64,000 nt of DNA, from assembly GCA_018052565.1 (NCBI GenBank), contig JAGPNC010000002.1, forward strand, positions 6,648-70,647, in the 5' to 3' direction. The notes beneath the pieces are model-generated. The model was not told the DNA's origin. It saw nothing but the letters and a program-made list of their open reading frames with translations, and did not search any database. The stretch is from Candidatus Shapirobacteria bacterium. Lineage in GTDB: Bacteria; Patescibacteriota; Microgenomatia; 0-14-0-10-38-17. How positions within the stretch are numbered: position 1 is the stretch's first letter; every line of letters begins with the position of its first letter. This document shows, piece after piece, positions 1 to 64,000 of the stretch. The position numbers were made by a program, and so were the translations under genes.

Positions 1-1
1 T

Positions 2-679
2 ATTCTTTTTGTCCGTCACGCCAGGTCAGAAAATGACGATGCCAATAGAAGACAGGGGCCGAATTCTAAATTGGGGGAGGTAGGGAGAAGGCAGGCGCTT
101 TTAGCGGCCGAAAGAGTAAACAGGATTATCCAAGAGGGCGATAACAAATATGACTTGATTATCACTAGCCCCTGGCTAAGGGCGCTAGAAACGGCAAAAG
201 TTATCGCTGGCAAGACAGGGATAAAAGTAGAAAAACACCCCTTAATCCATGAATATCTTTCTAATAAAATTCTTATAGACCAACCAATGGACAGCGATAT
301 CGTGAAGGAATTCAAGGAAGCAGCTAGAAATAAAGGTGTCAATCTTGACTGGAGATTCCGGGGAGAGGGGGAGTGCGTACGCGATGTTATTAACAGAGCA
401 ATTAATTTCAAAAATGAGCTATTAAGCAAATATTTGGGGAAGAATTGTTTGGTGGTTTCTCATGGTCTTTTTATTACCAGCTTTATTACGATACTGATGT
501 TGGGAGATCATTATGATGATGCCCAATTCCAGCAAATTTCCGAATTAATCCATTTAGAAAACACTTCTTTTAGCGAGGTGGAATATGACGAGTTTAATAA
601 AAGATGGCAGATTAAATATCTAAATGATTTTAGCCACTTAGAAAAAATATTTGCTAAGAACAAAATTACCCTCCCATAG
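2..679 (+). CDS. histidine phosphatase family protein (phosphoglycerate-mutase-like), 5' end outside window
   Basis: ORF 71-679 contains LIITSPWLRALETA and VVSHG motifs. The same frame stays open upstream to position 2 and encodes VRHARSE (an RHG-type catalytic motif), so the gene begins before the window. Confidence 0.65.
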   Translation: MLFVRHARSENDDANRRQGPNSKLGEVGRRQALLAAERVNRIIQEGDNKYDLIITSPWLRALETAKVIAGKTGIKVEKHPLIHEYLSNKILIDQPMDSDIVKEFKEAARNKGVNLDWRFRGEGECVRDVINRAINFKNELLSKYLGKNCLVVSHGLFITSFITILMLGDHYDDAQFQQISELIHLENTSFSEVEYDEFNKRWQIKYLNDFSHLEKIFAKNKITLP

Positions 680-1341
680 AGGTTAAAAGAAAGCCCTAGA
701 AAAATCTTACGCTTTGGGCAAAGTCTTTCATAAAGTTTGCCCTCGTCTATTTTTACTTTTAGCAACTTTGGCTAGATTTATAGACTGTTATTTTCGTCAA
801 TAATTTTTGCCGGGGTTTCTCTCCTGATAATCTGGCAAAAAGCGCAAGGTCTCATTTTTTAAGGAAAGATAATAATTAACCAGCCAGACCTTGGCTTCCC
901 CGGACTTCAATTTTATCAATTTCTTCCCAGAGGCGCTAAGCCGGCCGAAAGGGGCTGGCGGCGGGTTTCTTTCTTTTCCCCCGCCGACGATTTTCACTGC
1001 CGAAGGCCTGTATTTTTAAGTAAATAAAGTACTTCCTTTCTTTGGCTATGGGTGCCAAAATAGGCCAAAATTTGTTTTAAGTCTTTTTCTTCTGTGCCAA
1101 AGATAGTTTTTTCTTTTAACTTCCTGATAACCGTTTTTATTAATTTTTCGTTTTTCCTCTTTCATTTTCTTTGAGCTATTATATCCCTTGAATTAGATGA
1201 AAAAAGAGCTGATCAACTAAAATTTAAATATTAATCGTTTTTAAAAACTTTTTTAAATAAAAATCATTAATCCTTCTTCTGGCCAATGGTTGGCATATCG
1301 TCCAATTCGTCTGGCGGCCCCAAGGGAAGAACCGCAGGCTT

Positions 1342-1678
1342 TTGCCCGCTCTTGAGGAAGAGAAAAAATATTCAACCAAAAAATGGCGAGAGCGGGCGGA
1401 AAACGGCTATACGCTTTTAGTTTCCGGGGGCGATCAATCCATGGGAATGATCAGCGCTTACGCCAGCAAGGGGGGAGAAATTGCCCATATAGTTAGCGTT
1501 TTTTTCTTCAAAAATTTCGCGACAAAGGTATTGGCAAGGAGCTTTTCGGTGCGGTATTAGAGAGAATAAAAAAATTCTGATATTAAAAAGATTGTTTTAT
1601 CCGTTAACAAGGAACAAATTCCTGCTGTTAAAATGTATCGGCAATTTGGGTTTCAGATTGCGGGCGAAAAACCATAAT
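1342..1678 (+). pseudogene. GNAT family N-acetyltransferase remnant (frameshifted and truncated)
   Basis: Frame A gives ...GGEIAHIVSVFF, then stops. A +2 frame continues FRDKGIGKELFGAVLERIKKF*. A third frame gives IKKIVLSVNKEQIPAVKMYRQFGFQIAGEKP*. Together these form the GNAT acetyl-CoA-binding motifs (R-x-x-G-x-G/A, then Y-x-x-x-GF) split across three frames. Confidence 0.6.
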
Positions 1679-1789
1679 TATTAGACGATGGCAAGAAATC
1701 TTGAATACGAAATCGCGCTGGCGTTAAGAAGATGATCGCTTTCTTTGTTAAATACGAGGCTGGCAAGTTTAATTATGAAGCTGTTGTTT

Positions 1790-2434
1790 TTAGAAGGGGT
1801 GCCTTTCTCTGGCGACATTTGCTTCTTGTTCTTTCCGTTTAACAAGAAGGCCGAGGGCCTGGCGAGGGGAGAGTATTCCGTATGGGAGTCCTCTTACATG
1901 TATCCCTAATCTTCTGGGTTCTATTGGTTGGCCGAGAGCATAATCTGGTTTTTCTTCTCCGTTTTGGAAAAAAGCTTCAAAAAGCTTACCTTTTGATCCA
2001 TCGGCGGCGGCATAGTCTGCCAGCTGGAGAAAAGGATTCGCGCCATTTGGATAATAAAGGCCAAACGCACAAACTAATGGCCAATATTCACCACTCTCCC
2101 ATGCCCGCGGCCTGTTTCTTGAAAAAGCGGCATTAGATTCTTCGCCAGCGCCATAAAGATAGACCAAAAGCAAATCCTCGAGAACCGCGTCTAATGTTTG
2201 TTCTCTTCCAGCGAAGAATCTTTTCCCTTTTTCGTCTCTATATCCTTCTAATCGTGAGATTAATCGCGGCAAGAGATTTTTTCCGAAGTTTTCCAAAATA
2301 GTGGTCATCTCCGTTGTTTCCCCGGTTGTTCCATCCCATAATGTCGGGAAAGTTTTTCTTCCCAAAGAAGTTATTATTCGAGCCGCTCTTTCCTCCTCGG
2401 GGGATTCTTTTATTTTGACATTTTCCGCAGTCAT
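1790..2434 (-). CDS. hypothetical protein (GC-richer than surroundings)
   Basis: Intact 214-aa ORF with no recognisable motifs. Its composition is visibly more GC-rich than neighbouring DNA. Confidence 0.4.
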   Translation of the reverse strand: MTAENVKIKESPEEERAARIITSLGRKTFPTLWDGTTGETTEMTTILENFGKNLLPRLISRLEGYRDEKGKRFFAGREQTLDAVLEDLLLVYLYGAGEESNAAFSRNRPRAWESGEYWPLVCAFGLYYPNGANPFLQLADYAAADGSKGKLFEAFFQNGEEKPDYALGQPIEPRRLGIHVRGLPYGILSPRQALGLLVKRKEQEANVARERHPF

Positions 2435-3247
2435 TTTAATATTTTATTATATCTAACTAGCGATTATAGTATTATAATATATATTGTCAATAATAACAAC
2501 AAAATAAAAAAATCCGTAGAAGGTGATAATATTCTCGGCGGCGAAAGCTAAAAGAAGGCGAATAATTTTCTTGCTAAAATTATTTGGTGTTTTTCTCCTC
2601 GGGCGGTATCAATTTTGTCTAAAAGAACTTTAAAGCCTGCTTTTTCTATAATCTCTTTATTTTTTTGTGGTCCGCAACCACTCTAATATATCGGGACTCT
2701 ATGAAAAGTTCCTATGCCTTCCCGGTTGCCTGCTCCCATGGCCGCTAAAAAACAGGCTGTCCTTATCAAGGGAAGAATTATTTTTTTTAAATATTTAAGA
2801 TTTTTAATCTGCTTTCTTACCGAAGATTACTCTTCGGCAATCCGGCGGTATTCTTTGCCAGTCAGATCCTTATCCATAATAAAGAGGAAATCTTAAAAAT
2901 TATTTAATCTTAAAATTTTTTTCTTTGCTCCCTGGGTTTGAAGTTATTCAACGCCGGACGTTGAATAAAGACCCTTCTCCAATAGAGTAGCATTTTTCCT
3001 TTGTCGTATTAATTATATTTAATATGGACTCTTCAAGGGAAAGATGCCAATTTCTCTCTCTGTGGCTACCCCCCAAAACCTGCCCTCTTTCCTTCAAATT
3101 TGGGGATTCTTAAAGTTAAGGCGACCTCACTTAAAGGGAAAGTAATTTGTTTTCCCTCTTTTTTTTCCTCAACGATTTTTCTTATTTTCTCTAAATTTTA
3201 GCCTGCCCGGCGCATTCTCTCGGGTCCTCTTGTCATATGTCTATATT

Positions 3248-4867
3248 TCATTGCAGGGGTAAGTTGGGAGGAGAAAAGACGCCGGTTTCTTGCTGGAGAA
3301 GATTAAGATAGAGTTGGCTTTTTTGAGGTTCGTTTTTCTCCTGATAAAGAGCGGCTAAGTTTTGGTAGGCCTGAAGATAGTTGGGGTTAATTTCCAAAGT
3401 TTTAAGCCACGCCTTTTCTGCTTCGTCTAATTTCTTTTGGTGGTAATAAGCGACTCCCAAATTAAAATAGGCTTGGTCATAGAAGGGGTAGAGCTCCAAC
3501 TCTTTTTGAAATTCCAAAATTGCCTGATCAAACATTTTTTTCTCCAAGTAAATTACCCCCAAATTGTTATGGACCATCGGCTCAGTGGGGTTTAAAAGAA
3601 GCGCTTTCTCCAATTCTTCTTCGGCTTTTTCTGGCTGGCCTTCTAAGATATAAATTGCTCCCAAGTTGCGGTGGGCAAGAGGATGGGAAGGGGAAGAAGC
3701 CGCGGCTTCCTGCCAAAAAACAAGACGATTTTTGAATTTATCCTGATGGGAAAAATTTATAAGGCTAAAAAACAGAAGAAGAGTGATTCCTCCCCAAAGG
3801 CAGGTTTTATTTTTAAAAGAGAATTTTTTTAAAGGATTTATTTCCGCCAGGATTATTAGGATGCCAATAAGCGGGATATAGGCGCGGTGCTCGCAAAAAT
3901 CGGCAATAGCGGTGGGGTCGGGGCGAACAAAATTTGGAACTAAGAATAAAAGAAACCAAATGAAGCCAAAAATGATAGGGCCGAGCCGCTTATTTTTAGC
4001 AAAAATAATCATCAGGATTAAAATTGCGGCGGCGATAATGCCATAGACAAAAGTAGTATCCGCTAAAGTTGGCAGGACGGTTAAATTGAAAGGGAAGAAA
4101 ATTTTTCCCAAAAATTGGACAAGAGCGGGCAAATTTTTAAAAGCAGAAATAATCATTTCGCCCAAGCCATAATTTATGGGGTTTTTTAAGCCCCAATGGC
4201 GCAGAAAGAAGTAGCAAGTTAAAATTCCCAGCCAAGAAAAAATGAGATCTTTTTGCTTTTTGATAATTTGCTTTTCTCCCTTAATAAGGTAAAGATACAA
4301 AAGAGCGATAACAGGGATAATCAGAGCTGATTCTTTGCTTAAAAGAGCGAGGAAAAAGAAGAAAAGATGATAGAGAAGATCTTTCTTTTGGTAATTTTCC
4401 CAAAAATTAATTAGGAAGATAAAACTGGCCAAAACAAAGATGGCCAAAAGAGAATCATTCCTGCCGGGGATCCAGGCCACGGCTTGAGCCAAAATCGGAT
4501 GAACGGTGAATAAAAGAGTTAAAAATAAACTTAAATGAGGGGAATATTTTAGTTTTTTAAAAAAATAATAGAGAAGACAGGCGGCGCCAAGGTGAAGCAG
4601 AATATTTCCCAAATGATAGCCCCCGGGGGCAACGCCGCTAAATTGACTGTTAATAATGAAAGAAATGGTTAAAAGGGGGCGATAATAGGCGGTGTTAACA
4701 GTGTTTAAAAAAGCATCACGGCTAAAGGCGGCGCCAATATTGCCTAAATTTTTGATAAAATAAAAATTATCTAAGATTAAAACATTATCATCTAAATAAG
4801 TAAGGTCAAAAAAAAGGCTTTTGGCGTAAAGAGCCAGGCCGGTTAAACAAACAATTAAATATTCCAT
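3248..4867 (-). CDS. polytopic membrane glycosyltransferase-like protein (PMT/ArnT-type GT-C fold) with C-terminal TPR repeats
   Basis: About 11 predicted transmembrane segments over roughly 400 aa. The C-terminal 130 aa carry TPR-like repeats (NLGAIYILEGQPEKAEEELEKAL, NNLGVIYLEKKMFDQAILEFQKELEL, YFNLGVAYYHQKKLDEAEKAWLKTLEI). It overlaps the GT2 gene upstream by 13 nt. Confidence 0.6.
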   Translation of the reverse strand: MEYLIVCLTGLALYAKSLFFDLTYLDDNVLILDNFYFIKNLGNIGAAFSRDAFLNTVNTAYYRPLLTISFIINSQFSGVAPGGYHLGNILLHLGAACLLYYFFKKLKYSPHLSLFLTLLFTVHPILAQAVAWIPGRNDSLLAIFVLASFIFLINFWENYQKKDLLYHLFFFFLALLSKESALIIPVIALLYLYLIKGEKQIIKKQKDLIFSWLGILTCYFFLRHWGLKNPINYGLGEMIISAFKNLPALVQFLGKIFFPFNLTVLPTLADTTFVYGIIAAAILILMIIFAKNKRLGPIIFGFIWFLLFLVPNFVRPDPTAIADFCEHRAYIPLIGILIILAEINPLKKFSFKNKTCLWGGITLLLFFSLINFSHQDKFKNRLVFWQEAAASSPSHPLAHRNLGAIYILEGQPEKAEEELEKALLLNPTEPMVHNNLGVIYLEKKMFDQAILEFQKELELYPFYDQAYFNLGVAYYHQKKLDEAEKAWLKTLEINPNYLQAYQNLAALYQEKNEPQKSQLYLNLLQQETGVFSPPNLPLQ

Positions 4868-5595
4868 ATTTTTTTGAAAATTCTTTTAGCCAAGAAATTG
4901 GCGGTAACGCCAAGAGTGCCTAAGCCGTATTTTAAGCTGCGTTTAAAATTAATAGAAGAAGCCTCTGGAAAATAGCGCACCGGCACAGGAATTTCTCCGA
5001 TGCGATAGCCTTTTTCTATAATTTGAAATAGAATTTGGCTGTCAAAGAGAAAATCATCGGAATTTTTTAAAAAGTTAATATTTTCTAAAACTTCTCTTTT
5101 ATAGGCCCTCATCCCCGTATGCCATTCGGAAAGGTTATAACCGCTGGCCAAATTTTCCATAATGGTTAAGAAACGATTACCAAGATATTTATATAAGGGC
5201 ATACCGCCGGCTAAGGTTTCTTGGCGGCTTCTGATCCTTGATCCTAGCATGATGTCAAAGCGATCTTCACCGATAAACTCCACGAAGTATTTAATTATTT
5301 TCGGATCATATTGATAATCGGGGTGGAGCATAATGACAATGTCAGGATGATATTTTAAGGCCACGCGATAGCAAGTTTTTTGATTAGCGCCATAGCCTTT
5401 ATTTTTGGAATGCCGGAAAACAGTTAGTCCTAATTTTTTGGCAATTTTAACGGTTTGGTCGCCACTTTTATCGTCAACAAGAATAATTTTGTCAACTTCA
5501 TCTCGGGGAATGTCAAGAATGGTTTTTTCTAAAGTTTTTTCGGCGTTATAGGCGGGAAGGACAACGATAGTTTTTAGTTTCTTGCGGAGAGGCAT
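4855..5595 (-). CDS. family 2 glycosyltransferase (Dpm1/polyprenyl-phosphate sugar synthase-like)
   Basis: N-terminal VVLPAYNAEKTL...ILVDDKSGDQT matches the GT2 DxD/DD signature. Its 3' end overlaps the TPR membrane protein, which suggests an operon. Confidence 0.75.
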   Translation of the reverse strand: MPLRKKLKTIVVLPAYNAEKTLEKTILDIPRDEVDKIILVDDKSGDQTVKIAKKLGLTVFRHSKNKGYGANQKTCYRVALKYHPDIVIMLHPDYQYDPKIIKYFVEFIGEDRFDIMLGSRIRSRQETLAGGMPLYKYLGNRFLTIMENLASGYNLSEWHTGMRAYKREVLENINFLKNSDDFLFDSQILFQIIEKGYRIGEIPVPVRYFPEASSINFKRSLKYGLGTLGVTANFLAKRIFKKIWNI

Positions 5596-5733
5596 TTTTC
5601 CATCTTAAACTCGTTGGGACAAGAAATTAATGAGAGCCATAAGATGTTTTTTTCTCGATCTGGCTTGTTCGGCAAAAAAGCTACTCCCCCTGCTAACTGC
5701 TAAACTAGTAAGTAGCGATTTGGCGAAAGGAGT

Positions 5734-5789
5734 TTATAAAATAAAGGCGGGCAAAAAATCTCCTTTTTCCAAGAAATTCTACCCGCCTT
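5734..5789 (-). terminator. candidate intrinsic terminator downstream of the RRM protein gene
   Basis: On the minus strand, stem GGCGGG...CCCGCC (5745-5788) is followed by a U-rich run (plus-strand ATAAAATAAA at 5734-5743). The loop is unusually long, so this is weak. Confidence 0.3.
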
Positions 5790-5876
5790 TCTCGGATATC
5801 CTTGTTTCTCTAAACTAGAATAATTTTAAATTTTCCACTAGAGACAGGAATTTATCCTTAAGCAAAACCTTAGATT

Positions 5877-6170
5877 TTATCTCCGGTTATTTTGGTAACC
5901 ACCACGACCTTGCCCTCCGCTTTCTTCCTGGGGACGAGCATCGTTCACTGAGATCGCCCGGCCATCGAGCTCCTTACCATTAAGCTCTTTTTTTGCTTTT
6001 TCCGCGTCAGCATCTTCCATTTCGACAAAACCAAAACCACGAGAACGACCGGACATCCGATCGGTGATAACACTTGCCGAAATCACGTTGCCAACCTGAG
6101 CAAAAAAATCTCTTAGAGAATCGTTGGTGGTGTTCCAAGAAAGATTACCAACAAAAAGTTTCTTTGCCAT
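5877..6170 (-). CDS. RRM-type glycine-rich RNA-binding protein
   Basis: RNP2-like LFVGNLSW and RNP1-like RGFGFVEM, followed by a Gly/Arg-rich C-terminal tail. Confidence 0.85.
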   Translation of the reverse strand: MAKKLFVGNLSWNTTNDSLRDFFAQVGNVISASVITDRMSGRSRGFGFVEMEDADAEKAKKELNGKELDGRAISVNDARPQEESGGQGRGGYQNNRR

Positions 6171-6378
6171 TATTTATCACCTCCTTTTGGGGTACACAGA
6201 AAGTTTGAGGATTGCGCTTGATTGATAAACCTTTATTTGGGCCAAGGCCTAAAAGAATTCTTAAAATGAAGAGTTAAAACCGGCCATTGAATTTTTGGGC
6301 ATGTTTAGTAAGTTTTCGGGCGGTAGGGAGAAAAGAGGTTTTCCTACTAAATAAATTATAACTTAATTATTTTGAAAA

Positions 6379-6867
6379 TCAAGAGGAAAATTGTTTGCCT
6401 GTCCAATCGTGGTATTTTTCTTCAACCAATTGGCGTTCTTTTTCGGTGCGTTGGTGACGTTTTTCTAATTCGGCAGGAATAGCTTTTTTAGCTTTTTTTA
6501 AGTAATCGTAAATTGCTTCGCTTAGGGCATCGGCCGCCAAAACCGAACAGTGAATTTTTACTGGCGGCAATCCCCCCAACGAGTCAACAATTTCCTTTTG
6601 GCTAATTTTTAGGGCTTCATCAAGAGTTTTTCCTTTAGCCATCTCGGTTATTTTGACGCTGGTAGCAATGGCGGCCACACAACCAAAGGTTTCGAATTTA
6701 ATATCCCTAATAATTTCCTCACCCTTGGCGTTTTTGCCCATTTTCAAGTAAAGTTGCATTACGTCACCACAAACGATATTGCCCACCTTGCCCACGCCAT
6801 CGGGATTTTTGATCCGGCCGTAGTTCTTAATATCGTGGAAAGCCTTTAAGACTTGCTGGTTATACAT
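6379..6867 (-). CDS. nifU: Fe-S cluster assembly scaffold protein (NifU/IscU-like) with C-terminal extension
   Basis: Conserved cysteine motifs GDVMQL, ETFGCVAAIATS and KIHCSVLAADAL. It lies directly downstream of the cysteine desulfurase gene on the same strand. Confidence 0.85.
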   Translation of the reverse strand: MYNQQVLKAFHDIKNYGRIKNPDGVGKVGNIVCGDVMQLYLKMGKNAKGEEIIRDIKFETFGCVAAIATSVKITEMAKGKTLDEALKISQKEIVDSLGGLPPVKIHCSVLAADALSEAIYDYLKKAKKAIPAELEKRHQRTEKERQLVEEKYHDWTGKQFSS

Positions 6868-7079
6868 TAGAAATTATTAAGTTGATTGGGTTTTTCTTTA
6901 GGCGTCATCCTGAACTTGGTTCAAGATCTGTTTTCAAAAAATATCAAGTATAATTCAAAAGTTAAAGGTCAAAATGCAAAATTACAAGTCAAAAGTTAAA
7001 AGTTTTCTTTGTTTTACTGCTTTACTTTTGAATTTTAACTTGCACTTTTGCCTTTTGACTTTTGAATTTTTAATTTTTT

Positions 7080-8243
7080 TTATTCTCTTTTTCCAAACGG
7101 CGAAACGCGTCTTAATTTGGCGATCACTTGAGGCAAAACCGCCAAGACCTTATCAATTTCTTCCTCCGTTGTCCAGCGCCCTAGGGAGAGTCGGAGAGAG
7201 CCATGGGCTTCTTGAGGGGCCAAACCACAAGCTAAAAGAACATGGCTTGGTTCAAGCTTTGGCGAGGAGCAGGCGGAGGCAGTGGAAGCGGCAATACCAT
7301 AACGGTCTAATTCAAAGATAATTGCCTCGCCTTCCACGAATTCAAACCAGAAATTAGCGTTGTTGGCTAGTCTTTTAGTAGGATGACCGTTGAGGTGAGC
7401 ACCTGGGATGGTTTTTAAAACACCTTTAATTAATTTGTCGCGCAAACGGCTAATTTCTTTATTTTCCTCGTCCATATTTTTTAGGGCGATATTCACGGCT
7501 TTGGCAAAACCGACAATGGCGGGGACATTAACAGTAGAAGAGCGTTTGCCAAATTCCTGGCCGCCGCCGTGGAGAAGGGGTTCTATATTTACTCCTTTTC
7601 TAATATAAAGGCAAGCCGCTCCCTTAGGGCCATAAATTTTATGGGAAGAAGCGGTGAGAAGGTCAATATTTTCTTTTTTGACATCAAGGGGAATTTTCCC
7701 CAACGTTTGGGCGGCGTCGGTATGAAAATAAACACCGCGCTCTCGGCAGATTTTACCAATTTTACCAATGGGTTCTACGGTGCCGATTTCATTATTGGCA
7801 TGCATAACAGAAACAAGAATGGTGTCTTTCTTGATTTTTGCCTCTACCTCGCGGGGGGAAACCAAACCTTCGTGGTTAACGCTAATTTTTTCTATTTCGA
7901 ACCCCTGGCTTTTGAGCCAATTAGCGCTTTCCAAGACGCAATGGTGTTCAATGGCGGAGATTAAGAGATGACGGCCTTTTTGGCGGTTGGCAAAAGCGAC
8001 TCCTTTTAGAGCAAAATTATTGCTTTCGGTGGCCGAACTGGTAAAAATAATTTCCTCAGGATCGGCGTTTATGGCTTGGGCAAGCGTTTGCCGGCTTTCT
8101 TCCAGTGCCTCTTGGGCTTCTTGGCCAAAGAAGTGAAGAGAGGTAGAATTGCCAAACTTTTGCCGCCAGAAAGGTCGCATCGCCTCAAGCACCCGCTTAT
8201 CTACCGGTGTTGTCGCCGCGTAGTCAAGATAAATCCGATTCAT
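7080..8243 (-). CDS. nifS: cysteine desulfurase (class V aminotransferase, NifS/IscS)
   Basis: PLP-lysine motif SSHKIYGPKG. The C-terminal SSPKLEPSHVLLACG carries the active-site cysteine loop. Length and order match a nifS-nifU pair. Confidence 0.9.
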   Translation of the reverse strand: MNRIYLDYAATTPVDKRVLEAMRPFWRQKFGNSTSLHFFGQEAQEALEESRQTLAQAINADPEEIIFTSSATESNNFALKGVAFANRQKGRHLLISAIEHHCVLESANWLKSQGFEIEKISVNHEGLVSPREVEAKIKKDTILVSVMHANNEIGTVEPIGKIGKICRERGVYFHTDAAQTLGKIPLDVKKENIDLLTASSHKIYGPKGAACLYIRKGVNIEPLLHGGGQEFGKRSSTVNVPAIVGFAKAVNIALKNMDEENKEISRLRDKLIKGVLKTIPGAHLNGHPTKRLANNANFWFEFVEGEAIIFELDRYGIAASTASACSSPKLEPSHVLLACGLAPQEAHGSLRLSLGRWTTEEEIDKVLAVLPQVIAKLRRVSPFGKRE

Positions 8244-8507
8244 AATAAACAGAAGGTTTGTTTTTTTCTTAACTTTTGATTCTTAATTTTAGTTTTTGCT
8301 AATTAGCGATATTTTAAAGTCAAAATTAAAAAATTAAAATTTAAAATTACAAGTCAAAAGTTAAAAGTTTTTTTGCTTTACTACTTTACTTTTGAATTTT
8401 TACTTGTACTTTTAACTTTTAAATTTTGACTTTTAACTTTTATTATTATACCATTTTCCCCCCTTTTGTGGTAAGCTAACAAGACGGTTAAGTTTACTTT
8501 CTTGCCG

Positions 8508-9365
8508 ATGATTGATGTCCATGCTCACCTTAACTTTCAAGATTTTGCTAAGGATTACCAGGAAGTAGCTAAAGAGAGCTTTTCTTCGGGAGTAAAAGCG
8601 ATTATAAATATTGGTTCGAATTTTAAAACCTCCCAAAAAGCAGTTTTAATCGCTCAAGAAATTCCTTTTTGTTTTGCCAGTGTTGGTATTCACCCAATAC
8701 ACTATAATGAAGAGGAATTTAGTAAGAAAAAGTTTATTGATATTATAAATAATAGTAATGAAAAAGTAGTTGCTATCGGAGAAACGGGTTTCGATTACCA
8801 CCATTTGCCAAAAGAAGCCCCTCTGGCAATAGTTAAAAAATCACAAGAAGAGTTATTGGTAAGCCATTTGGAATTAGCTAAAAAATTTAATCTGCCGCTT
8901 ATTTTTCATTGCCGGGGGTCCGAAAATGATCCTTTTGGGGCTTATCTTGATTTGCTGGCGGTTTTAGAAAAATGGCGTGGTAAAATACAAGGCGAAGCCC
9001 CGCACCGTCTGGTACAGGGCAAAGTCCCGTACCGCATGGTACGGGGCGAAGTTCATTGTTTTTGCGGCAACGCCTTTTTAGCGGAAAAATTTTTAAATCT
9101 TGGTTTTTATCTTGGTTTTACCGGTAATATTACCTTTAAAAATATTGACGAGAGTTTGCTTGAGGCGGTTTCTTTTTGCCCGAAAGAAAGAATTTTAGCC
9201 GAAACTGACTGCCCTTATCTTGCCCCCGAGCCTTTTCGAGGCAAACGCAACCTTCCTCATTATGTAATTTATACGATCAAAAAGATTGCCCGGTTAAGAA
9301 AGGAGTCAATGGAGGAGACAGAGGTTTTATTAGAAGAAAATAGTCGGAGACTGTTCGGAATTTAA
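8508..9365 (+). CDS. tatD: TatD family metal-dependent hydrolase/DNase carrying an in-frame palindromic repeat insertion
   Basis: MIDVHAHLNF, GETGFDYH, HCRGS and HCFCGN motifs. The ORF track starts at TTG 8502; ATG 8508 is the more likely start. The insertion is listed separately at 8997-9050. Confidence 0.85.
   Translation: MIDVHAHLNFQDFAKDYQEVAKESFSSGVKAIINIGSNFKTSQKAVLIAQEIPFCFASVGIHPIHYNEEEFSKKKFIDIINNSNEKVVAIGETGFDYHHLPKEAPLAIVKKSQEELLVSHLELAKKFNLPLIFHCRGSENDPFGAYLDLLAVLEKWRGKIQGEAPHRLVQGKVPYRMVRGEVHCFCGNAFLAEKFLNLGFYLGFTGNITFKNIDESLLEAVSFCPKERILAETDCPYLAPEPFRGKRNLPHYVIYTIKKIARLRKESMEETEVLLEENSRRLFGI
8997..9050 (+). repeat. two tandem GC-rich mini-palindromes inside tatD, read in frame as APHRLVQG-K-VPYRMVRG
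   Basis: The first unit (gccccgcaccgtctggtacagggc) is an imperfect stem-loop. The second (gtcccgtaccgcatggtacggggc) has a perfect 8-bp stem, cccgtacc/ggtacggg. The same motif type (ccccgcaccgtatggtgc) recurs between genes at 9466-9495, 40610-40632, 41921-41945 and 54255-54285. Confidence 0.7.
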
Positions 9366-9472
9366 AAGTTCCCGCCTAAGGCGGGTCTCTGCCCAAGGCT
9401 GACCCCTTCCAAGGCGGGGCGCCTCTGGCGGAAAAAATTAAAAGTCCAAAGTTAAAAGTCAATCTGCCAACC
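9366..9472. repeat. GC-core double hairpin (three variants) plus AAAAGT hexamer run
   Basis: ttcccgcctaaggcgggtctctgcccaaggctgaccccttccaaggcggggcgcctctggcggaaaaaattaaaagtccaaagttaaaagtcaa. This matches the core copies at 23988, 26905, 26999, 29047 and 51291. Confidence 0.8.
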
Positions 9473-9499
9473 TTGCACCATTACGGTGCGGGGCTGGCG

Positions 9500-9685
9500 G
9501 GTAATTCAATTGTTCTAATCGCTCTAATTATTCTATCTAATTGACCTAAAGAAATTCCAAATCCCAATTCCCAAAATTACTTAAATAAAAAAATAAATCT
9601 ATTTGGGACTTTGGTGCTTGGGATTTATTTAGAAATTCGGTTAATTAGAATAATTAGAATAATTAGAATAATTTATCCCGTCGCC
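9500..9685 (-). repeat. palindromic element of about 170 bp that lacks a coding region (MITE-like), copy A, reverse orientation
   Basis: It is the reverse complement of the copies at 11531-11703 and 13586-13742. It ends in a fourfold taattagaa tandem (9641-9680). Its internal left half is roughly the reverse complement of its right half. Confidence 0.8.
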
Positions 9686-9741
9686 AATATTATCGGCAAC
9701 GGACTCAGGATAACGCATTGTACCCCTGCTTTTAGTTAATT

Positions 9742-11490
9742 GTGATGATGAAGGATTTTAAAAAAGTCATTTCTTTTGCCAAACCATATCGGTGGCAGAT
9801 TATTTTCGCGATGACGATGCTGGCGTTAGTGGTGGCGGCTGATTTAGCCCTCCCGCGGCTTATCCAAAAGTTAATTGATGAAGGAGTGGCAGTGGGTAAT
9901 TTAACGGTAGTTTGGCGACAGTCAGCCATTATTGTGGGGATTTCGTTTTTGGCGGCGATCTTTTCTTTTTTGAATACGGTTTTTTCGGTTCGGTCTTCCT
10001 ATTTTTTTGGTCGCGATCTTCGCTTGGCCCTTTTTAAAAAAGCTCAAAAACTTTCTTTTGCCAACTTTGATAATTGGGACTTATCAAAAATTTTGGTGCG
10101 TTTAACGGCTGATGTGGAAAGCCTACAGCAGACGCTGCGAATGACGATGAGGATTATTCTCCGTTCTCCCTTGATGGTGGTGGGGAGCAGCATTATGCTT
10201 TTGGGGACGAGTTTGGAGCTTTCTCTAATTGTTCTTTTCTTGTTGCCCGTTTTGGGAATTTTAATAGGAGTTTTTCTTTTTAAAGTTCGTCCCCTTTTTC
10301 GACAAGTTCAAAAAAAGTTAGAAGCCTTAAACCGGGTTTTGGTGGAGAATCTTAACGGGGCGCGGGTGGTGAAAGCTTTTGGCGGGGAAAAACGAGAAAT
10401 TAGCCGGTTTTTCCTTGCCAATCAAGATTTTGCCCGGCAAAATATTCAGGTAATGCAAATTTTCGCCATTTTAGCCCCCACTCTTTTATTGGTAATTAAT
10501 TTTGGAGGAATGGCGGTGGTTTGGTTGGGCGGCCAAAAAGTAATTGCTGGTGTTTTTAGCTCTGGCCAATTGGTGGCTTTTCTTAATTATCTTTTTTTGA
10601 CTATTTTCCCTTTGGTAATGCTGGGGATGGTAATCGCCCGCTTAGCGGCGGCGCGAGTTTCTGCCCAAAGAGTAGGAGAAATTTTCTCTCTTTCCCCCCA
10701 AGTAAAGGAGAAAAGAAATGCCCTAACTTTAGGGAAAATTAAGGGAGAAATTATTTTTGATGAGGTGGAATTTCGCTATCAGAAAGGAGCGCCGGCAGTT
10801 CTCCGTCAAGTTAACCTGAAGATTAAACCGGGGGAGAGAGTGGCGATTTTAGGCGCCACGGGGGCGGGGAAATCAACATTGATTTATCTTATTCCTCGTT
10901 TTTATGACCCAACCGCGGGAAGAGTTTTAATTGATGGCGTTAATCTTCGCCGGGCTTCTCTTCCTTCTTTGCGTTCTCAAATTGGGGTTTGTTTTCAACA
11001 GCCCCTGCTTTTTTCGGGAACAGTTGAAGACAATATCAAATATGGTTCGAAAGATATTAGCGACGAGAGGATGATTGAAGCGGCCAAAATTGCCCAAATC
11101 CATCATTTTATTATGAATTTACCCCAAGGGTATCAGACGCCGGTTTTGCAAGGAGGAGCTAATTTTTCCGGTGGCCAAAAACAGCGCTTAGCTTTAGCGC
11201 GCGCCTTGGCTTTACGGCCTAAGATTTTACTTCTGGACGATGCCACGAGCGCGTTGGATGCGCAAACAGAGATAAAAGTACAGCAGAATTTGCGAAAATT
11301 AGCGCAAAGGAAAGAAAGCACCATTTTAATGGTTGCCCAGCGAGTGAGTTCGGTTTTAAGTTTTGATCGGATTGTGATTTTAGATAGCGGCGTCATTAGT
11401 GCGGTAGGTACCCATCAAGAGCTTTTAGAAAAAAGTCAAATTTACCAGGAAATTTACCAATCACAACTAGGGGAAAGTTTATTGTTGTAA
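9742..11490 (+). CDS. ABC exporter, fused permease/ATPase, subunit 1 (MsbA/MdlB-like)
   Basis: Six predicted N-terminal transmembrane helices. Walker A GATGAGKST, signature LSGGQKQRLALARAL and Walker B ILLLDDATSALD. GTG start. Confidence 0.85.
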   Translation: MMMKDFKKVISFAKPYRWQIIFAMTMLALVVAADLALPRLIQKLIDEGVAVGNLTVVWRQSAIIVGISFLAAIFSFLNTVFSVRSSYFFGRDLRLALFKKAQKLSFANFDNWDLSKILVRLTADVESLQQTLRMTMRIILRSPLMVVGSSIMLLGTSLELSLIVLFLLPVLGILIGVFLFKVRPLFRQVQKKLEALNRVLVENLNGARVVKAFGGEKREISRFFLANQDFARQNIQVMQIFAILAPTLLLVINFGGMAVVWLGGQKVIAGVFSSGQLVAFLNYLFLTIFPLVMLGMVIARLAAARVSAQRVGEIFSLSPQVKEKRNALTLGKIKGEIIFDEVEFRYQKGAPAVLRQVNLKIKPGERVAILGATGAGKSTLIYLIPRFYDPTAGRVLIDGVNLRRASLPSLRSQIGVCFQQPLLFSGTVEDNIKYGSKDISDERMIEAAKIAQIHHFIMNLPQGYQTPVLQGGANFSGGQKQRLALARALALRPKILLLDDATSALDAQTEIKVQQNLRKLAQRKESTILMVAQRVSSVLSFDRIVILDSGVISAVGTHQELLEKSQIYQEIYQSQLGESLLL

Positions 11491-11530
11491 GGAGATGACT
11501 TGTTGTTCTGAACCCGTCGAAAATAATATT

Positions 11531-11703
11531 TGTGACGGGGTAAATTATTCTAATTATTCTAATTAACCGAATTTCTAAATAAACCCCAAGCACCAAAGTT
11601 CCAAATAGATTTATTTTTTATTTTTATTTAAGTAATTTTGGGAGTTGGGATTTGGAATTTCTCTAGGTCAATTAGAACAATTAGAGCAATTAGAATAATT
11701 TTT
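11531..11703 (+). repeat. palindromic MITE-like element of about 170 bp, copy B
   Basis: Near-identical to copy C. It sits between the two ABC exporter genes. Confidence 0.8.
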
Positions 11704-11765
11704 AACTTTAAAGCGATAGATTTGTGGTGCTAAATTTTCAAATGCTGATTTTCTTATAGCAGCTT

Positions 11766-13517
11766 ATGGCAATCAATAATAGCCTTTACCGGTTGAGCGT
11801 GGGGAAAAGATTACTTGCTTACTTTAAGCCTTTTTGGCCAAAACTAATTCTCGTGGGCTTATTCATTCTTTTGGGAATTGCCTTTAGCCTTTTGGAGCCT
11901 TACTTCTTGGGGAAAATTATTGATGACAAACTCTTGGTTGGAGATTGGCAGGGAGCCAAGAAAATGATTTTTATTTTAGGAGGGATTTATGTGGGGGGCT
12001 GGCTAGTGTTTGTCCTGCGCGAAAGGTTAATGGCTAAAATTTCCCAAAAAGCCTTATTTTCCTTGCGCCAGGATCTTTTTACTCATCTCCAGGAGCTTTC
12101 GATACGGTTTTTTGACCAAAGGGCCCATGGCGACCTGATGAGTCGGCTTACTAATGATATTGAGGCCATTAATCGCGCCTTGGGGCAAAACTTGCTTCAG
12201 CTGGCGAGTAACTTTTTATCATTAATTGCTGTCTTGATTTTCATCTTTTTCATTAATTTTCCCTTGGCCTTAACGGTGGCGATTAGTTTTCCTTTTGTGG
12301 CAGGGGTAACGATTTTTGTTACTAAAAGAACGAGGAAAGGTTTTCAGGCTTTACAAAAAGAGATTGGCTCTCTTAACGGAGTGCTGGAGGAGCAAATCGG
12401 GGGGATAAGAACGGTTCAGGCTTTTTCTCAACAAGAGCGGAGCTTGACTTTATTTTCCGAAAAGAACGAGGGAGTTTGTCGACAAGGGATTTATGCCTCT
12501 ACCTTCGCCTTTCTTCTCCCCCCTTTAATTAATATCTTTGCCAATGCTGATATTGGTTTGGTGGCAGGAGTTGGGGGATGGTTGGCTCTTCAGGGGAAAG
12601 TAGGCATTGGCTTGGTGGTGGCTTTTATTAACTATTCTCGTCAAGTTTCCCAGCCGGTGCGTCAATTAGCGGATATTTATAATTCTTTTCAAGAAGCCTT
12701 AGCGGGCGCCAGGCGGGTTTTTGAAGTTATTGATTATCAACCGGAGATTGGGGACGCTCCTAATGCTCGAGAGGTTAATCTTCGCGGTAACGTTTTCTTT
12801 GATAAAGTTAGCTTCTCTTATGATAAAGAGCCGGTTTTGGAAAAAATAAGTTTTGCTATTAAGCCCGGGCAAACATTAGCTTTAGTTGGTCCAACCGGAG
12901 CGGGGAAAACAACTATTGCTAATCTTCTTTTCCGTTTTTACGAGCCAAGAGAGGGAAAAATTTTTCTTGACGATTGGGAAATTAGGAAAATTAAAATTAG
13001 TTCGTTACGACGCCAGCTAGGATTGGTATTGCAGGATCCTTTTCTTTTCTCGACTACTATTTTGGAAAATATTCGCTATGGCCGGCCGGAGGCAAAAAAG
13101 AAAGAAGTCGTTGAAGCGGCCAAAATTGCTGGCGCCCATCAGTTTATTAAGCGCTTGCCCGAAGGATACGAAACAAAACTTTCTTGGGGGGGGACGGATT
13201 TAAGTCAGGGTCAGCGCCAGCTTTTAACCATTGCCCGAGCGGTTTTGGCCAATCCGGTGATTTTGCTTTTAGATGAGGCAACAAGCAGTGTTGATACCCG
13301 CACGGAAATAGAAATCCAGAAGGCCTTAGACCGGTTGCGTCAAGGCCGGACCAGCATTATTATTGCCCATCGGCTTTCGACCATCAGAAACGCGGACCAA
13401 ATTTTGTTTATTAAAAAAGGGAGAATAAGAGAACGGGGCAATCACCAAGAGCTTTTGGCCAAAAAAGGCTTTTATTATCGCTTTTACCGGGCGCAGTTTG
13501 GAGGACTAAGACCATGA
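11766..13517 (+). CDS. ABC exporter, fused permease/ATPase, subunit 2 (heterodimer partner)
   Basis: Walker A GPTGAGKTT, signature LSQGQRQLLTIARAV and Walker B ILLLDEATSSVD. It is arranged in tandem with the previous gene. Confidence 0.85.
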   Translation: MAINNSLYRLSVGKRLLAYFKPFWPKLILVGLFILLGIAFSLLEPYFLGKIIDDKLLVGDWQGAKKMIFILGGIYVGGWLVFVLRERLMAKISQKALFSLRQDLFTHLQELSIRFFDQRAHGDLMSRLTNDIEAINRALGQNLLQLASNFLSLIAVLIFIFFINFPLALTVAISFPFVAGVTIFVTKRTRKGFQALQKEIGSLNGVLEEQIGGIRTVQAFSQQERSLTLFSEKNEGVCRQGIYASTFAFLLPPLINIFANADIGLVAGVGGWLALQGKVGIGLVVAFINYSRQVSQPVRQLADIYNSFQEALAGARRVFEVIDYQPEIGDAPNAREVNLRGNVFFDKVSFSYDKEPVLEKISFAIKPGQTLALVGPTGAGKTTIANLLFRFYEPREGKIFLDDWEIRKIKISSLRRQLGLVLQDPFLFSTTILENIRYGRPEAKKKEVVEAAKIAGAHQFIKRLPEGYETKLSWGGTDLSQGQRQLLTIARAVLANPVILLLDEATSSVDTRTEIEIQKALDRLRQGRTSIIIAHRLSTIRNADQILFIKKGRIRERGNHQELLAKKGFYYRFYRAQFGGLRP

Positions 13518-13585
13518 ATGGGTTCAAAGTGGTTGGCATAATTGGTCATCCCGATCCCGTCGCAAATAATATTAACAAATGGATA

Positions 13586-13742
13586 AATTATTCTAATTAT
13601 TCTAATTAACCGAATTTCTAAATAAATCCCAAGCACCAAAGTTCCAAATAGATTTATTTTTTATTTTTATTTAAGTAATTTTGGGAATTGGGATTTGTAA
13701 TTTCTTTAGGTCAATTAGAATAATTAGAGCAATTAAAATAAC
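13586..13742 (+). repeat. palindromic MITE-like element of about 170 bp, copy C
   Basis: aattattctaattattctaattaaccgaatttctaaataaatcccaagcaccaaagttccaaatagattt...ggtcaattagaataattagagcaattaaaataa. Confidence 0.8.
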
Positions 13743-13790
13743 TTTTATCTTTTTTGCGAGCAAGTTAGTTTTTGCTATACTATATTCAGC

Positions 13791-14255
13791 ATGATTTTGG
13801 GAATTGATCCGGGAGTGGCCTCAACTGGCTGGGCGGTTTTAGACAAGAATAAATTAATCGCCTCTGGGTGTATTAAAACCAGCAAAGAAGATGATTTTTC
13901 TTCCCGCTTAAGCCAAATTTATAAGGAGGTAGAGGAAATCTGTTCTCGTTGGGCAGTGGCAGACTTAGCCATTGAGGAAGTTTTTTTTGCCAAAAATGCC
14001 AAAACGGCTTTAAAAGTAGCCCAGGTAATGGGAGCGATTAAAGCGGCGGCGCAAAATAAAGGCGTGCGGGTTTTTGGCTATACCCCCTTGCAAATTAAAA
14101 TTGCCGTGGTGGGTTATGGTCGGGCAGAGAAAAAACAGGTAGAGTTAATGGTGGGGCAAACGATTAATTTAGATCAAAAGATTAACTCTAATCACGCGGT
14201 TGATGCTTTAGCGGCGGCGCTAACCCATCAGGTGATTTTTAAAAAAAATGATTAG
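13791..14255 (+). CDS. ruvC: crossover junction endodeoxyribonuclease RuvC
   Basis: N-terminal ILGIDPGVASTGWAVLD and the conserved acidic residues. It is followed by ruvA and ruvB. Confidence 0.9.
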   Translation: MILGIDPGVASTGWAVLDKNKLIASGCIKTSKEDDFSSRLSQIYKEVEEICSRWAVADLAIEEVFFAKNAKTALKVAQVMGAIKAAAQNKGVRVFGYTPLQIKIAVVGYGRAEKKQVELMVGQTINLDQKINSNHAVDALAAALTHQVIFKKND

Positions 14256-14844
14256 CGGTATTATTGGCAAGGTTACCAATTTAGAGGGACAACGGGCGGA
14301 CATCCTTTCCGGCTCGCTCATTTTTTCAGTTTTCTTGCCAAATTTAGTGGCCCAAGAAATAAAAGTGGGCGAGAAGAAAACCTTTTACACTTATCTTTCT
14401 CTAAGCGACAAAGGGGTAGAGCTTTTTGGCTTTATCAATCCCGAGGATGTGGCTACTTTTAGATTGCTTTTGACTGTTTCCGGCGTGGGCCCAAAAATGG
14501 CCTTGCGAATTTTTGATAGCCAGAAGGGCGAGAAGATTCAAGCGGCCATTGACCGTGCGGACGTGGATTTTTTTACCCAGATTAAGGGTTTGGGGAAAAA
14601 GACGGCGCAAAGAATTGTGGTTGACTTAAAAGCGGTCTTTGAGAGGAAAAAAGAGGAGGAAGAAAAAACTTTTTGGGAGAAAGAGTCTCTTCTCGCTAAT
14701 GCTCTTGCCCAATTGGGGTTTGACAAGAGAGAGGTGAAGGAAGTTTTAGTTTCTCTACCGGCGGGGCTTGGTACCGATGAAGAGAAAGTAGCTTGGGCAT
14801 TAAATTTTTTGTCAAAAAACAAGCATGGAGAGCAGACAGGATAA
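14248..14844 (+). CDS. ruvA: Holliday junction DNA helicase RuvA
   Basis: MISGIIGKV start, helix-hairpin-helix region LLLTVSGVGPKMALRI. Overlaps ruvC by 8 nt. Confidence 0.85.
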   Translation: MISGIIGKVTNLEGQRADILSGSLIFSVFLPNLVAQEIKVGEKKTFYTYLSLSDKGVELFGFINPEDVATFRLLLTVSGVGPKMALRIFDSQKGEKIQAAIDRADVDFFTQIKGLGKKTAQRIVVDLKAVFERKKEEEEKTFWEKESLLANALAQLGFDKREVKEVLVSLPAGLGTDEEKVAWALNFLSKNKHGEQTG

Positions 14845-15814
14845 TTACCATGGTTTACGGCCAAAAGCGTTGTCGGAGTTTATCGGCCAACCGAAGCTCA
14901 AAGAGCAACTGAAAATTTTTATTGATGCCGCTAAAGGGAGGCATGAGCCTTTGGACCATGTCCTTTTTTACGGCCCGCCGGGGTTAGGCAAAACCACGCT
15001 TGCCTCTCTTTTGGCAGAAGAAATGGGGACATCGTTCCACCCCACTTCGGGTCCGGTTTTAACCCGTTCTGGCGATCTGGCTTCAATCTTAACCTCTCTT
15101 GATGAGGGAGATATTCTTTTCATTGATGAAATTCACCGTTTAACCAAGCCGGTAGAGGAGACGCTTTATCCGGCGATGGAGGATTATGTTTTGGATATTG
15201 TTGTTGGTAAAGGACCATCGGCGCGTACCCTCCGCCTTAAGCTTAAGAAATTTACCGTGGTGGGGGCGACAACACGGATTGGCTTAGTTTCTTCGCCAAT
15301 GCGGGAACGATTTGGTTTTGTCCACCAAATCGACTATTATGATGAGGAGAGTCTTGAGAAAATTATTTTGAATTCGGCTGGGGTTTTGGGGATAAAAATT
15401 GATCAGAAAGCGGCGCGGGAGATTGCTTTGCGTTCTCGGGGTACGCCGCGCACCGCCAATTGGCTTTTAAAAAGAGTACGCGATTTTTCTCAAATAAAAA
15501 ACAAGAATAAAATTGATTTTTTTTCTGCCAAAGAGGCTTTGGCAAAGCTGGAAGTAGACCAATTAGGGTTAACTCGGAGCGACCGCCGTCTCCTAGAGCT
15601 TGTTATCACCCAATATGGCGGCGGCCCGGTAGGTTTAGAAAATTTGGCCGCTGCCTTGGCGGAAGATGTTAGGACGATTACTGATTTTTATGAGCCATAT
15701 CTGATGAAGCTTGGTTTTTTGGAAAGAACACCGCGGGGAAGGGTGGTAACCGCGGAAGCCAAAAAATATTTAAAAATTGGGGATGGCGTTTTCCAGGAAA
15801 AGCTGGTAAAGTAA
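14825..15814 (+). CDS. ruvB: Holliday junction ATP-dependent DNA helicase RuvB
   Basis: LRP..L.EFIGQ, Walker A GPPGLGKTTLA, Walker B DEIHRL, and a C-terminal winged helix. Confidence 0.9.
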   Translation: MESRQDNYHGLRPKALSEFIGQPKLKEQLKIFIDAAKGRHEPLDHVLFYGPPGLGKTTLASLLAEEMGTSFHPTSGPVLTRSGDLASILTSLDEGDILFIDEIHRLTKPVEETLYPAMEDYVLDIVVGKGPSARTLRLKLKKFTVVGATTRIGLVSSPMRERFGFVHQIDYYDEESLEKIILNSAGVLGIKIDQKAAREIALRSRGTPRTANWLLKRVRDFSQIKNKNKIDFFSAKEALAKLEVDQLGLTRSDRRLLELVITQYGGGPVGLENLAAALAEDVRTITDFYEPYLMKLGFLERTPRGRVVTAEAKKYLKIGDGVFQEKLVK

Positions 15815-15892
15815 GAAGGTTTGGTTGATAGACAATAGCTCCAAGTCGCACTTGAAAGGGAAAGTCATCCTAATAAAAATTAGAATATTATT

Positions 15893-15998
15893 TCAAATTC
15901 AAAATTCAAAATTTAAAATTTAAAATTAAAGTAAAAAGTAAAAAACTTTTTACTTTTAAATTGTAATTTTGCATTTTGACTTTTAACTTTTAACTTTT
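15893..15998. repeat. long imperfect AT-rich hairpin (AAAAGT/ACTTTT hexamer family)
   Basis: Left arm aaattcaaaatttaaaatttaaaattaaagtaaaaagtaaaaaac. Right arm tttttacttttaaattgtaattttgcattttgacttttaacttttaactttt. Confidence 0.75.
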
Positions 15999-16004
15999 AT
16001 TATC

Positions 16005-16616
16005 ATGTCCGAAATCGCCGTTGGCAAACTGGTTAAGGGGGATACTTTTTATTTTAACAACCGGCCCTTTATTGTCTTAGAGGTTCGGTCAAAGCATTTA
16101 GGCCGTGGTGGGGCAATCTATCGGGTAAAGATGCGTGACTTAAAGCAGGGGACAATTTTAACCAAAGCTTTTCGGCCTACGGAAAAATTTGAGGAAGTAG
16201 AAAGCGAAATCCTGCCGGTTAATTTTCTTTACACCGACGGGGAAGAAGCCTATTTTATTAATCCCCGGACTTTTGAGCAGGTAAGTTTAGCCTTAGAAAG
16301 GATTGGGGAAGGAGCGCCTCTGCTTAAAGAAGGCGAAAATTATCGCTTGAGGTTGGTGGATGGTGAGCCGGTGGACTTGATGATGCCGCCGAAGGCAAGA
16401 AGGCGAGTAATTGAGGCGCCTGAGGCCGTTCGTGGCAACACAGCCACCGCGGCCACTAAATGGGTAACGATTGAAGGAGGCGTTAAGATAGAAACCCCTC
16501 TTTTTATTAAAAAAAACGACGTGATTATTATTGATACCCGAACGCTGACTTACGAGGCGAAAGAAACGGGGCAGAATAGAGGAGGTGAGAATAATGAACC
16601 AAAGGAATCAAGATAA
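16005..16616 (+). CDS. efp: elongation factor P (tip residue of the modification loop is Arg)
   Basis: KHLGRGGAIYRVKMRDLK aligns with the KPGKGQAFARVKLRRL loop of EF-P. The residue at the modification tip is R. The protein has a roughly 15-aa C-terminal extension. Confidence 0.85.
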   Translation: MSEIAVGKLVKGDTFYFNNRPFIVLEVRSKHLGRGGAIYRVKMRDLKQGTILTKAFRPTEKFEEVESEILPVNFLYTDGEEAYFINPRTFEQVSLALERIGEGAPLLKEGENYRLRLVDGEPVDLMMPPKARRRVIEAPEAVRGNTATAATKWVTIEGGVKIETPLFIKKNDVIIIDTRTLTYEAKETGQNRGGENNEPKESR

Positions 16617-16938
16617 AGGAGTAAAGAAGAACATTTTGGCGGCGGTATTAGGCGCTTTGGCAGGAGGTGTGGCGGGCATTCTTTTTGCGCCAAAATCAGG
16701 CAAGGAAACGCGAGGAGATATTAAAAAAGCGGTAGAAAAAGCAACGGCAGAGATTAAGGAAAAAGCAGAAGGAGTGCGTGACCTGACAGTAGAAAAATAT
16801 CAGGCTATTGTTGATGAGGTAACGGGAGAATATCAGGAATTAAAAGATTTAAGCGCCGAGAAATTGGGCAAGATAAGAGAAAACCTCTACAAAAATTACC
16901 AGAAAGCCAAGAAAGGAAAGGTTAGGGCTTCTGCCTAA
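16594..16938 (+). CDS. YtxH-like membrane-anchored coiled-coil protein
   Basis: GGAGGTG ribosome-binding site at 16581, about 8 nt before ATG 16594. ILAAVLGALAGGVAGILFAPKSGKETRGD, then a Lys/Glu-rich helix. Confidence 0.6.
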   Translation: MNQRNQDKGVKKNILAAVLGALAGGVAGILFAPKSGKETRGDIKKAVEKATAEIKEKAEGVRDLTVEKYQAIVDEVTGEYQELKDLSAEKLGKIRENLYKNYQKAKKGKVRASA

Positions 16939-16994
16939 GAATTACACCCTTGCGATTTAGCAGATTTTGTGGTAGACTGCTAAAAGTAGCTAAA

Positions 16995-19400
16995 ATGCCT
17001 ATTTTATTAAAACCCGAAACACGAGCGGAAGGGAAAGAGATGGCTGTAGTTGCCTTACGCGACACGGTGGTTTTTCCCGACAATGAGCTTCCTATTACTT
17101 TTGGCCGGCCGGAATCCGTCAAAGCGGTTTTAGAGGCTTACCAAAAGAGTAAGGAAATTTTCTTGGCAGCCCAAAAAAATGCTCGTCTTAATAAGCCGGG
17201 CTGGAAAGGAATTTATGAAGTGGGAACAATTGCTAGACTGGAGAATGTTATCCAGGCAGAAGGAGCTGTTTATGGAATTGCCCGTGGTTTAAAAAGGGCA
17301 AAAATTGTTCAGCCTCTTACCGACACGCCATTTCTGAAAGCAGTTGTGGCCGAGTTGCCAGCGGAAAAGGCAGAAGACGAAAAAGAGTTACAAGTTTTGG
17401 GCAATCTGCTTATTAACCAATTGCGGCGGGCGCTTTCGTTGGGAAAGAGTTTTGATCCTCGTCTTTTGGAACGCTTATCGGAGAGCGATCCGCGCCAGTT
17501 GAGTTATCAATTAGCCTCTTTACTTGATTTAGAGCCTGCTCAAAAACAAGCTCTTTTGGAGGAAAATAAATTGAAGGAGAGATTGGAAAAACTCGCCGAA
17601 TATCTAGCTCGGGAAATTAAGGTTTTAGAACTGGAAAGGCAAATTGATTCCAAAACGCAGGATAGTTTTGATCGCTCAATGAGGGAGACAGTCCTGCGCC
17701 AACGGCGGGAAATGATTGACCGGGAATTAGGGAAATTAGGAGCGCAGGAGGAAGATCCGGAAATTAGAAAATTTCGGGAAAAGATTAAAAAGGCGGGAAT
17801 GCCGCCGCAGGCGCGAAGAAAAGCAGAGGAAGAACTTGATCGCTTGGCCAAAATGTCGCCGATGAATCCGGAAAGCGGCTATTTGCGCACTTATTTAGAT
17901 TGGCTTACCAGTCTTCCTTGGGAAAATAAGAAAAGCTCCAATAATGTTAGCCTCAAGAAGGCGGCAAAAATTTTAGATGAAGATCATTATGGGTTAAAAG
18001 AAGTTAAGGAGAGAATTTTAGAGTATTTGGCGGTGATGCAATTGCGCGAAAAAAATAAGGAAGAGAGCGGCAAGAAGAAAAGAACTAATTTTCCGACAAT
18101 TTTATGTTTTATCGGCCCGCCGGGGGTGGGAAAAACTTCAGTAGGTAAATCGATTGCCAGGGCCTTGGGGCGAAAATTTGTGCGAGTTTCTTTAGGCGGC
18201 GTTCGTGACGAGGCGGAGATTCGCGGTCACCGGCGCACCTATGTGGGGGCCCTGCCGGGACGGATAATCCAGGGGATGAAAGAAGCGGGCGCAAAGAATC
18301 CGGTTTTTATGTTGGATGAAATTGATAAGGTGGGAGCGGATTTTCGCGGCGATCCGGCGAGCGCTTTGCTGGAGGCGCTGGATCCCGAGCAGAATAAAGA
18401 ATTCTCCGATCATTATCTTGAGGTGCCCTATGATCTTTCCGAAGTCTTCTTCATTACCACCGGTAATGTCTTGGATAATATTTTATCTCCCTTGCGGGAT
18501 AGAATGGAAATTATCCACTTTCCGGGCTATACCGATGAAGAAAAATATTTTATTGCCAAGAAGTATCTTTGGCCAAAGCAGCTAGAGGCTAATAGCCTTG
18601 AGAAAGAAATGATCGCTATTACGCCGGCGGCTTTATATAAGATTATTCATTCTTATACCCGGGAGGCGGGAGTGCGCCAGCTTGAGAGGGAGCTGGCGCG
18701 GATTGCCAGAAAAAGGGCGCGTCAGGTGGCGGAAGGGAAAAAAGTGGCGAAAAAAATTACCTCAACCGAACTTCATTCTCTTTTGGGTCCAGCCGAATTT
18801 TCCTCTCTTGCCGCGGAAACTAAAGAAGAAGTGGGGCGGGCCACCGGGTTAGCATGGACGCAAGCGGGGGGAGAAATTTTATTTATCGAAGTAGCATTAA
18901 TGCCGGGGAAAGGGCAAATCCTCTTGACCGGTCACTTGGGAGAGGTGATGAAGGAATCCTGCCAGGCGGCCATTTCTTATGTTCGCAGTCATTGGAAAAG
19001 CCTGGGTTTAGAAAAAGATTTCAGTAAGAATTTGGATATTCATGTCCATGTACCCGAGGGGGCTGTCCCCAAGGATGGCCCGTCGGCTGGGGTAGCGATT
19101 GCTACGGCGGTCGTTTCCGCTTTAACGGGTAAGCCGGTAAGAAATGAAGTGGGCATGACAGGAGAAATTACTCTCCGGGGGAAAGTTTTAGAAATTGGCG
19201 GGGTAAAAGAAAAGGTTTTGGCCGCTCACCGCGCCGGCTTAAAAAAGGTAGTTTTGCCCAAAAGTAATAAAAAGGATCTAGAAGATATTCCGGAAAGAAT
19301 AAGGAGAGAAATGAAGTTTGTTTTTGTGGAGAATTTAGATGAAGTTTTTGGAGAGGTTTTGGTAGAGCATAAAAAAAGGCCGGAAACAAAAACAAAATAA
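16995..19400 (+). CDS. lon: ATP-dependent Lon protease
   Basis: N-terminal LON domain, AAA+ motif GPPGVGKTS, and S16 catalytic motifs [10 protein letters not shown]...K. ATG 16995 is the likely start; the ORF track extends it to 16950. Confidence 0.9.
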
Positions 19401-19493
19401 GGAAAATTTGGGAAGTTAAATTAAGAATTTGCGGCTGGGACATAATTCGTCATTCCGACGAAAGTGTCATCCTGATGGCAGATTGTATTTTCT

Positions 19494-20840
19494 TCATTTT
19501 CTCTTATTTTTTCTTTGCTCTTTTTCTAAAAGCTTGGCCGCTTTTTCCCTTATTCCGGCTGTTCGCGTTAACACTGTTAACGATTGCCTGCCGGCCCTAA
19601 CCTCTTCAATTAAATAAATTAATGAGGCGGGGCTTATGAAATTCCCCCGCGAATCTTGAACTCCGCCTAATTCTTCTAATTTCCGATAAAGCTGTCCAAA
19701 GTTTTTTGCGTCGCTAATCTTACGAACAGGTTTATTGAGGCGAAGCAGCTCGGTCAGGGGAACCTCTTTACTCATTATTTTGCCTTTTTCTCCCTCGACC
19801 TGCCTAATGACGACTGCTTTTCCTTCTTCAACAGATGCTACGATCCAGCCGGTTTCAATAGCGCCACTGCTTCTTTGGACCACCACTTGTGAGCCGCTCT
19901 CTATTTTAAATTTTGGTCGTCTCTTAGATTTCTCCGGTTCCATAGAAGTTTCAGGCCTTGCTGGTATTGTAAAGACAACTGCTGTCATATCATCTTTTTG
20001 GGCACGAGGATGGGATGATAGGCTTCTTTTTTGCGCTTTTTTGACTAATATTTTTGCTGCTCTCTTATTGCTTTTGGTTTTAAGAATTATTCTCCTTATC
20101 TCCGGATCGGTAAGATTGCCAGTGATGCCATCGGAACAAAGGAGAATGCGGTCTCCCGGTTCTACCGGAAAAACATAAAAGGTAGGGGTGGGGGTTGGTT
20201 CATTTCCATCCAGCGCTCGGCTAATAATATCTTTCTCTTCGAAGTACGGTTTTATTTCATCAGGAAGATCTGCCGGATTATCGCAATTACTGATTGCTTC
20301 TTGCACCTGCCTGGCCAAAGGGTCGCCCCCATCGCTTCTGGCTAGACTGTCGTCAAGCGTCACTCTTTCTTGTTCTTGCTGTTTTTTGCTGAATATGTAA
20401 GCCCGGCTATTACCAATATTAGCCACGATGAGCTTTTGCTCTTCCGGTTTTTGGGGGTTTTCCCAAAGATAAGCAATGACGGCGGTGGTTGAACCGGCGC
20501 CTGGTGTTTGTCTAATTCTCTGACTGGCTGATCTTAACGCTTCGGCAAGCTGTCCTTGAACTTCCTCCGGCGAATTAGGAATAGATTGTTCGGATAAATA
20601 ATCCCTCACAGCATTTTCAGCTGAGATAGCGGCTTCTTTGCCGCCGGGCTCTCCGCCAACACCGTCAAAGACGGCAAAAACCCCTCTGTCCGGCATAAGC
20701 AAACAGGAATCTTCGTTTCTTTCGGGGTGTTGAAAACTGGCTTCGGTTTCCCAGCCAAAGGCTACCCGTGGTGAAGGTTTCCCCTTTTCCTTTTTTAGAC
20801 CGATTTCTCCTCGAAGAAAGTTAAAAATAGTTTCTGGCAT
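19494..20840 (-). CDS. PP2C-family Ser/Thr protein phosphatase with an unassigned C-terminal domain of about 170 aa
   Basis: PPM motifs FAVFDGVGG, ANIGNSRAY, LLCSDGITGNL and DDMTAVVF. The C-terminal half (KFKIESGSQVVVQRSSGAIETGWIVASVEEGKAVVIRQ...) matches nothing I recognise and ends in a Lys/Arg-rich tail. Confidence 0.75.
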   Translation of the reverse strand: MPETIFNFLRGEIGLKKEKGKPSPRVAFGWETEASFQHPERNEDSCLLMPDRGVFAVFDGVGGEPGGKEAAISAENAVRDYLSEQSIPNSPEEVQGQLAEALRSASQRIRQTPGAGSTTAVIAYLWENPQKPEEQKLIVANIGNSRAYIFSKKQQEQERVTLDDSLARSDGGDPLARQVQEAISNCDNPADLPDEIKPYFEEKDIISRALDGNEPTPTPTFYVFPVEPGDRILLCSDGITGNLTDPEIRRIILKTKSNKRAAKILVKKAQKRSLSSHPRAQKDDMTAVVFTIPARPETSMEPEKSKRRPKFKIESGSQVVVQRSSGAIETGWIVASVEEGKAVVIRQVEGEKGKIMSKEVPLTELLRLNKPVRKISDAKNFGQLYRKLEELGGVQDSRGNFISPASLIYLIEEVRAGRQSLTVLTRTAGIREKAAKLLEKEQRKNKRK

Positions 20841-20857
20841 TTGTTTTTGTTTTTTTA

Positions 20858-20930
20858 AGTAGCCCCATCGGGATTTGAACCCGAATTGCCAGGATGAGAA
20901 CCTGGTGTCCTAACCGTTAGACGATAGGGC
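20858..20930 (-). tRNA. tRNA-Glu (anticodon CTC)
   Basis: The reverse complement GGCCCTATCGTCTAACGGTTAGGACACCAGGTTCTCATCCTGGCAATTCGGGTTCAAATCCCGATGGGGCTA folds as a cloverleaf. 7-bp acceptor stem, D-loop GTCTAACGGTTAGGAC, anticodon stem CCAGG/CCTGG with loop TTCTCAT, T-arm TCGGGTTCAAATCCCGA. CCA is not encoded. Confidence 0.85.
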
Positions 20931-20937
20931 CTTTTAA

Positions 20938-21135
20938 AGTTAAAAGTCCAAAGTATAAAAATCTCAAAACTCAAATGGCAAATGTTAAAACTACAACTCA
21001 AAACTTAAATCTGAAAACACTTTTAAGTCTTAAAAAGTTTTGACATTTACCATTTAGTTTTGCGTTTTACCATTTGAGTTTTAAGATTTTATTTAGGTTT
21101 TGATCTTTGATTTTTGCATTTTGATTTTTCTTATT
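20938..21135. repeat. long imperfect hairpin, 'aaaactcaaatgg' variant of the intergenic repeat family
   Basis: Left arm (20945-21010) is taaaaatctcaaaactcaaatggcaaatgttaaaac.... Right arm (21040-21110) is gttttgacatttaccatttagttttgcgttttaccatttgagttttaagatttt. The reverse complement of the right arm is near-identical to 27033-27090. Confidence 0.75.
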
Positions 21136-21279
21136 ATATCTTTTTTATTTTTTCTTGACAAGGAGGGGATAAAGTAATATAATCCCTTCGTTCTCTAAAT
21201 TAAATTTCGGGCAGAGAACGCCTTTTTAATCTACGGGAAAAGAGCCTCTTTTAAGTTATTTTAGCTGCTTTTTTATAGA

Positions 21280-21738
21280 ATGGACAAGAAAATTTTGACT
21301 CCTGAAGGATTTCGTGATCTTCAGGGGAAATTGAACCAGTTAAGGAAAAAACGCCCGGCAATTTTGGACCGTTTGGAACATGCACGGAGTATGGGTGATT
21401 TGGCGGAGAACAGCGAATATACTCAGGCTAAGCAAGATTTAGAATTTTTGGATCACCAAATTGACGAATTAGAAGAAAAAATTATCCAATCGCGAGTAGT
21501 TGGCAACGAGGCTCAAAATGGCCAGGTAAAGATTGGCAGTCAGGTGGAGATGATTTTGGGTCAGAAGCCGATCGTTTTGTCAGTGGTAGGTGATGATGAG
21601 GGCAACCCATTAGCAGCAAAGATTTCTTATTCTTCACCTTTAGGTCAAGCTCTGCTAGGCAAAAAAGCAGGGCAGGAGGTTGTTTTAAAGACCCCGGCAG
21701 GAGAAGAATTAGTTTACCAGATTAAAAAAGTTAGTTAA
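21280..21738 (+). CDS. greA: transcription elongation factor GreA
   Basis: N-terminal coiled-coil LTPEGFRDLQGKL...GDLAENSEY and a C-terminal FKBP-like domain. Confidence 0.9.
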   Translation: MDKKILTPEGFRDLQGKLNQLRKKRPAILDRLEHARSMGDLAENSEYTQAKQDLEFLDHQIDELEEKIIQSRVVGNEAQNGQVKIGSQVEMILGQKPIVLSVVGDDEGNPLAAKISYSSPLGQALLGKKAGQEVVLKTPAGEELVYQIKKVS

Positions 21739-21771
21739 AGGAGAAAGTTTTGTGCTAAACTAAGGTTTGAG

Positions 21772-23220
21772 ATGAATGCGCGCTTGGGAAAGATTCGCCA
21801 GGAGAGAATTAAAAAACTTCAGGAGTGGCGCCATCTTGGCGTTGACCCCTTTCCTCCTCGACTCCCCAAAAGAGAGCTAATAGAAAAAGCCAGGGGGGAA
21901 AAAGGAAAAAAAGTGAGTGTTTGCGGGCGGATTAGGGCTTGGCGTGGTCATGGTGGTTCTTCTTTTGCCGATCTTTATGATCAAAGCGGTAAGATCCAGC
22001 TTTTTTTCAGCCGTCGCGATTTGGGGGAGGAAAATTATCACCATCTTGATCTTTTAGATATTGGTGATTTTCTTTTCGTCCGGGGAGAAGTTTTTGAAAC
22101 AAAGAAGGGAGAAATTAGCGTTAAAGTTTCCTCTTATCAGCTTTTGGCTAAATCTTTACGTCCTTTGCCGGGTAAATGGCGAGGATTAAAAGATATTGAG
22201 CTACGATGCCGTAAGCGTTATCTGGATCTTCTGATTAACCCCGCTTCTTTTGATGTTTTTCTTAAAAGAAGCCAGACAGTGAGTTTTGTCCGCTCTTTTT
22301 TGGAAAAAGAAGGGTTTTTGGAGGTCGAAACGCCTACTCTTCAGCCGCTTTATGGCGGTGCTTCCGCGCGGCCGTTTGTTACCCACCACCATGCCCTAGA
22401 TGTTGATCTTTACCTGAAAGTTTCCGATGAGCTTTATCTTAAACGCCTGATTATTGGTGGGATAGAAAAGGTTTTTGAAATTGATCATAACTTTCGCAAC
22501 GAGGGAATTGACAAGCATCATAATCCGGAATTTACGATGATGGAATGCTACTGGGCGTATGCTGATTACCATGATATGATGAGGCTGACAGAAGAGCTTT
22601 TTTCCCGGGTGGCCAAAGAGGTTTTAGGGGAAACCATAATTTCTTATCACGGCCATAAAATTAATTTAAAGACGCCTTGGGAAAGGATAAGCATGGCGGA
22701 GGCAATTAAGCATTATTTGGGTTGGGACCCTCAAAAGATAAGCGACCGAGAATTAAAGAAAAAGCTAGCGCAAAAAAAGATGATTCTTCCGGGTGAATTT
22801 AATCGGGGGCAGGCAATGGCGGCTCTTTTCGAGGAGGTTGAGCCCTATTTAGTTCAACCTACTTTTATCTACGATTATCCCAAAGAGACAACGATGCTGT
22901 GCAAGTTGAAGCCAGAAAATCCCGACTTAATTGAACGCTTTGAGCCTTATATTGCCGGCATGGAAGTAGGTAATGCCTATTCGGAATTAAATGATCCGCT
23001 TTTACAGCGGGAATTTTTTGCCGATCAGGTAGAGAGGAAAAAAGCTGGCGATGAAGAAGCCACGCCAATGGATGAAGATTTTCTTGAGGCCATGGAGTAT
23101 GGAATGCCCCCCACCGGCGGGCTGGGGATTGGTATTGACCGGATGATAATGCTTTTAACAGGCCAGGAAAATATTCGCGATGTTATCCTTTTCCCGACGC
23201 TAAGGCCGAAGAAAGAATAA
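21772..23220 (+). CDS. lysS: lysine--tRNA ligase (class II)
   Basis: N-terminal OB fold, motif 1 LRCRKRYLDLLINP, motif 2 FRNEGID and motif 3 GGLGIGIDRMIMLLTG. Confidence 0.9.
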   Translation: MNARLGKIRQERIKKLQEWRHLGVDPFPPRLPKRELIEKARGEKGKKVSVCGRIRAWRGHGGSSFADLYDQSGKIQLFFSRRDLGEENYHHLDLLDIGDFLFVRGEVFETKKGEISVKVSSYQLLAKSLRPLPGKWRGLKDIELRCRKRYLDLLINPASFDVFLKRSQTVSFVRSFLEKEGFLEVETPTLQPLYGGASARPFVTHHHALDVDLYLKVSDELYLKRLIIGGIEKVFEIDHNFRNEGIDKHHNPEFTMMECYWAYADYHDMMRLTEELFSRVAKEVLGETIISYHGHKINLKTPWERISMAEAIKHYLGWDPQKISDRELKKKLAQKKMILPGEFNRGQAMAALFEEVEPYLVQPTFIYDYPKETTMLCKLKPENPDLIERFEPYIAGMEVGNAYSELNDPLLQREFFADQVERKKAGDEEATPMDEDFLEAMEYGMPPTGGLGIGIDRMIMLLTGQENIRDVILFPTLRPKKE

Positions 23221-23229
23221 AGACAGTAT

Positions 23230-23350
23230 AAAGTCAAAAGTTAAAATGCAAAAGTCAAAATTTCAAGTTAAAAGTTAAAAGTTTTTTTTGTTTTACTTTT
23301 GAATTTTTACTTGTACTTTTAACTTTTGAATTTTAACTTTTGACTTTTCT
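23230..23350. repeat. AAAAGT/ACTTTT hexamer hairpin
   Basis: aaagtcaaaagttaaaatgcaaaagtcaaaatttcaagttaaaagttaaaagt, a short loop, then ttttgaatttttacttgtacttttaacttttgaattttaacttttgactttt. Confidence 0.8.
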
Positions 23351-23392
23351 AAGCAATTAAGCAATTCAATAAGTGAATAATTTATTTTATCT

Positions 23393-23941
23393 ATGATTAC
23401 CCGTGAGGAAGCCTTAGGGCTTTTGGAAGAAAATCTTTCCAACCATAATTTAATAAAACATAGTTTAGCCTCGGAAGCAGTGTTGCGGGCGTTGGCTTCT
23501 CGTCTAGGGGAAAATGAAGAAGAATGGGGTTTGGCTGGACTTTTGCATGACCTGGATGCCCAAATTGCTTCTCCTCAGGAGCACGGCTTGAAAACCGTGG
23601 CTATTTTAGGGGAAAAAATTAATCCGGCAATGGCGCAGGCGATAAAATCTCATAACCAGCCTTTTAATGGTATTAAACGGGAGACAAAATTTGATAACGC
23701 TTTGGCGGCGGGGGAGACAATTACGGGCCTAATTGTTGCCGCAACGTTAGTTCTGCCAAGCAAGAAATTGGCCGATTTAAAATTGGCAAGTGTTTTGAAA
23801 AGATTTGAGGAAAAGCATTTCGCCGCCGGCGCCAGAAGAGAAGATATTGCTCTGTGTGAAAAATTGGGGCTAAGCTTGGAAGAATTTGCCGACCTTGCCC
23901 TTAAGGCAATGCAGGGGATAAGCGAAGAATTAGGGTTATAA
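23393..23941 (+). CDS. HD-domain phosphohydrolase (YqeK-like)
   Basis: H..SLASEAVLRALASRLG...AGLLHDLD gives the H...HD motif of the HD superfamily in a protein of about 180 aa. Confidence 0.6.
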   Translation: MITREEALGLLEENLSNHNLIKHSLASEAVLRALASRLGENEEEWGLAGLLHDLDAQIASPQEHGLKTVAILGEKINPAMAQAIKSHNQPFNGIKRETKFDNALAAGETITGLIVAATLVLPSKKLADLKLASVLKRFEEKHFAAGARREDIALCEKLGLSLEEFADLALKAMQGISEELGL

Positions 23942-23969
23942 TTGATTATTGAATTACTCAGCGACTTAG

Positions 23970-24092
23970 AAAAGTCAAAAGTTAAAATTTTCCGCCCAAG
24001 GCGGATCCGTCTCTGGCGGAAAAAGTCAAAAGTGCAAGTAAAAATTCAAAAGTAGCAAGGCAAAGAAACTTTTAACTTTTGAATTTTGAATT
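23970..24092. repeat. AAAAGT hexamer hairpin with GC core
   Basis: aaagtcaaaagttaaaattttccgcccaaggcggatccgtctctggcggaaaaagtcaaaagtgcaagtaaaaattcaaaagt ... acttttaacttttgaattttgaatt. Confidence 0.8.
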
Positions 24093-24098
24093 ATCTTT

Positions 24099-25355
24099 AT
24101 GCTTTCTATTGATTTTGTTCGTCAAAACAAGGAGTTAGTTAAAAAGGCAGCAAGCGAGAAGCAGCTTGATCCTAAAGTGGTGGATCAACTTTTAGATGCT
24201 GATGCTAAAAGGCGGGAGTTAATTCAGAAAATAGAAGCTTTACGGCAACAAAGAAAGATTGCTTCCCAAGAGAGAGAGATCGAAGAAGGGAAAAAGATAA
24301 AAGAAGAGTTGGGAAAGCTTGAGCCAGAGCTAAAAAAAATTGAAAAAGAATATAGGAAGCTGATGTTTTTGGTTCCCAATATCCCTTCTCCTGACACACC
24401 AGAAGATGATCAGGAAATTTACCGGTGGGGTGATAAGCCAAAATTTAATTTTGCTCCTCTTTCTCATCTTGAATTAGGGGAAAAACTAGATTTAATTGAT
24501 CTTAAAAAAGGCGCCAAAACTGCTGGCTTCCGGGGTTATTACCTTAAGAACGAGGCAGCCCAGCTTCATTTTGCCCTTCTTTTTTATTCGTGGCAGAAAA
24601 TTATCAGTAAAGGTTTTACGCCATTTTTGCCACCGACGATTTTGCGGGAATTTACTCTTTTAGGGAGCGGCCATTTTCCTTTTGGCCGTGAGGATATTTA
24701 TCAAATTGCCAATCCCGGCAAACTTGAAAGTGGGGAGAAAATAAGCGAACCTTTGTTCTTGGCCGGCACGGCTGAGCCATCGCTTTTAGCTTATTTTGCC
24801 AACGAAACTTTAAGAGAAGAAGATTTGCCGGTTAAAGTTTGCGGCTGGACGCAGTGCTATCGCTCTGAGGTAGGCAGTTATGGCCGGGACACACAAGGGA
24901 TTTATCGGATTCATGAGTTTATGAAAGTGGAGCAAGTGGTTTTGTGCCAGGGAGACGAAAAAGTTTCGGACGAGTGGTTGGAAAAAATGCGTATTTATTC
25001 GGAGGAAATATTGCGTGACCTAAAGCTTCCTTATCGGGTTATTCAGGTAGGGAAAAAAGAGATGGGGGCGGGGAAGCGAAAAATGTATGACCTGGAAACC
25101 TGGATGCCATCTCGTCATGCTTATGGAGAAACCCATTCTGATTCTAATTTAACTGACTGGCAAGCGCGAAGGCTAAATATTAAATACCGGAGCAAGAAAG
25201 GAGAGATTAAGTTTGTTCATTGCCTTAATAATACCGTTTTGGCCTCGCCGCGGATTTTAATTGCCATTTTAGAAAACTATCAACAGAAAGACGGTTCGAT
25301 TTTAGTCCCCGAAGTTTTGCAAGGATTAGTAGGGAAGGAGAGAATCACTCGCTAG
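24099..25355 (+). CDS. serS: serine--tRNA ligase
   Basis: N-terminal coiled-coil arm and class II motifs (FRGYYLKN, CYRSE..S.G.DT.G.YR.HEF.KVE, a GSG/GxGxER-type motif). Confidence 0.9.
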   Translation: MLSIDFVRQNKELVKKAASEKQLDPKVVDQLLDADAKRRELIQKIEALRQQRKIASQEREIEEGKKIKEELGKLEPELKKIEKEYRKLMFLVPNIPSPDTPEDDQEIYRWGDKPKFNFAPLSHLELGEKLDLIDLKKGAKTAGFRGYYLKNEAAQLHFALLFYSWQKIISKGFTPFLPPTILREFTLLGSGHFPFGREDIYQIANPGKLESGEKISEPLFLAGTAEPSLLAYFANETLREEDLPVKVCGWTQCYRSEVGSYGRDTQGIYRIHEFMKVEQVVLCQGDEKVSDEWLEKMRIYSEEILRDLKLPYRVIQVGKKEMGAGKRKMYDLETWMPSRHAYGETHSDSNLTDWQARRLNIKYRSKKGEIKFVHCLNNTVLASPRILIAILENYQQKDGSILVPEVLQGLVGKERITR

Positions 25356-25444
25356 ACGACGTTATTTAGCCTCAATTCGTGGTATATTATCCCCAAAGAA
25401 TAGGCTTTTCCTGTTTCTTGCTTGATAGCCAAATTACTATAGAC

Positions 25445-25470
25445 ACTCCATTGCTACATAGCAATGGAGT
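25445..25470. repeat. perfect 11-bp-stem hairpin ACTCCATTGCTA-CAT-AGCAATGGAGT, copy 1 of 2
   Basis: It lies between convergent serS and the methylthiotransferase gene. A second copy is at 35136-35161. There is no U-run on the correct side for a classical terminator on either strand. Confidence 0.6.
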
Positions 25471-25540
25471 AAAAGTTAAAAAACAGAGAGAAAAGAAGTT
25501 ATTGCATTTTTTAATCTTAAAAGCAGAGGCGCAAAACCCA

Positions 25541-26857
25541 TTAACTCCCGTCGGGGATTAATGGGGTGCCATGGAGCTTTTTGCCGCCAATTAGGCCGGT
25601 AATTTTAATGGGGATGATTTTTGGTTCTAGTTTTTTAGAGGTGGCAATTTCTGTTTCCCAAAAATTTTCTGTCAAACCATGCCAGTTTTTCCCTTTTTTT
25701 CCTAAAATCAGGCAGTTTAATTTTTTGCCGATAAGTTTTTTGCCCTCCTCTTGACGAATCTTTTCTGTTAGGACGCGTACCTTCTGGCTTCTCTCTTTTT
25801 TAATTTCTTGGGGAACTTCTTCCCAGAGACCATTTTTTATCATTTTGTCGGCAGTGGTTCCCGGTCGGGCAGAAAAACGGAAAGTATGGGCAAAGGCAAT
25901 TTTCGTCTCTTTAATATATTGCAGTGTTTGTTGAAAATCTTCTTCCGTTTCCCCCGGAAAGCCAACAAGGATGTCACTGCGCAAATTAAATTCAGGGACT
26001 TCTTGTTTTATATATTGTAGTAGCTTTTTTGTTTTTTCTAGATTAGTTTTCGGCCGATTCATTAGCTGGTGAAGACGAGAGGAACCGGTTTGAAGAGCAA
26101 GATGAAAATAGAGAGAAAGGCGTTTTTCGCTGTGGTAGTCTTTTAAATAAGTTTCTACTAGGGCTGGCGTAATTAAGTTGGGGGTAAGGGAGCTCAGGGA
26201 AAGCCGAGTCAGTCTTGTTTTTTTTAAGATTAAGTTAATAAGATCATTTAGCCTGTCATGGGTTTTTAAGTCTTGGCCGAAAGAGGAAAGGTTAATCCCG
26301 CATAAAATCACTTCCTGAACGCCTTGGTTAACCAGTCGATTAATCTCTTTAATAATTTCTTGCGGTGGTCTGCTTTGAAGTTTCGGCCGCAAAAAAGGGA
26401 CAAGACAAAATGAACAATATTGCTGGCAGCCGTCTTGAATTTTTACCCACTCTCGGATTGGTGTTTCCCGGCTTGAGAAAATTCTTTTTTTTCTGGCAAG
26501 AAATGGAAATCGCGAGGTGATAATTGAGGGGATTTTTTCTTTGTCAAGATTATCGATAAAAAGATCGGCGGCGGGCAAGTTTATCCCTAATTTTTTTTGG
26601 GTTTCAACGGCACAGCCGGTAACAACCAAAAAACTTTTTGGGAATTCTCGTTTAAGGTGGTTGATAGCTTGTCGTGTTTCATGCTCAGCTTTTTGAGTAA
26701 CGGCGCATGTGTTTAAAATGATCAAGTCGGGGGCAATTTTATCTTCAGCGCCAAACAGGGTAAAGCCTTTGTTGATTAGTTCTTCCTGGATTCTTTTGCT
26801 TTCTGCCCGATTAACCCGGCAGCCAAAGTTTTGGATGGAAAAAGTAGGAGAAGACAT
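25541..26857 (-). CDS. radical-SAM methylthiotransferase (MiaB/RimO family)
   Basis: N-terminal MTTase domain with FGCRVNRAES, radical SAM CQQYCSFC, and a C-terminal TRAM-like region. Confidence 0.8.
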   Translation of the reverse strand: MSSPTFSIQNFGCRVNRAESKRIQEELINKGFTLFGAEDKIAPDLIILNTCAVTQKAEHETRQAINHLKREFPKSFLVVTGCAVETQKKLGINLPAADLFIDNLDKEKIPSIITSRFPFLARKKRIFSSRETPIREWVKIQDGCQQYCSFCLVPFLRPKLQSRPPQEIIKEINRLVNQGVQEVILCGINLSSFGQDLKTHDRLNDLINLILKKTRLTRLSLSSLTPNLITPALVETYLKDYHSEKRLSLYFHLALQTGSSRLHQLMNRPKTNLEKTKKLLQYIKQEVPEFNLRSDILVGFPGETEEDFQQTLQYIKETKIAFAHTFRFSARPGTTADKMIKNGLWEEVPQEIKKERSQKVRVLTEKIRQEEGKKLIGKKLNCLILGKKGKNWHGLTENFWETEIATSKKLEPKIIPIKITGLIGGKKLHGTPLIPDGS

Positions 26858-26865
26858 GAGATAAA

Positions 26866-27125
26866 ATTAAAAGTCCAAAGTTAAAAGTTAAAAATTAAAA
26901 GTCAAAAATTCCCGCCCAAGGCGGGTCCGCCATGGGCGGAAAAAGTCAAAAGTTAAAAGTAAAAGAACAGATCAAAGAACAAAAATCAAAATGTCCCCCT
27001 AGGGCGGGGCGCCTCTGGCGGAAAAAGTATAAAAATCTCAAAACTCAAATGGCAAAACGCAAAACTAAATGGTAAATGTCAAAACTTTTAAGACTTAAAA
27101 GCGTTTTCAGATTTGAGCGCTGAAA
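26866..27125. repeat. composite repeat block: AAAAGT hexamers, two GC-core double hairpins and an 'aaaactcaaatgg' arm
   Basis: aaaagtccaaagttaaaagttaaaaattaaaagtcaaaaattcccgcccaaggcgggtccgccatgggcggaaaaagtcaaaagttaaaagt...ccccctagggcggggcgcctctggcggaaaaagtataaaaatctcaaaactcaaatggcaaaacgcaaaactaaatggtaaatgtcaaaactttt. Confidence 0.8.
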
Positions 27126-27162
27126 TCCTGTGATTTTTTGCTGCCAGCAAATGTAAGCTTAT

Positions 27163-27287
27163 TGTGGCTGGGACATAAATGTTATTTTGAGCCCGCCTTG
27201 GCGGGGGGAGAATCCCCTTGTATGAGATTCTTCAGTCGCTTACGCTCCTTCAGAATGACAGAAAAAGAATTATGTCCCAGCCACACT
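27163..27287. repeat. MITE-like palindromic element with terminal inverted repeats GTGGCTGGGACATAA / TTATGTCCCAGCCAC
   Basis: Both inverted repeats can be read directly. The interior contains ggggagaatcccc and cagaatgacag. Related ends occur at 19425-19480, 41878-42062 and 54212-54330. Confidence 0.7.
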
Positions 27288-27477
27288 ATTATATATCATC
27301 AGCTTAGTTTAAAGATGGGTTATAATTAGAGTGGGCTAAATAAAAATTTTTAATTTTGAATTGTCATTTTGCATTTTGACTTTTGAATTTTGATTTTTTA
27401 ACTTTAAGACCTTAGAATTTTTACCGATTTTGAGTTAGATTTTTAGCAAAACAAAAAAATATTATTTAAATTAAGTT

Positions 27478-30267
27478 ATGCTTTCTTTTCTTAAAAACAT
27501 TTTTGATGTTCAGGCGGCGGAGATTAAGCGCTTTTCCAAACTAGTGGAGAAAATTAATTTACAAGAAGAGGCGGTTAAGAAATTAAGCGACAAGGCGCTG
27601 GCGGCTAAGACGAAAGAGTTTACTTCTCGTCTGGAAAAAGAGCCGTTGGAATCTTTATTGACGGAGGCTTTTGCGGTGGTGCGCGAGGCATCGCGGCGAA
27701 CGATTGGCTTGCGTCATTTTGATGTTCAGCTGGTGGCGGCGGCGGCTCTTTTTGAAGGCAAAATTGCCGAGCAGAAAACCGGCGAGGGAAAAACTTTATC
27801 AGCCACGCCGGCGCTTTACCTTCGGGCGCTGGCAGGTAAGGGAGCGCATTTGGTAACCGTTAATGATTATTTGGCGCGGCGTGATGCGGGCTGGATGGGG
27901 CCAATATTCCATTTTTTGGGATTTTCGGTGGGCTGTTTAGTTCACGATCAGGCTTTTTTATTTGATCCTAATTTTTCTCAAGAAGCTGATGACCAGCGTT
28001 TGTCCCATTTGCGGCCGGTTTCAAGAAAAGAGGCTTATCAAGCGGATATTACTTATGGGACGAACAACGAGTTTGGCTTTGATTATCTTCGCGATAATTT
28101 AGTTTTCAATCTGCCCGATAAATCGCAGCGGGGTCATTATTTTGCGGTGGTAGACGAAGTTGACTTTGCCTTAATTGACGAGGCGAGAACCCCTTTGATT
28201 ATTTCTTCTCCTGAGCTTGAAGCGACCGATAAATATTATCAGTTTGCCCGGTTGGCCCGGGAGCTTAATAATGGGATTGATTATAAGGTTGATGAGGAAG
28301 CCAAGAATGTGCTTTTGACTGATCACGGCATTTCGAAGGTGGAAAAACGCCTCGGGGTGGAGAATCTTTATGAAAAAGATTTTGAAAGCATCCACCATTT
28401 AGAAAACGCCCTCAAGGCTAAGGAACTTTTTCGTCTTAACCGCGATTATGTAATTAAAGATGGCGAAGCGGTGATTGTGGATGAATTTACCGGCCGGTTA
28501 ATGTTTGGCAGGCGCTGGTCGGCGGGTTTGCATCAGGCGGTGGAGGCAAAAGAAGGGGTGAAAATCCAGCAGGAGTCAAAAACCTTAGCGACGATTTCTT
28601 TTCAGAATTACTTTCGTCTTTATGAAGTTCTGTCGGGGATGACAGGAACGGCCTATACCTCTCGAGAAGAGTTTAAGAAAATTTACGGCTTGGATACGCT
28701 GGTTATTCCTACTTATAAACCGATTAGAAGAATTGACCACCCTGACGCCATTTTTAAAACGCAACGGGCCAAATACACGGCGGTGGCTAACAAAGTGGAA
28801 GAGCTTCATAAAAAAGGCCAGCCGGTTTTGGTGGGGACAACTTCGATTGAGAAAAATGAGATCGTTTCAAGGCTTTTGGCCCATAAGGGTATTCCCCATC
28901 AGGTTTTAAATGCCAAAAACCATGAGAAGGAAGCGGGTGTGATTTCCCAGGCTGGGAAAAAGGGGGCGGTGACGGTGGCGACCAATATGGCCGGGAGGGG
29001 AGTAGATATTGTTTTGGGTGGAGAACCACCAAAAGAAAGTCAAAAGTCCCCGCCCAAGGCGGGTCCGCCTCTGGCGGAAAAAGTCCCCGCCCAAGGCGGG
29101 TCCGCCTCTGGCGGAAAAAGTTCAAAGCCAGAAAGACAGAATAGTAAAGAGGAGCAGCTAAGATGGCAGAAGGAGCATGAGGAAGTAATAAATCTGGGAG
29201 GGCTGTTTGTTTTAGGAACAGAGCGGCATGAAGCGAGGCGGATTGATAATCAACTACGCGGCCGTGCGGGTCGTTTGGGCGATCCGGGCGCTTCCCAGTT
29301 TTTTATTGCCCTAGACGATGATATGATGCGCGTTTTTGGTGGGGAGCAAATTGCCGGCTTGATGACCCGCTTTAATTTCCCCGATGACGTGCCGATTGAA
29401 AACAGCTTAATTAGCCGCTCTTTGGATCAGATTCAAGCCAAGGTAGAAAGCGTAAATTTTGATGCCCGTCGTTATCTGGTTGAATATGATGATGTTATCA
29501 ATAAGCAGCGGGAAGTTATTTATAAAATTAGGGATAAAGTTTTGCTTTGGGAGGAAGAAAAGAATTTTGCTGCTCTTAAAAAAGCAGTTTTGGAAAAAGT
29601 CAATCAAGAGCTGGAGGGGTTGGTTGATCGTTGTACTGATTATGCTAACGGCGAGAAAGGAAGGGTTGACGAGGGCGCCTTGTTGAATGAAGTTTTGGAA
29701 ATTATCCCCCTTCAGGATAAAGCAAGCTTAGGGAAAGAAATTCATCAGCAAGAGGCGGAGACGGTTAAGAAAATCTTGCATAATTTAGCCGAAAATTCCT
29801 GGCAAATGCTTGAGGAAAAAATAGGCAAGGATAATCTTCTTACCCTGGGCAAGTGGGTTTATCTTTCAACGATTGATCGTTTTTGGACAGAGCATCTTGA
29901 TAATATGGAGGCTTTGCGGGAAGGGATTTCGCTACGAGCTTATGGTCAGGAAAATCCTTTGGCGGCTTACAAAAAAGAGGCCTTTGAGGCTTTTGAAAAA
30001 TTAATGGCGGAGGTTGACTATCAGGTGAGCCGGCGGATTTTGCGCCTTGAGGTGAGAGAGCCTTCTTTTGTTTCCCCTTTCTCGGGTTTGGTTACTAACG
30101 CCGATCATTCTGACGGAATGGGGCTGGTTTCTGCTAATTTTGTGGGGCCATCAAGAAATGTTTCCCAGCCATTAGCGCCACGCCCTAAAACCCCAGGCCG
30201 TAATGATCTTTGCCCCTGCGGCAGCGGAAAAAAGTATAAGAAATGCTGTTATCCGAAATACGGGTAA
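27478..30267 (+). CDS. secA: preprotein translocase ATPase SecA carrying an in-frame repeat-element insertion
   Basis: DEAD-like motor motifs (KTGEGKTL, VTVNDYLARRD, DEVDFALIDEARTPLIIS, TNMAGRGVDIVLGG, GTERHEARRIDNQLRGRAGRLGDPG). The C-terminal Zn finger is CPCGSGKKYKKCC. Confidence 0.9.
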   Translation: MLSFLKNIFDVQAAEIKRFSKLVEKINLQEEAVKKLSDKALAAKTKEFTSRLEKEPLESLLTEAFAVVREASRRTIGLRHFDVQLVAAAALFEGKIAEQKTGEGKTLSATPALYLRALAGKGAHLVTVNDYLARRDAGWMGPIFHFLGFSVGCLVHDQAFLFDPNFSQEADDQRLSHLRPVSRKEAYQADITYGTNNEFGFDYLRDNLVFNLPDKSQRGHYFAVVDEVDFALIDEARTPLIISSPELEATDKYYQFARLARELNNGIDYKVDEEAKNVLLTDHGISKVEKRLGVENLYEKDFESIHHLENALKAKELFRLNRDYVIKDGEAVIVDEFTGRLMFGRRWSAGLHQAVEAKEGVKIQQESKTLATISFQNYFRLYEVLSGMTGTAYTSREEFKKIYGLDTLVIPTYKPIRRIDHPDAIFKTQRAKYTAVANKVEELHKKGQPVLVGTTSIEKNEIVSRLLAHKGIPHQVLNAKNHEKEAGVISQAGKKGAVTVATNMAGRGVDIVLGGEPPKESQKSPPKAGPPLAEKVPAQGGSASGGKSSKPERQNSKEEQLRWQKEHEEVINLGGLFVLGTERHEARRIDNQLRGRAGRLGDPGASQFFIALDDDMMRVFGGEQIAGLMTRFNFPDDVPIENSLISRSLDQIQAKVESVNFDARRYLVEYDDVINKQREVIYKIRDKVLLWEEEKNFAALKKAVLEKVNQELEGLVDRCTDYANGEKGRVDEGALLNEVLEIIPLQDKASLGKEIHQQEAETVKKILHNLAENSWQMLEEKIGKDNLLTLGKWVYLSTIDRFWTEHLDNMEALREGISLRAYGQENPLAAYKKEAFEAFEKLMAEVDYQVSRRILRLEVREPSFVSPFSGLVTNADHSDGMGLVSANFVGPSRNVSQPLAPRPKTPGRNDLCPCGSGKKYKKCCYPKYG
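29032..29125 (+). repeat. intergenic-type repeat (AAAAGT plus two 37-nt GC-core units) embedded in frame in secA
   Basis: aaagaaagtcaaaag, then tccccgcccaaggcgggtccgcctctggcggaaaaag twice (29047-29083 and 29084-29120). Because 37 is not a multiple of 3, the two copies are read in different frames, giving SPPKAGPPLAEK and VPAQGGSASGGK, between DIVLGG and GGLFVLGTERHE. Confidence 0.85.
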
Positions 30268-30269
30268 AA

Positions 30270-30385
30270 AAAATTCAAAATTCAAAAGTAAAAATGCAAA
30301 ATTACAAGTCAAAAGTTAAAAGTTTTTTTTGCTTCACTTTTTAATTTTAACTTGCACTTTTGACTTTTGAATTTTGAATTATAAC
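30270..30385. repeat. AAAAGT/ACTTTT hexamer hairpin
   Basis: aaaattcaaaattcaaaagtaaaaatgcaaaattacaagtcaaaagttaaaagt, a T-rich loop, then ctttttaattttaacttgcacttttgacttttgaattttgaatt. Confidence 0.8.
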
Positions 30386-30456
30386 TTTAGCCTTTACACT
30401 TTAAATTTTTTATAGCAGTATGAGGACTTTTTCGTTTATAATCTTTTTAACTATTT

Positions 30457-31470
30457 ATGGATAAAGAAGAGCTGCCAAGCCGTTTAAAAAATTTGGAGGA
30501 AAAGCTTAGCTTTGAGGCAAAGAAGAAACGTCTTGTTGAGCTTAGAAAAGAAAGCGAGAATCCCGCTCTTTGGCAAGATCACCAGCGGGCAGCCGAAATA
30601 ATGAAAGAGTTAGCTGATTTACAAAAGGAAGTGGAGACAATGGAAATGGCGGCTCTTTTTATTGAAGAAGGAGAGTGGGGGGAGGCTGAGAATTTACTGT
30701 CGCAATTAGAAAAAGAGCTTTACTTTTCCGGCCCCTATGACCGGGGAGGAGCCATAGTTACTATTCAGGCGGGGCAGGGGGGAACAGAGGCGATGGATTG
30801 GGCGGGGATGCTGGAGCGAATGTACCAGCGTTTTTTTGAAAAAAGGGGTTGGCGATATGAGATTTTGGATCGTTCTGTAGGCGAGGAAGCGGGGATTAAG
30901 GGCGTTACTATGAAAGTAGAAGGGAAAAATATTTATGGCGCCCTTAAGCATGAACAAGGGGCCCATCGCCTAGTGCGTCAGTCTCCTTTTAATGCTGATA
31001 AATTGCGTCAAACTTCTTTTGCGCGGGTGGAGGTTTTCCCTATTCTTCCCAAGGATGATTTTGAAATTAATGAAGATGAAATCGAATTTGAGGCTTTTCG
31101 GGCCGGTGGTCATGGTGGGCAAAATGTTAACAAGGTAGCCACAGCGGTGCGTTTACGCCATAAGCCGACAGGCATTGTCGTTTCTTGCCAGTCGCAGCGT
31201 TATCAGGCGCAAAATCGGGAACTGGCCATGGATCTTTTACGCCAAAAGCTTTGGGCGCTTCAAGAAGAAGAAAGGGAGAAAAAAGAAGCTCAAATCCGCG
31301 GTGAATATCACGCTCCCAGTTGGGGCCAGCAAATCAGGTCTTATGTTTTACACCCCTATAAAATGGTGAAAGACTTGCGTACTGGTTACCAAACAAGCAA
31401 TGCGGAAGCAGTCTTAGATGGTAATTTAGATTGTTTAATTGATGAAGAAATTAAAATCTTGGCAAGATAA
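30457..31470 (+). CDS. prfB: peptide chain release factor 2 (no programmed frameshift)
   Basis: Both the SPF tripeptide ([17 protein letters not shown]) and the GGQ motif ([13 protein letters not shown]) are present. The ORF is continuous from Met. Confidence 0.85.
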
Positions 31471-31508
31471 AAAAATTATGTTATAGTGGGTTCAAACAAT
31501 TAAAAAAC

Positions 31509-32006
31509 ATGGCAGAAGAAGAAACTTATCTAATAAACGAGTCAGGAGAAAATCAAGAAACACCAAAAGGGGAAGGGAGAGAAGAAAACTTTTTTTCCTC
31601 TCCCAAGGGGAAAATTATCGCCGCGGTAGTGGCGGTGGTGGTAATTGGCTTGGGTGTTTTGACGGGAAAATCTTTAGCTAAACCAGGAGAGAAGGAAATA
31701 AAAACGGTAGTTTCTGGGGTAGCTGAGGGGGAGGAAGTAAGGGCGGGGATGGAGTTAGGCCTTCCCGATGCCCAGAAAACATTTAAAGATAGCGCGATTG
31801 GGGTCGTAAGAGAAGGGGGGGTTGACGGCGAAGGAACCCATCATTTGGAGCGCGAAGGCGGTCCTTCGCAGAATGTTTATCTTACTTCTTCAACGGTAGA
31901 CCTAAGCCAGCTGGTGAATCATAAAGTCCAAGTTTGGGGAGAGACTTTTGCCAGCCAGAAAGCAGGCTGGTTTATGGATGTTGTTAAAGTAAAAGTTCTA
32001 GAATAG
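31509..32006 (+). CDS. hypothetical membrane-anchored protein
   Basis: Acidic N-terminus, one transmembrane segment (IIAAVVAVVVIGLGVLTG), then a Gly/Glu-rich domain of about 110 aa. Confidence 0.45.
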   Translation: MAEEETYLINESGENQETPKGEGREENFFSSPKGKIIAAVVAVVVIGLGVLTGKSLAKPGEKEIKTVVSGVAEGEEVRAGMELGLPDAQKTFKDSAIGVVREGGVDGEGTHHLEREGGPSQNVYLTSSTVDLSQLVNHKVQVWGETFASQKAGWFMDVVKVKVLE

Positions 32007-32024
32007 AAAAAATGTCTCCTTATA

Positions 32025-32756
32025 ATGATGACTGCCGAGGAAAACGAAACAGCGGAAAATAAAAAGAAGCCGGTGGTGAGATTGGAGAAAGTAGGGAAAA
32101 AATTTGGTCCGCTGACAATTTTTGAAGAAATTACTTTTTCTCTTTTCCCCGGGGAATTTGCTTTTTTGGTAGGGCCTTCAGGGTCGGGAAAAACAACCCT
32201 TCTTCGTTTAATTTACCGTGAACTTTTGCCAAGCACGGGGGAAATTTTTTTGGACGAGGAAAAAATTTCCGAGAAAATTTCGGGGCGGAGACTTTGTGAG
32301 ATAAGGAGAAAAATTGGTCGGGTTTTCCAGGATTTGAAGATAATTCAGGACCGGACCGCTTGGGAAAATCTGATGCTGGCTTTCCAAATCTTGGGAAAAA
32401 ACGAGAAGGAAGCAAGAAGTGAAATGGAGGAAATTTTGACACTGGTTGGTCTTGGGGAAAGGATAAATCTTTTCCCCAATCAGCTGTCAGAGGGAGAAAA
32501 GCAGCGGCTGGGAATTGCCCGGGCTTTGGTAGGGGAACCGGAAATTCTTTTAGTTGATGAGCCGACTAGTAATTTGGATCCGGCCAACACCTGGCAAATT
32601 ATGAAGCTTTTAGACAAAATCAACAGAAGGGGGATTGCGGTTTTGTTATCTACCCACGATGAAGATCTGGTAAACTCTTTACAAAAAAGAGTGATTGAGC
32701 TTGGAGAAGGAAAATTATTAAGAGACGAGCCAAAAGGAGGTTACGCGTCAAAATGA
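32025..32756 (+). CDS. ftsE: cell division ATP-binding protein FtsE
   Basis: Walker A GPSGSGKTTLL, signature LSEGEKQRLGIARAL and Walker B LLVDEPTSNLD. It is followed by ftsX, with the two coding regions overlapping. Confidence 0.85.
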   Translation: MMTAEENETAENKKKPVVRLEKVGKKFGPLTIFEEITFSLFPGEFAFLVGPSGSGKTTLLRLIYRELLPSTGEIFLDEEKISEKISGRRLCEIRRKIGRVFQDLKIIQDRTAWENLMLAFQILGKNEKEARSEMEEILTLVGLGERINLFPNQLSEGEKQRLGIARALVGEPEILLVDEPTSNLDPANTWQIMKLLDKINRRGIAVLLSTHDEDLVNSLQKRVIELGEGKLLRDEPKGGYASK

Positions 32757-33640
32757 ATAGCTTTAAAACAGCCCTAAACCATATTCGCCGTTCTCCCTAC
32801 CAGACGGTTTTGATTATTTTGGTTTTGTTTTTTTCCTTTTTTCTTTTAACCTCTTTTGCCGTTTTAGCTTTTGCTTCGCAAAAAATTCTGACCTTTTTTG
32901 AGGCCAAACCGCAGGCAATCGCTTATTTAAAAGATGAAGCGACAGCCGAGCAGGTGCAGGCGGTTATTGATAAACTTAAGACCACAGGGAAGGTTAAGGA
33001 GATAAAATATGTTTCTAAAGAAGAAGCGCTCAAAATTTATCAGGAGGCCAACAAGGATAATCCTCTGCTTTTGGAGATGGTGACCGCCGACATTCTGCCG
33101 GCAAGTTTAGAAATTTCTGCCACTAATATTGCCTATCTTGAGGAGTTGGCTTCTATTTTAGAGCAAGAAGAGATTGTTTCTGTTTCCGAAAGCGGCAGAA
33201 AAGAAATTGATTTTGCCAAGGACATTGCCACCTCGCTGCGGCAGTGGACACAGACAATTAGAAAAGTGGGAATAGGCTTGGGCGCTTTTTTGGTAGCGGA
33301 GTGCTTTTTGCTTATCTTGGTAATTACCTCGATGAAAATTGCCCTGAGACGTGAGGAAGTAGAAATTGTCCGTCTTTTAGGTGGCTCTTCTTGGTTTGCG
33401 CGCCTGCCGTTTTTGCTCGAAGGGGCGATTTATGGTTTTTTTGGTTCACTTTTGGGAGCGGGGGCAACCTATTTGCTTTTAAGTCAGGGCGGAAAAACAG
33501 CCGAGCAATTTTTAGGAAATATTGGTATTTTCCCTCTGCCATCTTCTTTTCTCTTGGCGCTTTTTGGGGGAAACGTCATTTTTGCTTCTTTTCTTTGTTC
33601 CCTGGCCAGTTTTACCGCTACGAGACGATACCTAAAATAG
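32753..33640 (+). CDS. ftsX: cell division permease-like protein FtsX
   Basis: One N-terminal transmembrane segment, a periplasmic domain of about 100 aa, and three C-terminal transmembrane helices with the FtsX-type LRREEVEIVRLLGGS motif. Confidence 0.8.
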   Translation: MNSFKTALNHIRRSPYQTVLIILVLFFSFFLLTSFAVLAFASQKILTFFEAKPQAIAYLKDEATAEQVQAVIDKLKTTGKVKEIKYVSKEEALKIYQEANKDNPLLLEMVTADILPASLEISATNIAYLEELASILEQEEIVSVSESGRKEIDFAKDIATSLRQWTQTIRKVGIGLGAFLVAECFLLILVITSMKIALRREEVEIVRLLGGSSWFARLPFLLEGAIYGFFGSLLGAGATYLLLSQGGKTAEQFLGNIGIFPLPSSFLLALFGGNVIFASFLCSLASFTATRRYLK

Positions 33641-33699
33641 CTTCGCGTTTTCTTTTTCAGCAAGGAGGATTTTTGCAAAAGGCGGCCGAAGTGTGGCAT

Positions 33700-33830
33700 A
33701 ATGGAAGAAAAATTAAAAGTCAAAAGTTAAAAGTTAAAAGTCCAAGTAAAAATTCAAAAGTGAAGCAAAAAAAACTTTTGACTTTTAACTTGCAATTTTG
33801 AATTTTGCATTTTGACTTTTGAATTTATAA
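33700..33830. repeat. AAAAGT/ACTTTT hexamer hairpin
   Basis: aaagtcaaaagttaaaagttaaaagtccaagtaaaaattcaaaagtgaagc, aaaaaaa, then acttttgacttttaacttgcaattttgaattttgcattttgacttttgaattt. The arms are about 80% complementary. Confidence 0.8.
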
Positions 33831-33862
33831 CTTATTGTTTATTCAATTAAATGTTTTTAAAA

Positions 33863-35050
33863 ATGGAAAATATGAGGAAAAGAAAAAAGCTGTTTTGGTT
33901 TCTTTTTGCCGTTTTCGTCGGTTTTTTTCTTTGCGCCTGCTCAACGGTTTTAGCTGATGAGGTGAGCGATAAGTTTAACAATTTGCAGAACCAAATTAGT
34001 GATTTGGAAAAAAAGCTTGAGGAAACGCGGGGACAGAAACAAACTCTTTCTTCCCAAATCGCCTATATGAATCAGCAAATCCAAATTGCCCAGCTAAAAA
34101 TTAACCAAACTCAAGCCCAAATAAGTACCCTGGAGGAAGAAATTGACGATCTTTCTTTGAAAATTGATCGTCTGGATGTTTCTTTGGATAAGCTTTCCCA
34201 ACTCCTTCTGTGTCGGGTGGTAGAGACTTATAAAAAAGGCCAGACAGAACCGGCCCTGCTTCTTTTCGCCGCTGATGATATGAGCCAATTTTTAACCAAT
34301 TATCGTTATCTTCAAGAAGCGCAAAAGCATGATAAGGCCTTAATCTTGGCGGTACAGGAAGCGCGCAATAACTTTGATGCCCAAAAAACGCTCAAAGAAG
34401 AAAAACAAGCGGAGCTGGAGAAATTGAGAGCTCAACTTCAACAGCAAAATAATCTCTTGGCTCAGCAGAAAGCGGACAAAGAACATCTTTTGGCGGTAAC
34501 TAAAAGCAATGAAGCTTTATATCAACAGATGCTTGCTAATGCTTTGGCGGAGCTTCAAGCCATTCAGGCGATTGTAGCTGGCAGAGGAGAAGAAAAAGAA
34601 GTTGGAGCGGTAAAACAGGGGGAAAAAATTGCCACGGTTATTCAGGGTAAATCTTCCTGCTCGACGGGAACGCATTTGCATTTTGAGGTGCGGGAGGGGA
34701 GTGGCCTTAAAAATCCTTTTTCTTATCTTTCCCCGACTTCGTTAACTAATGATTCTGGTGGTGATGAATATTTTTTTGGGGGCGATTGGCCTTGGCCGTT
34801 AAGCGGTTCGATCAGATTAACTCAAGGTTTTGGCAACACCTGGTGGGTGCGTTCTGGGGGGGCGAATTATCCTTCTCATACCGGAATTGATATTGTTTCC
34901 GACAATAGCGCTGTGGCGGCAGTCAAGGAAGGAACTTTATATAACGGTTCAATTAAGTGTGGCGGTGGAAATTTATTTTATGTGAGGGTCGATCATGCCG
35001 ATTCTGGCCTTGACACCTATTATCTTCATGTCAACTACGCCAAGCTTTAA
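33863..35050 (+). CDS. M23 (LytM-type) peptidase with N-terminal coiled coil (EnvC-like partner of FtsEX)
   Basis: Signal/transmembrane segment, a heptad-rich coiled coil of about 200 aa, and the M23 motifs GTHLHFEV ... HTGIDI. It lies immediately downstream of ftsEX. Confidence 0.75.
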   Translation: MENMRKRKKLFWFLFAVFVGFFLCACSTVLADEVSDKFNNLQNQISDLEKKLEETRGQKQTLSSQIAYMNQQIQIAQLKINQTQAQISTLEEEIDDLSLKIDRLDVSLDKLSQLLLCRVVETYKKGQTEPALLLFAADDMSQFLTNYRYLQEAQKHDKALILAVQEARNNFDAQKTLKEEKQAELEKLRAQLQQQNNLLAQQKADKEHLLAVTKSNEALYQQMLANALAELQAIQAIVAGRGEEKEVGAVKQGEKIATVIQGKSSCSTGTHLHFEVREGSGLKNPFSYLSPTSLTNDSGGDEYFFGGDWPWPLSGSIRLTQGFGNTWWVRSGGANYPSHTGIDIVSDNSAVAAVKEGTLYNGSIKCGGGNLFYVRVDHADSGLDTYYLHVNYAKL

Positions 35051-35135
35051 AAGGGCAGGCCAGCTAAAAAACTTTATCTTTCTCGTGATTTTAATTAGTC
35101 CCGCTATTTTTGGTAAAAAACAGGGTCATTTTTTT

Positions 35136-35161
35136 ACTCCATTGCTATGTAGTAATGGAGT
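35136..35161. repeat. hairpin ACTCCATTGCTATGTAGTAATGGAGT (copy 2 of the 25445 element)
   Basis: Near-identical to 25445-25470. It lies downstream of the M23 peptidase gene. Confidence 0.55.
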
Positions 35162-35285
35162 AAATGGAGATTAAGATAATCTTTTCTGATAAATCTATTA
35201 TTTTTGCCCCGAAATGCTCTAAGGCATTTCAGGGGTCAATCAGCCTAAGATGTAAAAATAAAATTTTCTTCTTGATAAAAAGAAT

Positions 35286-36638
35286 TTGGTTTTTAATAAT
35301 GAGAATATTGTGGGCAAAAAGAGAATCTTTTTTCTTTTATCGGGAGCGGCTATCTTCTTTTTTTTAGCAAAAGAGGTGTTGGCAATCAATTTTGGCGATG
35401 TGGTTATTAATGAGGTAATGTGGATGGGAACTGCAGCATCGTTCAGCGACGAGTGGATAGAGCTTTTCAATCTAACTGATAAGGAAATAAGTTTATCTGG
35501 CTGGATTTTAGCCGCGGAAGATAACACTCCATATATAAACTTAGAGGGAAAGATTGGGCCACAAGCATTTTTTCTATTAGAGAGAAGCGATGATCAAACA
35601 GTTAGTAATGTCCCCGCTGACCAAATTTATACAGGTGATTTAAATAATAACGGCGAACATTTATTTTTATTTTTAAAAAATGATCAGTCTCAAGTTATTA
35701 TTGATGAACTTAATGCTTCTAGGGGTTGGCCTGCAGGAAGTAATGATTTAAAGGCAAGTATGGCTCGGCAGAGTGATGGTGGCTGGTTGACAAGTGATGT
35801 TGGCCAAGGTAAAGATGCTAATGGTGATTTTATAAATGGGACACCCCGAGAGGCGAACAGGTTCTTGCCTACACCAACATTAACTCCGCCACCGACGTTG
35901 ATAATATCGCCTTCACCTGCCCCCTCCGCCCCTACCCCAACAACGCCGATAACGGCAACATCTGTTCTCTCTCCGACAAAAGTGCCTACTCCCTCCTTGG
36001 CTTCGGCAAAGGCAACTTACCAAATTAACGAAGTGAGAAATGAGAAAGGAGAAGCTCTTTCCAGTGTTAAGATTTATGTTGATGATCAATACATCCATCA
36101 TTATGCGCCGGAAGTTTTAGAATTTTGCGACGCTTGCTTCTGCGATAGTGAGAAAAAAGTTGCCTGCGGTTTTGGTGAACACACTATTAGGCTTGAGAAA
36201 AATGGTTATCAAGATTGGGAAGAAGAAAAAACGATTGAAGTAGGGAATTCTTATCTTGTTAACCCCGTGATGATTTTTCCCTTCTTGACGCTTACCCCCA
36301 CTGCTGTGTCGATGCTGACACCGTCGTCAAAAGCAGAAAAAGAAGAAAATCTTTTGCCAACAATAACCTCTTTATTAAGCCCTAATTTTTCCCCTTCACC
36401 GTTTTTATTTTTAAATAATTTTTCTCTTTTGCCTAAGAAGCTTGTTGGTAAAGAAGAAGAGATAGCTAACGTTAACGAGGCGGGCCAGGTTTTAGGAGAA
36501 CAGGAAGAAAAAGAAAAGCAAACCCCTGACTGGTATTTTGTGGTTGGCGCTTTTTATTTGGGCACTTCCGGCTGGCGCTTATCAAGGAAAAGTGGTGATG
36601 ATATAATGGAAAAGTTGGATTTTAAAGAGGAAAAATGA
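35286..36638 (+). CDS. secreted lamin-tail-domain (LTD) protein with Pro/Thr-rich linker
   Basis: Signal peptide, then VVINEVMWMGTAASFSDEWIELFNLTD, which is the LTD signature. A PT-rich linker (PTPTLTPPPTLIISPSPAPSAPTPTTPITATS) follows. GTG at 35313 may be the true start. Confidence 0.7.
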   Translation: MVFNNENIVGKKRIFFLLSGAAIFFFLAKEVLAINFGDVVINEVMWMGTAASFSDEWIELFNLTDKEISLSGWILAAEDNTPYINLEGKIGPQAFFLLERSDDQTVSNVPADQIYTGDLNNNGEHLFLFLKNDQSQVIIDELNASRGWPAGSNDLKASMARQSDGGWLTSDVGQGKDANGDFINGTPREANRFLPTPTLTPPPTLIISPSPAPSAPTPTTPITATSVLSPTKVPTPSLASAKATYQINEVRNEKGEALSSVKIYVDDQYIHHYAPEVLEFCDACFCDSEKKVACGFGEHTIRLEKNGYQDWEEEKTIEVGNSYLVNPVMIFPFLTLTPTAVSMLTPSSKAEKEENLLPTITSLLSPNFSPSPFLFLNNFSLLPKKLVGKEEEIANVNEAGQVLGEQEEKEKQTPDWYFVVGAFYLGTSGWRLSRKSGDDIMEKLDFKEEK

Positions 36639-37042
36639 AAAAAGCCATTTCTTTTCTTAACCGTTTTTTGCCGCCTGTCTTGGTGATGGCTTTAATTTTT
36701 TATCTTTCTTCTCGCTCTTCTTTTTCAGTTTCCCAAAATTTTTGGTTAAATTTTTTTGTTTTTAAAACCTTACATTTTTTGGAGTTTGGGTTTTTATTTT
36801 TGCTTTGGGTACGCGCCTTTGCTGGCAAAAAAAATCGCTTTTGGCTGGCTTTTCTTTTAAGTTTTTTTTGGGCGCTAACCGATGAGGTTCACCAGCTTTT
36901 TGTCCCTACACGGGAAGGAACAATCCGTGATATGCTTATTGATACGGCCGGCATTTTATTTTTTTGGTGGCTTTTATGGAGTATCTTACCAAAAGCGCCC
37001 AAGAAACTAAAAGATTGGGCAAAAAAATTGGCGCTAGTCTAG
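36635..37042 (+). CDS. VanZ-like membrane protein
   Basis: Four transmembrane segments and ALTDEVHQLFVPTREGTIRDMLIDTAG, a VanZ-family motif. Confidence 0.6.
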   Translation: MKKAISFLNRFLPPVLVMALIFYLSSRSSFSVSQNFWLNFFVFKTLHFLEFGFLFLLWVRAFAGKKNRFWLAFLLSFFWALTDEVHQLFVPTREGTIRDMLIDTAGILFFWWLLWSILPKAPKKLKDWAKKLALV

Positions 37043-37443
37043 AACCCGGTGATGTTTTGGCTTGCTTTGGCGAGCTGGGGGGTGGGAAAACCACTTTTCT
37101 TCAGGGAGTGGCTCAATCGTTAGGGGTAAGGGAACGAATTTTGAGCCCTACTTTTATTCTTATGCGCCAATATGAACTGCCTTTTAGCAAAAGAGGGATC
37201 GAAAGATTTTACCACTGGGACTGGTACCGAATTCATGGAGAAAAGGAGGCCTTGGCAGCAGGATTTAATGAGAATCTTCTTGATCAAAAAGCAGTGGTGG
37301 CGATAGAATGGGCAGAAAACGCTCTTAAAGCTTTACCGAAGAAAAGAATCGAAGTCCATTTTGAATATGGGGAGAAGGGGGATGAAAGGAAGATAAGAAT
37401 AAAAAAAAAGTATCAAGTATTAAGTATTATGTATTATGTATAA
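36976..37443 (+). CDS. tsaE: tRNA threonylcarbamoyladenosine biosynthesis protein TsaE
   Basis: GELGGGKTTFLQG (P-loop), SPTFILMRQYE and HWDWYRI. ATG 36976 is the likely start. Confidence 0.8.
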   Translation: MEYLTKSAQETKRLGKKIGASLEPGDVLACFGELGGGKTTFLQGVAQSLGVRERILSPTFILMRQYELPFSKRGIERFYHWDWYRIHGEKEALAAGFNENLLDQKAVVAIEWAENALKALPKKRIEVHFEYGEKGDERKIRIKKKYQVLSIMYYV

Positions 37444-37694
37444 GTCAGGGACAGAAAGAAGGCAGCTCATCATTTGTAGCTGGCAACTCATAATTAATGT
37501 AGATTTTAACTTTTATTAGCTTTGTGGCAAGTATCATTTGCAATGGGGTTAGAATGATAAACATAATTATTGCGCCGCTTTAGGTTTAGAAATTAAATAA
37601 TTTATTTTTTTCATTTTGCCTGCAAACTAGTCCCGTATATTGAACGGGCAGTTAATTCTTGAATTTTTTATACTTAATACTTAATACTTAATAC

Positions 37695-37988
37695 ATGATA
37701 CTCTTTCTTGATACCACCAATAACCAGAAAGTTTTTCTAAAAATTGGCAGGAAAGCCACTACAATAGATAAAAGCGAAGATTTATTAGGAGCAATAGAAA
37801 GTTTATTAAATAAAAGTGGCTATACAATGGACGATATTAGCGCGATAGAAATTAATACCGGTCCGGGTTCTTTTACTGGTCTGCGAATCGGCCTAACCAT
37901 TGCCAATGTTTGGGGTTGGTTTAAGAAAATTAAGATCAATGGTCATTTGATTGCCTCTGGTAATTTTATCCTGCCAAAGTATGAATAA
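37695..37988 (+). CDS. tsaB: minimal TsaB-like protein (97 aa, N-terminal ASKHA half only)
   Basis: ILFLDTT...INTGPGSFTGLRIGLTIANVWGW matches the TsaB/YeaZ core. The ORF ends after 97 aa. Confidence 0.6.
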   Translation: MILFLDTTNNQKVFLKIGRKATTIDKSEDLLGAIESLLNKSGYTMDDISAIEINTGPGSFTGLRIGLTIANVWGWFKKIKINGHLIASGNFILPKYE

Positions 37989-39543
37989 GAAGCTAATCTT
38001 TTGTTCTCTATTTATTTTTTCCATATTCTTCTTTTTTTCGGCCGAGGTTAATGCTTCCTCTCCTATCTCTGCTTGGGATTTTAGTTTTTACGGCGACTAT
38101 TGTCGGCAAGAGAAATGGCGCTGGCTTTGTCAGATGAGTCAAACCGAACTAGCCGCTTTAAGAGAAGAAGATCGTTGGGAGCTAGTTTTGGACGATTTTT
38201 CTTCTTTTGGCGCCGACCAGGGGATAGAGTTTTTCTTTTCGCCTCTTGAAGAAAACTTTAGAAGTCCGGTTTTAACTGTGTCTTTGCGAGTGATCGGAGA
38301 GACTTTTGGTTTAGCCCGCCTAGAGGTTTATCGAGGGAATAATTGGCAGATGGTCTGGGGTGGGGTAGGCCATGATCGGCTTGTATTTAATGGCAATGAG
38401 CCTTGGCGGGAAAAGATAAGACTAGAAGAGGTTTTGGGAGATAGGTGGCAAGAAGAATTAAAAAATGGGCTGTGGGTGAGGCTTCAGGTAGGGCCGTTAG
38501 TCTCTCCAAACTATGTTTTGCCGGCAATTGATCAATTAGCGATTGTTGATGATTTTGGGGAGGAGATTTTGACGCCAACAATGGGAATAACGGTCACCCT
38601 GTCTCCGACTGCCACCGCTACTCTTTCATTATTAACTTCCACCCCGAATTTAGACCCTACCGCCATACTTACCCCCAGATTAACTGCTGCCTTAACGCCT
38701 AGCCCCGCGGTAACAACGACTCCCACAATTACTCCAATGCCGCCAACACCAACCGAAGTCTTAAAAAAGAAAGAGACGGTTTGGCTTTATCCCAAGGAAG
38801 GGGAGACCGTTTCGGGAAAAGTAGTTTTAGAGGCGATATTGAGCGAAGAGGGGAAAGAAGTAGGAACCTCAAGACAGTTTTTTTCTTGGCGGCCCTTGGG
38901 GCAAAGTTCGTGGTATCAGCTTCCAGAAAATGTTTGGCAAACCGAAAGCCTGCCTTTGGGAGAATATCAACTTCAGGCAAGGCTGACCAGCGAGGGAGGA
39001 GAGGAGAAAAGCGCTGAAATTAACGTTAATTTAGGGGTTAGAATTTTCAACGTTTTTTTAACGGGGAGAACTCTTTCTTGGCAAACCGATCGGCCCGCCT
39101 GGGGGCGAATTGTTTATGACCGCGTTTCCCATTCCATGATTAACAAAGACTATCCTAATTTTGGCTATCTTTGGGCAAGCGAGGCTACCAGTAAACAAAA
39201 ACAAACCAGCCACCAGTTTACTTTCGGGCAAATTCCTACCGGCCGTTATTATTACCGCATTTTGGCCTTTGGCTCGCCGGTTTCCTATAGCGACGAATAT
39301 ATTTTAGAAACGGACTCCTTGTTAATTGGAGAAAAAGAAGAAGTTTTGGGACAAAAAACTAGCGCCGAGACAAGTTTTTCTTCTTCAGTAGAACCGGAGG
39401 AAGAAAAGAAAGAAGAAACACTTGATCAGGGTCAGTCCTTACCCACGAAAAACCCGTTTAGTCTTCCCCGCCTATTGGCTTTATTTTTAGCGGGGGCTTT
39501 CCTAGGGGGAACAATTATTCATTTGACAAAGAAGAAAAAATAG
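37984..39543 (+). CDS. large secreted or surface protein with Thr/Pro-rich linker and C-terminal transmembrane anchor
   Basis: Signal peptide MNKKLIFCSLFIFSIFFFFSAEVNA. PT-rich region TVTLSPTATATLSLLTSTPNLDPTAILTPRLTAALTPSPAVTTTPTITPMPPTPTE. C-terminal anchor LALFLAGAFLGGTIIHLTKKKK. Confidence 0.6.
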   Translation, partial: NKKLIFCSLFIFSIFFFFSAEVNASSPISAWDFSFYGDYCRQEKWRWLCQMSQTELAALREEDRWELVLDDFSSFGADQGIEFFFSPLEENFRSPVLTVSLRVIGETFGLARLEVYRGNNWQMVWGGVGHDRLVFNGNEPWREKIRLEEVLGDRWQEELKNGLWVRLQVGPLVSPNYVLPAIDQLAIVDDFGEEILTPTMGITVTLSPTATATLSLLTSTPNLDPTAILTPRLTAALTPSPAVTTTPTITPMPPTPTEVLKKKETVWLYPKEGETVSGKVVLEAILSEEGKEVGTSRQFFSWRPLGQSSWYQLPENVWQTESLPLGEYQLQARLTSEGGEEKSAEINVNLGVRIFNVFLTGRTLSWQTDRPAWGRIVYDRVSHSMINKDYPNFGYLWASEATSKQKQTSHQFTFGQIPTGRYYYRILAFGSPVSYSDEYILETDSLLIGEKEEVLGQKTSAETSFSSSVEPEEEKKEETLDQGQSLPTKNPFSLPRLLALFLAGAFLGGTIIHLTKKKK

Positions 39544-39559
39544 TCTTAAAATAATCTTA

Positions 39560-40453
39560 ATGAGCGCCAATAAAGGTTTAAAAGATTTTTTTATTCCCAG
39601 CGAAAGCAATAACTTCCGTGCCCGTTTGCTTCATCTGCCCTTTCTGGCCGCTTTTCTCTTTTTCTTTCTCTTTTTCAAAACCGCCCTTTCCCTTTATCTC
39701 TTGGCTAACCCCGCCGTTTTGGGTTATTCTTCGCAAATTACCAGCGCCCAAGTTGTAGAATTAACAAATGAAGAAAGAAAAAAATATGGCTTATCGGCGC
39801 TAACTGTTAATCCCCTTTTGGAAGAAGCGGCTCGTCGCAAGGCGGAGGATATGTTTGCTAACGATTATTGGTCGCATCGTTCGCCAGCAGGAAAAACCCC
39901 GTGGGATTTTTTAAAGGAAGTCGATTATAGTTATGTTTACGCGGGAGAAAATTTAGCCCGTGATTTTGCTGACGCCTCGGCAGTGGTAGCGGCTTGGATG
40001 GCCTCTCCCAGCCATAAAGAAAATATTGTGGGTAAGAATTATCAAGAAATTGGGGTGGCGGTGGTAGATGGCGAGCTGGGAGGTTTGAAAACTACCTTGG
40101 TAGTGCAGATGTTTGGCACGCCGGCAAAGCTGGTGTCGCCAAAACCACAGGCACCGGTTAAGGAAATTCCGCAAGAGACGATATTGAAAACGGAAGAAAG
40201 TGGAGTGGTGCTTCCTTCGGCAGAAAGGAATAATAATCTTGGCGAAAAAGAGGGAACAATCAATCTTTTGTCTTTAGAAAAATTAGCGGTAGTTTTTTTC
40301 CTGGGATTACTCTTGGGAGTTTTAACGGTTGATAAATTGGTGGCCGAAAAACGGCAAGCGCCGCGTTTAACTGCCGATAATAATGCCCATCTTATTTTTT
40401 TGCTTTTTATCATTTTGGTGGTGGCTCTTTTGGAGGCGGGAACGATTGTGTAA
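39560..40453 (+). CDS. CAP/SCP/PR-1 domain protein (YkwD-like) with C-terminal membrane anchor
   Basis: LTNEERKKYGLSALTVNPLLEEAARRKAEDM...YWSH...GENLA...WMASPSHKENIV...QEIGVAVV is the CAP-domain motif set. Confidence 0.7.
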   Translation: MSANKGLKDFFIPSESNNFRARLLHLPFLAAFLFFFLFFKTALSLYLLANPAVLGYSSQITSAQVVELTNEERKKYGLSALTVNPLLEEAARRKAEDMFANDYWSHRSPAGKTPWDFLKEVDYSYVYAGENLARDFADASAVVAAWMASPSHKENIVGKNYQEIGVAVVDGELGGLKTTLVVQMFGTPAKLVSPKPQAPVKEIPQETILKTEESGVVLPSAERNNNLGEKEGTINLLSLEKLAVVFFLGLLLGVLTVDKLVAEKRQAPRLTADNNAHLIFLLFIILVVALLEAGTIV

Positions 40454-40494
40454 GAAACCAATGGCTCAATTGCTGAATGGCCAAATTGCGTAGA

Positions 40495-40732
40495 AAAGTT
40501 AAAAGTTAAAAGTTAAAAGTTAAAATTACAAGTCAAAATTCAAAAGTAACAGGGCAAAGAACTTTTAACCCGCCTATCGGTGGGCGGGCTTTTGACTTGT
40601 CTACTAGCCATGCACCATACGGTGAGGGGCTAGCTGGCGGGAAACAAAAATCTTAAAACGTTTTTGAATTTTGATTTAGGCTTTGATCTTTGCTTTTTGC
40701 GTTTTGCGCTGAGATTTAATTCTTGATTTTTG
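40495..40732. repeat. composite repeat: AAAAGT run, GC-core hairpin, ccccgcacc-type mini-palindrome and tttgatct arm
   Basis: aaagttaaaagttaaaagttaaaagttaaaattacaagtcaaaattcaaaagt ... cccgcctatcggtgggcggg ... gcaccatacggtga ... tttgaattttgatttaggctttgatctttgctttttgcgttttgc. Confidence 0.75.
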
Positions 40733-40782
40733 TTAGATTAGAACGATACTAATACGCTAATACTAATAATGGGAGGACAAAA

Positions 40783-41043
40783 ATGACTACTAAAAAAACC
40801 AGCAAGGCTTTTCCTTTCGACTATTTAGTCTTAGCTTTAATTTTGGCCTCGGCGACGATTTTATTTCTTTATTTCCCTCCTCTTTCGGGCAAAAGGGAAA
40901 TTGCCGCTGTCTCTTTGGGTATTTTTTATTTTCTTTGGGGAGTTTGGTACCATAATCGCCGCGGTGATTTAGTTTTAAAAATCATTTTAGAATATTTGGC
41001 GGTCGCCGCTTTAGGAGTAACCGCTTTATTAATTTTGCTTTAA
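40783..41043 (+). CDS. small two-transmembrane-helix membrane protein
   Basis: 86-aa ORF with two hydrophobic helices. GGAGG-like ribosome-binding site (gggaggacaaaaATG). Confidence 0.45.
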   Translation: MTTKKTSKAFPFDYLVLALILASATILFLYFPPLSGKREIAAVSLGIFYFLWGVWYHNRRGDLVLKIILEYLAVAALGVTALLILL

Positions 41044-41047
41044 AAAG

Positions 41048-41776
41048 ATGAAAGGAGTTATTTTGGCAGGAGGTTTAGGCACACGTCTTTACCCTCTCAC
41101 TTGGGCGACAAACAAGCATCTTTTGCCCATTTTTGATAAACCAATGATTTTTTACCCGATTAACACTTTGGTTAAGGCGGGAATTAAAGAAATCTTGGTG
41201 GTTACTGGTGGGCCGCATGCCGGCCATTTTCTTCAGGTTTTAAAAAATGGTAAAGAGCTAGGCCTAAAGCATTTAGAATATGCTTACCAGGAAGGAGAAG
41301 GTGGTATTGCCGCGGCGTTATCCTTGGCCGAAGACTTTGCCGATGGGGGAGCGTTGGCGGTGGTTTTAGGCGATAACACCACCGATGCTGACATTTCTTC
41401 AGCGGTGAAAAATTTTCGGGGAGGAGCGACAGTTTTTTTGAAAAAAGTGCCTGATCCCCAGCGTTTTGGTGTGCCTGTTTTTGACCAAAAAAACTCAAAA
41501 AAGATTATCAAGATTGAAGAAAAACCGGCAAAGCCGCAGTCAAATTTTGCCGTTACCGGTCTCTATCTTTATGATAACCAAGTTTTTAAAATTATTAAAA
41601 CTCTCAAGCCATCGGCGCGGGGAGAGTTAGAGATAACCGATGTTAACAATTATTATCTTAAAGAGGGAAAGCTTACTTGGTTTAACCTTAGCGGTTTTTG
41701 GTCCGACGCGGGCACTTTCGAAAGCCTTTTTCGGGCTAATAAATATTGGGCGGAGAAGAAGATGAAGCAACCATAA
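41048..41776 (+). CDS. rmlA: sugar-1-phosphate nucleotidyltransferase, short-form glucose-1-phosphate thymidylyltransferase-like
   Basis: MKGVILAGGLGTRLYPLT...K.LLPI.DKPMI.YPI matches the RmlA/GlmU N-terminal signature. It sits in a locus with rmlBCD. Confidence 0.7.
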   Translation: MKGVILAGGLGTRLYPLTWATNKHLLPIFDKPMIFYPINTLVKAGIKEILVVTGGPHAGHFLQVLKNGKELGLKHLEYAYQEGEGGIAAALSLAEDFADGGALAVVLGDNTTDADISSAVKNFRGGATVFLKKVPDPQRFGVPVFDQKNSKKIIKIEEKPAKPQSNFAVTGLYLYDNQVFKIIKTLKPSARGELEITDVNNYYLKEGKLTWFNLSGFWSDAGTFESLFRANKYWAEKKMKQP

Positions 41777-41795
41777 TAACAGTTTTGAGGAGGTA

Positions 41796-42178
41796 AATTA
41801 TTTTAATTATTCTAATTGACCTAATTATTCTAAAGAAACCCCAAACGCCAAACCCCAAATTTTTAAATGATTTTTTTGCGACTGAGACATAATTCGTCAT
41901 TCTGACCCTGAGCAAAGCCCTGTACCAAACGGTGCGGGGCGAAGCAAGGGGAAGAATCCCCTCTGGAAATTATGTTTTAAAGGAGATCCTTCCCCCACTG
42001 TTGGCGGGGTCAGGATGACGCAGTGGACCCTGCTGCTCATTTATGTCACAGGGTCTTGTCGGCAGAAAGAATCATATTTTAGCCACGTTTTTATTTATAT
42101 TAATTTTGAGAATTGTGGCTTTGGGTGTTTTTTAGGTCAATTAGAATAATTAGAGCAATTAAGATAATTTTTTGATTT
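41796..42178. repeat. 170-bp MITE-like element interrupted by a nested GACATAA-TIR element
   Basis: Left part 41796-41876 (aattattttaattattctaattgacctaattattctaaagaaaccccaaacgccaaaccccaaat). Right part 42063-42178 (...ttttaggtcaattagaataattagagcaattaagataatttt). The nested insert 41878-42062 carries ctgagacataattcgtcattctgaccc ... ggggtcaggatgacgcag ... tttatgtcacag. Confidence 0.7.
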
Positions 42179-42261
42179 GATAAGGAGATAGTGTGGACAA
42201 ATTCAGGATGATACCAAACTAAATTTAGAAATAGTACAAAGATTGTGATTGTTATATTTAA

Positions 42262-43665
42262 TTAAGTTCCCTTAATAACGGCTAAAGGCTTAAGCCGGGC
42301 AACTTTAGAGGTGAGCCCTTCTTTAACTAAAACATCAACTACTTCTTCGATGTCTTTATAGGCTCCGGGGGCTTCATCGGCAATTTTATGAAAGGGGAGA
42401 TTATAAATTATTTTCCCCATTGATTTTTCAAACTGGGGAAGACTGATATTTCTTTGGGCGGCGCGGCGGGACATCAGCCGGCCAGCGCCATGGTTAACGG
42501 AGTGGAAGGTATCCTTATTTTTAGAAGTGCCTACCACTACATACGAAGCGGTTCCCATGCTGCCGGGAATTAGGGCGGGGTGGCCGGTTTTAACAAAAGA
42601 GGGGGGATTTTGGGGGTGGTTAGGGGGAAGGGCGCGGGTGGCTCCTTTGCGATGGACTAAAACTTTTTGGCCAAGGTGATTTTCCCATTTGGCAATATTA
42701 TGAGCGACATCATAAAGAAGATAGAGGGGATCATTGTTGCCAAAGGTTTCCCGCCAAGCTTGGCGGACAAAATGGGTGATAATTTGCCGGTTTACAAAGG
42801 CAAAATTAACACAGGCGGCCATGGCGCCAAAATAACGTTCTCCTTCTGGGGTGGTGACAGGAAGAGCGGCTAGGCCTTGGTTAGGGATTGTTAGTTGGTA
42901 TTTTTCTTTTTTCCGCCAAAGAATTTGGGTGTAATCAAGGCAAGTTTGGTGGCCTAAGGCGCGGGAGCCGGTATGAATCATGACGGCGATTTGGTTAGGG
43001 AAAAGGCCGAATGCTTGGGCGATTTGCTTATTAAAAATCCGATCTACCTTTTGGATTTCGATAAAATGATTACCAGAGCCGAGAGTGCCCAGTTCGTTTT
43101 TAGCGCGGCTAATAGCTTTAGTGGAAAGGCAGGAAAATTCTGCTTCTTCCATGCGACCGTTTTCCTCGGTTCTTTCCAAATCTTCTCTCTGCGCCAAGCC
43201 CTTTTCTACCATATAAAAAAGTCCTTTCCGGCAAACTTTTTCTAGAGAAAGGCCAAGATGCCCTTTCTGCTGTCCTCCCAAGCCTAAGGGGACAAATTGG
43301 CTGATCTTTTCGATTAATTGCCGTAATAGAGAAGGGGTGAAAACTTCTTTGTCGTAAACTTGCTGGGAAAGAAGAAGGCGCACGCCGCAATTAATATCCA
43401 TTCCCACAGCGCCAGCAGAAACTAATCCTTGCGTTGCCATCACGCCACCAATTGGCAGGCCAAAACCTTCGTGGATATCCGGCATTCCCAATACTGGTGA
43501 AATTACTTTTGGTAAACAGGAGGCGGCAATTAATTGTTCCAAGCTCCTATCTTCCTGGATTGGCTTTAAGAGTTTTTCGGAGGCGTAGATGACGACTTCG
43601 GCCTGCATTAACCCGCTTTTTTTAATCCGCCATTTTTGAGGGGAGAGAGACTCAAGGCTAAACAT
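42262..43665 (-). CDS. rtcB: RNA-splicing ligase RtcB
   Basis: Metal and GMP-histidine motifs: DIHEGFGLPIGGV, HTGSRALGHQ, HNIAKWENH, NHGAGR. Confidence 0.9.
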   Translation of the reverse strand: MFSLESLSPQKWRIKKSGLMQAEVVIYASEKLLKPIQEDRSLEQLIAASCLPKVISPVLGMPDIHEGFGLPIGGVMATQGLVSAGAVGMDINCGVRLLLSQQVYDKEVFTPSLLRQLIEKISQFVPLGLGGQQKGHLGLSLEKVCRKGLFYMVEKGLAQREDLERTEENGRMEEAEFSCLSTKAISRAKNELGTLGSGNHFIEIQKVDRIFNKQIAQAFGLFPNQIAVMIHTGSRALGHQTCLDYTQILWRKKEKYQLTIPNQGLAALPVTTPEGERYFGAMAACVNFAFVNRQIITHFVRQAWRETFGNNDPLYLLYDVAHNIAKWENHLGQKVLVHRKGATRALPPNHPQNPPSFVKTGHPALIPGSMGTASYVVVGTSKNKDTFHSVNHGAGRLMSRRAAQRNISLPQFEKSMGKIIYNLPFHKIADEAPGAYKDIEEVVDVLVKEGLTSKVARLKPLAVIKGT

Positions 43666-43805
43666 TATTGCTCAGAATGATATAATTAAATAGAGCTAAA
43701 TTGGTTTTAAATTATTCTAAGTTAAAAGTTTTTTATCTTAGTTTTTAATTTTATTTGTCTCCTTGGGAGAGATAATTTTAACTTTTAAATTTTCCTTTGT
43801 TTATT

Positions 43806-44309
43806 ATGGCGGAAGAGAAAATTTTTTTCAATAATCCTATTTTAGGGAGAAAATCACTGACGGAGGTGGTGGAGGAAATTGTTTCCTTTATTGGCAGCGA
43901 TCCGGGGTCTTTTTACCATTTGATTATCGGCACCGACTCCCAAGATCACGCCATGGAAAAAGCCGATGGCTATCTTAATTTGGTTTCGGCGATTGTTATT
44001 TATCGCGAAGGACGGGGAGGTCGTTATTTTTGGCGGCGGCAAAGGCTGCCTCATTCCCGAAACCTGCGGGAAAAAATTTATCAGGAAACACTGACATCGC
44101 TTGACTTGGCGGAGAAGCTGGTGCCTTTTTTACAACAAAAGCTTAATGGTAATGAATATGAGTTAGAGATTCATATTGATGTGGGGAATGCCGGTCCTAC
44201 CCGCGAGATGATCCGTGAGCTGGTGGCGATGGTTAATAGTAATGGTTTTTTGGCTAAAACAAAGCCGGAGTCTTATGGCGCCACCTGCGTGGCTGACAAA
44301 TACACGTAA
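43806..44309 (+). CDS. hypothetical protein (possible RNase-H-like/YkuK-type fold) divergent from rtcB
   Basis: ORF of about 168 aa containing YHLIIGTDSQ and VSAIVIYREGRGGRYFW. No confident family assignment; it is not an archease. Confidence 0.4.
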   Translation: MAEEKIFFNNPILGRKSLTEVVEEIVSFIGSDPGSFYHLIIGTDSQDHAMEKADGYLNLVSAIVIYREGRGGRYFWRRQRLPHSRNLREKIYQETLTSLDLAEKLVPFLQQKLNGNEYELEIHIDVGNAGPTREMIRELVAMVNSNGFLAKTKPESYGATCVADKYT

Positions 44310-44311
44310 AA

Positions 44312-44490
44312 AAAGTTAAAAGTAAGGCAAATCGTAAAAAAGCAAAGATTAAAAATAAAAACAACAAACAGTAATTAGCAACTCGTAATTAAAAAATAGT
44401 TTTGTCTCTGGTAATTAGCAAGGCTTTGAGCTATAAACTTTTGACTTTTAATTTGAAATTTTGACTTTTTAATTTTAAATTTTGAATTTT
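44312..44490. repeat. AAAAGT/ACTTTT hexamer hairpin with long internal spacer
   Basis: aaaaagttaaaagtaaggcaaatcgtaaaaaagcaaagattaaaaataaaaac ... cttttgacttttaatttgaaattttgactttttaattttaaattttgaatttt. Confidence 0.75.
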
Positions 44491-44493
44491 GTT

Positions 44494-45510
44494 ATGAGGT
44501 TGCTTGTTACCGGCGGGGCGGGTTTTATTGGCACTAATTTTATCCGCTACTGGGTTAAAAATCATCCCCAAGACAAGATTGTTAATCTTGACAAGCTCAC
44601 CTACGCCGGTGATCGGCAAAATTTAGCGGACCTGGAGAACACTTCTTCCTATTGTTTTGTTAAGGGCGATATCGGCGATCCCGAATTGGTAGACAAGCTG
44701 ATGAAAGAGGTTGACACAGTGATAAACTTTGCGGCCGAAAGTCATGTTGATCGTTCAATTGATAATCCCGAAGTTTTTTTAAAAACTAATATTTTGGGGA
44801 CTTTTAACTTGCTCGAGGCAGCGTTGAAAAATAAAGTTAAGCGGTTTCATCATATTTCAACCGATGAAGTTTTTGGCGAGCTTTCCTTAAAATCAAAAAG
44901 AAAGTTTAACGAAAAAACGAAATTTTCTCCCCGAAGTCCTTATTCTGCTTCTAAAGCCGGTTCCGACCATTTGGTTTTAAGTTATTACCACACCTATGGG
45001 CTACCGGTAACGATTACCAATTGTTCCAATAATTACGGCCCTTATCAGTATCCGGAAAAATTTATCCCCCGCATGATTACCAATCTTTTGGAGGGTAAGA
45101 AAATTCCTATCTACGGTGACGGCAAATATGTTCGCGATTGGCTTTATGTTGATGATCATGTGCGGGCGATTGAGGCGGTTTTGTTTTACGGCAAGCCGGG
45201 GCAAACTTATTGCGTGGGTGGGTTAACTAAAGATGTCAGCAATCTTGATCTGGCGAAAATGATTCTAAAGATTATGGGCAAAGGCGAAGATTATTTAGAA
45301 TTTGTGGCCGATCGGGCGGGCCATGACCGGCGCTATGCCGTTGATTGGCAAAAGATTAAGGATAAACTTGGTTGGCAGCCCCAAGAAACAATTGAATCGG
45401 GGTTGGAAAAAACAGTTTCTTGGTATTGCCAAAATAAGCTGTGGTGGCAGAAAAAAAAGAAAGAAGCGGAAAATTTTTACCAAAAATTAGCCGCCAAAAA
45501 ATTTAAATGA
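44494..45510 (+). CDS. rmlB: dTDP-glucose 4,6-dehydratase
   Basis: LVTGGAGFIGTNF Rossmann fold, catalytic YSASKAGSDHLV. Length and order match rmlBCD. Confidence 0.9.
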   Translation: MRLLVTGGAGFIGTNFIRYWVKNHPQDKIVNLDKLTYAGDRQNLADLENTSSYCFVKGDIGDPELVDKLMKEVDTVINFAAESHVDRSIDNPEVFLKTNILGTFNLLEAALKNKVKRFHHISTDEVFGELSLKSKRKFNEKTKFSPRSPYSASKAGSDHLVLSYYHTYGLPVTITNCSNNYGPYQYPEKFIPRMITNLLEGKKIPIYGDGKYVRDWLYVDDHVRAIEAVLFYGKPGQTYCVGGLTKDVSNLDLAKMILKIMGKGEDYLEFVADRAGHDRRYAVDWQKIKDKLGWQPQETIESGLEKTVSWYCQNKLWWQKKKKEAENFYQKLAAKKFK

Positions 45511-46073
45511 ATTTTAAAAAGCTTAAAATTTCGGGGCTAATCGTCGTTGAGCCGGATGTTTTTGGCGACGAAAGAGGGTTCTTTTTAGAATCTTATAACC
45601 GGGAAAAATTTGCTAAAGGAGGGATAAGCGTTAATTTTGTCCAAGATAATCATTCCCGTTCTTCTCGGGGGGTTCTGCGGGGCCTTCATTTTCAAAAAGC
45701 TTCTTTTGCTCAAGATAAATTAGTGCGGGTGGTGCGGGGAGAAGTTTTTGATGTTGCCGTTGATCTTCGGCCCGGCTCTCCCACCTTGGGCCAATGGGAA
45801 GCAGTGATTCTTTCGGAAGAAAATAAGAAAATGTTTTTTATTCCTCAGGGTTTTGCTCATGGGTTTTTAGTCTTAAGCCCCTTAGCCGATTTTGAGTATA
45901 AGGTGAGTAATTTTTATTCGCCGCAAGACGAGATGGGCATTATTTTCAACGACCCCGAGATTAACATTTCTTGGCCTTTGGCCAAAGAAGAGCTGATTTT
46001 GTCCGCCAAAGATAAGAATTGGCCGTTATTTTCTCAAATTAAAGATAACTTAAAGAAAATATGGGGAAAATAA
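45507..46073 (+). CDS. rmlC: dTDP-4-dehydrorhamnose 3,5-epimerase
   Basis: RGLHFQ and a cupin fold (VFDVAVDLR..SPT.G...). It overlaps rmlB by 4 nt. Confidence 0.85.
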   Translation: MNFKKLKISGLIVVEPDVFGDERGFFLESYNREKFAKGGISVNFVQDNHSRSSRGVLRGLHFQKASFAQDKLVRVVRGEVFDVAVDLRPGSPTLGQWEAVILSEENKKMFFIPQGFAHGFLVLSPLADFEYKVSNFYSPQDEMGIIFNDPEINISWPLAKEELILSAKDKNWPLFSQIKDNLKKIWGK

Positions 46074-46951
46074 AAATTATCGGTACTGGCTTAAGCGGCT
46101 TAGTGGGCTCGCGTATTGGAGAAATTCTTCGGGGCACCTACTCGTTTGTTGATTTTTCTCTCGAGACGGGGGTTGATATTTTGGACATTAAGTCTTTAGA
46201 AAAGCAATTTTTAGAAAATAAGGAAGCAAAGGCGCTGATTCATTTAGCGGCTTTTACTGACACGAATGCTGCTTGGCAAGAGCGGGGAGATAAAAACGGC
46301 CTGTGTTATCGTCTTAATGTTTTGGGGACCAAAAATATTATCAAGCTTTGTCAAGAATATGGCCAGTATTTAATTTATGTTTCTACGGACTTTGTTTTTT
46401 CCGGCAAAAAAGAAGGTGTTTATACCGAAAAAGATACTCCTGATCCGATTGAGTGGTATGGGCAAACTAAACGGTGGGCTGAAGAAACGGTTTTGGAAAG
46501 TGGACTGGCCGCGGCAATTATTCGTCTTTCTTATCCTTTTCGGGCCTCATTTCCGGGCAAAAAAGATTTAGTGCGCAAAATTATTGAGGGGCTAAGGGAA
46601 AAAACGCTTTATCCTCTTTTTGCTGATCAAGTTATTACCCCTACCTTTATTGATGACTTTGCGGACGGAATTGACTATTTCTTAAAAGAAAAACCAACCG
46701 GCATTTTCCATTTGGTGGGGGAGAGCCATCTTTCTCCCTACGGGGTGGGAAAAGAGGTGGCGCGGACTTTTGGTTTTGATCCTAAGTTAGTAAAGAAAGG
46801 AAGCCTGCGAGATTATGAACGAAATGCTCCTCCAGGTTCGCGGCCCTTCCAGAAAAATTTAGCTCTTGATAACCAGAAAATTACTTCTTTAGGAATAAAA
46901 ATGCTTCCCTTTGCGGCCGCGCTCAAAAAAGTTAGAAAACAACTCAGCTAA
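46061..46951 (+). CDS. rmlD: dTDP-4-dehydrorhamnose reductase
   Basis: Rossmann IIGTGLSGLVGSRI, STDFVFSG...Y.E.D, and YGQTKRWAE (the YxxxK triad). Confidence 0.8.
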   Translation: MGKIKIIGTGLSGLVGSRIGEILRGTYSFVDFSLETGVDILDIKSLEKQFLENKEAKALIHLAAFTDTNAAWQERGDKNGLCYRLNVLGTKNIIKLCQEYGQYLIYVSTDFVFSGKKEGVYTEKDTPDPIEWYGQTKRWAEETVLESGLAAAIIRLSYPFRASFPGKKDLVRKIIEGLREKTLYPLFADQVITPTFIDDFADGIDYFLKEKPTGIFHLVGESHLSPYGVGKEVARTFGFDPKLVKKGSLRDYERNAPPGSRPFQKNLALDNQKITSLGIKMLPFAAALKKVRKQLS

Positions 46952-47982
46952 GTGAATATTTTCTCGGCCAAAAGAATAACGCCTCCTGTCACTAAGGGAA
47001 TAAAGAGATTATCGTTGATCCGTTTATTATTAATTTTTGGTTCGCTGAATTCTAAAATGGTGGTAGTAAGGATGGCGGGGGCCAGAAATTTTAAGGGCGC
47101 ATAGGGGAGAGAGACGGTGGTGGTGGCAATGGCGCTGGCAAAGGCAGCGCTCCAGCGTTTCTTTAAAGAATGACCGTTATTAAGGTAATAACCGGCGATA
47201 GCATTAACCGAATCGCCTACCGCTAAACTTAAAATTGCCACGGTGGCAACGGGAAGAGGAAAAACAAGAGTAGCGATTAAACTGCTCCAGGTAAAAAGTA
47301 GTGGTCCGGCTCCTAAAAACTTAGGTAATGGTTTCCTTTCAAAGTAAATAATTAAATTGTTCAAGGGCACAAAAGGTAAAAGGTGGTTTAACAAGAGAAG
47401 GATAGTTAAGAGAAAAGTAAAGAGAGTAAAGTAGCGGGGGGTTAAAATTTGGTAATTAATCGCAAGCGCGAGAGACAAGCCGTAAAAAAGATGAACGATT
47501 TTTCTTCTTAAGTTGATGTTTTTGCCCCAGTCAGAAGCGCTTTTGGTTTGAGAGAGAGAATAAAATGACCAGAAGACAGCGGTGGCAAAAAAGAAGCCGC
47601 CGGCAACATCGGTAACGTGATGTAGTCCTAGGGCAACGCGGGAATAAGCGACTAGAAAAGCTCCCAAGAAGCCTAAGGGGGAAAATTTTGGCCAAAGAAC
47701 GATGATTGTCCAAGCAATAACGGTCGCTACTGCCGCATGGAGGGAGGGGAAAGCAAAATCGGTGGGGATGTTGGCAGTTACTCCCAGTATGGTTGGGTTT
47801 TCAACAAATGGTCGGCTTATTTGGGTTAAATCTTTAACCACTTTTCCCCCGAATAAAGTAAAAATCAAGGCAGGGGCAAAAATGGGGAGGAAAAACTCTT
47901 TTTTAAATTTAAGGATAAAAAAAACAAACAAACCAACTAATGCTGGTAAAAGCCATGGTGAATTAAGGATGGCAAGGCTCAT
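46948..47982 (-). CDS. fusion membrane protein: PAP2 phosphatase domain plus CdsA/DolK-like (CTP-dependent polyprenol kinase family) domain
   Basis: N-terminal PAP2 motifs KDLTQISRPF, PSLHAAV and SRVALGLHHVTDVAGG. The C-terminal half has additional transmembrane segments and LAVGDSVNAIAGYY, a GDxxAxxxG motif of the dolichol/polyprenol kinase-CdsA superfamily. Confidence 0.5.
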   Translation of the reverse strand: MSLAILNSPWLLPALVGLFVFFILKFKKEFFLPIFAPALIFTLFGGKVVKDLTQISRPFVENPTILGVTANIPTDFAFPSLHAAVATVIAWTIIVLWPKFSPLGFLGAFLVAYSRVALGLHHVTDVAGGFFFATAVFWSFYSLSQTKSASDWGKNINLRRKIVHLFYGLSLALAINYQILTPRYFTLFTFLLTILLLLNHLLPFVPLNNLIIYFERKPLPKFLGAGPLLFTWSSLIATLVFPLPVATVAILSLAVGDSVNAIAGYYLNNGHSLKKRWSAAFASAIATTTVSLPYAPLKFLAPAILTTTILEFSEPKINNKRINDNLFIPLVTGGVILLAEKIFT

Positions 47983-48821
47983 TTTTGGGAAATTTTTTTT
48001 GTTTTGGAAGCAGAAAGAAATTTCTCTTTTGATCCTATGAGAAAGTTATTAAGGGTAAACAGCAAAACGCCAAAAGAAAAAATTAATTCCGTGGGCTCCT
48101 GATCGCGAGCATCAATAAAAGCGTCAAAGAAGTTAAGATCTTTATGGAGCCAAAACTGAAGCCAAAGAAGAGCATCCTTGCCCCAAAAATCGCAAGAAGG
48201 AAGAATCATGTCCCGTATAAAAGTAGCCACAGGCTCATCCAGATACCGAACCCAAAGGTAATAGAAAAAAAGGGGAAGAAAATAAAGAGAAAGATTTTTA
48301 GCGGGAAAAAAATTTTTTATTTCAGGAATTCTCTTCTCAAACTTTTGGGCAATTTTCCACCCAAAAGTGCCCCAAAGACCGATTAGGATATAAATTTGCG
48401 GTAATTTACCTTGAATAAAATTTAAATTATGGAAAGTAATTTCTCCTTGGGTATTTTTCGAGGCGATATTTTCCGATGTTTCTATCCCCAAAATTCTTTG
48501 TCCCCACGAAATTTCTTCGCCGGCAGTAAAAAATAATCCCAGAAAGAGGATTGAGAAAAAAACTCCTTTCCCAAATTTTTTCTTTTTAAGGAAATGGTAG
48601 GAAACGAGGAAAGAAAAAATGCTAGCAAGGAGAAAAAAGATAAATTGTAACCATTCAACAGGGCTATCTTCAGCAACAAAGAGATGGTAACGATAGTCGT
48701 TTTTTATCTTAAAAACGGCGAAGAAAATAACCATAAAAATGGGGAAAAGAAAGACAGCTGGGCTTTCTTCAATAAATTTTTTTAATTTCATTTTTTGGGA
48801 ATAATATGCCTCTCTTGCCAC
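47979..48821 (-). CDS. polytopic membrane protein, unknown function
   Basis: About 7 transmembrane segments. Overlaps trmD by 34 nt and the PAP2 fusion by 4 nt. Confidence 0.45.
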   Translation of the reverse strand: MAREAYYSQKMKLKKFIEESPAVFLFPIFMVIFFAVFKIKNDYRYHLFVAEDSPVEWLQFIFFLLASIFSFLVSYHFLKKKKFGKGVFFSILFLGLFFTAGEEISWGQRILGIETSENIASKNTQGEITFHNLNFIQGKLPQIYILIGLWGTFGWKIAQKFEKRIPEIKNFFPAKNLSLYFLPLFFYYLWVRYLDEPVATFIRDMILPSCDFWGKDALLWLQFWLHKDLNFFDAFIDARDQEPTELIFSFGVLLFTLNNFLIGSKEKFLSASKTKKISQK

Positions 48822-49483
48822 TCTTTTATTTTCTTGGGATCCCCAGAGAGAAGCGCCTTGGGCACTTTAAGGCCGAGAAATTTTTCGGGACGAGTGTATT
48901 GGGGATACTCAGCTAAAAGTTCAAAATCTGGTTTTGAAAGCCGAGAAGAAATTTTTTTAAGACCGGGCGAGAAGGATTCGATTTGGCTGGCCTCTTCTTT
49001 CTTTAAAACGCCGGGCAAGAGGCGAACAACGGCGTCGGTAATCGCCATTGCCGGAATTTCTCCCCCTGTTAAAACAAAATCTCCCAGAGAAATTTCTTCA
49101 TCAACAAATTTTTTAATCCGTTCATCAAAGCCTTCGTAGTGGCCGCAAATCAGAATAATTTCTTGAAGTTTTGCTAATTGCCGCGCCTTTTTTTGGTTAA
49201 AAGTTTTTCCCCGGGGGGTAAGAAGAATGGTTTTTTGATTTTTCTTTGACCAATCATTGGTGAGTTCTTTTAAGGCATTGTAAAGCGGCTCGATGCGCAA
49301 AACCATTCCCGTGCCCCCGCCGTAAGGGCGGTCGTCGACGGTGCCGCGTTTGTCAATGGCCCATTGGCGCAAATTATGAATTTTTATTTCTACCAGTCCC
49401 TTTTCCTGAGCGCGCTTGACAATGCTTTCCCCAAAAGGGCCAGCAAACATTTTGGGGAAAAGGGTAAGAATGTGAATAAGCAT
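48788..49483 (-). CDS. trmD: tRNA (guanine37-N1)-methyltransferase TrmD
   Basis: HILTLFP.MF, DDRPYGGGTGMV, and the SPOUT trefoil-knot motif set. Confidence 0.9.
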   Translation of the reverse strand: MLIHILTLFPKMFAGPFGESIVKRAQEKGLVEIKIHNLRQWAIDKRGTVDDRPYGGGTGMVLRIEPLYNALKELTNDWSKKNQKTILLTPRGKTFNQKKARQLAKLQEIILICGHYEGFDERIKKFVDEEISLGDFVLTGGEIPAMAITDAVVRLLPGVLKKEEASQIESFSPGLKKISSRLSKPDFELLAEYPQYTRPEKFLGLKVPKALLSGDPKKIKEWQERHIIPKK

Positions 49484-49511
49484 TGTTTTTTTATTTTACC
49501 TCTCTTTATTT

Positions 49512-51047
49512 TTAACGAAAATAAGTTGAATTAATCAAGTTAGGATCGCTAGGAATTTTAATTTCTTCTTCGGAAAGAAGATACTTTTCTATTCTAAAAT
49601 CATTATCGAACGCCATTGTTTTTTCGGGATCTTTCTTAACATTAACCTGATTTTTGGCCCACCAACTTCCTTCTAACCAAGGCTTGTCTTGGGGGGGAGA
49701 AAAAATGAGTAAGTAGGTTACTGGTTTTTTTTCGAAAGCGTGAGCTTGATATGGATAAAACTGGTTCCAGTATTCCATTGCGTATCGGGGGCTGTAAGAA
49801 TAAAGATCTGGCGTGTAGGCAAAATATCCAAAATCATTTTCTGCGTCTTGGAAAATAGTCCTAGCGGCTTGGCTTATAAATCGCCATGAGCTTTGGTCAA
49901 GATGAAGATCTTCTGGGGTTTGCCTAAGAAGAGAAAAATTTTTAATAAAAAGATTAGCATTCAGGGCGAGGCAAAAAATAATAATAAAAGGGGTCTTTTT
50001 AGGGAAAAACTTTGTCAAGGAAGAGATTATCATTATAGAGATCGGAATTAAAGCCCAATAATGATAACTTTGGAGTTTGCCAAAATTTACTCCGGTAAGA
50101 ATCCAAAAGCCCAAAAATAAAAAAAGGAAATCTTGGTAGACTTTTTCTTTATTCTTTCGGCTTAATATTACCAGTACACTTAGAAAAATAATAAGAAGAA
50201 GAAACGACCAAGCTCCCTTGAAAAATCCTAATCCGGAGTAAGTCATGATCTCGATCCTGTTTTTAATTAAAACGGCTAAGTTTAGCTTTGATCGGCCAAG
50301 TTGATGAAGAAAACTCCAGACTGCTTTTCCCTGAAGAAAATCGTGGCGGAAATCAAAGATGATAAAGTTGGCTAAAGAAATAATTAATCCTAATAAAAAA
50401 AGGCCAGTCTCAGAGAGATGAATTTCTTTTTTAAGAAACTGGAAGAAAATTTTTACTCCCGCAATTATAATTAGGGGTAAGCCAAAGCCCAGTTGGAATT
50501 GAGCCAAGATTCCTCCAAACAATCCTAAGAATAAGAAATTTATTTTTTTTGATGTCTTTTCTTTTCCTATCTGGTAGAAAAAATAGAAAAATAGGGGAGA
50601 AAAAATAATTGCCCCAAACGGATGAAAGAAATTCCCCACCCAGTCATTTATTTTAAGAGCGTAGATGACGATGCTTACGGCGGCGGCTTGGGTACCAAAG
50701 ATTTTTTTAGTTACAAAGAAAAGAATCATTTCTGCAATAAGAGTTAGTGCCAAGTAAAAGTAATTTTGAGCGATAGGGTCTCCTTTAAATATTAGGAAAA
50801 CAGGGAGATTTAAGTATGTCCAAGCAGGGCCATGGAAAAGGCCGCTTATCTCACCGACCCGTGGTCCGACAAGAGATGGTTTTTTACTGTCAACAACATC
50901 TTTGATGAGAAAGAAATCTCTGGCAATATCAGTGTGAAAAGAAAAATTTTGGAATTTTATTAAAGGGATGTTTTCAATAAGATTAATAGCGATAACGCTG
51001 GCAAAAACTAAGGCCAAAAAAAACTGCTGACGTGTTTTTTTCTCCAT
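49512..51047 (-). CDS. large polytopic membrane protein, candidate GT-C-type glycosyltransferase
   Basis: 511 aa with at least 11 transmembrane segments and a first extracytoplasmic loop carrying acidic residues (HTDIARDF). No soluble domain. Confidence 0.4.
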   Translation of the reverse strand: MEKKTRQQFFLALVFASVIAINLIENIPLIKFQNFSFHTDIARDFFLIKDVVDSKKPSLVGPRVGEISGLFHGPAWTYLNLPVFLIFKGDPIAQNYFYLALTLIAEMILFFVTKKIFGTQAAAVSIVIYALKINDWVGNFFHPFGAIIFSPLFFYFFYQIGKEKTSKKINFLFLGLFGGILAQFQLGFGLPLIIIAGVKIFFQFLKKEIHLSETGLFLLGLIISLANFIIFDFRHDFLQGKAVWSFLHQLGRSKLNLAVLIKNRIEIMTYSGLGFFKGAWSFLLLIIFLSVLVILSRKNKEKVYQDFLFLFLGFWILTGVNFGKLQSYHYWALIPISIMIISSLTKFFPKKTPFIIIFCLALNANLFIKNFSLLRQTPEDLHLDQSSWRFISQAARTIFQDAENDFGYFAYTPDLYSYSPRYAMEYWNQFYPYQAHAFEKKPVTYLLIFSPPQDKPWLEGSWWAKNQVNVKKDPEKTMAFDNDFRIEKYLLSEEEIKIPSDPNLINSTYFR

Positions 51048-51196
51048 CTGTTAAAAATAATTTAGATTTTATTTTTTAATCGAGAGGCGTTAAGTTGTAT
51101 TTTAACAGTTTTCTATGGTATATTTCAAAGATAACCCGTTTGTATTTTAATTAAAAAATTATACCTGTGGAGCGATAATAATTGGTCATTTTAGCG

Positions 51197-51352
51197 AAAG
51201 TTAAATTCAAAATGCAAAAGTCAAAATGCAAAATTCCAAGTTAAAAGTTAAAAGTCTTTTTGCATTACTTTTGAATTTTTACTTGTAATTTTTCCGCCAG
51301 AGGCGGACCCGCCTTGGGCGGGGAGTTTTAAATTTTAACTTTTAACTTTGAT
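51197..51352. repeat. AAAAGT hexamer hairpin plus inverted GC core
   Basis: aaagttaaattcaaaatgcaaaagtcaaaatgcaaaattccaagttaaaagttaaaagt ... acttttgaatttttacttgtaatttttccgccagaggcggacccgccttgggcgggg. The GC core is the reverse complement of the secA-embedded unit. Confidence 0.8.
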
Positions 51353-51357
51353 TTTAT

Positions 51358-51753
51358 ATGACCAATTGTGTTTTTTGCCAAATTGCGGCAGGAAAAATTC
51401 CTTGTTTTAAAATCTACGAAGAGGAAAGTTTTCTGGCTTTTTTGGATATTAATCCCTGGGTTGAGGGGCACACCTTGGTAATTCCCAAAAAGCATTACCG
51501 TTGGGTTTGGGATATGCCGTCAGATCTTATCGGCCAGTATTTTGTGGTTGTTAACAAGGTTGCCAATCATTACCGTCAAGTTTTTAAAACCGAATTTGTG
51601 ATGAGCTGGATTTATGGCTTCGAAGTCCCCCACGCCCATATTCATCTTTTCCCCAACTCGCGGGGAAAAATTGCTTTTTATCCCAAAGAAAAATTACCCA
51701 TTCTTACTCCAGAGGGAGGAGAAAAGCTGGCGGCAAAACTAAGATTAGAATAG
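51358..51753 (+). CDS. HIT (histidine triad) family hydrolase, paralog 1
   Basis: CVFCQIAAGKIP...GHTLVIPKKHY...HAHIHLFP (HxHxHxx). Confidence 0.85.
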   Translation: MTNCVFCQIAAGKIPCFKIYEEESFLAFLDINPWVEGHTLVIPKKHYRWVWDMPSDLIGQYFVVVNKVANHYRQVFKTEFVMSWIYGFEVPHAHIHLFPNSRGKIAFYPKEKLPILTPEGGEKLAAKLRLE

Positions 51754-51776
51754 AACTTGTAAAATTACGAGTAAGT

Positions 51777-52181
51777 ATGGAAAGTTGTATTTTTTGCCAA
51801 ATTGCCAAAAGGAAAGCGCCGGCAGAAATTATTTATGAAGAGCCAGGGGTAATTTGTTTTTTGCCCAAAGAAATTGAAGTTTATGGGCATACCTTGGTAG
51901 TGCCTAAACAACATTATGCTGACTTATACGATATACCAGCAAGTGTGCTTGCGGATTTGGTAAGAGTGGTGCAAAAGCTAACAAAAGAATATCGGCAGAG
52001 AATAGGAGCAACCGGGATGCACTTGATGCATGCTAGCGGTCGGGATGGACAGCAATCGGTTTTTCATTTTCACTTCCACCTTCTTCCCCGCTTTAAAAAC
52101 GACGGTCTTAACACTTGGCCTAATTTGCCAAAGATAGGAATAAACAGGGGCGACCTTTACGCTAAATTACGAATAGGCTAG
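51777..52181 (+). CDS. HIT family hydrolase, paralog 2
   Basis: CIFCQIAKRKAPAE...GHTLVVPKQHY...HFHFHLLP. Confidence 0.85.
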   Translation: MESCIFCQIAKRKAPAEIIYEEPGVICFLPKEIEVYGHTLVVPKQHYADLYDIPASVLADLVRVVQKLTKEYRQRIGATGMHLMHASGRDGQQSVFHFHFHLLPRFKNDGLNTWPNLPKIGINRGDLYAKLRIG

Positions 52182-52187
52182 TTTCTA

Positions 52188-52748
52188 ATGGATTATTTGA
52201 CCCTTCGTCAAGACAATATTGAAATCAAGCATGTTGTCGGCGACGAAGTTTGGGCTAAAGAAACCCTTATTTTTTTACAAGAGGTGCTTGTTTTCCTTTC
52301 CCACTATTTTGGTCTAAAGAAACCATTTTCTTTGATAAGGGTAGTTTTGGCTCCTGGCAGAAGCCAATATGACCAGCTGGTCGCAAATTTTTTAGGAGTT
52401 AAGGCAAAGATACCCTCTGCCCCCCAAAGAATTGCTCAAATACAAAAAACAAAGATGGTTTTTCTTTCACCCGTCTCTTATGAAGACGACTCTTCTTATA
52501 AATTTAAGCCCGACGAATATAGGCGGCTTGTCTTTCATGAACTGGTTCATGTTTTTGGGGAGTATTTATCTGCCGACATGGAAGCGGTTCCTTGCTGGTG
52601 GGGAGAGGGTTTGGCTGTTTATTTATCAGGGCAAGGAGAACATGAAGACGAATTTCGGCAGCCTGTTTTAAGAGGAATAAGAGAAAGGAATATCCCCAAT
52701 TTTCAAAGTATTCAGGCAAGCAGAAAACAAAGCTATCAGTGGGGGTGA
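52188..52748 (+). CDS. hypothetical protein with HExxH motif (possible small zinc metallopeptidase-like)
   Basis: VFHELVHVF with a downstream GEGLAVY glutamate. No other assignable motif. Confidence 0.4.
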   Translation: MDYLTLRQDNIEIKHVVGDEVWAKETLIFLQEVLVFLSHYFGLKKPFSLIRVVLAPGRSQYDQLVANFLGVKAKIPSAPQRIAQIQKTKMVFLSPVSYEDDSSYKFKPDEYRRLVFHELVHVFGEYLSADMEAVPCWWGEGLAVYLSGQGEHEDEFRQPVLRGIRERNIPNFQSIQASRKQSYQWG

Positions 52749-52897
52749 ACAATCGTTAATTTTATTGAAAAAACTTATGGTAAAAGGATGATTCTTAAGA
52801 TCGCAAATAAAGTGAATGGCGGGAATATTTTGGGAATTATTGGCGAGAATTCAGAGGATTTTGAAAAGAAATGGAAAAACATGCTATATTCTAAACA

Positions 52898-54193
52898 ATG
52901 AAAATTGCAGTTGTCGGCGCCGGTTACGTTGGGTTAACGTGGGCGGCCGTGTTGGCTTCATTGAGCCATAAGGTCCTTTTGGTAGAAAACAACCCGAAGA
53001 AATTGGCCAAGCTTAAGAAGGGCCAGCCGCCGTTTTTTGAACCCGGCCTCGAGCCACTTTTAAAAAAAGAAATTAAGAGTAAACGACTTTCTTTTTCTTC
53101 ATCAATCAAAGATCTTCAGGAAAAACCGGAGGTTGTTTTTATTTGTGTGGGCACTCCTTCTCGCCAAGACGGTTCAATTGACCTTTCTTATGTTTTTGCC
53201 GTGGCCAAGGAATTAGGGAAAAATCTTTGGCCTGGCCAGACCACGGTAGTTCTTAAGAGTACCGTTTTGCCGGGGACAACTAAAAAGGTTGAAGAAATAA
53301 TTAGCCAAAATAAAAATAAAAAAGCCACTTTTAGCTTAGCTTTTTGTCCGGAATTTTTAAGAGAAGGCAAGGCGGTTGAAGACAGCTTTCGCCCCAACCG
53401 AGTTATTATTGGCAGCAATGATAAGAGAGCAATTGCTATTCTTAAAAAAATTCACGCTCCTTTTGGAGCGCCAATTTTAGCGGTAAAAACGGAAAGCGCC
53501 GAAGTTACTAAATATGCGGCTAATGCCTATTTGGCCTTACGGATTGTTTTTGCTAATCAAATTGCTGATTTAGCCGAGAGGGTAGGGGCGGAGGTAGAAG
53601 AGGTGATTGCAGGCATCGGACTTGACCCGCGGATTGGCAGCGCTTATTGGTATCCCGGTTTAGGCTATGGTGGCTCTTGCTTTCCCAAGGATGTAGCCGC
53701 CTTAGCTTCTTTTAGTACTAAAAAGGGGCTAAAACAGTCGCTTTTTTCTTTTATGGATCATTACAACCAAAGCCGCCCCGAGAAAAAGTTAGCGGAGATT
53801 GAAGAAAAATGGGGTCAAGCGCTTGGAAAAAGAGTGGCGGTTTGGGGGTTAGCCTGTAAGCAGGGAACTGATGACGTGCGGGGTTCGGCGGCGCTTTTGA
53901 TGGCCGATAAATTATCAAAAAAAGGAGCGGCGGTTTTTGCTTTTGACGCCCTGGCAGAAGAGAATGCCCAAAGGGCATGCCCCAACGTTTGTTATTCTCC
54001 CGACCCCTATTCGGTAGTGAAGAACGTAGATTGGCTTTTGGTTTTAAGCGACGATCCTCTTTTTGCGAAGGCAAACTTTGCGAGAGTGAAGAAATTGATG
54101 AGGGGAAGAAAAATTTTTGACGCCCGTAATATTTTGCCTAAAGAAGAACTTAAAAAAATGGGCTTTGACTACTTGGGTGTCGGCAGAATTTAA
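52898..54193 (+). CDS. ugd: UDP-glucose 6-dehydrogenase family (UDP-sugar dehydrogenase)
   Basis: MKIAVVGAGYVGL NAD fold and catalytic GGSCFPKD. Confidence 0.85.
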   Translation: MKIAVVGAGYVGLTWAAVLASLSHKVLLVENNPKKLAKLKKGQPPFFEPGLEPLLKKEIKSKRLSFSSSIKDLQEKPEVVFICVGTPSRQDGSIDLSYVFAVAKELGKNLWPGQTTVVLKSTVLPGTTKKVEEIISQNKNKKATFSLAFCPEFLREGKAVEDSFRPNRVIIGSNDKRAIAILKKIHAPFGAPILAVKTESAEVTKYAANAYLALRIVFANQIADLAERVGAEVEEVIAGIGLDPRIGSAYWYPGLGYGGSCFPKDVAALASFSTKKGLKQSLFSFMDHYNQSRPEKKLAEIEEKWGQALGKRVAVWGLACKQGTDDVRGSAALLMADKLSKKGAAVFAFDALAEENAQRACPNVCYSPDPYSVVKNVDWLLVLSDDPLFAKANFARVKKLMRGRKIFDARNILPKEELKKMGFDYLGVGRI

Positions 54194-54211
54194 TTTTGTA
54201 TTTTGCTTGTA

Positions 54212-54560
54212 GCTGAGACATAATTCTTGATGCTGTTGTAAATTTGCCCGCCTGCCGGCGAGGCCCCGCACCGTATGGTGCAGGACGAGGCAGGATTCAG
54301 CGTCATCCTATATCGGACACATCAAAAATTCCAAATCCCAAATAACAAATCACAAACAAATTCCAATAACCAAATTCCAAAGGATGACACTTTCGCCAGC
54401 CCCGTAGCAAATATTATTTACGGCGGGGCCAGGGTGACGGCTTGCTTTCGCTGCGTCATTCCGGGCTTGACCCGGAATCTGCCTTGAGGCGGAAAGAAGG
54501 GCAGATCCTGGCCCTGATTTTTATCAGGGCAGGCTTTTCGTTAGTTGGGATGACGAGTTG
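54212..54560. repeat. cluster of GACATAA-TIR / gtcatcc and ccccgcacc-type palindromic repeats
   Basis: gctgagacataattc ... gccccgcaccgtatggtgcagg ... cagcgtcatcctata ... gcgtcattccgggcttgacccggaatc ... ggcagatcctggccctgatttttatcagggcaggc. It fills about 350 bp of non-coding DNA between ugd and the GT2-GtrA gene. Confidence 0.55.
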
Positions 54561-54613
54561 CGCCTCACTTATTTTGCTTGTATTTATTAAATAATTATTG
54601 TATTTTAAGGTTA

Positions 54614-55756
54614 ATGGCTAAAGAAAAAGCTGTCGTCATCATTCCCACCTATAACGAGCGGGAAAATATTGGCCGGATGATTGAGATTTTGGAGAAAGAG
54701 ATTTTCCCGCAAGTTAAGGATTGGGAAATGGCCATTTTGGTGGTTGATGACCATTCTCCCGACGGCACTGCTGAGGTTGTGCGGGAGAAGATGAAGGTTT
54801 ATCCTAACATTGAGCTTTCTTTAGGGGAAAAGCAGGGCTTGGGAGCGGCTTACGCGCGGGGAATGAAATATGCGATGGAAAAAATGAATGCGGATTGGGT
54901 GATTGAATTTGACGCCGATTTCCAGCATGATCCGGCGTACATCCCCGCCCTTTTAAAAGCCGCTAAAGAAGACTATGACTATGTGGTCGGCTCCCGTTAT
55001 GTCCCCGGTGGGAAAGTTCCCCAGGATTGGAATTTTTCTCGCCGCTTAATTAGCTCTTTGGGTAGTTTGGTGGCTCGTTTTGTTCTTTTCTTCCCTTTTG
55101 AATTTAAAAACGCCCCGCGCGATTTAACTTCCGGCCTTAAGGCAACAAAGGTAAAGGGATTTTTGGAAAAAATTGACCTAGACCATCTTCTTTCTAAGGG
55201 CTATGCTTATAAAATCGAGATTTTTTACCGGATGGTAAAACTTGGGGCGAGGGTAAAAGAAATTCCCATTGAGTTTAAAAACCGGGAAAAAGGGGAATCA
55301 AAGATGCCGCCAAAGAATTTAACCGATTCTCTGAAAGTGGTTATTAAGCTTCGTCTTCAAGATGAGAAAACGCAAAGTTTTTTAAAGTTTGCCGTGGTGG
55401 GTTTTGTGGGCTATTTGGTGAATGCGCTTTCTTTGGCGCTTTTTACTTCTTTTTCTTGGCCAGAGGCTCTTTGTTGGCTTTTGTCAACCGAGCTGGCGAT
55501 TATTTCTAATTTTACCTGGAACAACCTTTGGACTTTTGCTAAGGAAAAGTTTACCAAGCCTTCATTGGTTTTGAAGAAATTCCTCCAGTTTAACTTAACT
55601 TCGGCGGGAGCCTTAGTTATCCAAACGGCGATGGGGACACTTTTAGTTAGCCTCTTTGGCCCCCACCGCCAACTTTACTTGCCCCTGATTATTGTTTTTA
55701 TGGTTTTACCTTATAACTGGTTGATGTATAACCGGGTCATTTGGAAGAAAAAGTAA
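54614..55756 (+). CDS. GT2 (Dpm1-like polyprenyl-phosphate hexose synthase) fused to C-terminal GtrA-like membrane domain
   Basis: VVIIPTYNERENI...LVVDDHSPDGT...EFDADFQHDP. The C-terminal 120 aa form four transmembrane helices: FLKFAVVGFVGYLVNALSLALFT...LVIQTAMGTLLVSLF (GtrA-type). Confidence 0.75.
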   Translation: MAKEKAVVIIPTYNERENIGRMIEILEKEIFPQVKDWEMAILVVDDHSPDGTAEVVREKMKVYPNIELSLGEKQGLGAAYARGMKYAMEKMNADWVIEFDADFQHDPAYIPALLKAAKEDYDYVVGSRYVPGGKVPQDWNFSRRLISSLGSLVARFVLFFPFEFKNAPRDLTSGLKATKVKGFLEKIDLDHLLSKGYAYKIEIFYRMVKLGARVKEIPIEFKNREKGESKMPPKNLTDSLKVVIKLRLQDEKTQSFLKFAVVGFVGYLVNALSLALFTSFSWPEALCWLLSTELAIISNFTWNNLWTFAKEKFTKPSLVLKKFLQFNLTSAGALVIQTAMGTLLVSLFGPHRQLYLPLIIVFMVLPYNWLMYNRVIWKKK

Positions 55757-55763
55757 CCCAGAG

Positions 55764-56972
55764 TCACAAGTAAGGCGCCCAATCAGCTAAGGGCATGATA
55801 TTAAAGCTAACGAAATTGATGGCGTAAAGGAAAAGAGGCGGCAAAAGGATAATAAAGGGAATTAAGAATTGCTTCTTTTGAAAAAAATTCTCTCCGCCCA
55901 ACAACAGGAATGGCAGGGCGGGAATCATATAGCGGGCAATATCGCGGTGGGAAACAAAGATTAGAGAAAGATAAAAAATTGCCGGGAAGATAAACAAGAC
56001 ATCATTTTTATATTTTTGCCAAAGAGAGAAAAGAAGAATTCCCCCCAAAAGATAATAAAGATAAACATCCTCCAGCCAAATTGTCCCGACCCATTCTTCT
56101 TTGAAGTCAAAAACTTGGAATGGCGGCCAGAAAAGGTGGATGTTGTCGCCGGTTTTAAAATAAGCCCAAAAATCGCCCGTGGTAATTTGGTAAAGAAAAA
56201 AGACGCTGATGATGCCCAGCGGTGTTAAAAGAATGGGCCAAAATTTTTTGAAAGCTTCTTTGGCCTTGGCCTTGTCTTTTAAGAAAGAAGAAGACTTTAG
56301 AGTCTTAATTAAGGCGGTTAAGCCAAGGGCGCCAGCTAAAAGTACGCCCGGGCTTTTAACCGTTTGGGACAAAATCGCCATGAAGGCGCTTTTGCCATAG
56401 TTTTCTTTTTTAAAAAAGTAAGCCGCACTAATAATAAAAAATAAGAAGAGCGGCTCTGGGCTGGGGATGTTTTTGACTACTAGCCACCGGGCGGGGAAGA
56501 AAGCAAAAAGGGAACTTAAGAGCAAGCTTGTTTTTTTATTTTTACTAACAAGCAGAAGCAATTTATAGAAAGCAAAAATCGCCATCAGGCTGGTGACCTG
56601 AGTGGCAATAATAGCCGCATGGGGAAAGTCAACTTTTGGCAAGCGGGAAAAAAGCCAGATTAAGGCCGGGTAGGCAGGGAAATGAGCAGGGAAATAACTT
56701 GGCGGTAGAGTGTTGGGGAAAAAGGCGTTAATTTTTTGGGGATCATACCAAGTTTTGGCGACGATAATATAATTTAGGCTGTCAAAATTTAGCAAAATGG
56801 TAGAGAAGTTAAATTTTTCGGCATAATTTAAGCCGAAGAAGGAGTTAAGGTGAAAAACAAAAGGAAAATATAAAATAGCCGTTGAAAAAAGAGAGACTAA
56901 AGTTAGTGCCAAAAAGGGGTGAGTCAGAGCCCAGTGTCCAAGGCTTTGGGAAAATTTTTTAATTTTAGCCAT
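55764..56972 (-). CDS. polytopic membrane protein, candidate GT-C-type glycosyltransferase or polymerase
   Basis: 402 aa, about 11 transmembrane segments, conserved-looking loop HRDIARYMIPALP. Confidence 0.4.
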   Translation of the reverse strand: MAKIKKFSQSLGHWALTHPFLALTLVSLFSTAILYFPFVFHLNSFFGLNYAEKFNFSTILLNFDSLNYIIVAKTWYDPQKINAFFPNTLPPSYFPAHFPAYPALIWLFSRLPKVDFPHAAIIATQVTSLMAIFAFYKLLLLVSKNKKTSLLLSSLFAFFPARWLVVKNIPSPEPLFLFFIISAAYFFKKENYGKSAFMAILSQTVKSPGVLLAGALGLTALIKTLKSSSFLKDKAKAKEAFKKFWPILLTPLGIISVFFLYQITTGDFWAYFKTGDNIHLFWPPFQVFDFKEEWVGTIWLEDVYLYYLLGGILLFSLWQKYKNDVLFIFPAIFYLSLIFVSHRDIARYMIPALPFLLLGGENFFQKKQFLIPFIILLPPLFLYAINFVSFNIMPLADWAPYL

Positions 56973-57004
56973 AATTCTTTTTTTAGTATAACAGAATTGT
57001 TAAT

Positions 57005-57125
57005 TTAAAAGTTAAAATTCAAAATGCAAAATTCAAAATTGCAAGTCAAAAGTTAAAAGTTTTTGCTTTAATTTTGAATTTTTAATTGCAATTTTGATTT
57101 TTGACTTTTAACTTTTGAATTTAAA
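57005..57125. repeat. AAAAGT/ACTTTT hexamer hairpin
   Basis: aaaagttaaaattcaaaatgcaaaattcaaaattgcaagtcaaaagttaaaagt ... ttttgaatttttaattgcaattttgatttttgacttttaacttttgaattt. Confidence 0.8.
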
Positions 57126-57193
57126 AAAGTTCTAGCTGCGTTGAAAGAAACGATAACATCCGAATAATAACAGTTGTGTTAAGATAATAAAGA

Positions 57194-58693
57194 ATGATGG
57201 TGAAACATAAAGTGAAATTTCTCCACTGGGTCCCGCTTGTCTTGCTTATTTTTCTCTCCTTTTTTCTTCGCTTTTATAAGCTTGAGGAGTTAACTACTTT
57301 TCTTGATGATCAGGGGCGAGATGTTTTGAAGGCAGCCCAGATTATCAAAGAAAAAAATTTGCCGTTTATTGGCCCCATGGCTTCAATTGGCAATGTTTAT
57401 TTGGGGCCTCTTTATTATTGGGCAATTGCTCCTTTCCTTTGGCTTTTTAATTTTAATCCGGTGGGGCCGGTGGTTTTGGTGGCTCTTTTGGGAGTGCTAA
57501 CTAATATTTTGCTTTTCTTTTTCCTTTGGCGCTATTTTGATAAAACCAGCGCTTTTTTTGCCAGTTTTCTTTACGCTCTCTCACCTTTAATTTTGCAAAA
57601 TAGCCGTTTTTCCTGGAATCCCAACCCCGTGCCCTTCTTTACTCTTCTTTGGTTTATCCTCATGCTAAAATTTTTTGACGAAGAAAAAGGGCGGTGGCTT
57701 TTTGGGGCGGGCATTTGCTTGGGGATTTTGCTCCAGCTTCATTATGTCACCGGCCTTCTTTTGATCTTTACCGTTATTGGGTTTTTATTTTGGTTGGTTA
57801 AAAAAAGCCGCCGAGAAAGTTTTTCTGCTAGCTTTTTGAAGCCCTTTGGCTGGTTAATTTTAGGGGTAATTATTCCCCTAATTCCCTTTATTCTCTTTGA
57901 GTTTAAAAATTATTTTCTTAATACGCGGGCGGCTTGGGAATTTCTTTTTGGTGGCCAAAAAGAGGGAGCCTTGCTGGTAAATCCGCTCGAGCGCGCCCTT
58001 GCCCTTTTAAATCGTTTTCTCCAGGAACTTTTAGGCCTTTCTCGGCCTTCGCCTATACCCATAATTTATTTTGCTTCGACTATTTTTTCTCTTTTTTTGG
58101 CGGGAAGAAAAAAATTAGGCGAAGAGAGAAATAAAGTAGTTTTTCCCGCAATTTTAATTTTAATTTCCACCCCTCTTTTGCTTTGTTTGGCGGTTAAGGA
58201 CGAAATCCATCTTCATTATATTGGCATTCTTTACCCGTTTATTTTTATTATTGTGGCGGCGGGAGACTATTTATGGCGTAAGATTAAGCTTTGGCCATTA
58301 GTAATTTTAAACAGTGCTCTTTTTCTTTGGGCTGGTTATCAGATGGCCACTTGGGATTATCAGCGAATTATTAAGGCGGATAGTAATCACCAGATAGAAA
58401 AAGCAAAGCTGACGGCTGAATATATTGAAAAGGAGGCAGAGGACAAAAATATTTTTGTGGCCTCCTTAACTGGCTCTCCCTCTGCTTATCAATTTCGTTA
58501 TTTTCTTTACGTTCATGGTTTTGCCACTGATTCTTTACACCCTTCCTCTATTTTTGCCGTGTGTTGTGATAATCCTTGCCAGCCAGAAAAAAGCATTATT
58601 TGGGAATTTGCCCAATTTGGGGCTTTAAAAACGGTGAGCGAAAAAATGCTTCCTTATGGAGTGTGGGTGTATGAATTGAAAATAGAAGATTAA
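57194..58693 (+). CDS. GT-C-fold membrane glycosyltransferase (PMT/ArnT-like)
   Basis: 499 aa, about 12 transmembrane segments, first loop LDDQGRDVL (a DD/DE motif typical of GT-C enzymes), no soluble catalytic domain. Confidence 0.5.
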   Translation: MMVKHKVKFLHWVPLVLLIFLSFFLRFYKLEELTTFLDDQGRDVLKAAQIIKEKNLPFIGPMASIGNVYLGPLYYWAIAPFLWLFNFNPVGPVVLVALLGVLTNILLFFFLWRYFDKTSAFFASFLYALSPLILQNSRFSWNPNPVPFFTLLWFILMLKFFDEEKGRWLFGAGICLGILLQLHYVTGLLLIFTVIGFLFWLVKKSRRESFSASFLKPFGWLILGVIIPLIPFILFEFKNYFLNTRAAWEFLFGGQKEGALLVNPLERALALLNRFLQELLGLSRPSPIPIIYFASTIFSLFLAGRKKLGEERNKVVFPAILILISTPLLLCLAVKDEIHLHYIGILYPFIFIIVAAGDYLWRKIKLWPLVILNSALFLWAGYQMATWDYQRIIKADSNHQIEKAKLTAEYIEKEAEDKNIFVASLTGSPSAYQFRYFLYVHGFATDSLHPSSIFAVCCDNPCQPEKSIIWEFAQFGALKTVSEKMLPYGVWVYELKIED

Positions 58694-58791
58694 TCTGTTA
58701 TTTTAGGGCTAATTATTAGGAAAATTCAACTTTTGACTTTTGAATTTAATAAATGTTTTTTGCTTAAATAGAAATTTTAGTGAATCTTAAG

Positions 58792-59559
58792 ATGGCTGAA
58801 AACAAAGGCTCTCTTTTTCTCTCGGTAGTCATTCCCTGCTACAACGAAGAAGAAAATTTGAAACGGGGAGTTTTAAAAGAGGTGGCTGACTACCTTGGGA
58901 AACAGAAATATTCTTGGGAAGTAATCATCTCCGATGATGGCTCTAGCGATAAGAGCAAGGAGCTGGCGCGAAATTTTGTCAAAAATCAGCCCGGCTTCCT
59001 TTTGCTTGAAAATCGGCATGGAGGAAAACCTTATGCGGTTTGGCAGGGGATCAAAAAGGCCCGTGGAGAAATTGTTTTGTTTACCGATATGGACCAGTCA
59101 ACTCCGATTAGGGAAATAGAAAAGCTTTTGCCTTATTTTAAAAAGGGTTATGAGGTGGTTATCGGTTCAAGAGGCTGGAAACGAAGTGGCGCTCCACTTT
59201 ACCGCCAATTAGCGGCTTTTATTTTTTTGCAAGTGCGACGGCTTCTTCTCTTGCCGGAAATTGTTGATACCCAATGCGGTTTCAAGGCTTTTAAAACAAA
59301 AGTGGCTCAAGAACTTTTCCCTAAACTTTCGGTTTTGGAAAACTGGCAAGAAGCTTCCGGCTGGCGGGTAACCGCCTTTGATGTGGAGCTTTTGTTTTTA
59401 GCCAAAAAAAAGGGTTATAAGATTAAAGAGGTGCCGGTTTTATGGCAAGACGAAGATGTGGCTTCAGGCAAAAATAAAAGCTTTGTTAAGGAGTCGCGAC
59501 AGATGCTGGAGCAAATTATTAACGTTAGAAAAAACGAGCGGAAAGGGAAATACCAATAA
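58792..59559 (+). CDS. family 2 glycosyltransferase (Dpm1-like)
   Basis: LSVVIPCYNEEENL...IISDDGSSDKS...FTDMDQSTP. Confidence 0.8.
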   Translation: MAENKGSLFLSVVIPCYNEEENLKRGVLKEVADYLGKQKYSWEVIISDDGSSDKSKELARNFVKNQPGFLLLENRHGGKPYAVWQGIKKARGEIVLFTDMDQSTPIREIEKLLPYFKKGYEVVIGSRGWKRSGAPLYRQLAAFIFLQVRRLLLLPEIVDTQCGFKAFKTKVAQELFPKLSVLENWQEASGWRVTAFDVELLFLAKKKGYKIKEVPVLWQDEDVASGKNKSFVKESRQMLEQIINVRKNERKGKYQ

Positions 59560-59672
59560 AAGTTAAAAGTCAAAAGTTAAAAGTCAAAATTGCAAGTAAA
59601 AATTCAAAAGTAAAGCGAAATTTAACTTTTAAATTGTAATTTTAACTTTTGACTTTTAACTTTTGAATTTAC
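59560..59672. repeat. AAAAGT/ACTTTT hexamer hairpin
   Basis: aaagttaaaagtcaaaagttaaaagtcaaaattgcaagtaaaaattcaaaagtaaagcgaaatttaacttttaaattgtaattttaacttttgacttttaacttttgaattt. Confidence 0.8.
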
Positions 59673-59677
59673 TTTTT

Positions 59678-60817
59678 ATGTTTTGTGCCTTTTCTATTTT
59701 AACTCTTCTTTCTTATCTGGCTCTTTTTTTTCTTTCCTATTGTTGGGTTGACCCGAATCTTACTTTGACTTCCTGGGAGCCGCTGAATCAAATTTTGGAA
59801 CAGTTTAAGCATTTTGGTTATACAAATCCCTCTCTTTCTTCCCGTCTTTACTTATTAATAATTACCATCTTATTTTTGGAGCAAATTTATTTGCTCTTTT
59901 CTCATCTTCTTTCCAAGGCAGAAAGAAAAAAATTGCTGCTTTTGGCGGCGGCGGTTATCTTTTTGGCTGCTCTTTCTTATCCTTTTCTATCCCATGATTT
60001 ATTCAGCTATTTATTTGACGCTAAAATAATTTGGCATTATCAAAAAAATCCCTATCTCTTTTCCCCAAACCAATTTGCTTCTGATCCTTGGTTAAGATTT
60101 ACCCACTGGACTCATCGCACCACTCCTTACGGCCCTGTTTGGTTAGCCTATAGTTTACTGCCGGCGATTTTTTCTTTTGGCCATTTCGCCCTCAACTTTT
60201 ACGGCCTGAAATTGCTCAATGGTTTAGTTTTTTTTGCCGCTGGCTGGTGTTTATTAAAAATTAACCAAGACGATCGGCGAGTTTTTGCTTATTGGTTTTT
60301 TAACCCCTTTTTATTAATTGAGCTGGTGGTTAATAGCCATAATGATTTGTTAATGATTGCTTTGTTTTTCGCCAGTTTGTTTTTTTACCACGAGAGAAAA
60401 AAGCTTGCCGCGGCGGGAGTATTTTTACTATCAGTAGCGACAAAATTTATTACCATCCTTTCTTGGCCCTTGGTTTTTTTTAAAAATCGTCATTTTTGGG
60501 CGACTGGTTTCCTTTTTTTCTTGCTTTTGGGTTTTTCTTGGCAGATTACCCGTTTTCAGCCCTGGTATTTTAGCTGGGCTTTCTTGGCGCTTCCTCTTCT
60601 TGGGCTGACTAATTTTTCTTGGGCAACTGTCTTTGCCGGCCAGTTTCTTCTGCTGGTTTTAAAATATTACCCCTTTTTGGCAACTGGCTCTTGGGAAAAA
60701 ACGGCTCACTTTCAATTTTTTCAAGCTTTCTTTATTTTTTTAGCCTTTTTCTTTTTAGCCCAGTTGCCAGCTCTACAGAAATTTATTTCCAAACGCTTTC
60801 GATCCCGGCCTAATTAG
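59678..60817 (+). CDS. polytopic membrane protein (possible GT87/DUF2029-like glycosyltransferase)
   Basis: About 380 aa with roughly 10 transmembrane segments. Confidence 0.4.
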   Translation: MFCAFSILTLLSYLALFFLSYCWVDPNLTLTSWEPLNQILEQFKHFGYTNPSLSSRLYLLIITILFLEQIYLLFSHLLSKAERKKLLLLAAAVIFLAALSYPFLSHDLFSYLFDAKIIWHYQKNPYLFSPNQFASDPWLRFTHWTHRTTPYGPVWLAYSLLPAIFSFGHFALNFYGLKLLNGLVFFAAGWCLLKINQDDRRVFAYWFFNPFLLIELVVNSHNDLLMIALFFASLFFYHERKKLAAAGVFLLSVATKFITILSWPLVFFKNRHFWATGFLFFLLLGFSWQITRFQPWYFSWAFLALPLLGLTNFSWATVFAGQFLLLVLKYYPFLATGSWEKTAHFQFFQAFFIFLAFFFLAQLPALQKFISKRFRSRPN

Positions 60818-60838
60818 TAATTTGCTATAATTCTAGTT

Positions 60839-62344
60839 ATGAAAAAATTTATTTCCGGTTGTAGCCGTAAGTGGTGGCTATGGCTGGCAGCAGGGATAAT
60901 TCTTTTGTTTTTAACAAGAATAATTAATTTAACCCGTCTACCGATTTTTTGCGATGAAGCGATTTACATTCGCTGGTCGCAGATTGCCTGGAAAGAAGCC
61001 TCTTTACGCTTTATCTCCTTAACTGATGGCAAACAACCCTTTCAAACCTGGATTACCATCCCCTTTTTAAAAGTTTTTCCCGATCCGCTGGTGGCGGGAC
61101 GTCTGCCAGCCGCGCTGGCGGGGATTGCTTTACCTTTCATCTTAACTGCCTTGTCTTTTTTACTTTTTCCCAAGAACAAGAGAGTGCCTCTTTTTGTCTT
61201 TTTCTTGGCAGTTTTTTGTCCCTATCTCTTACTTTATTCCCGGATGGCCTTAGCCGAAGCCTGGTTAACTCTTTTTGCCGCCGGAGCGGTTTTCTTTTCT
61301 TATTTGTTGGCCAAAACAAGGCGTTTAGATGTAGCTCTTTTGGCTGGCGGTTGGTTAGGATTAGCCTTATTAGTTAAATCCCAAGCCTGGTTTTTTGTTC
61401 TTCTTTTCCCCCTTAGCCTTTTATTTGTGCCGGTTGATTTTTCTAAAAAAAATTTTCGTGAAGCAGGGAAATTCTTGGGATTGTTTTTGGTGGCGGTTTT
61501 TGTTGCTTATTTAATTTATAACGTTCAGAGATTATCACCATGGATGAATATGATTGGCCAAAAGAATCAAGGTTTTGTTACCTCCCCCTTGAAAGCGCTG
61601 AAAGAATTACCTATTTTTTGGCAAAACCTCAGGGCTTCTTCTCGCTGGTTTTGGGTTTATTTAACCTGGCCGGTTTGTTTGCTTTCTTTAGCGGGTTTGT
61701 TTTTATGGTTTAAAAAAGATTGGCGGCAGGGGCTTTTTTTGGCCGGTTGGTTTTTCCTGCCTTTTTTGGCCACTAATTTAATTGCCCGGGTTTACAACTC
61801 TCGTTATCTGGCTTTCTTGGCTTTTTTGCCCCTGCTTTGGGCGGCTTTTGGGCTTGCCTGGCTTAAGAAAAAGATTAGCTCCCGATTTTTATGGGGGGTC
61901 ACCCTGCTTTTGATTTTCTTCTTGCCATCTCTAAGATGCTATCAGCTAATTTTTATTCCGGAAGAATTTCCTTTTACCAAAACGGACCGGGGCTATCTTG
62001 AGGGGTGGACTGCCGGTTATGGGATTAAAGAAGTTGTTGCTAACTTGAGGGAAGCTTCCCAAGATAAGCCGGTAATAGTTGGCACCGAGGGCAATTTTGG
62101 TCTTCTATCCCAAGGGCTGGAAATTTATTTTGCCTTTGACCCTAAGGTAGAAGTGGTGGGTTTTTATCCTCTCCCCCAAGAATTGCCGCCGGCTGACTGG
62201 CTTGAGAAAACAAAGGAGAAAAGAGTCTTTTTTGTGATTAATAATACGCCGGGAGATTTCTCCAAAGAGCACTTTGTTTTACGAGGAGAATACCCCAAGG
62301 TTGGTGACAGCGGCTCGCTGCGATTATATGAAGTGGTGGAGTAA
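60839..62344 (+). CDS. GT-C-fold membrane glycosyltransferase (ArnT/PMT family-like)
   Basis: The first periplasmic loop is PIFCDEAIYIRWSQIAWKE (DExxY-type motif). About 12 transmembrane segments and a C-terminal soluble domain of about 130 aa. Confidence 0.55.
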   Translation: MKKFISGCSRKWWLWLAAGIILLFLTRIINLTRLPIFCDEAIYIRWSQIAWKEASLRFISLTDGKQPFQTWITIPFLKVFPDPLVAGRLPAALAGIALPFILTALSFLLFPKNKRVPLFVFFLAVFCPYLLLYSRMALAEAWLTLFAAGAVFFSYLLAKTRRLDVALLAGGWLGLALLVKSQAWFFVLLFPLSLLFVPVDFSKKNFREAGKFLGLFLVAVFVAYLIYNVQRLSPWMNMIGQKNQGFVTSPLKALKELPIFWQNLRASSRWFWVYLTWPVCLLSLAGLFLWFKKDWRQGLFLAGWFFLPFLATNLIARVYNSRYLAFLAFLPLLWAAFGLAWLKKKISSRFLWGVTLLLIFFLPSLRCYQLIFIPEEFPFTKTDRGYLEGWTAGYGIKEVVANLREASQDKPVIVGTEGNFGLLSQGLEIYFAFDPKVEVVGFYPLPQELPPADWLEKTKEKRVFFVINNTPGDFSKEHFVLRGEYPKVGDSGSLRLYEVVE

Positions 62345-64000
62345 AATTGCAAAATACCAGAATTTTCTTTGGCTAGGGCTGTTTTTGACGGCCAACGTGG
62401 TTCTTTTGTTGCCTGTTTTAGGCAGGGACCAGTTTTTCCCTTCTCATGACGATACCTGGATTATCCGCCTCCAGCAGTTCGACCGGGCGATTAAGCTGGA
62501 ACAGATCCCGCCGCGCTTGGCTCCTGACATGGCTTTTGGCTTTGGCTATCCGCTTTTTGTTTACTATTCGCCTCTTTTTACTTTTCTTTCCTGGCTTTTT
62601 TTAAAAATCGTTGGTTCTTACTCTTTGGCGGTAGTTTTAACGATTGTTTTGGTCAATTTTTTGGGAACTTGGGGGATGTTTCTTTTGGCAAAGAAATTCT
62701 TTGGTCTTGCGGGAGGGCTTGTTGCCGCGTTGGCCTTCACTTTTTTGCCCTACCGGGCATTGGATGTTTATGTGCGTGGCGCCTTCGCAGAACTAACCGC
62801 TTTCTCTCTTTTGCCTTTTTTCTTTTACTTTTTCTTTGGTCTTTTCTCCGGCGAAAAAAGAAAGAAAAACGCCCTGGGGCTTGTTTTAACCACCGTTGGC
62901 CTTGTTCTTTCCCATAACTTGATGCTCATTATTTTAGCTTATCTTTCCCTGCCGCTCTTAATTTTAGCTTTTTGGCAGTTATTTCGCCAACGCCTTCCCT
63001 GGCGCTGGCCGATCTTAGTTATCTTTCTTGTTCTCTTCCTAAGCGCTTTTTATTGGTTGCCAATGATAGTCGGTTTGGATAATGTTCAGGCAATTAATCA
63101 GGCCCAAAAAACTTCTTTTGCCGATCATTTTGTTTATCTTGGCCAGCTTTGGAATTGGCCGTGGGGTTTTGGCGGTTCCGACATCGGTTTAGCTGACGGG
63201 ATGTCTTTTAAAATTGGTAAAGTTCATTTGCTCTTAGCCTTAGGGGGATTATTAGCTTTATTCTTAGGCAAAAAATGGCCAAAAGAAATTATCTGTTTGC
63301 TAATTATAGGTTTTTTATCGTTTTTCTTTTGTTTATCCTCTTCTTCATTTTTTTGGAAAAATCTCCCTTATTTAGCGGTGGTTCAATTTCCGTGGCGTTT
63401 CTTGGGACCCTTAAGCCTGGTAGTTTCTTTTTTCGCCGGAGGAATTATTCTTCTACCAGAAGCAATTCATTTTTTGAAATTTCCCGCCATCCTTAAAAAA
63501 TTTGGGATGGGATTAATTATTTTGGTAAGCATCAGCGGCTTAATATATTTTAATTTAAAATATTTTGTCCCGCGATTTAAGATTTATCAGGCCGATGAAG
63601 TTTATTTAACTCCGGAAAGGATCGCTCAGGCAGCAAAGGTGATCCCGGAATATTTGCCCCGTTGGGCAAGCTCCTGGCCAGAGGAAAAGCCGGTACAAGC
63701 CGTAGAGGTAGAGAAGGGGAAGGTGAAAATATCTCTTGACTCCCCTTATAAAATTATTTTTAAAGTTGAAGAAGAGAAGCCGGAATCGATCGTTGTTAAC
63801 CGCTTTTATTTTCCCGGCTGGCAAGCCAAAAGCGGTTCGGGAGAAAAAATAAGCCTTGGGCCGGAAGAAGGGAGAGGCAGAATTGTTTTCGCTTCTGAGG
63901 TTGAAAAAGATGAGGAGATATCAGTTTTTTTTGCCCCCACTTTAGTAGAAAAAATAAGCATAGGCTTATCGGTTTTGGGGTTAGTTCTTTTGCTGTTGGT
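62328..64000 (+). CDS. large polytopic membrane protein (candidate GT-C/YfhO-like), 3' end outside window
   Basis: ATG at 62328 in frame 0 overlaps the previous gene by 17 nt. I checked the frame as open at several points through 64000 (…RDQFFPSHDDTWIIRLQQFDRAIKLEQIPPRL… / …RFYFPGWQAKSGSGEKISLGPEEGRGRIVFASE…). It is missing from the ORF track only because it has no stop inside the window. Confidence 0.55.
   Translation, partial: MKWWSKIAKYQNFLWLGLFLTANVVLLLPVLGRDQFFPSHDDTWIIRLQQFDRAIKLEQIPPRLAPDMAFGFGYPLFVYYSPLFTFLSWLFLKIVGSYSLAVVLTIVLVNFLGTWGMFLLAKKFFGLAGGLVAALAFTFLPYRALDVYVRGAFAELTAFSLLPFFFYFFFGLFSGEKRKKNALGLVLTTVGLVLSHNLMLIILAYLSLPLLILAFWQLFRQRLPWRWPILVIFLVLFLSAFYWLPMIVGLDNVQAINQAQKTSFADHFVYLGQLWNWPWGFGGSDIGLADGMSFKIGKVHLLLALGGLLALFLGKKWPKEIICLLIIGFLSFFFCLSSSSFFWKNLPYLAVVQFPWRFLGPLSLVVSFFAGGIILLPEAIHFLKFPAILKKFGMGLIILVSISGLIYFNLKYFVPRFKIYQADEVYLTPERIAQAAKVIPEYLPRWASSWPEEKPVQAVEVEKGKVKISLDSPYKIIFKVEEEKPESIVVNRFYFPGWQAKSGSGEKISLGPEEGRGRIVFASEVEKDEEISVFFAPTLVEKISIGLSVLGLVLLLL

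Follow-up and report, generated by a model that had tools for sequence, protein, structure and literature searches.

Bacterial MITEs (e.g., Correia/NEMIS) are non-coding, multi-copy, intergenic elements of 100-200 bp that carry terminal inverted repeats (TIRs) and are able to nest. Modular mosaics of very short palindromic units, nested in each other and in longer repeats, are also known from E. coli (the BIMEs) and from Nostocales (small dispersed repeats). The nested repeat locus described here resembles the MITEs in size, TIRs and nesting, but it shows no target-site duplication and no parent IS was found in the loci examined. Its likeness to the BIMEs and the Nostocales repeats is by analogy only, as both sequences and hosts are unrelated.

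A nearer comparison is provided by the CGTC REPs, a superfamily that includes Neisseria dRS3 and Rickettsia RPE-4 and RPE-6 (Di Nocera et al. 2013, PMC3733652). A CGTC REP is defined there by a CGTC tag (or TGTC or CCTC), a stem of 8-9 bp that starts from two A-T pairs, a loop of 4-5 nt and a short unpaired tail with the consensus CCA. According to that survey, these REPs can lie at most 20 bp from the 3' ends of convergent ORFs, their termini can give stop codons and some copies reside inside ORFs; no dedicated transposase is reported and the mobilisation of the superfamily is left open. The survey also describes GC-rich REP pairs centred in a longer palindrome (A. variabilis GTAG-15 and H. 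neapolitanus CGTC-1) and Neisseria intergenic regions in which CGTC units and other repeat families are interleaved in large mosaics. For REPIN/RAYT systems, two sources (PMC3116915; PMC3733652) describe two inverted REPs that act as one hairpin unit of ~100 nt without target-site duplication.

Our locus, found in a Candidatus Shapirobacteria (CPR) genome, fits the REP pattern of PMC3733652. It is alike in the tag and the A-T-initiated 8-9-bp stem, in the head-to-head pairing, in the location at the 3' ends of convergent ORFs, in a stop codon donated by the repeat, in copies within ORFs and in having no dedicated transposase known. It differs in the 98-nt interval between its tagged arms, where a canonical REP has a loop of 4-5 nt, and in that their own 3' arms and tails are missing. 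It also has an additional conserved outer end (...GCTGRGACATAATT), which lies outside the published families, and its host belongs to a group outside that survey. The survey found no REP-free target palindromes in A. variabilis or H. neapolitanus, whereas here three intact outer copies without insert are present. Compared with REPIN/RAYT, the tag is CGTC and not GTAG and no Y1 gene was found among the scanned ORFs of the window (the whole 64-kb stretch of DNA that was analysed); RAYT-like single-locus Y1 genes do occur in related Shapirobacteria, but these are flanked by CACACCTCTAAGGTGTG. Literature searches on MITEs or palindromic repeats in Patescibacteria/CPR, and on the end sequence itself, returned nothing relevant. 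New are the GACATAA outer end and the 170-bp outer family, the occurrence in this host group, and a clear polarity derived from both intact paralogues and empty orthologous sites. The reading we favour, with a probability of roughly 0.6, is that the region is a stack of non-autonomous hairpin-forming repeats built by successive insertions at the 3'-3' junction of convergent genes.

The spacer between two convergent genes is a derived state

The region is flanked on the left by an rfbA-like nucleotidyltransferase gene on the plus strand (41048-41776) and on the right by the convergent RtcB gene on the minus strand (42262-43665). The 485-nt spacer between them is identical in three independent assemblies (NCBI JAHZTS010000437.1, from MAG GCA_020049655.1; JGI 3300007465; ENA ERZ27275284), which rules out an assembly artefact. 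For comparison we used contigs of relatives located via RtcB (84-87% protein identity). In eight of these, belonging to two lineages (contigs L004 and L006-L012), the RtcB and rfbA-like genes overlap tail to tail by 14 nt. The distance between the anchor sequences TATTGGGC and CCCTTAATAAC is 35 nt in the empty sites of L004 and L006 and 525 nt in the window, indicating that the window gained ~490 nt (41771-42261); in a ninth contig, L005, the gap is 281 nt. The whole ~490-nt spacer is missing from all eight empty-site relatives, and the composite insertion is thus lineage-specific and the spacer as a whole derived. Both genes end differently in the window: the rfbA-like product has 242 aa in the window vs 245 aa in the empty-site relatives, with the C-terminus KQP* in place of SKAKLP*, and RtcB ends in KGT* in place of KGV* (C-termini read by eye). 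The right-hand tail of the insertion (42173-42261), which runs up to the RtcB stop codon and includes a TCAGGATGAT remnant at 42202-42214, is likewise missing from empty sites and had no repeat match except to itself.

L005 and the empty L004 are 98.4% identical over 3.76 kb, and at the same site L005 has an additional 246 nt comprising a different REP mosaic with a GACATAA end, finishing ...CGTCAGGATGACGAATTATGTCTCCGCCAC. The site therefore differs by presence and absence of an insertion within one species. In the RtcB identity matrix, the L004 group, L006 and the window are mutually ~81-82% identical, indicating that the site was filled at least twice independently. When the two flanks of L005 are compared separately with L004, the RtcB side is 98.4% identical and the rfbA-like side only 92.7%. 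The L005 mosaic may thus have been imported through homologous recombination instead of by a fresh insertion.

An outer palindrome split at its apex by a GC-rich insert

Within the spacer, positions 41773-42172 are a diverged copy of an AT-rich palindromic repeat of ~170 bp, split at its apex by a GC-rich insert. On its left is an extension module, ATAATAACAGTTTTGAGGAGGTA (41773-41795, plus strand), homologous to the AATAATATTTGTGACGGGGTA that sits before intact copies (at 11522 and 13565); this module provides the TAA stop codon of the rfbA-like gene. The left half of the palindrome proper (41795-41877, plus strand), defined by alignment to intact copies, pairs with 42120-42170, and the right half (42087-42172, plus strand) was delimited by its match to the same family. 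A sequence-only reading of this DNA had assigned 41796-41876 and 42063-42178 to the 170-bp family as the two halves of one copy, separated by a 185-bp insert (41877-42062). The left assignment holds, with homology beginning earlier, at 41773, and reaching into the stop codon of the upstream gene. The right half does belong to the family, but its border lies 24 nt later, at 42087, and the insert is therefore 209 nt (41878-42086) and not 185 nt.

Three intact outer copies are present in the window, at ~9500-9680 (inverted), 11540-11710 and 13583-13750. Each has an uninterrupted palindromic centre, and the unit with its one-sided extension reads GTYATCCYGA-CCCGTCG..AATAATATT..GACGGG-ATA. The three copies flank two ABC-transporter genes that are 33% identical to each other, while the repeats align as near-identical over the ~170-nt core. 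This rules out a tandem gene duplication as the source of the three copies; they are recent arrivals or have been homogenised. Since all three surround one ABC gene pair, the outer family occupies only two independent locations in the window; none of the other loci examined contained a copy.

When 41878-42086 is removed, the rejoined sequence aligns across the junction to the 11.5- and 13.5-kb copies at 84-86% identity, confirming that the flanks are homologous to the 170-bp element, as the sequence-only reading had proposed. The break corresponds to TTTTTT|ATTTTT at 11619/11620 of the intact copy, within its predicted apical loop. The polarity of the insertion can be inferred from the three intact copies, in which the outer palindrome exists without the inner element. 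No relative has the outer element without the inner insert, and the inner insertion step is therefore deduced from paralogous copies and not from an orthologous empty site.

The insert (41878-42086, plus strand) begins with a GACATAA-type terminus, GCGACTGAGACATAA (41878-41892, plus strand), comparable to GTGGCTGGGACATAA at 27163 and to ACTATAGCTGGGACATAA in contig L036, and has an inverted right terminus, TTATGTCACAG (42041-42051, minus strand). As had been claimed, inverted GACATAA ends bound the insert: CTGAGACATAA (41882-41892) and TTATGTCACAG are complementary at 10 of 11 positions. Inside them lie the arms CGTCATTCTGACCC and GGGTCAGGATGACG (13 of 14 complementary), which contain two head-to-head CGTC-tagged REP half-sites (CGTCATTCTGAC / CGTCATCCTGAC). 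One is CGTC + ATTCTGAC + CC at 41895-41908 (plus strand) and the other lies at 42007-42020, reading CGTCATCCTGACCC on the minus strand. Between the half-sites are (i) a small hairpin module, CCCTGTACC-AAAC-GGTGCGGGG (41918-41939, plus strand), with related copies in the window at 9466-9493, 40610-40640, 54263-54284 and, inside a TatD-like ORF, 8997-9051, and (ii) an innermost palindrome, GGGGAAGAATCCCCT ... AGGAGATCCTTCCCC (41948-41995, plus strand), whose 15-nt arms are 87% complementary and whose module GGGGAGAATCCCC is present also in an element at 27 kb. A further small hairpin, GCAGTGGACCCTGCTGC (42020-42036, plus strand), recognised by folding, separates the second REP arm from the right terminus; it gives a single terminator-like match, which is at chance level. 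The last 35 nt (42052-42086), ending AGCCAC, tentatively represent a second, degenerate GACATAA-type end: by eye their reverse complement, GTGGCTAAAATATGATTCTTTCTGCCGAC, resembles GTGGCTGGGACATAATTCTTTTTCTGTCATTC at 27287, of which local alignment backs 10 nt only. This stretch matches neither repeat family clearly, and alignment to the 170-bp family gave no match.

As single-stranded DNA, the whole region is predicted to fold into one nested hairpin (MFE -66.2 kcal/mol, z = -7.0). The insert holds no meaningful ORF, and promoter and terminator scans of it stayed at chance level. At gathering thresholds, a single tRNA was the only Rfam match of the entire window, and 41.7-42.3 kb had none. Exact GACATAATTCGTCATTCYGA was absent from the genome and metagenome contig collections, as was GACATAATTCGTCATYCYGA from viral contigs.

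By their sequence, the arms correspond to two CGTC REPs of which only the tagged 5' halves are present, arranged head to head and pairing across 98 nt. Over its first 12 nt, 41895-41908 matches exactly the 5' half of the canonical REP CGTCATTCTGAC-GAAA-GTCAGAAT (L013, L006), and the REPs at L006 6427 and L005 3837 share the sequence of 42007-42020 in their 5' halves. The tag is CGTC in both half-sites (41895-41898, plus strand; 42020-42017, minus strand), and ATTCTGAC pairs with GTCAGGAT with one mismatch to give an 8-9-bp stem starting with A-T. This ATTCTGAC is identical to stem halves of the canonical REPs in L006 and L013, where the compact unit CGTC-ATTCTGAC-GAAA-GTCAGAAT-C is found; other compact units are CGTC-ATCCTGAC-GAAAA-TCAGGAT in L006 and CGTC-ATTCTGAAC-TTGA-TTCAGAAT in L013. 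The 4-5-nt loop and CCA tail of a single REP are replaced here by the 98-nt interval followed by the mirrored tag. As in a REPIN, two inverted REPs (41895-41908 / 42007-42020) and the fold make up one hairpin unit; the GTAG tag and a cognate RAYT gene flanked by the same REP were not found with it. The window also contains canonical CGTC REP units at 6903-6930 and 54454-54481, and its 64 kb hold 8 occurrences of CGTCATYCTGA, against 0.7 expected. For compact tag-stem-loop CGTC hairpins there is no enrichment in the window (3 vs 4.9 in shuffles), and we therefore claim REP identity only for specific copies and half-site sequences. The 23-mer GTCATTCTGACGAAAGTCAGAAT returned at least 120 matching stretches, among them stretches of Shapirobacteria, other Patescibacteria, Bacteroidota, Ignavibacteria, Proteobacteria and Melainabacteria, in the context [T/C]GTC...C[T/C], and among the matches listed this 23-nt CGTC REP core is identical in more than 15 phyla.

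GACATAA ends at other loci and candidate enzymes

In the window, CTGRGACATAA occurs 7 times vs 1.2 expected, a count reached by no shuffle; its sites include a complete copy at 27 kb and single ends at 19435 and 54213. Within the 64 kb there are two complete and two or three single-ended copies, and as this is the only part of the genome covered, copy number and consensus are drawn from few cases. The complete element at 27162-27288 has a perfect 16-bp TIR, TGTGGCTGGGACATAA. A second complete element, with a perfect 18-bp TIR (ACTATAGCTGGGACATAA) and the inner arms CGTCATTCCTGAA/TTCAGAATGAC, lies at 3741-3870 of L036 (= L139; PEZH01000015, Shapirobacteria CG09), in a species without the outer 170-bp family in the loci examined. 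GCTGGG...CCCAGC spans 115 nt in the former and 118 nt in the latter, both have CGTC/TGTC arms inside, and the distance between GACATAA ends is 93 nt in the 27-kb copy and 94 nt in L036. On sequence comparison, the ends are thus conserved in two Shapirobacteria lineages besides that of the window, namely the L004/L005 species and strain CG09.

It had been proposed that the insert belongs to one family with copies at 27, 19.4 and 54.2 kb. The ends do recur at all three places, but a long alignable body shared with the 27-kb copy does not exist: by BLAST, the insert has common ends and modules of 13-29 nt only with the copies at 19.4, 27.2 and 54.2 kb, and the two complete window elements (27 kb and 41.9 kb) share no long alignable body. 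In our own reading, the GACATAA motif is an extension on the outer side of the CGTC tag, with no gap between the two at 19435 and 41882 and in L005, while the 27-kb copy has an 8-nt spacer between GACATAA and CGTC at its right end and a degenerate arm at its left end.

A gapped scan of metagenomes returned 17 loci, 10 of them distinct. Nine of the ten appear to be Bacillota-like, judging from a Spo0A-like ORF on one contig and a GC content of 32-38%; their elements measure 124 nt, have (AAA)GAGGCTGGGACATAA at the ends and enclose a terminator-like hairpin. A plasmid BLAST with the Bacillota-type element and its end gave two kinds of match only, a related element in Ligilactobacillus and, on Staphylococcus plasmids, solitary ends, the one on S. 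aureus plasmids adjoining cadA; no transposase lay beside these plasmid matches.

Pfam scans of the unannotated ORFs of the window revealed no transposase, and none of the 160 loci examined contained an IS-size element with GACATAA-type ends. At a syntenic position, L004 has a gene for a member of the Y1_Tnp family (E = 7.8e-12), of which Microgenomates have a very large number; the gene is flanked by inverted ACACCTTAGAGGTGG. In another Shapirobacteria lineage, a Y1 gene flanked by CACACCTCTAAGGTGTG repeats occupies one fixed locus, between mraZ and def, in all eight places found (8 sample records). From this genomic context, the Y1 genes of the relatives are RAYT-like in behaviour, each confined to a single locus. 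We considered this Y1/RAYT-like transposase as the cognate enzyme and reject it on present evidence, since the CACACCTCTAAGGTGTG-type repeat that flanks it is missing from the window and bears no relation to GACATAA or CGTC.

Course of events and rival explanations

The anatomy described above establishes a region in which one repeat family lies within another. That one family is nested in another and has been mobile in the past, as the sequence-only reading held, is supported by the break in the apical loop, by the independent occurrence of the ends elsewhere, by the eight empty relatives and by the L004/L005 difference. From these observations we infer the order of events, the targeting of the loop and the type of enzyme as follows. 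An AT-rich palindrome of ~170-215 bp would have entered the RtcB/rfbA-like overlap, parting the genes and rewriting both C-termini. A GC-rich element with G(T/C)GNCTGRGACATAA ends and two head-to-head CGTC REP half-sites would then have landed in the apical loop, and smaller hairpin modules would later have filled the space between the REP arms. The inner element behaves like a REP dimer or REPIN, or else like a MITE that duplicates no target, and would depend for its movement on an enzyme encoded elsewhere and acting in trans. If this enzyme, as we presume, uses hairpin DNA that is extruded or single-stranded as its substrate, the landing in a loop and the missing target-site duplications would both be accounted for.

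There are three rival readings. The GACATAA element could be a classical MITE, that is, a deletion derivative of an IS with G(A/T)GGCTGGGACATAA inverted ends, mobilised by a DDE-type transposase whose gene lies at another place in the genome. The TIRs would agree with this: they are 10/11 complementary here and perfect over 16 and 18 bp in the complete elements at 27 kb and in L036. The 11 complete elements are also of narrow size (115-124 nt between GCTGGG...CCCAGC, or 122-140 nt with extended TIRs), and a 12-15-nt end that recurs in ~9 distinct Bacillota-like metagenome loci, and stands alone next to cadA on S. aureus plasmids, suggests an end recognised by a protein. Yet target-site duplications are absent from all 11 complete elements, the scanned window ORFs include no transposase, no IS-size element with these ends turned up in the 160 loci and the internal arms are half-sites of REPs, not leftovers of an IS. 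The prediction of a TIR element with target-site duplications and a GGCTGGGACATAA-ended transposase was thus not borne out, the repeats beside the Y1 genes being unrelated; nor are duplications of 2-10 bp, which had been suggested as a check, present beside the insert at 41878/42086, where the T-runs at 41877 and 42087 pre-exist in the intact outer copies. We regard the classical MITE as unlikely.

Recombination, gene conversion or template switching among palindromic modules, with strain-to-strain spread by homologous recombination, would require no transposition, and it would account for the intergenic regions of the window and of relatives, where the same short modules recur as mosaics, reshuffled into different orders, for the common one-ended or truncated GACATAA copies (19435, 54213, L005) and for the flanks of L005, whose unequal identities (92.7% vs 98.4%) resemble an imported recombination tract. 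What makes this quite improbable is that unique targets without prior homology, such as the overlapping gene ends and the SecA reading frame, require an insertion step, and that complete elements of different species have kept long, perfect inverted ends and do not vary in size. Reversed polarity, with the 41.8-kb copy as the ancestral full-length form and the three 170-bp copies as products of internal deletion or precise excision, draws on the 41.8-kb copy being the most diverged member (84-86%, the other three being near-identical mutually), which could make it the oldest. We find this scarcely credible, as the core has its own inverted ends and stands alone at 27162-27288, a core-type element is found in another species without the 170-bp family and the palindromic centre is uninterrupted in the intact copies.

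Under successive insertion of hairpin-forming repeats, the reading we favour, palindromic repeats proliferate in, are tolerated by and reshape a small candidate-phyla-radiation genome. Their effects on genes extend from the overlapping convergent genes, pulled 490 nt apart with both C-termini replaced, to modules placed in frame in SecA and in a TatD-like protein. Empty sites, an occupied site in a strain that is nearly identical, and an uninterrupted paralogue of the split repeat are together evidence that CGTC-REP-like elements move. Such repeats also explain contig breaks and spurious small ORFs in genomes of this kind and are potential strain markers. A broader proposal, which we consider rather unlikely, is that Shapirobacteria, with their very small genomes, carry active self-nesting hairpin mini-elements (CGTC-REP-like arms, GACATAA ends and GC palindromes of 16-37 nt) whose insertion would duplicate no target and take place in loops or at short AT motifs, including in-frame positions in essential genes such as secA, with some enzyme or host process as the driver. 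If true, their route of mobilisation could be the one missing for CGTC REPs.

Further modules of this genome have likewise arrived by insertion. GC modules of 37 nt are located in the arms, not the apex, of AAAAGT palindromes, indicating that loop targeting is not general. The TatD-like ORF holds 60 nt that consist of two hairpin modules. In the SecA gene, 75 extra in-frame bases, made of two tandem 37-nt units, add 25 residues that are absent in five relatives. The empty site in L013 reads GAAATTC|AAAGTTC and the filled site is bordered by AAAGTC/AAAGTT, so that either a short duplication or targeting of an AAAGT motif is possible there.

Repeat mosaics and their flanks

A 13-bp direct repeat, TATTTTGCTTGTA, is found at window 54199-54211 and 54570-54582, where it brackets an entire GC-rich mosaic (54212-54569) that opens with the GACATAA end, the inverted-end motif of the nested insert. 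This repeat looks like a duplication. However, relative to L004, a contig of a related genome, the window also has three additional genes at this locus (51777-54193).

In the related contig L005, the rfbA-like gene adjoining the REP mosaic is 92.7% identical to its L004 counterpart (L005 4010-4999 compared with L004 11412-12401), whereas identity on the RtcB side is 98.4%. The lower identity on the rfbA side suggests a recombination tract that may have arrived together with the insertion.

A 16-nt palindrome, TCCGCCAGCTGGCGGA, was also observed in the relatives, embedded in AT-rich repeats as TTTTGA[palindrome]TTGA (reverse complement of L004, 9749-10000 and 12400-12717; L013, 5018-5346), an arrangement consistent with a 4-nt TTGA duplication. 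In a REP-like stem at L004 7842-7955, the loop is occupied by a TCCGCCAGCTGGCGGA unit.

Hairpin modules inside reading frames

Two tandem 37-nt GC-rich units (CCGCCCAAGGCGGGTCCGCCTCTGGCGGAAAAAGT) have been inserted in frame at window 29042-29126, inside SecA (27478-30267). SecA gains 25 residues (KSPPKAGPPLAEKVPAQGGSASGGK) from these units, residues that are missing in five relatives; L013 shows the empty site as GAAATTC|AAAGTTC. Inside a TatD-like ORF (8502-9365), positions 8994-9053 hold a double hairpin of 60 nt. It is related to the CCCTGTACC..GGTGCGGGG module and translates in frame to GEAPHRLVQGKVPYRMVRGE immediately ahead of the HCF motif.

A canonical REP, RAYT-like transposases of relatives and related ends

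At least 120 stretches, spread over more than 15 phyla (genome-contig matches L014-L133), contain the exact 23-mer GTCATTCTGACGAAAGTCAGAAT, a canonical CGTC/TGTC REP, with both the tag and the tail conserved. Such cross-phylum identity of a 23-mer is striking.

Genes for RAYT-like Y1 transposases are present in relatives with CACACCTCTAAGGTGTG-type repeats on their flanks (L004 4638-5315 and L153-L160, the latter from another Shapirobacteria lineage), and in one lineage the gene has a fixed mraZ-def locus. The syntenic place of the relatives' Y1 gene in the window, the trmD-PAP2 interval, holds instead a 280-aa ORF (47979-48821) that has no Pfam match.

In Bacillota-like metagenome contigs there is a 124-nt element that has inverted (AAA)GAGGCTGGGACATAA ends and contains a terminator-like hairpin. 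L. salivarius pMP118 has a related element, and S. aureus plasmids have a solitary end of this type downstream of cadA. Elements or ends of this type were located on metagenome contigs L134-L150 and, among plasmids, at L151 1505-1640 and L152 2500-2520.

ORF-poor stretches and AT-rich palindromes

No ORF of at least 90 aa is listed, and no Rfam match was obtained, for two stretches of the window: 680-1789 (1.1 kb) and 62345-64000 (1.7 kb). Because the ORF listing omits ORFs that run past the window end, 62345-64000 may be coding.

Long AT-rich palindromes built of 7-nt periodic AAAAGTY / RACTTTT units occur in at least 14 intergenic regions of the window, for example at 6950-7070, 8310-8440, 23230-23350, 30270-30400, 33710-33840, 57000-57125 and 59550-59680. 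Similar elements are found at orthologous positions in L004.
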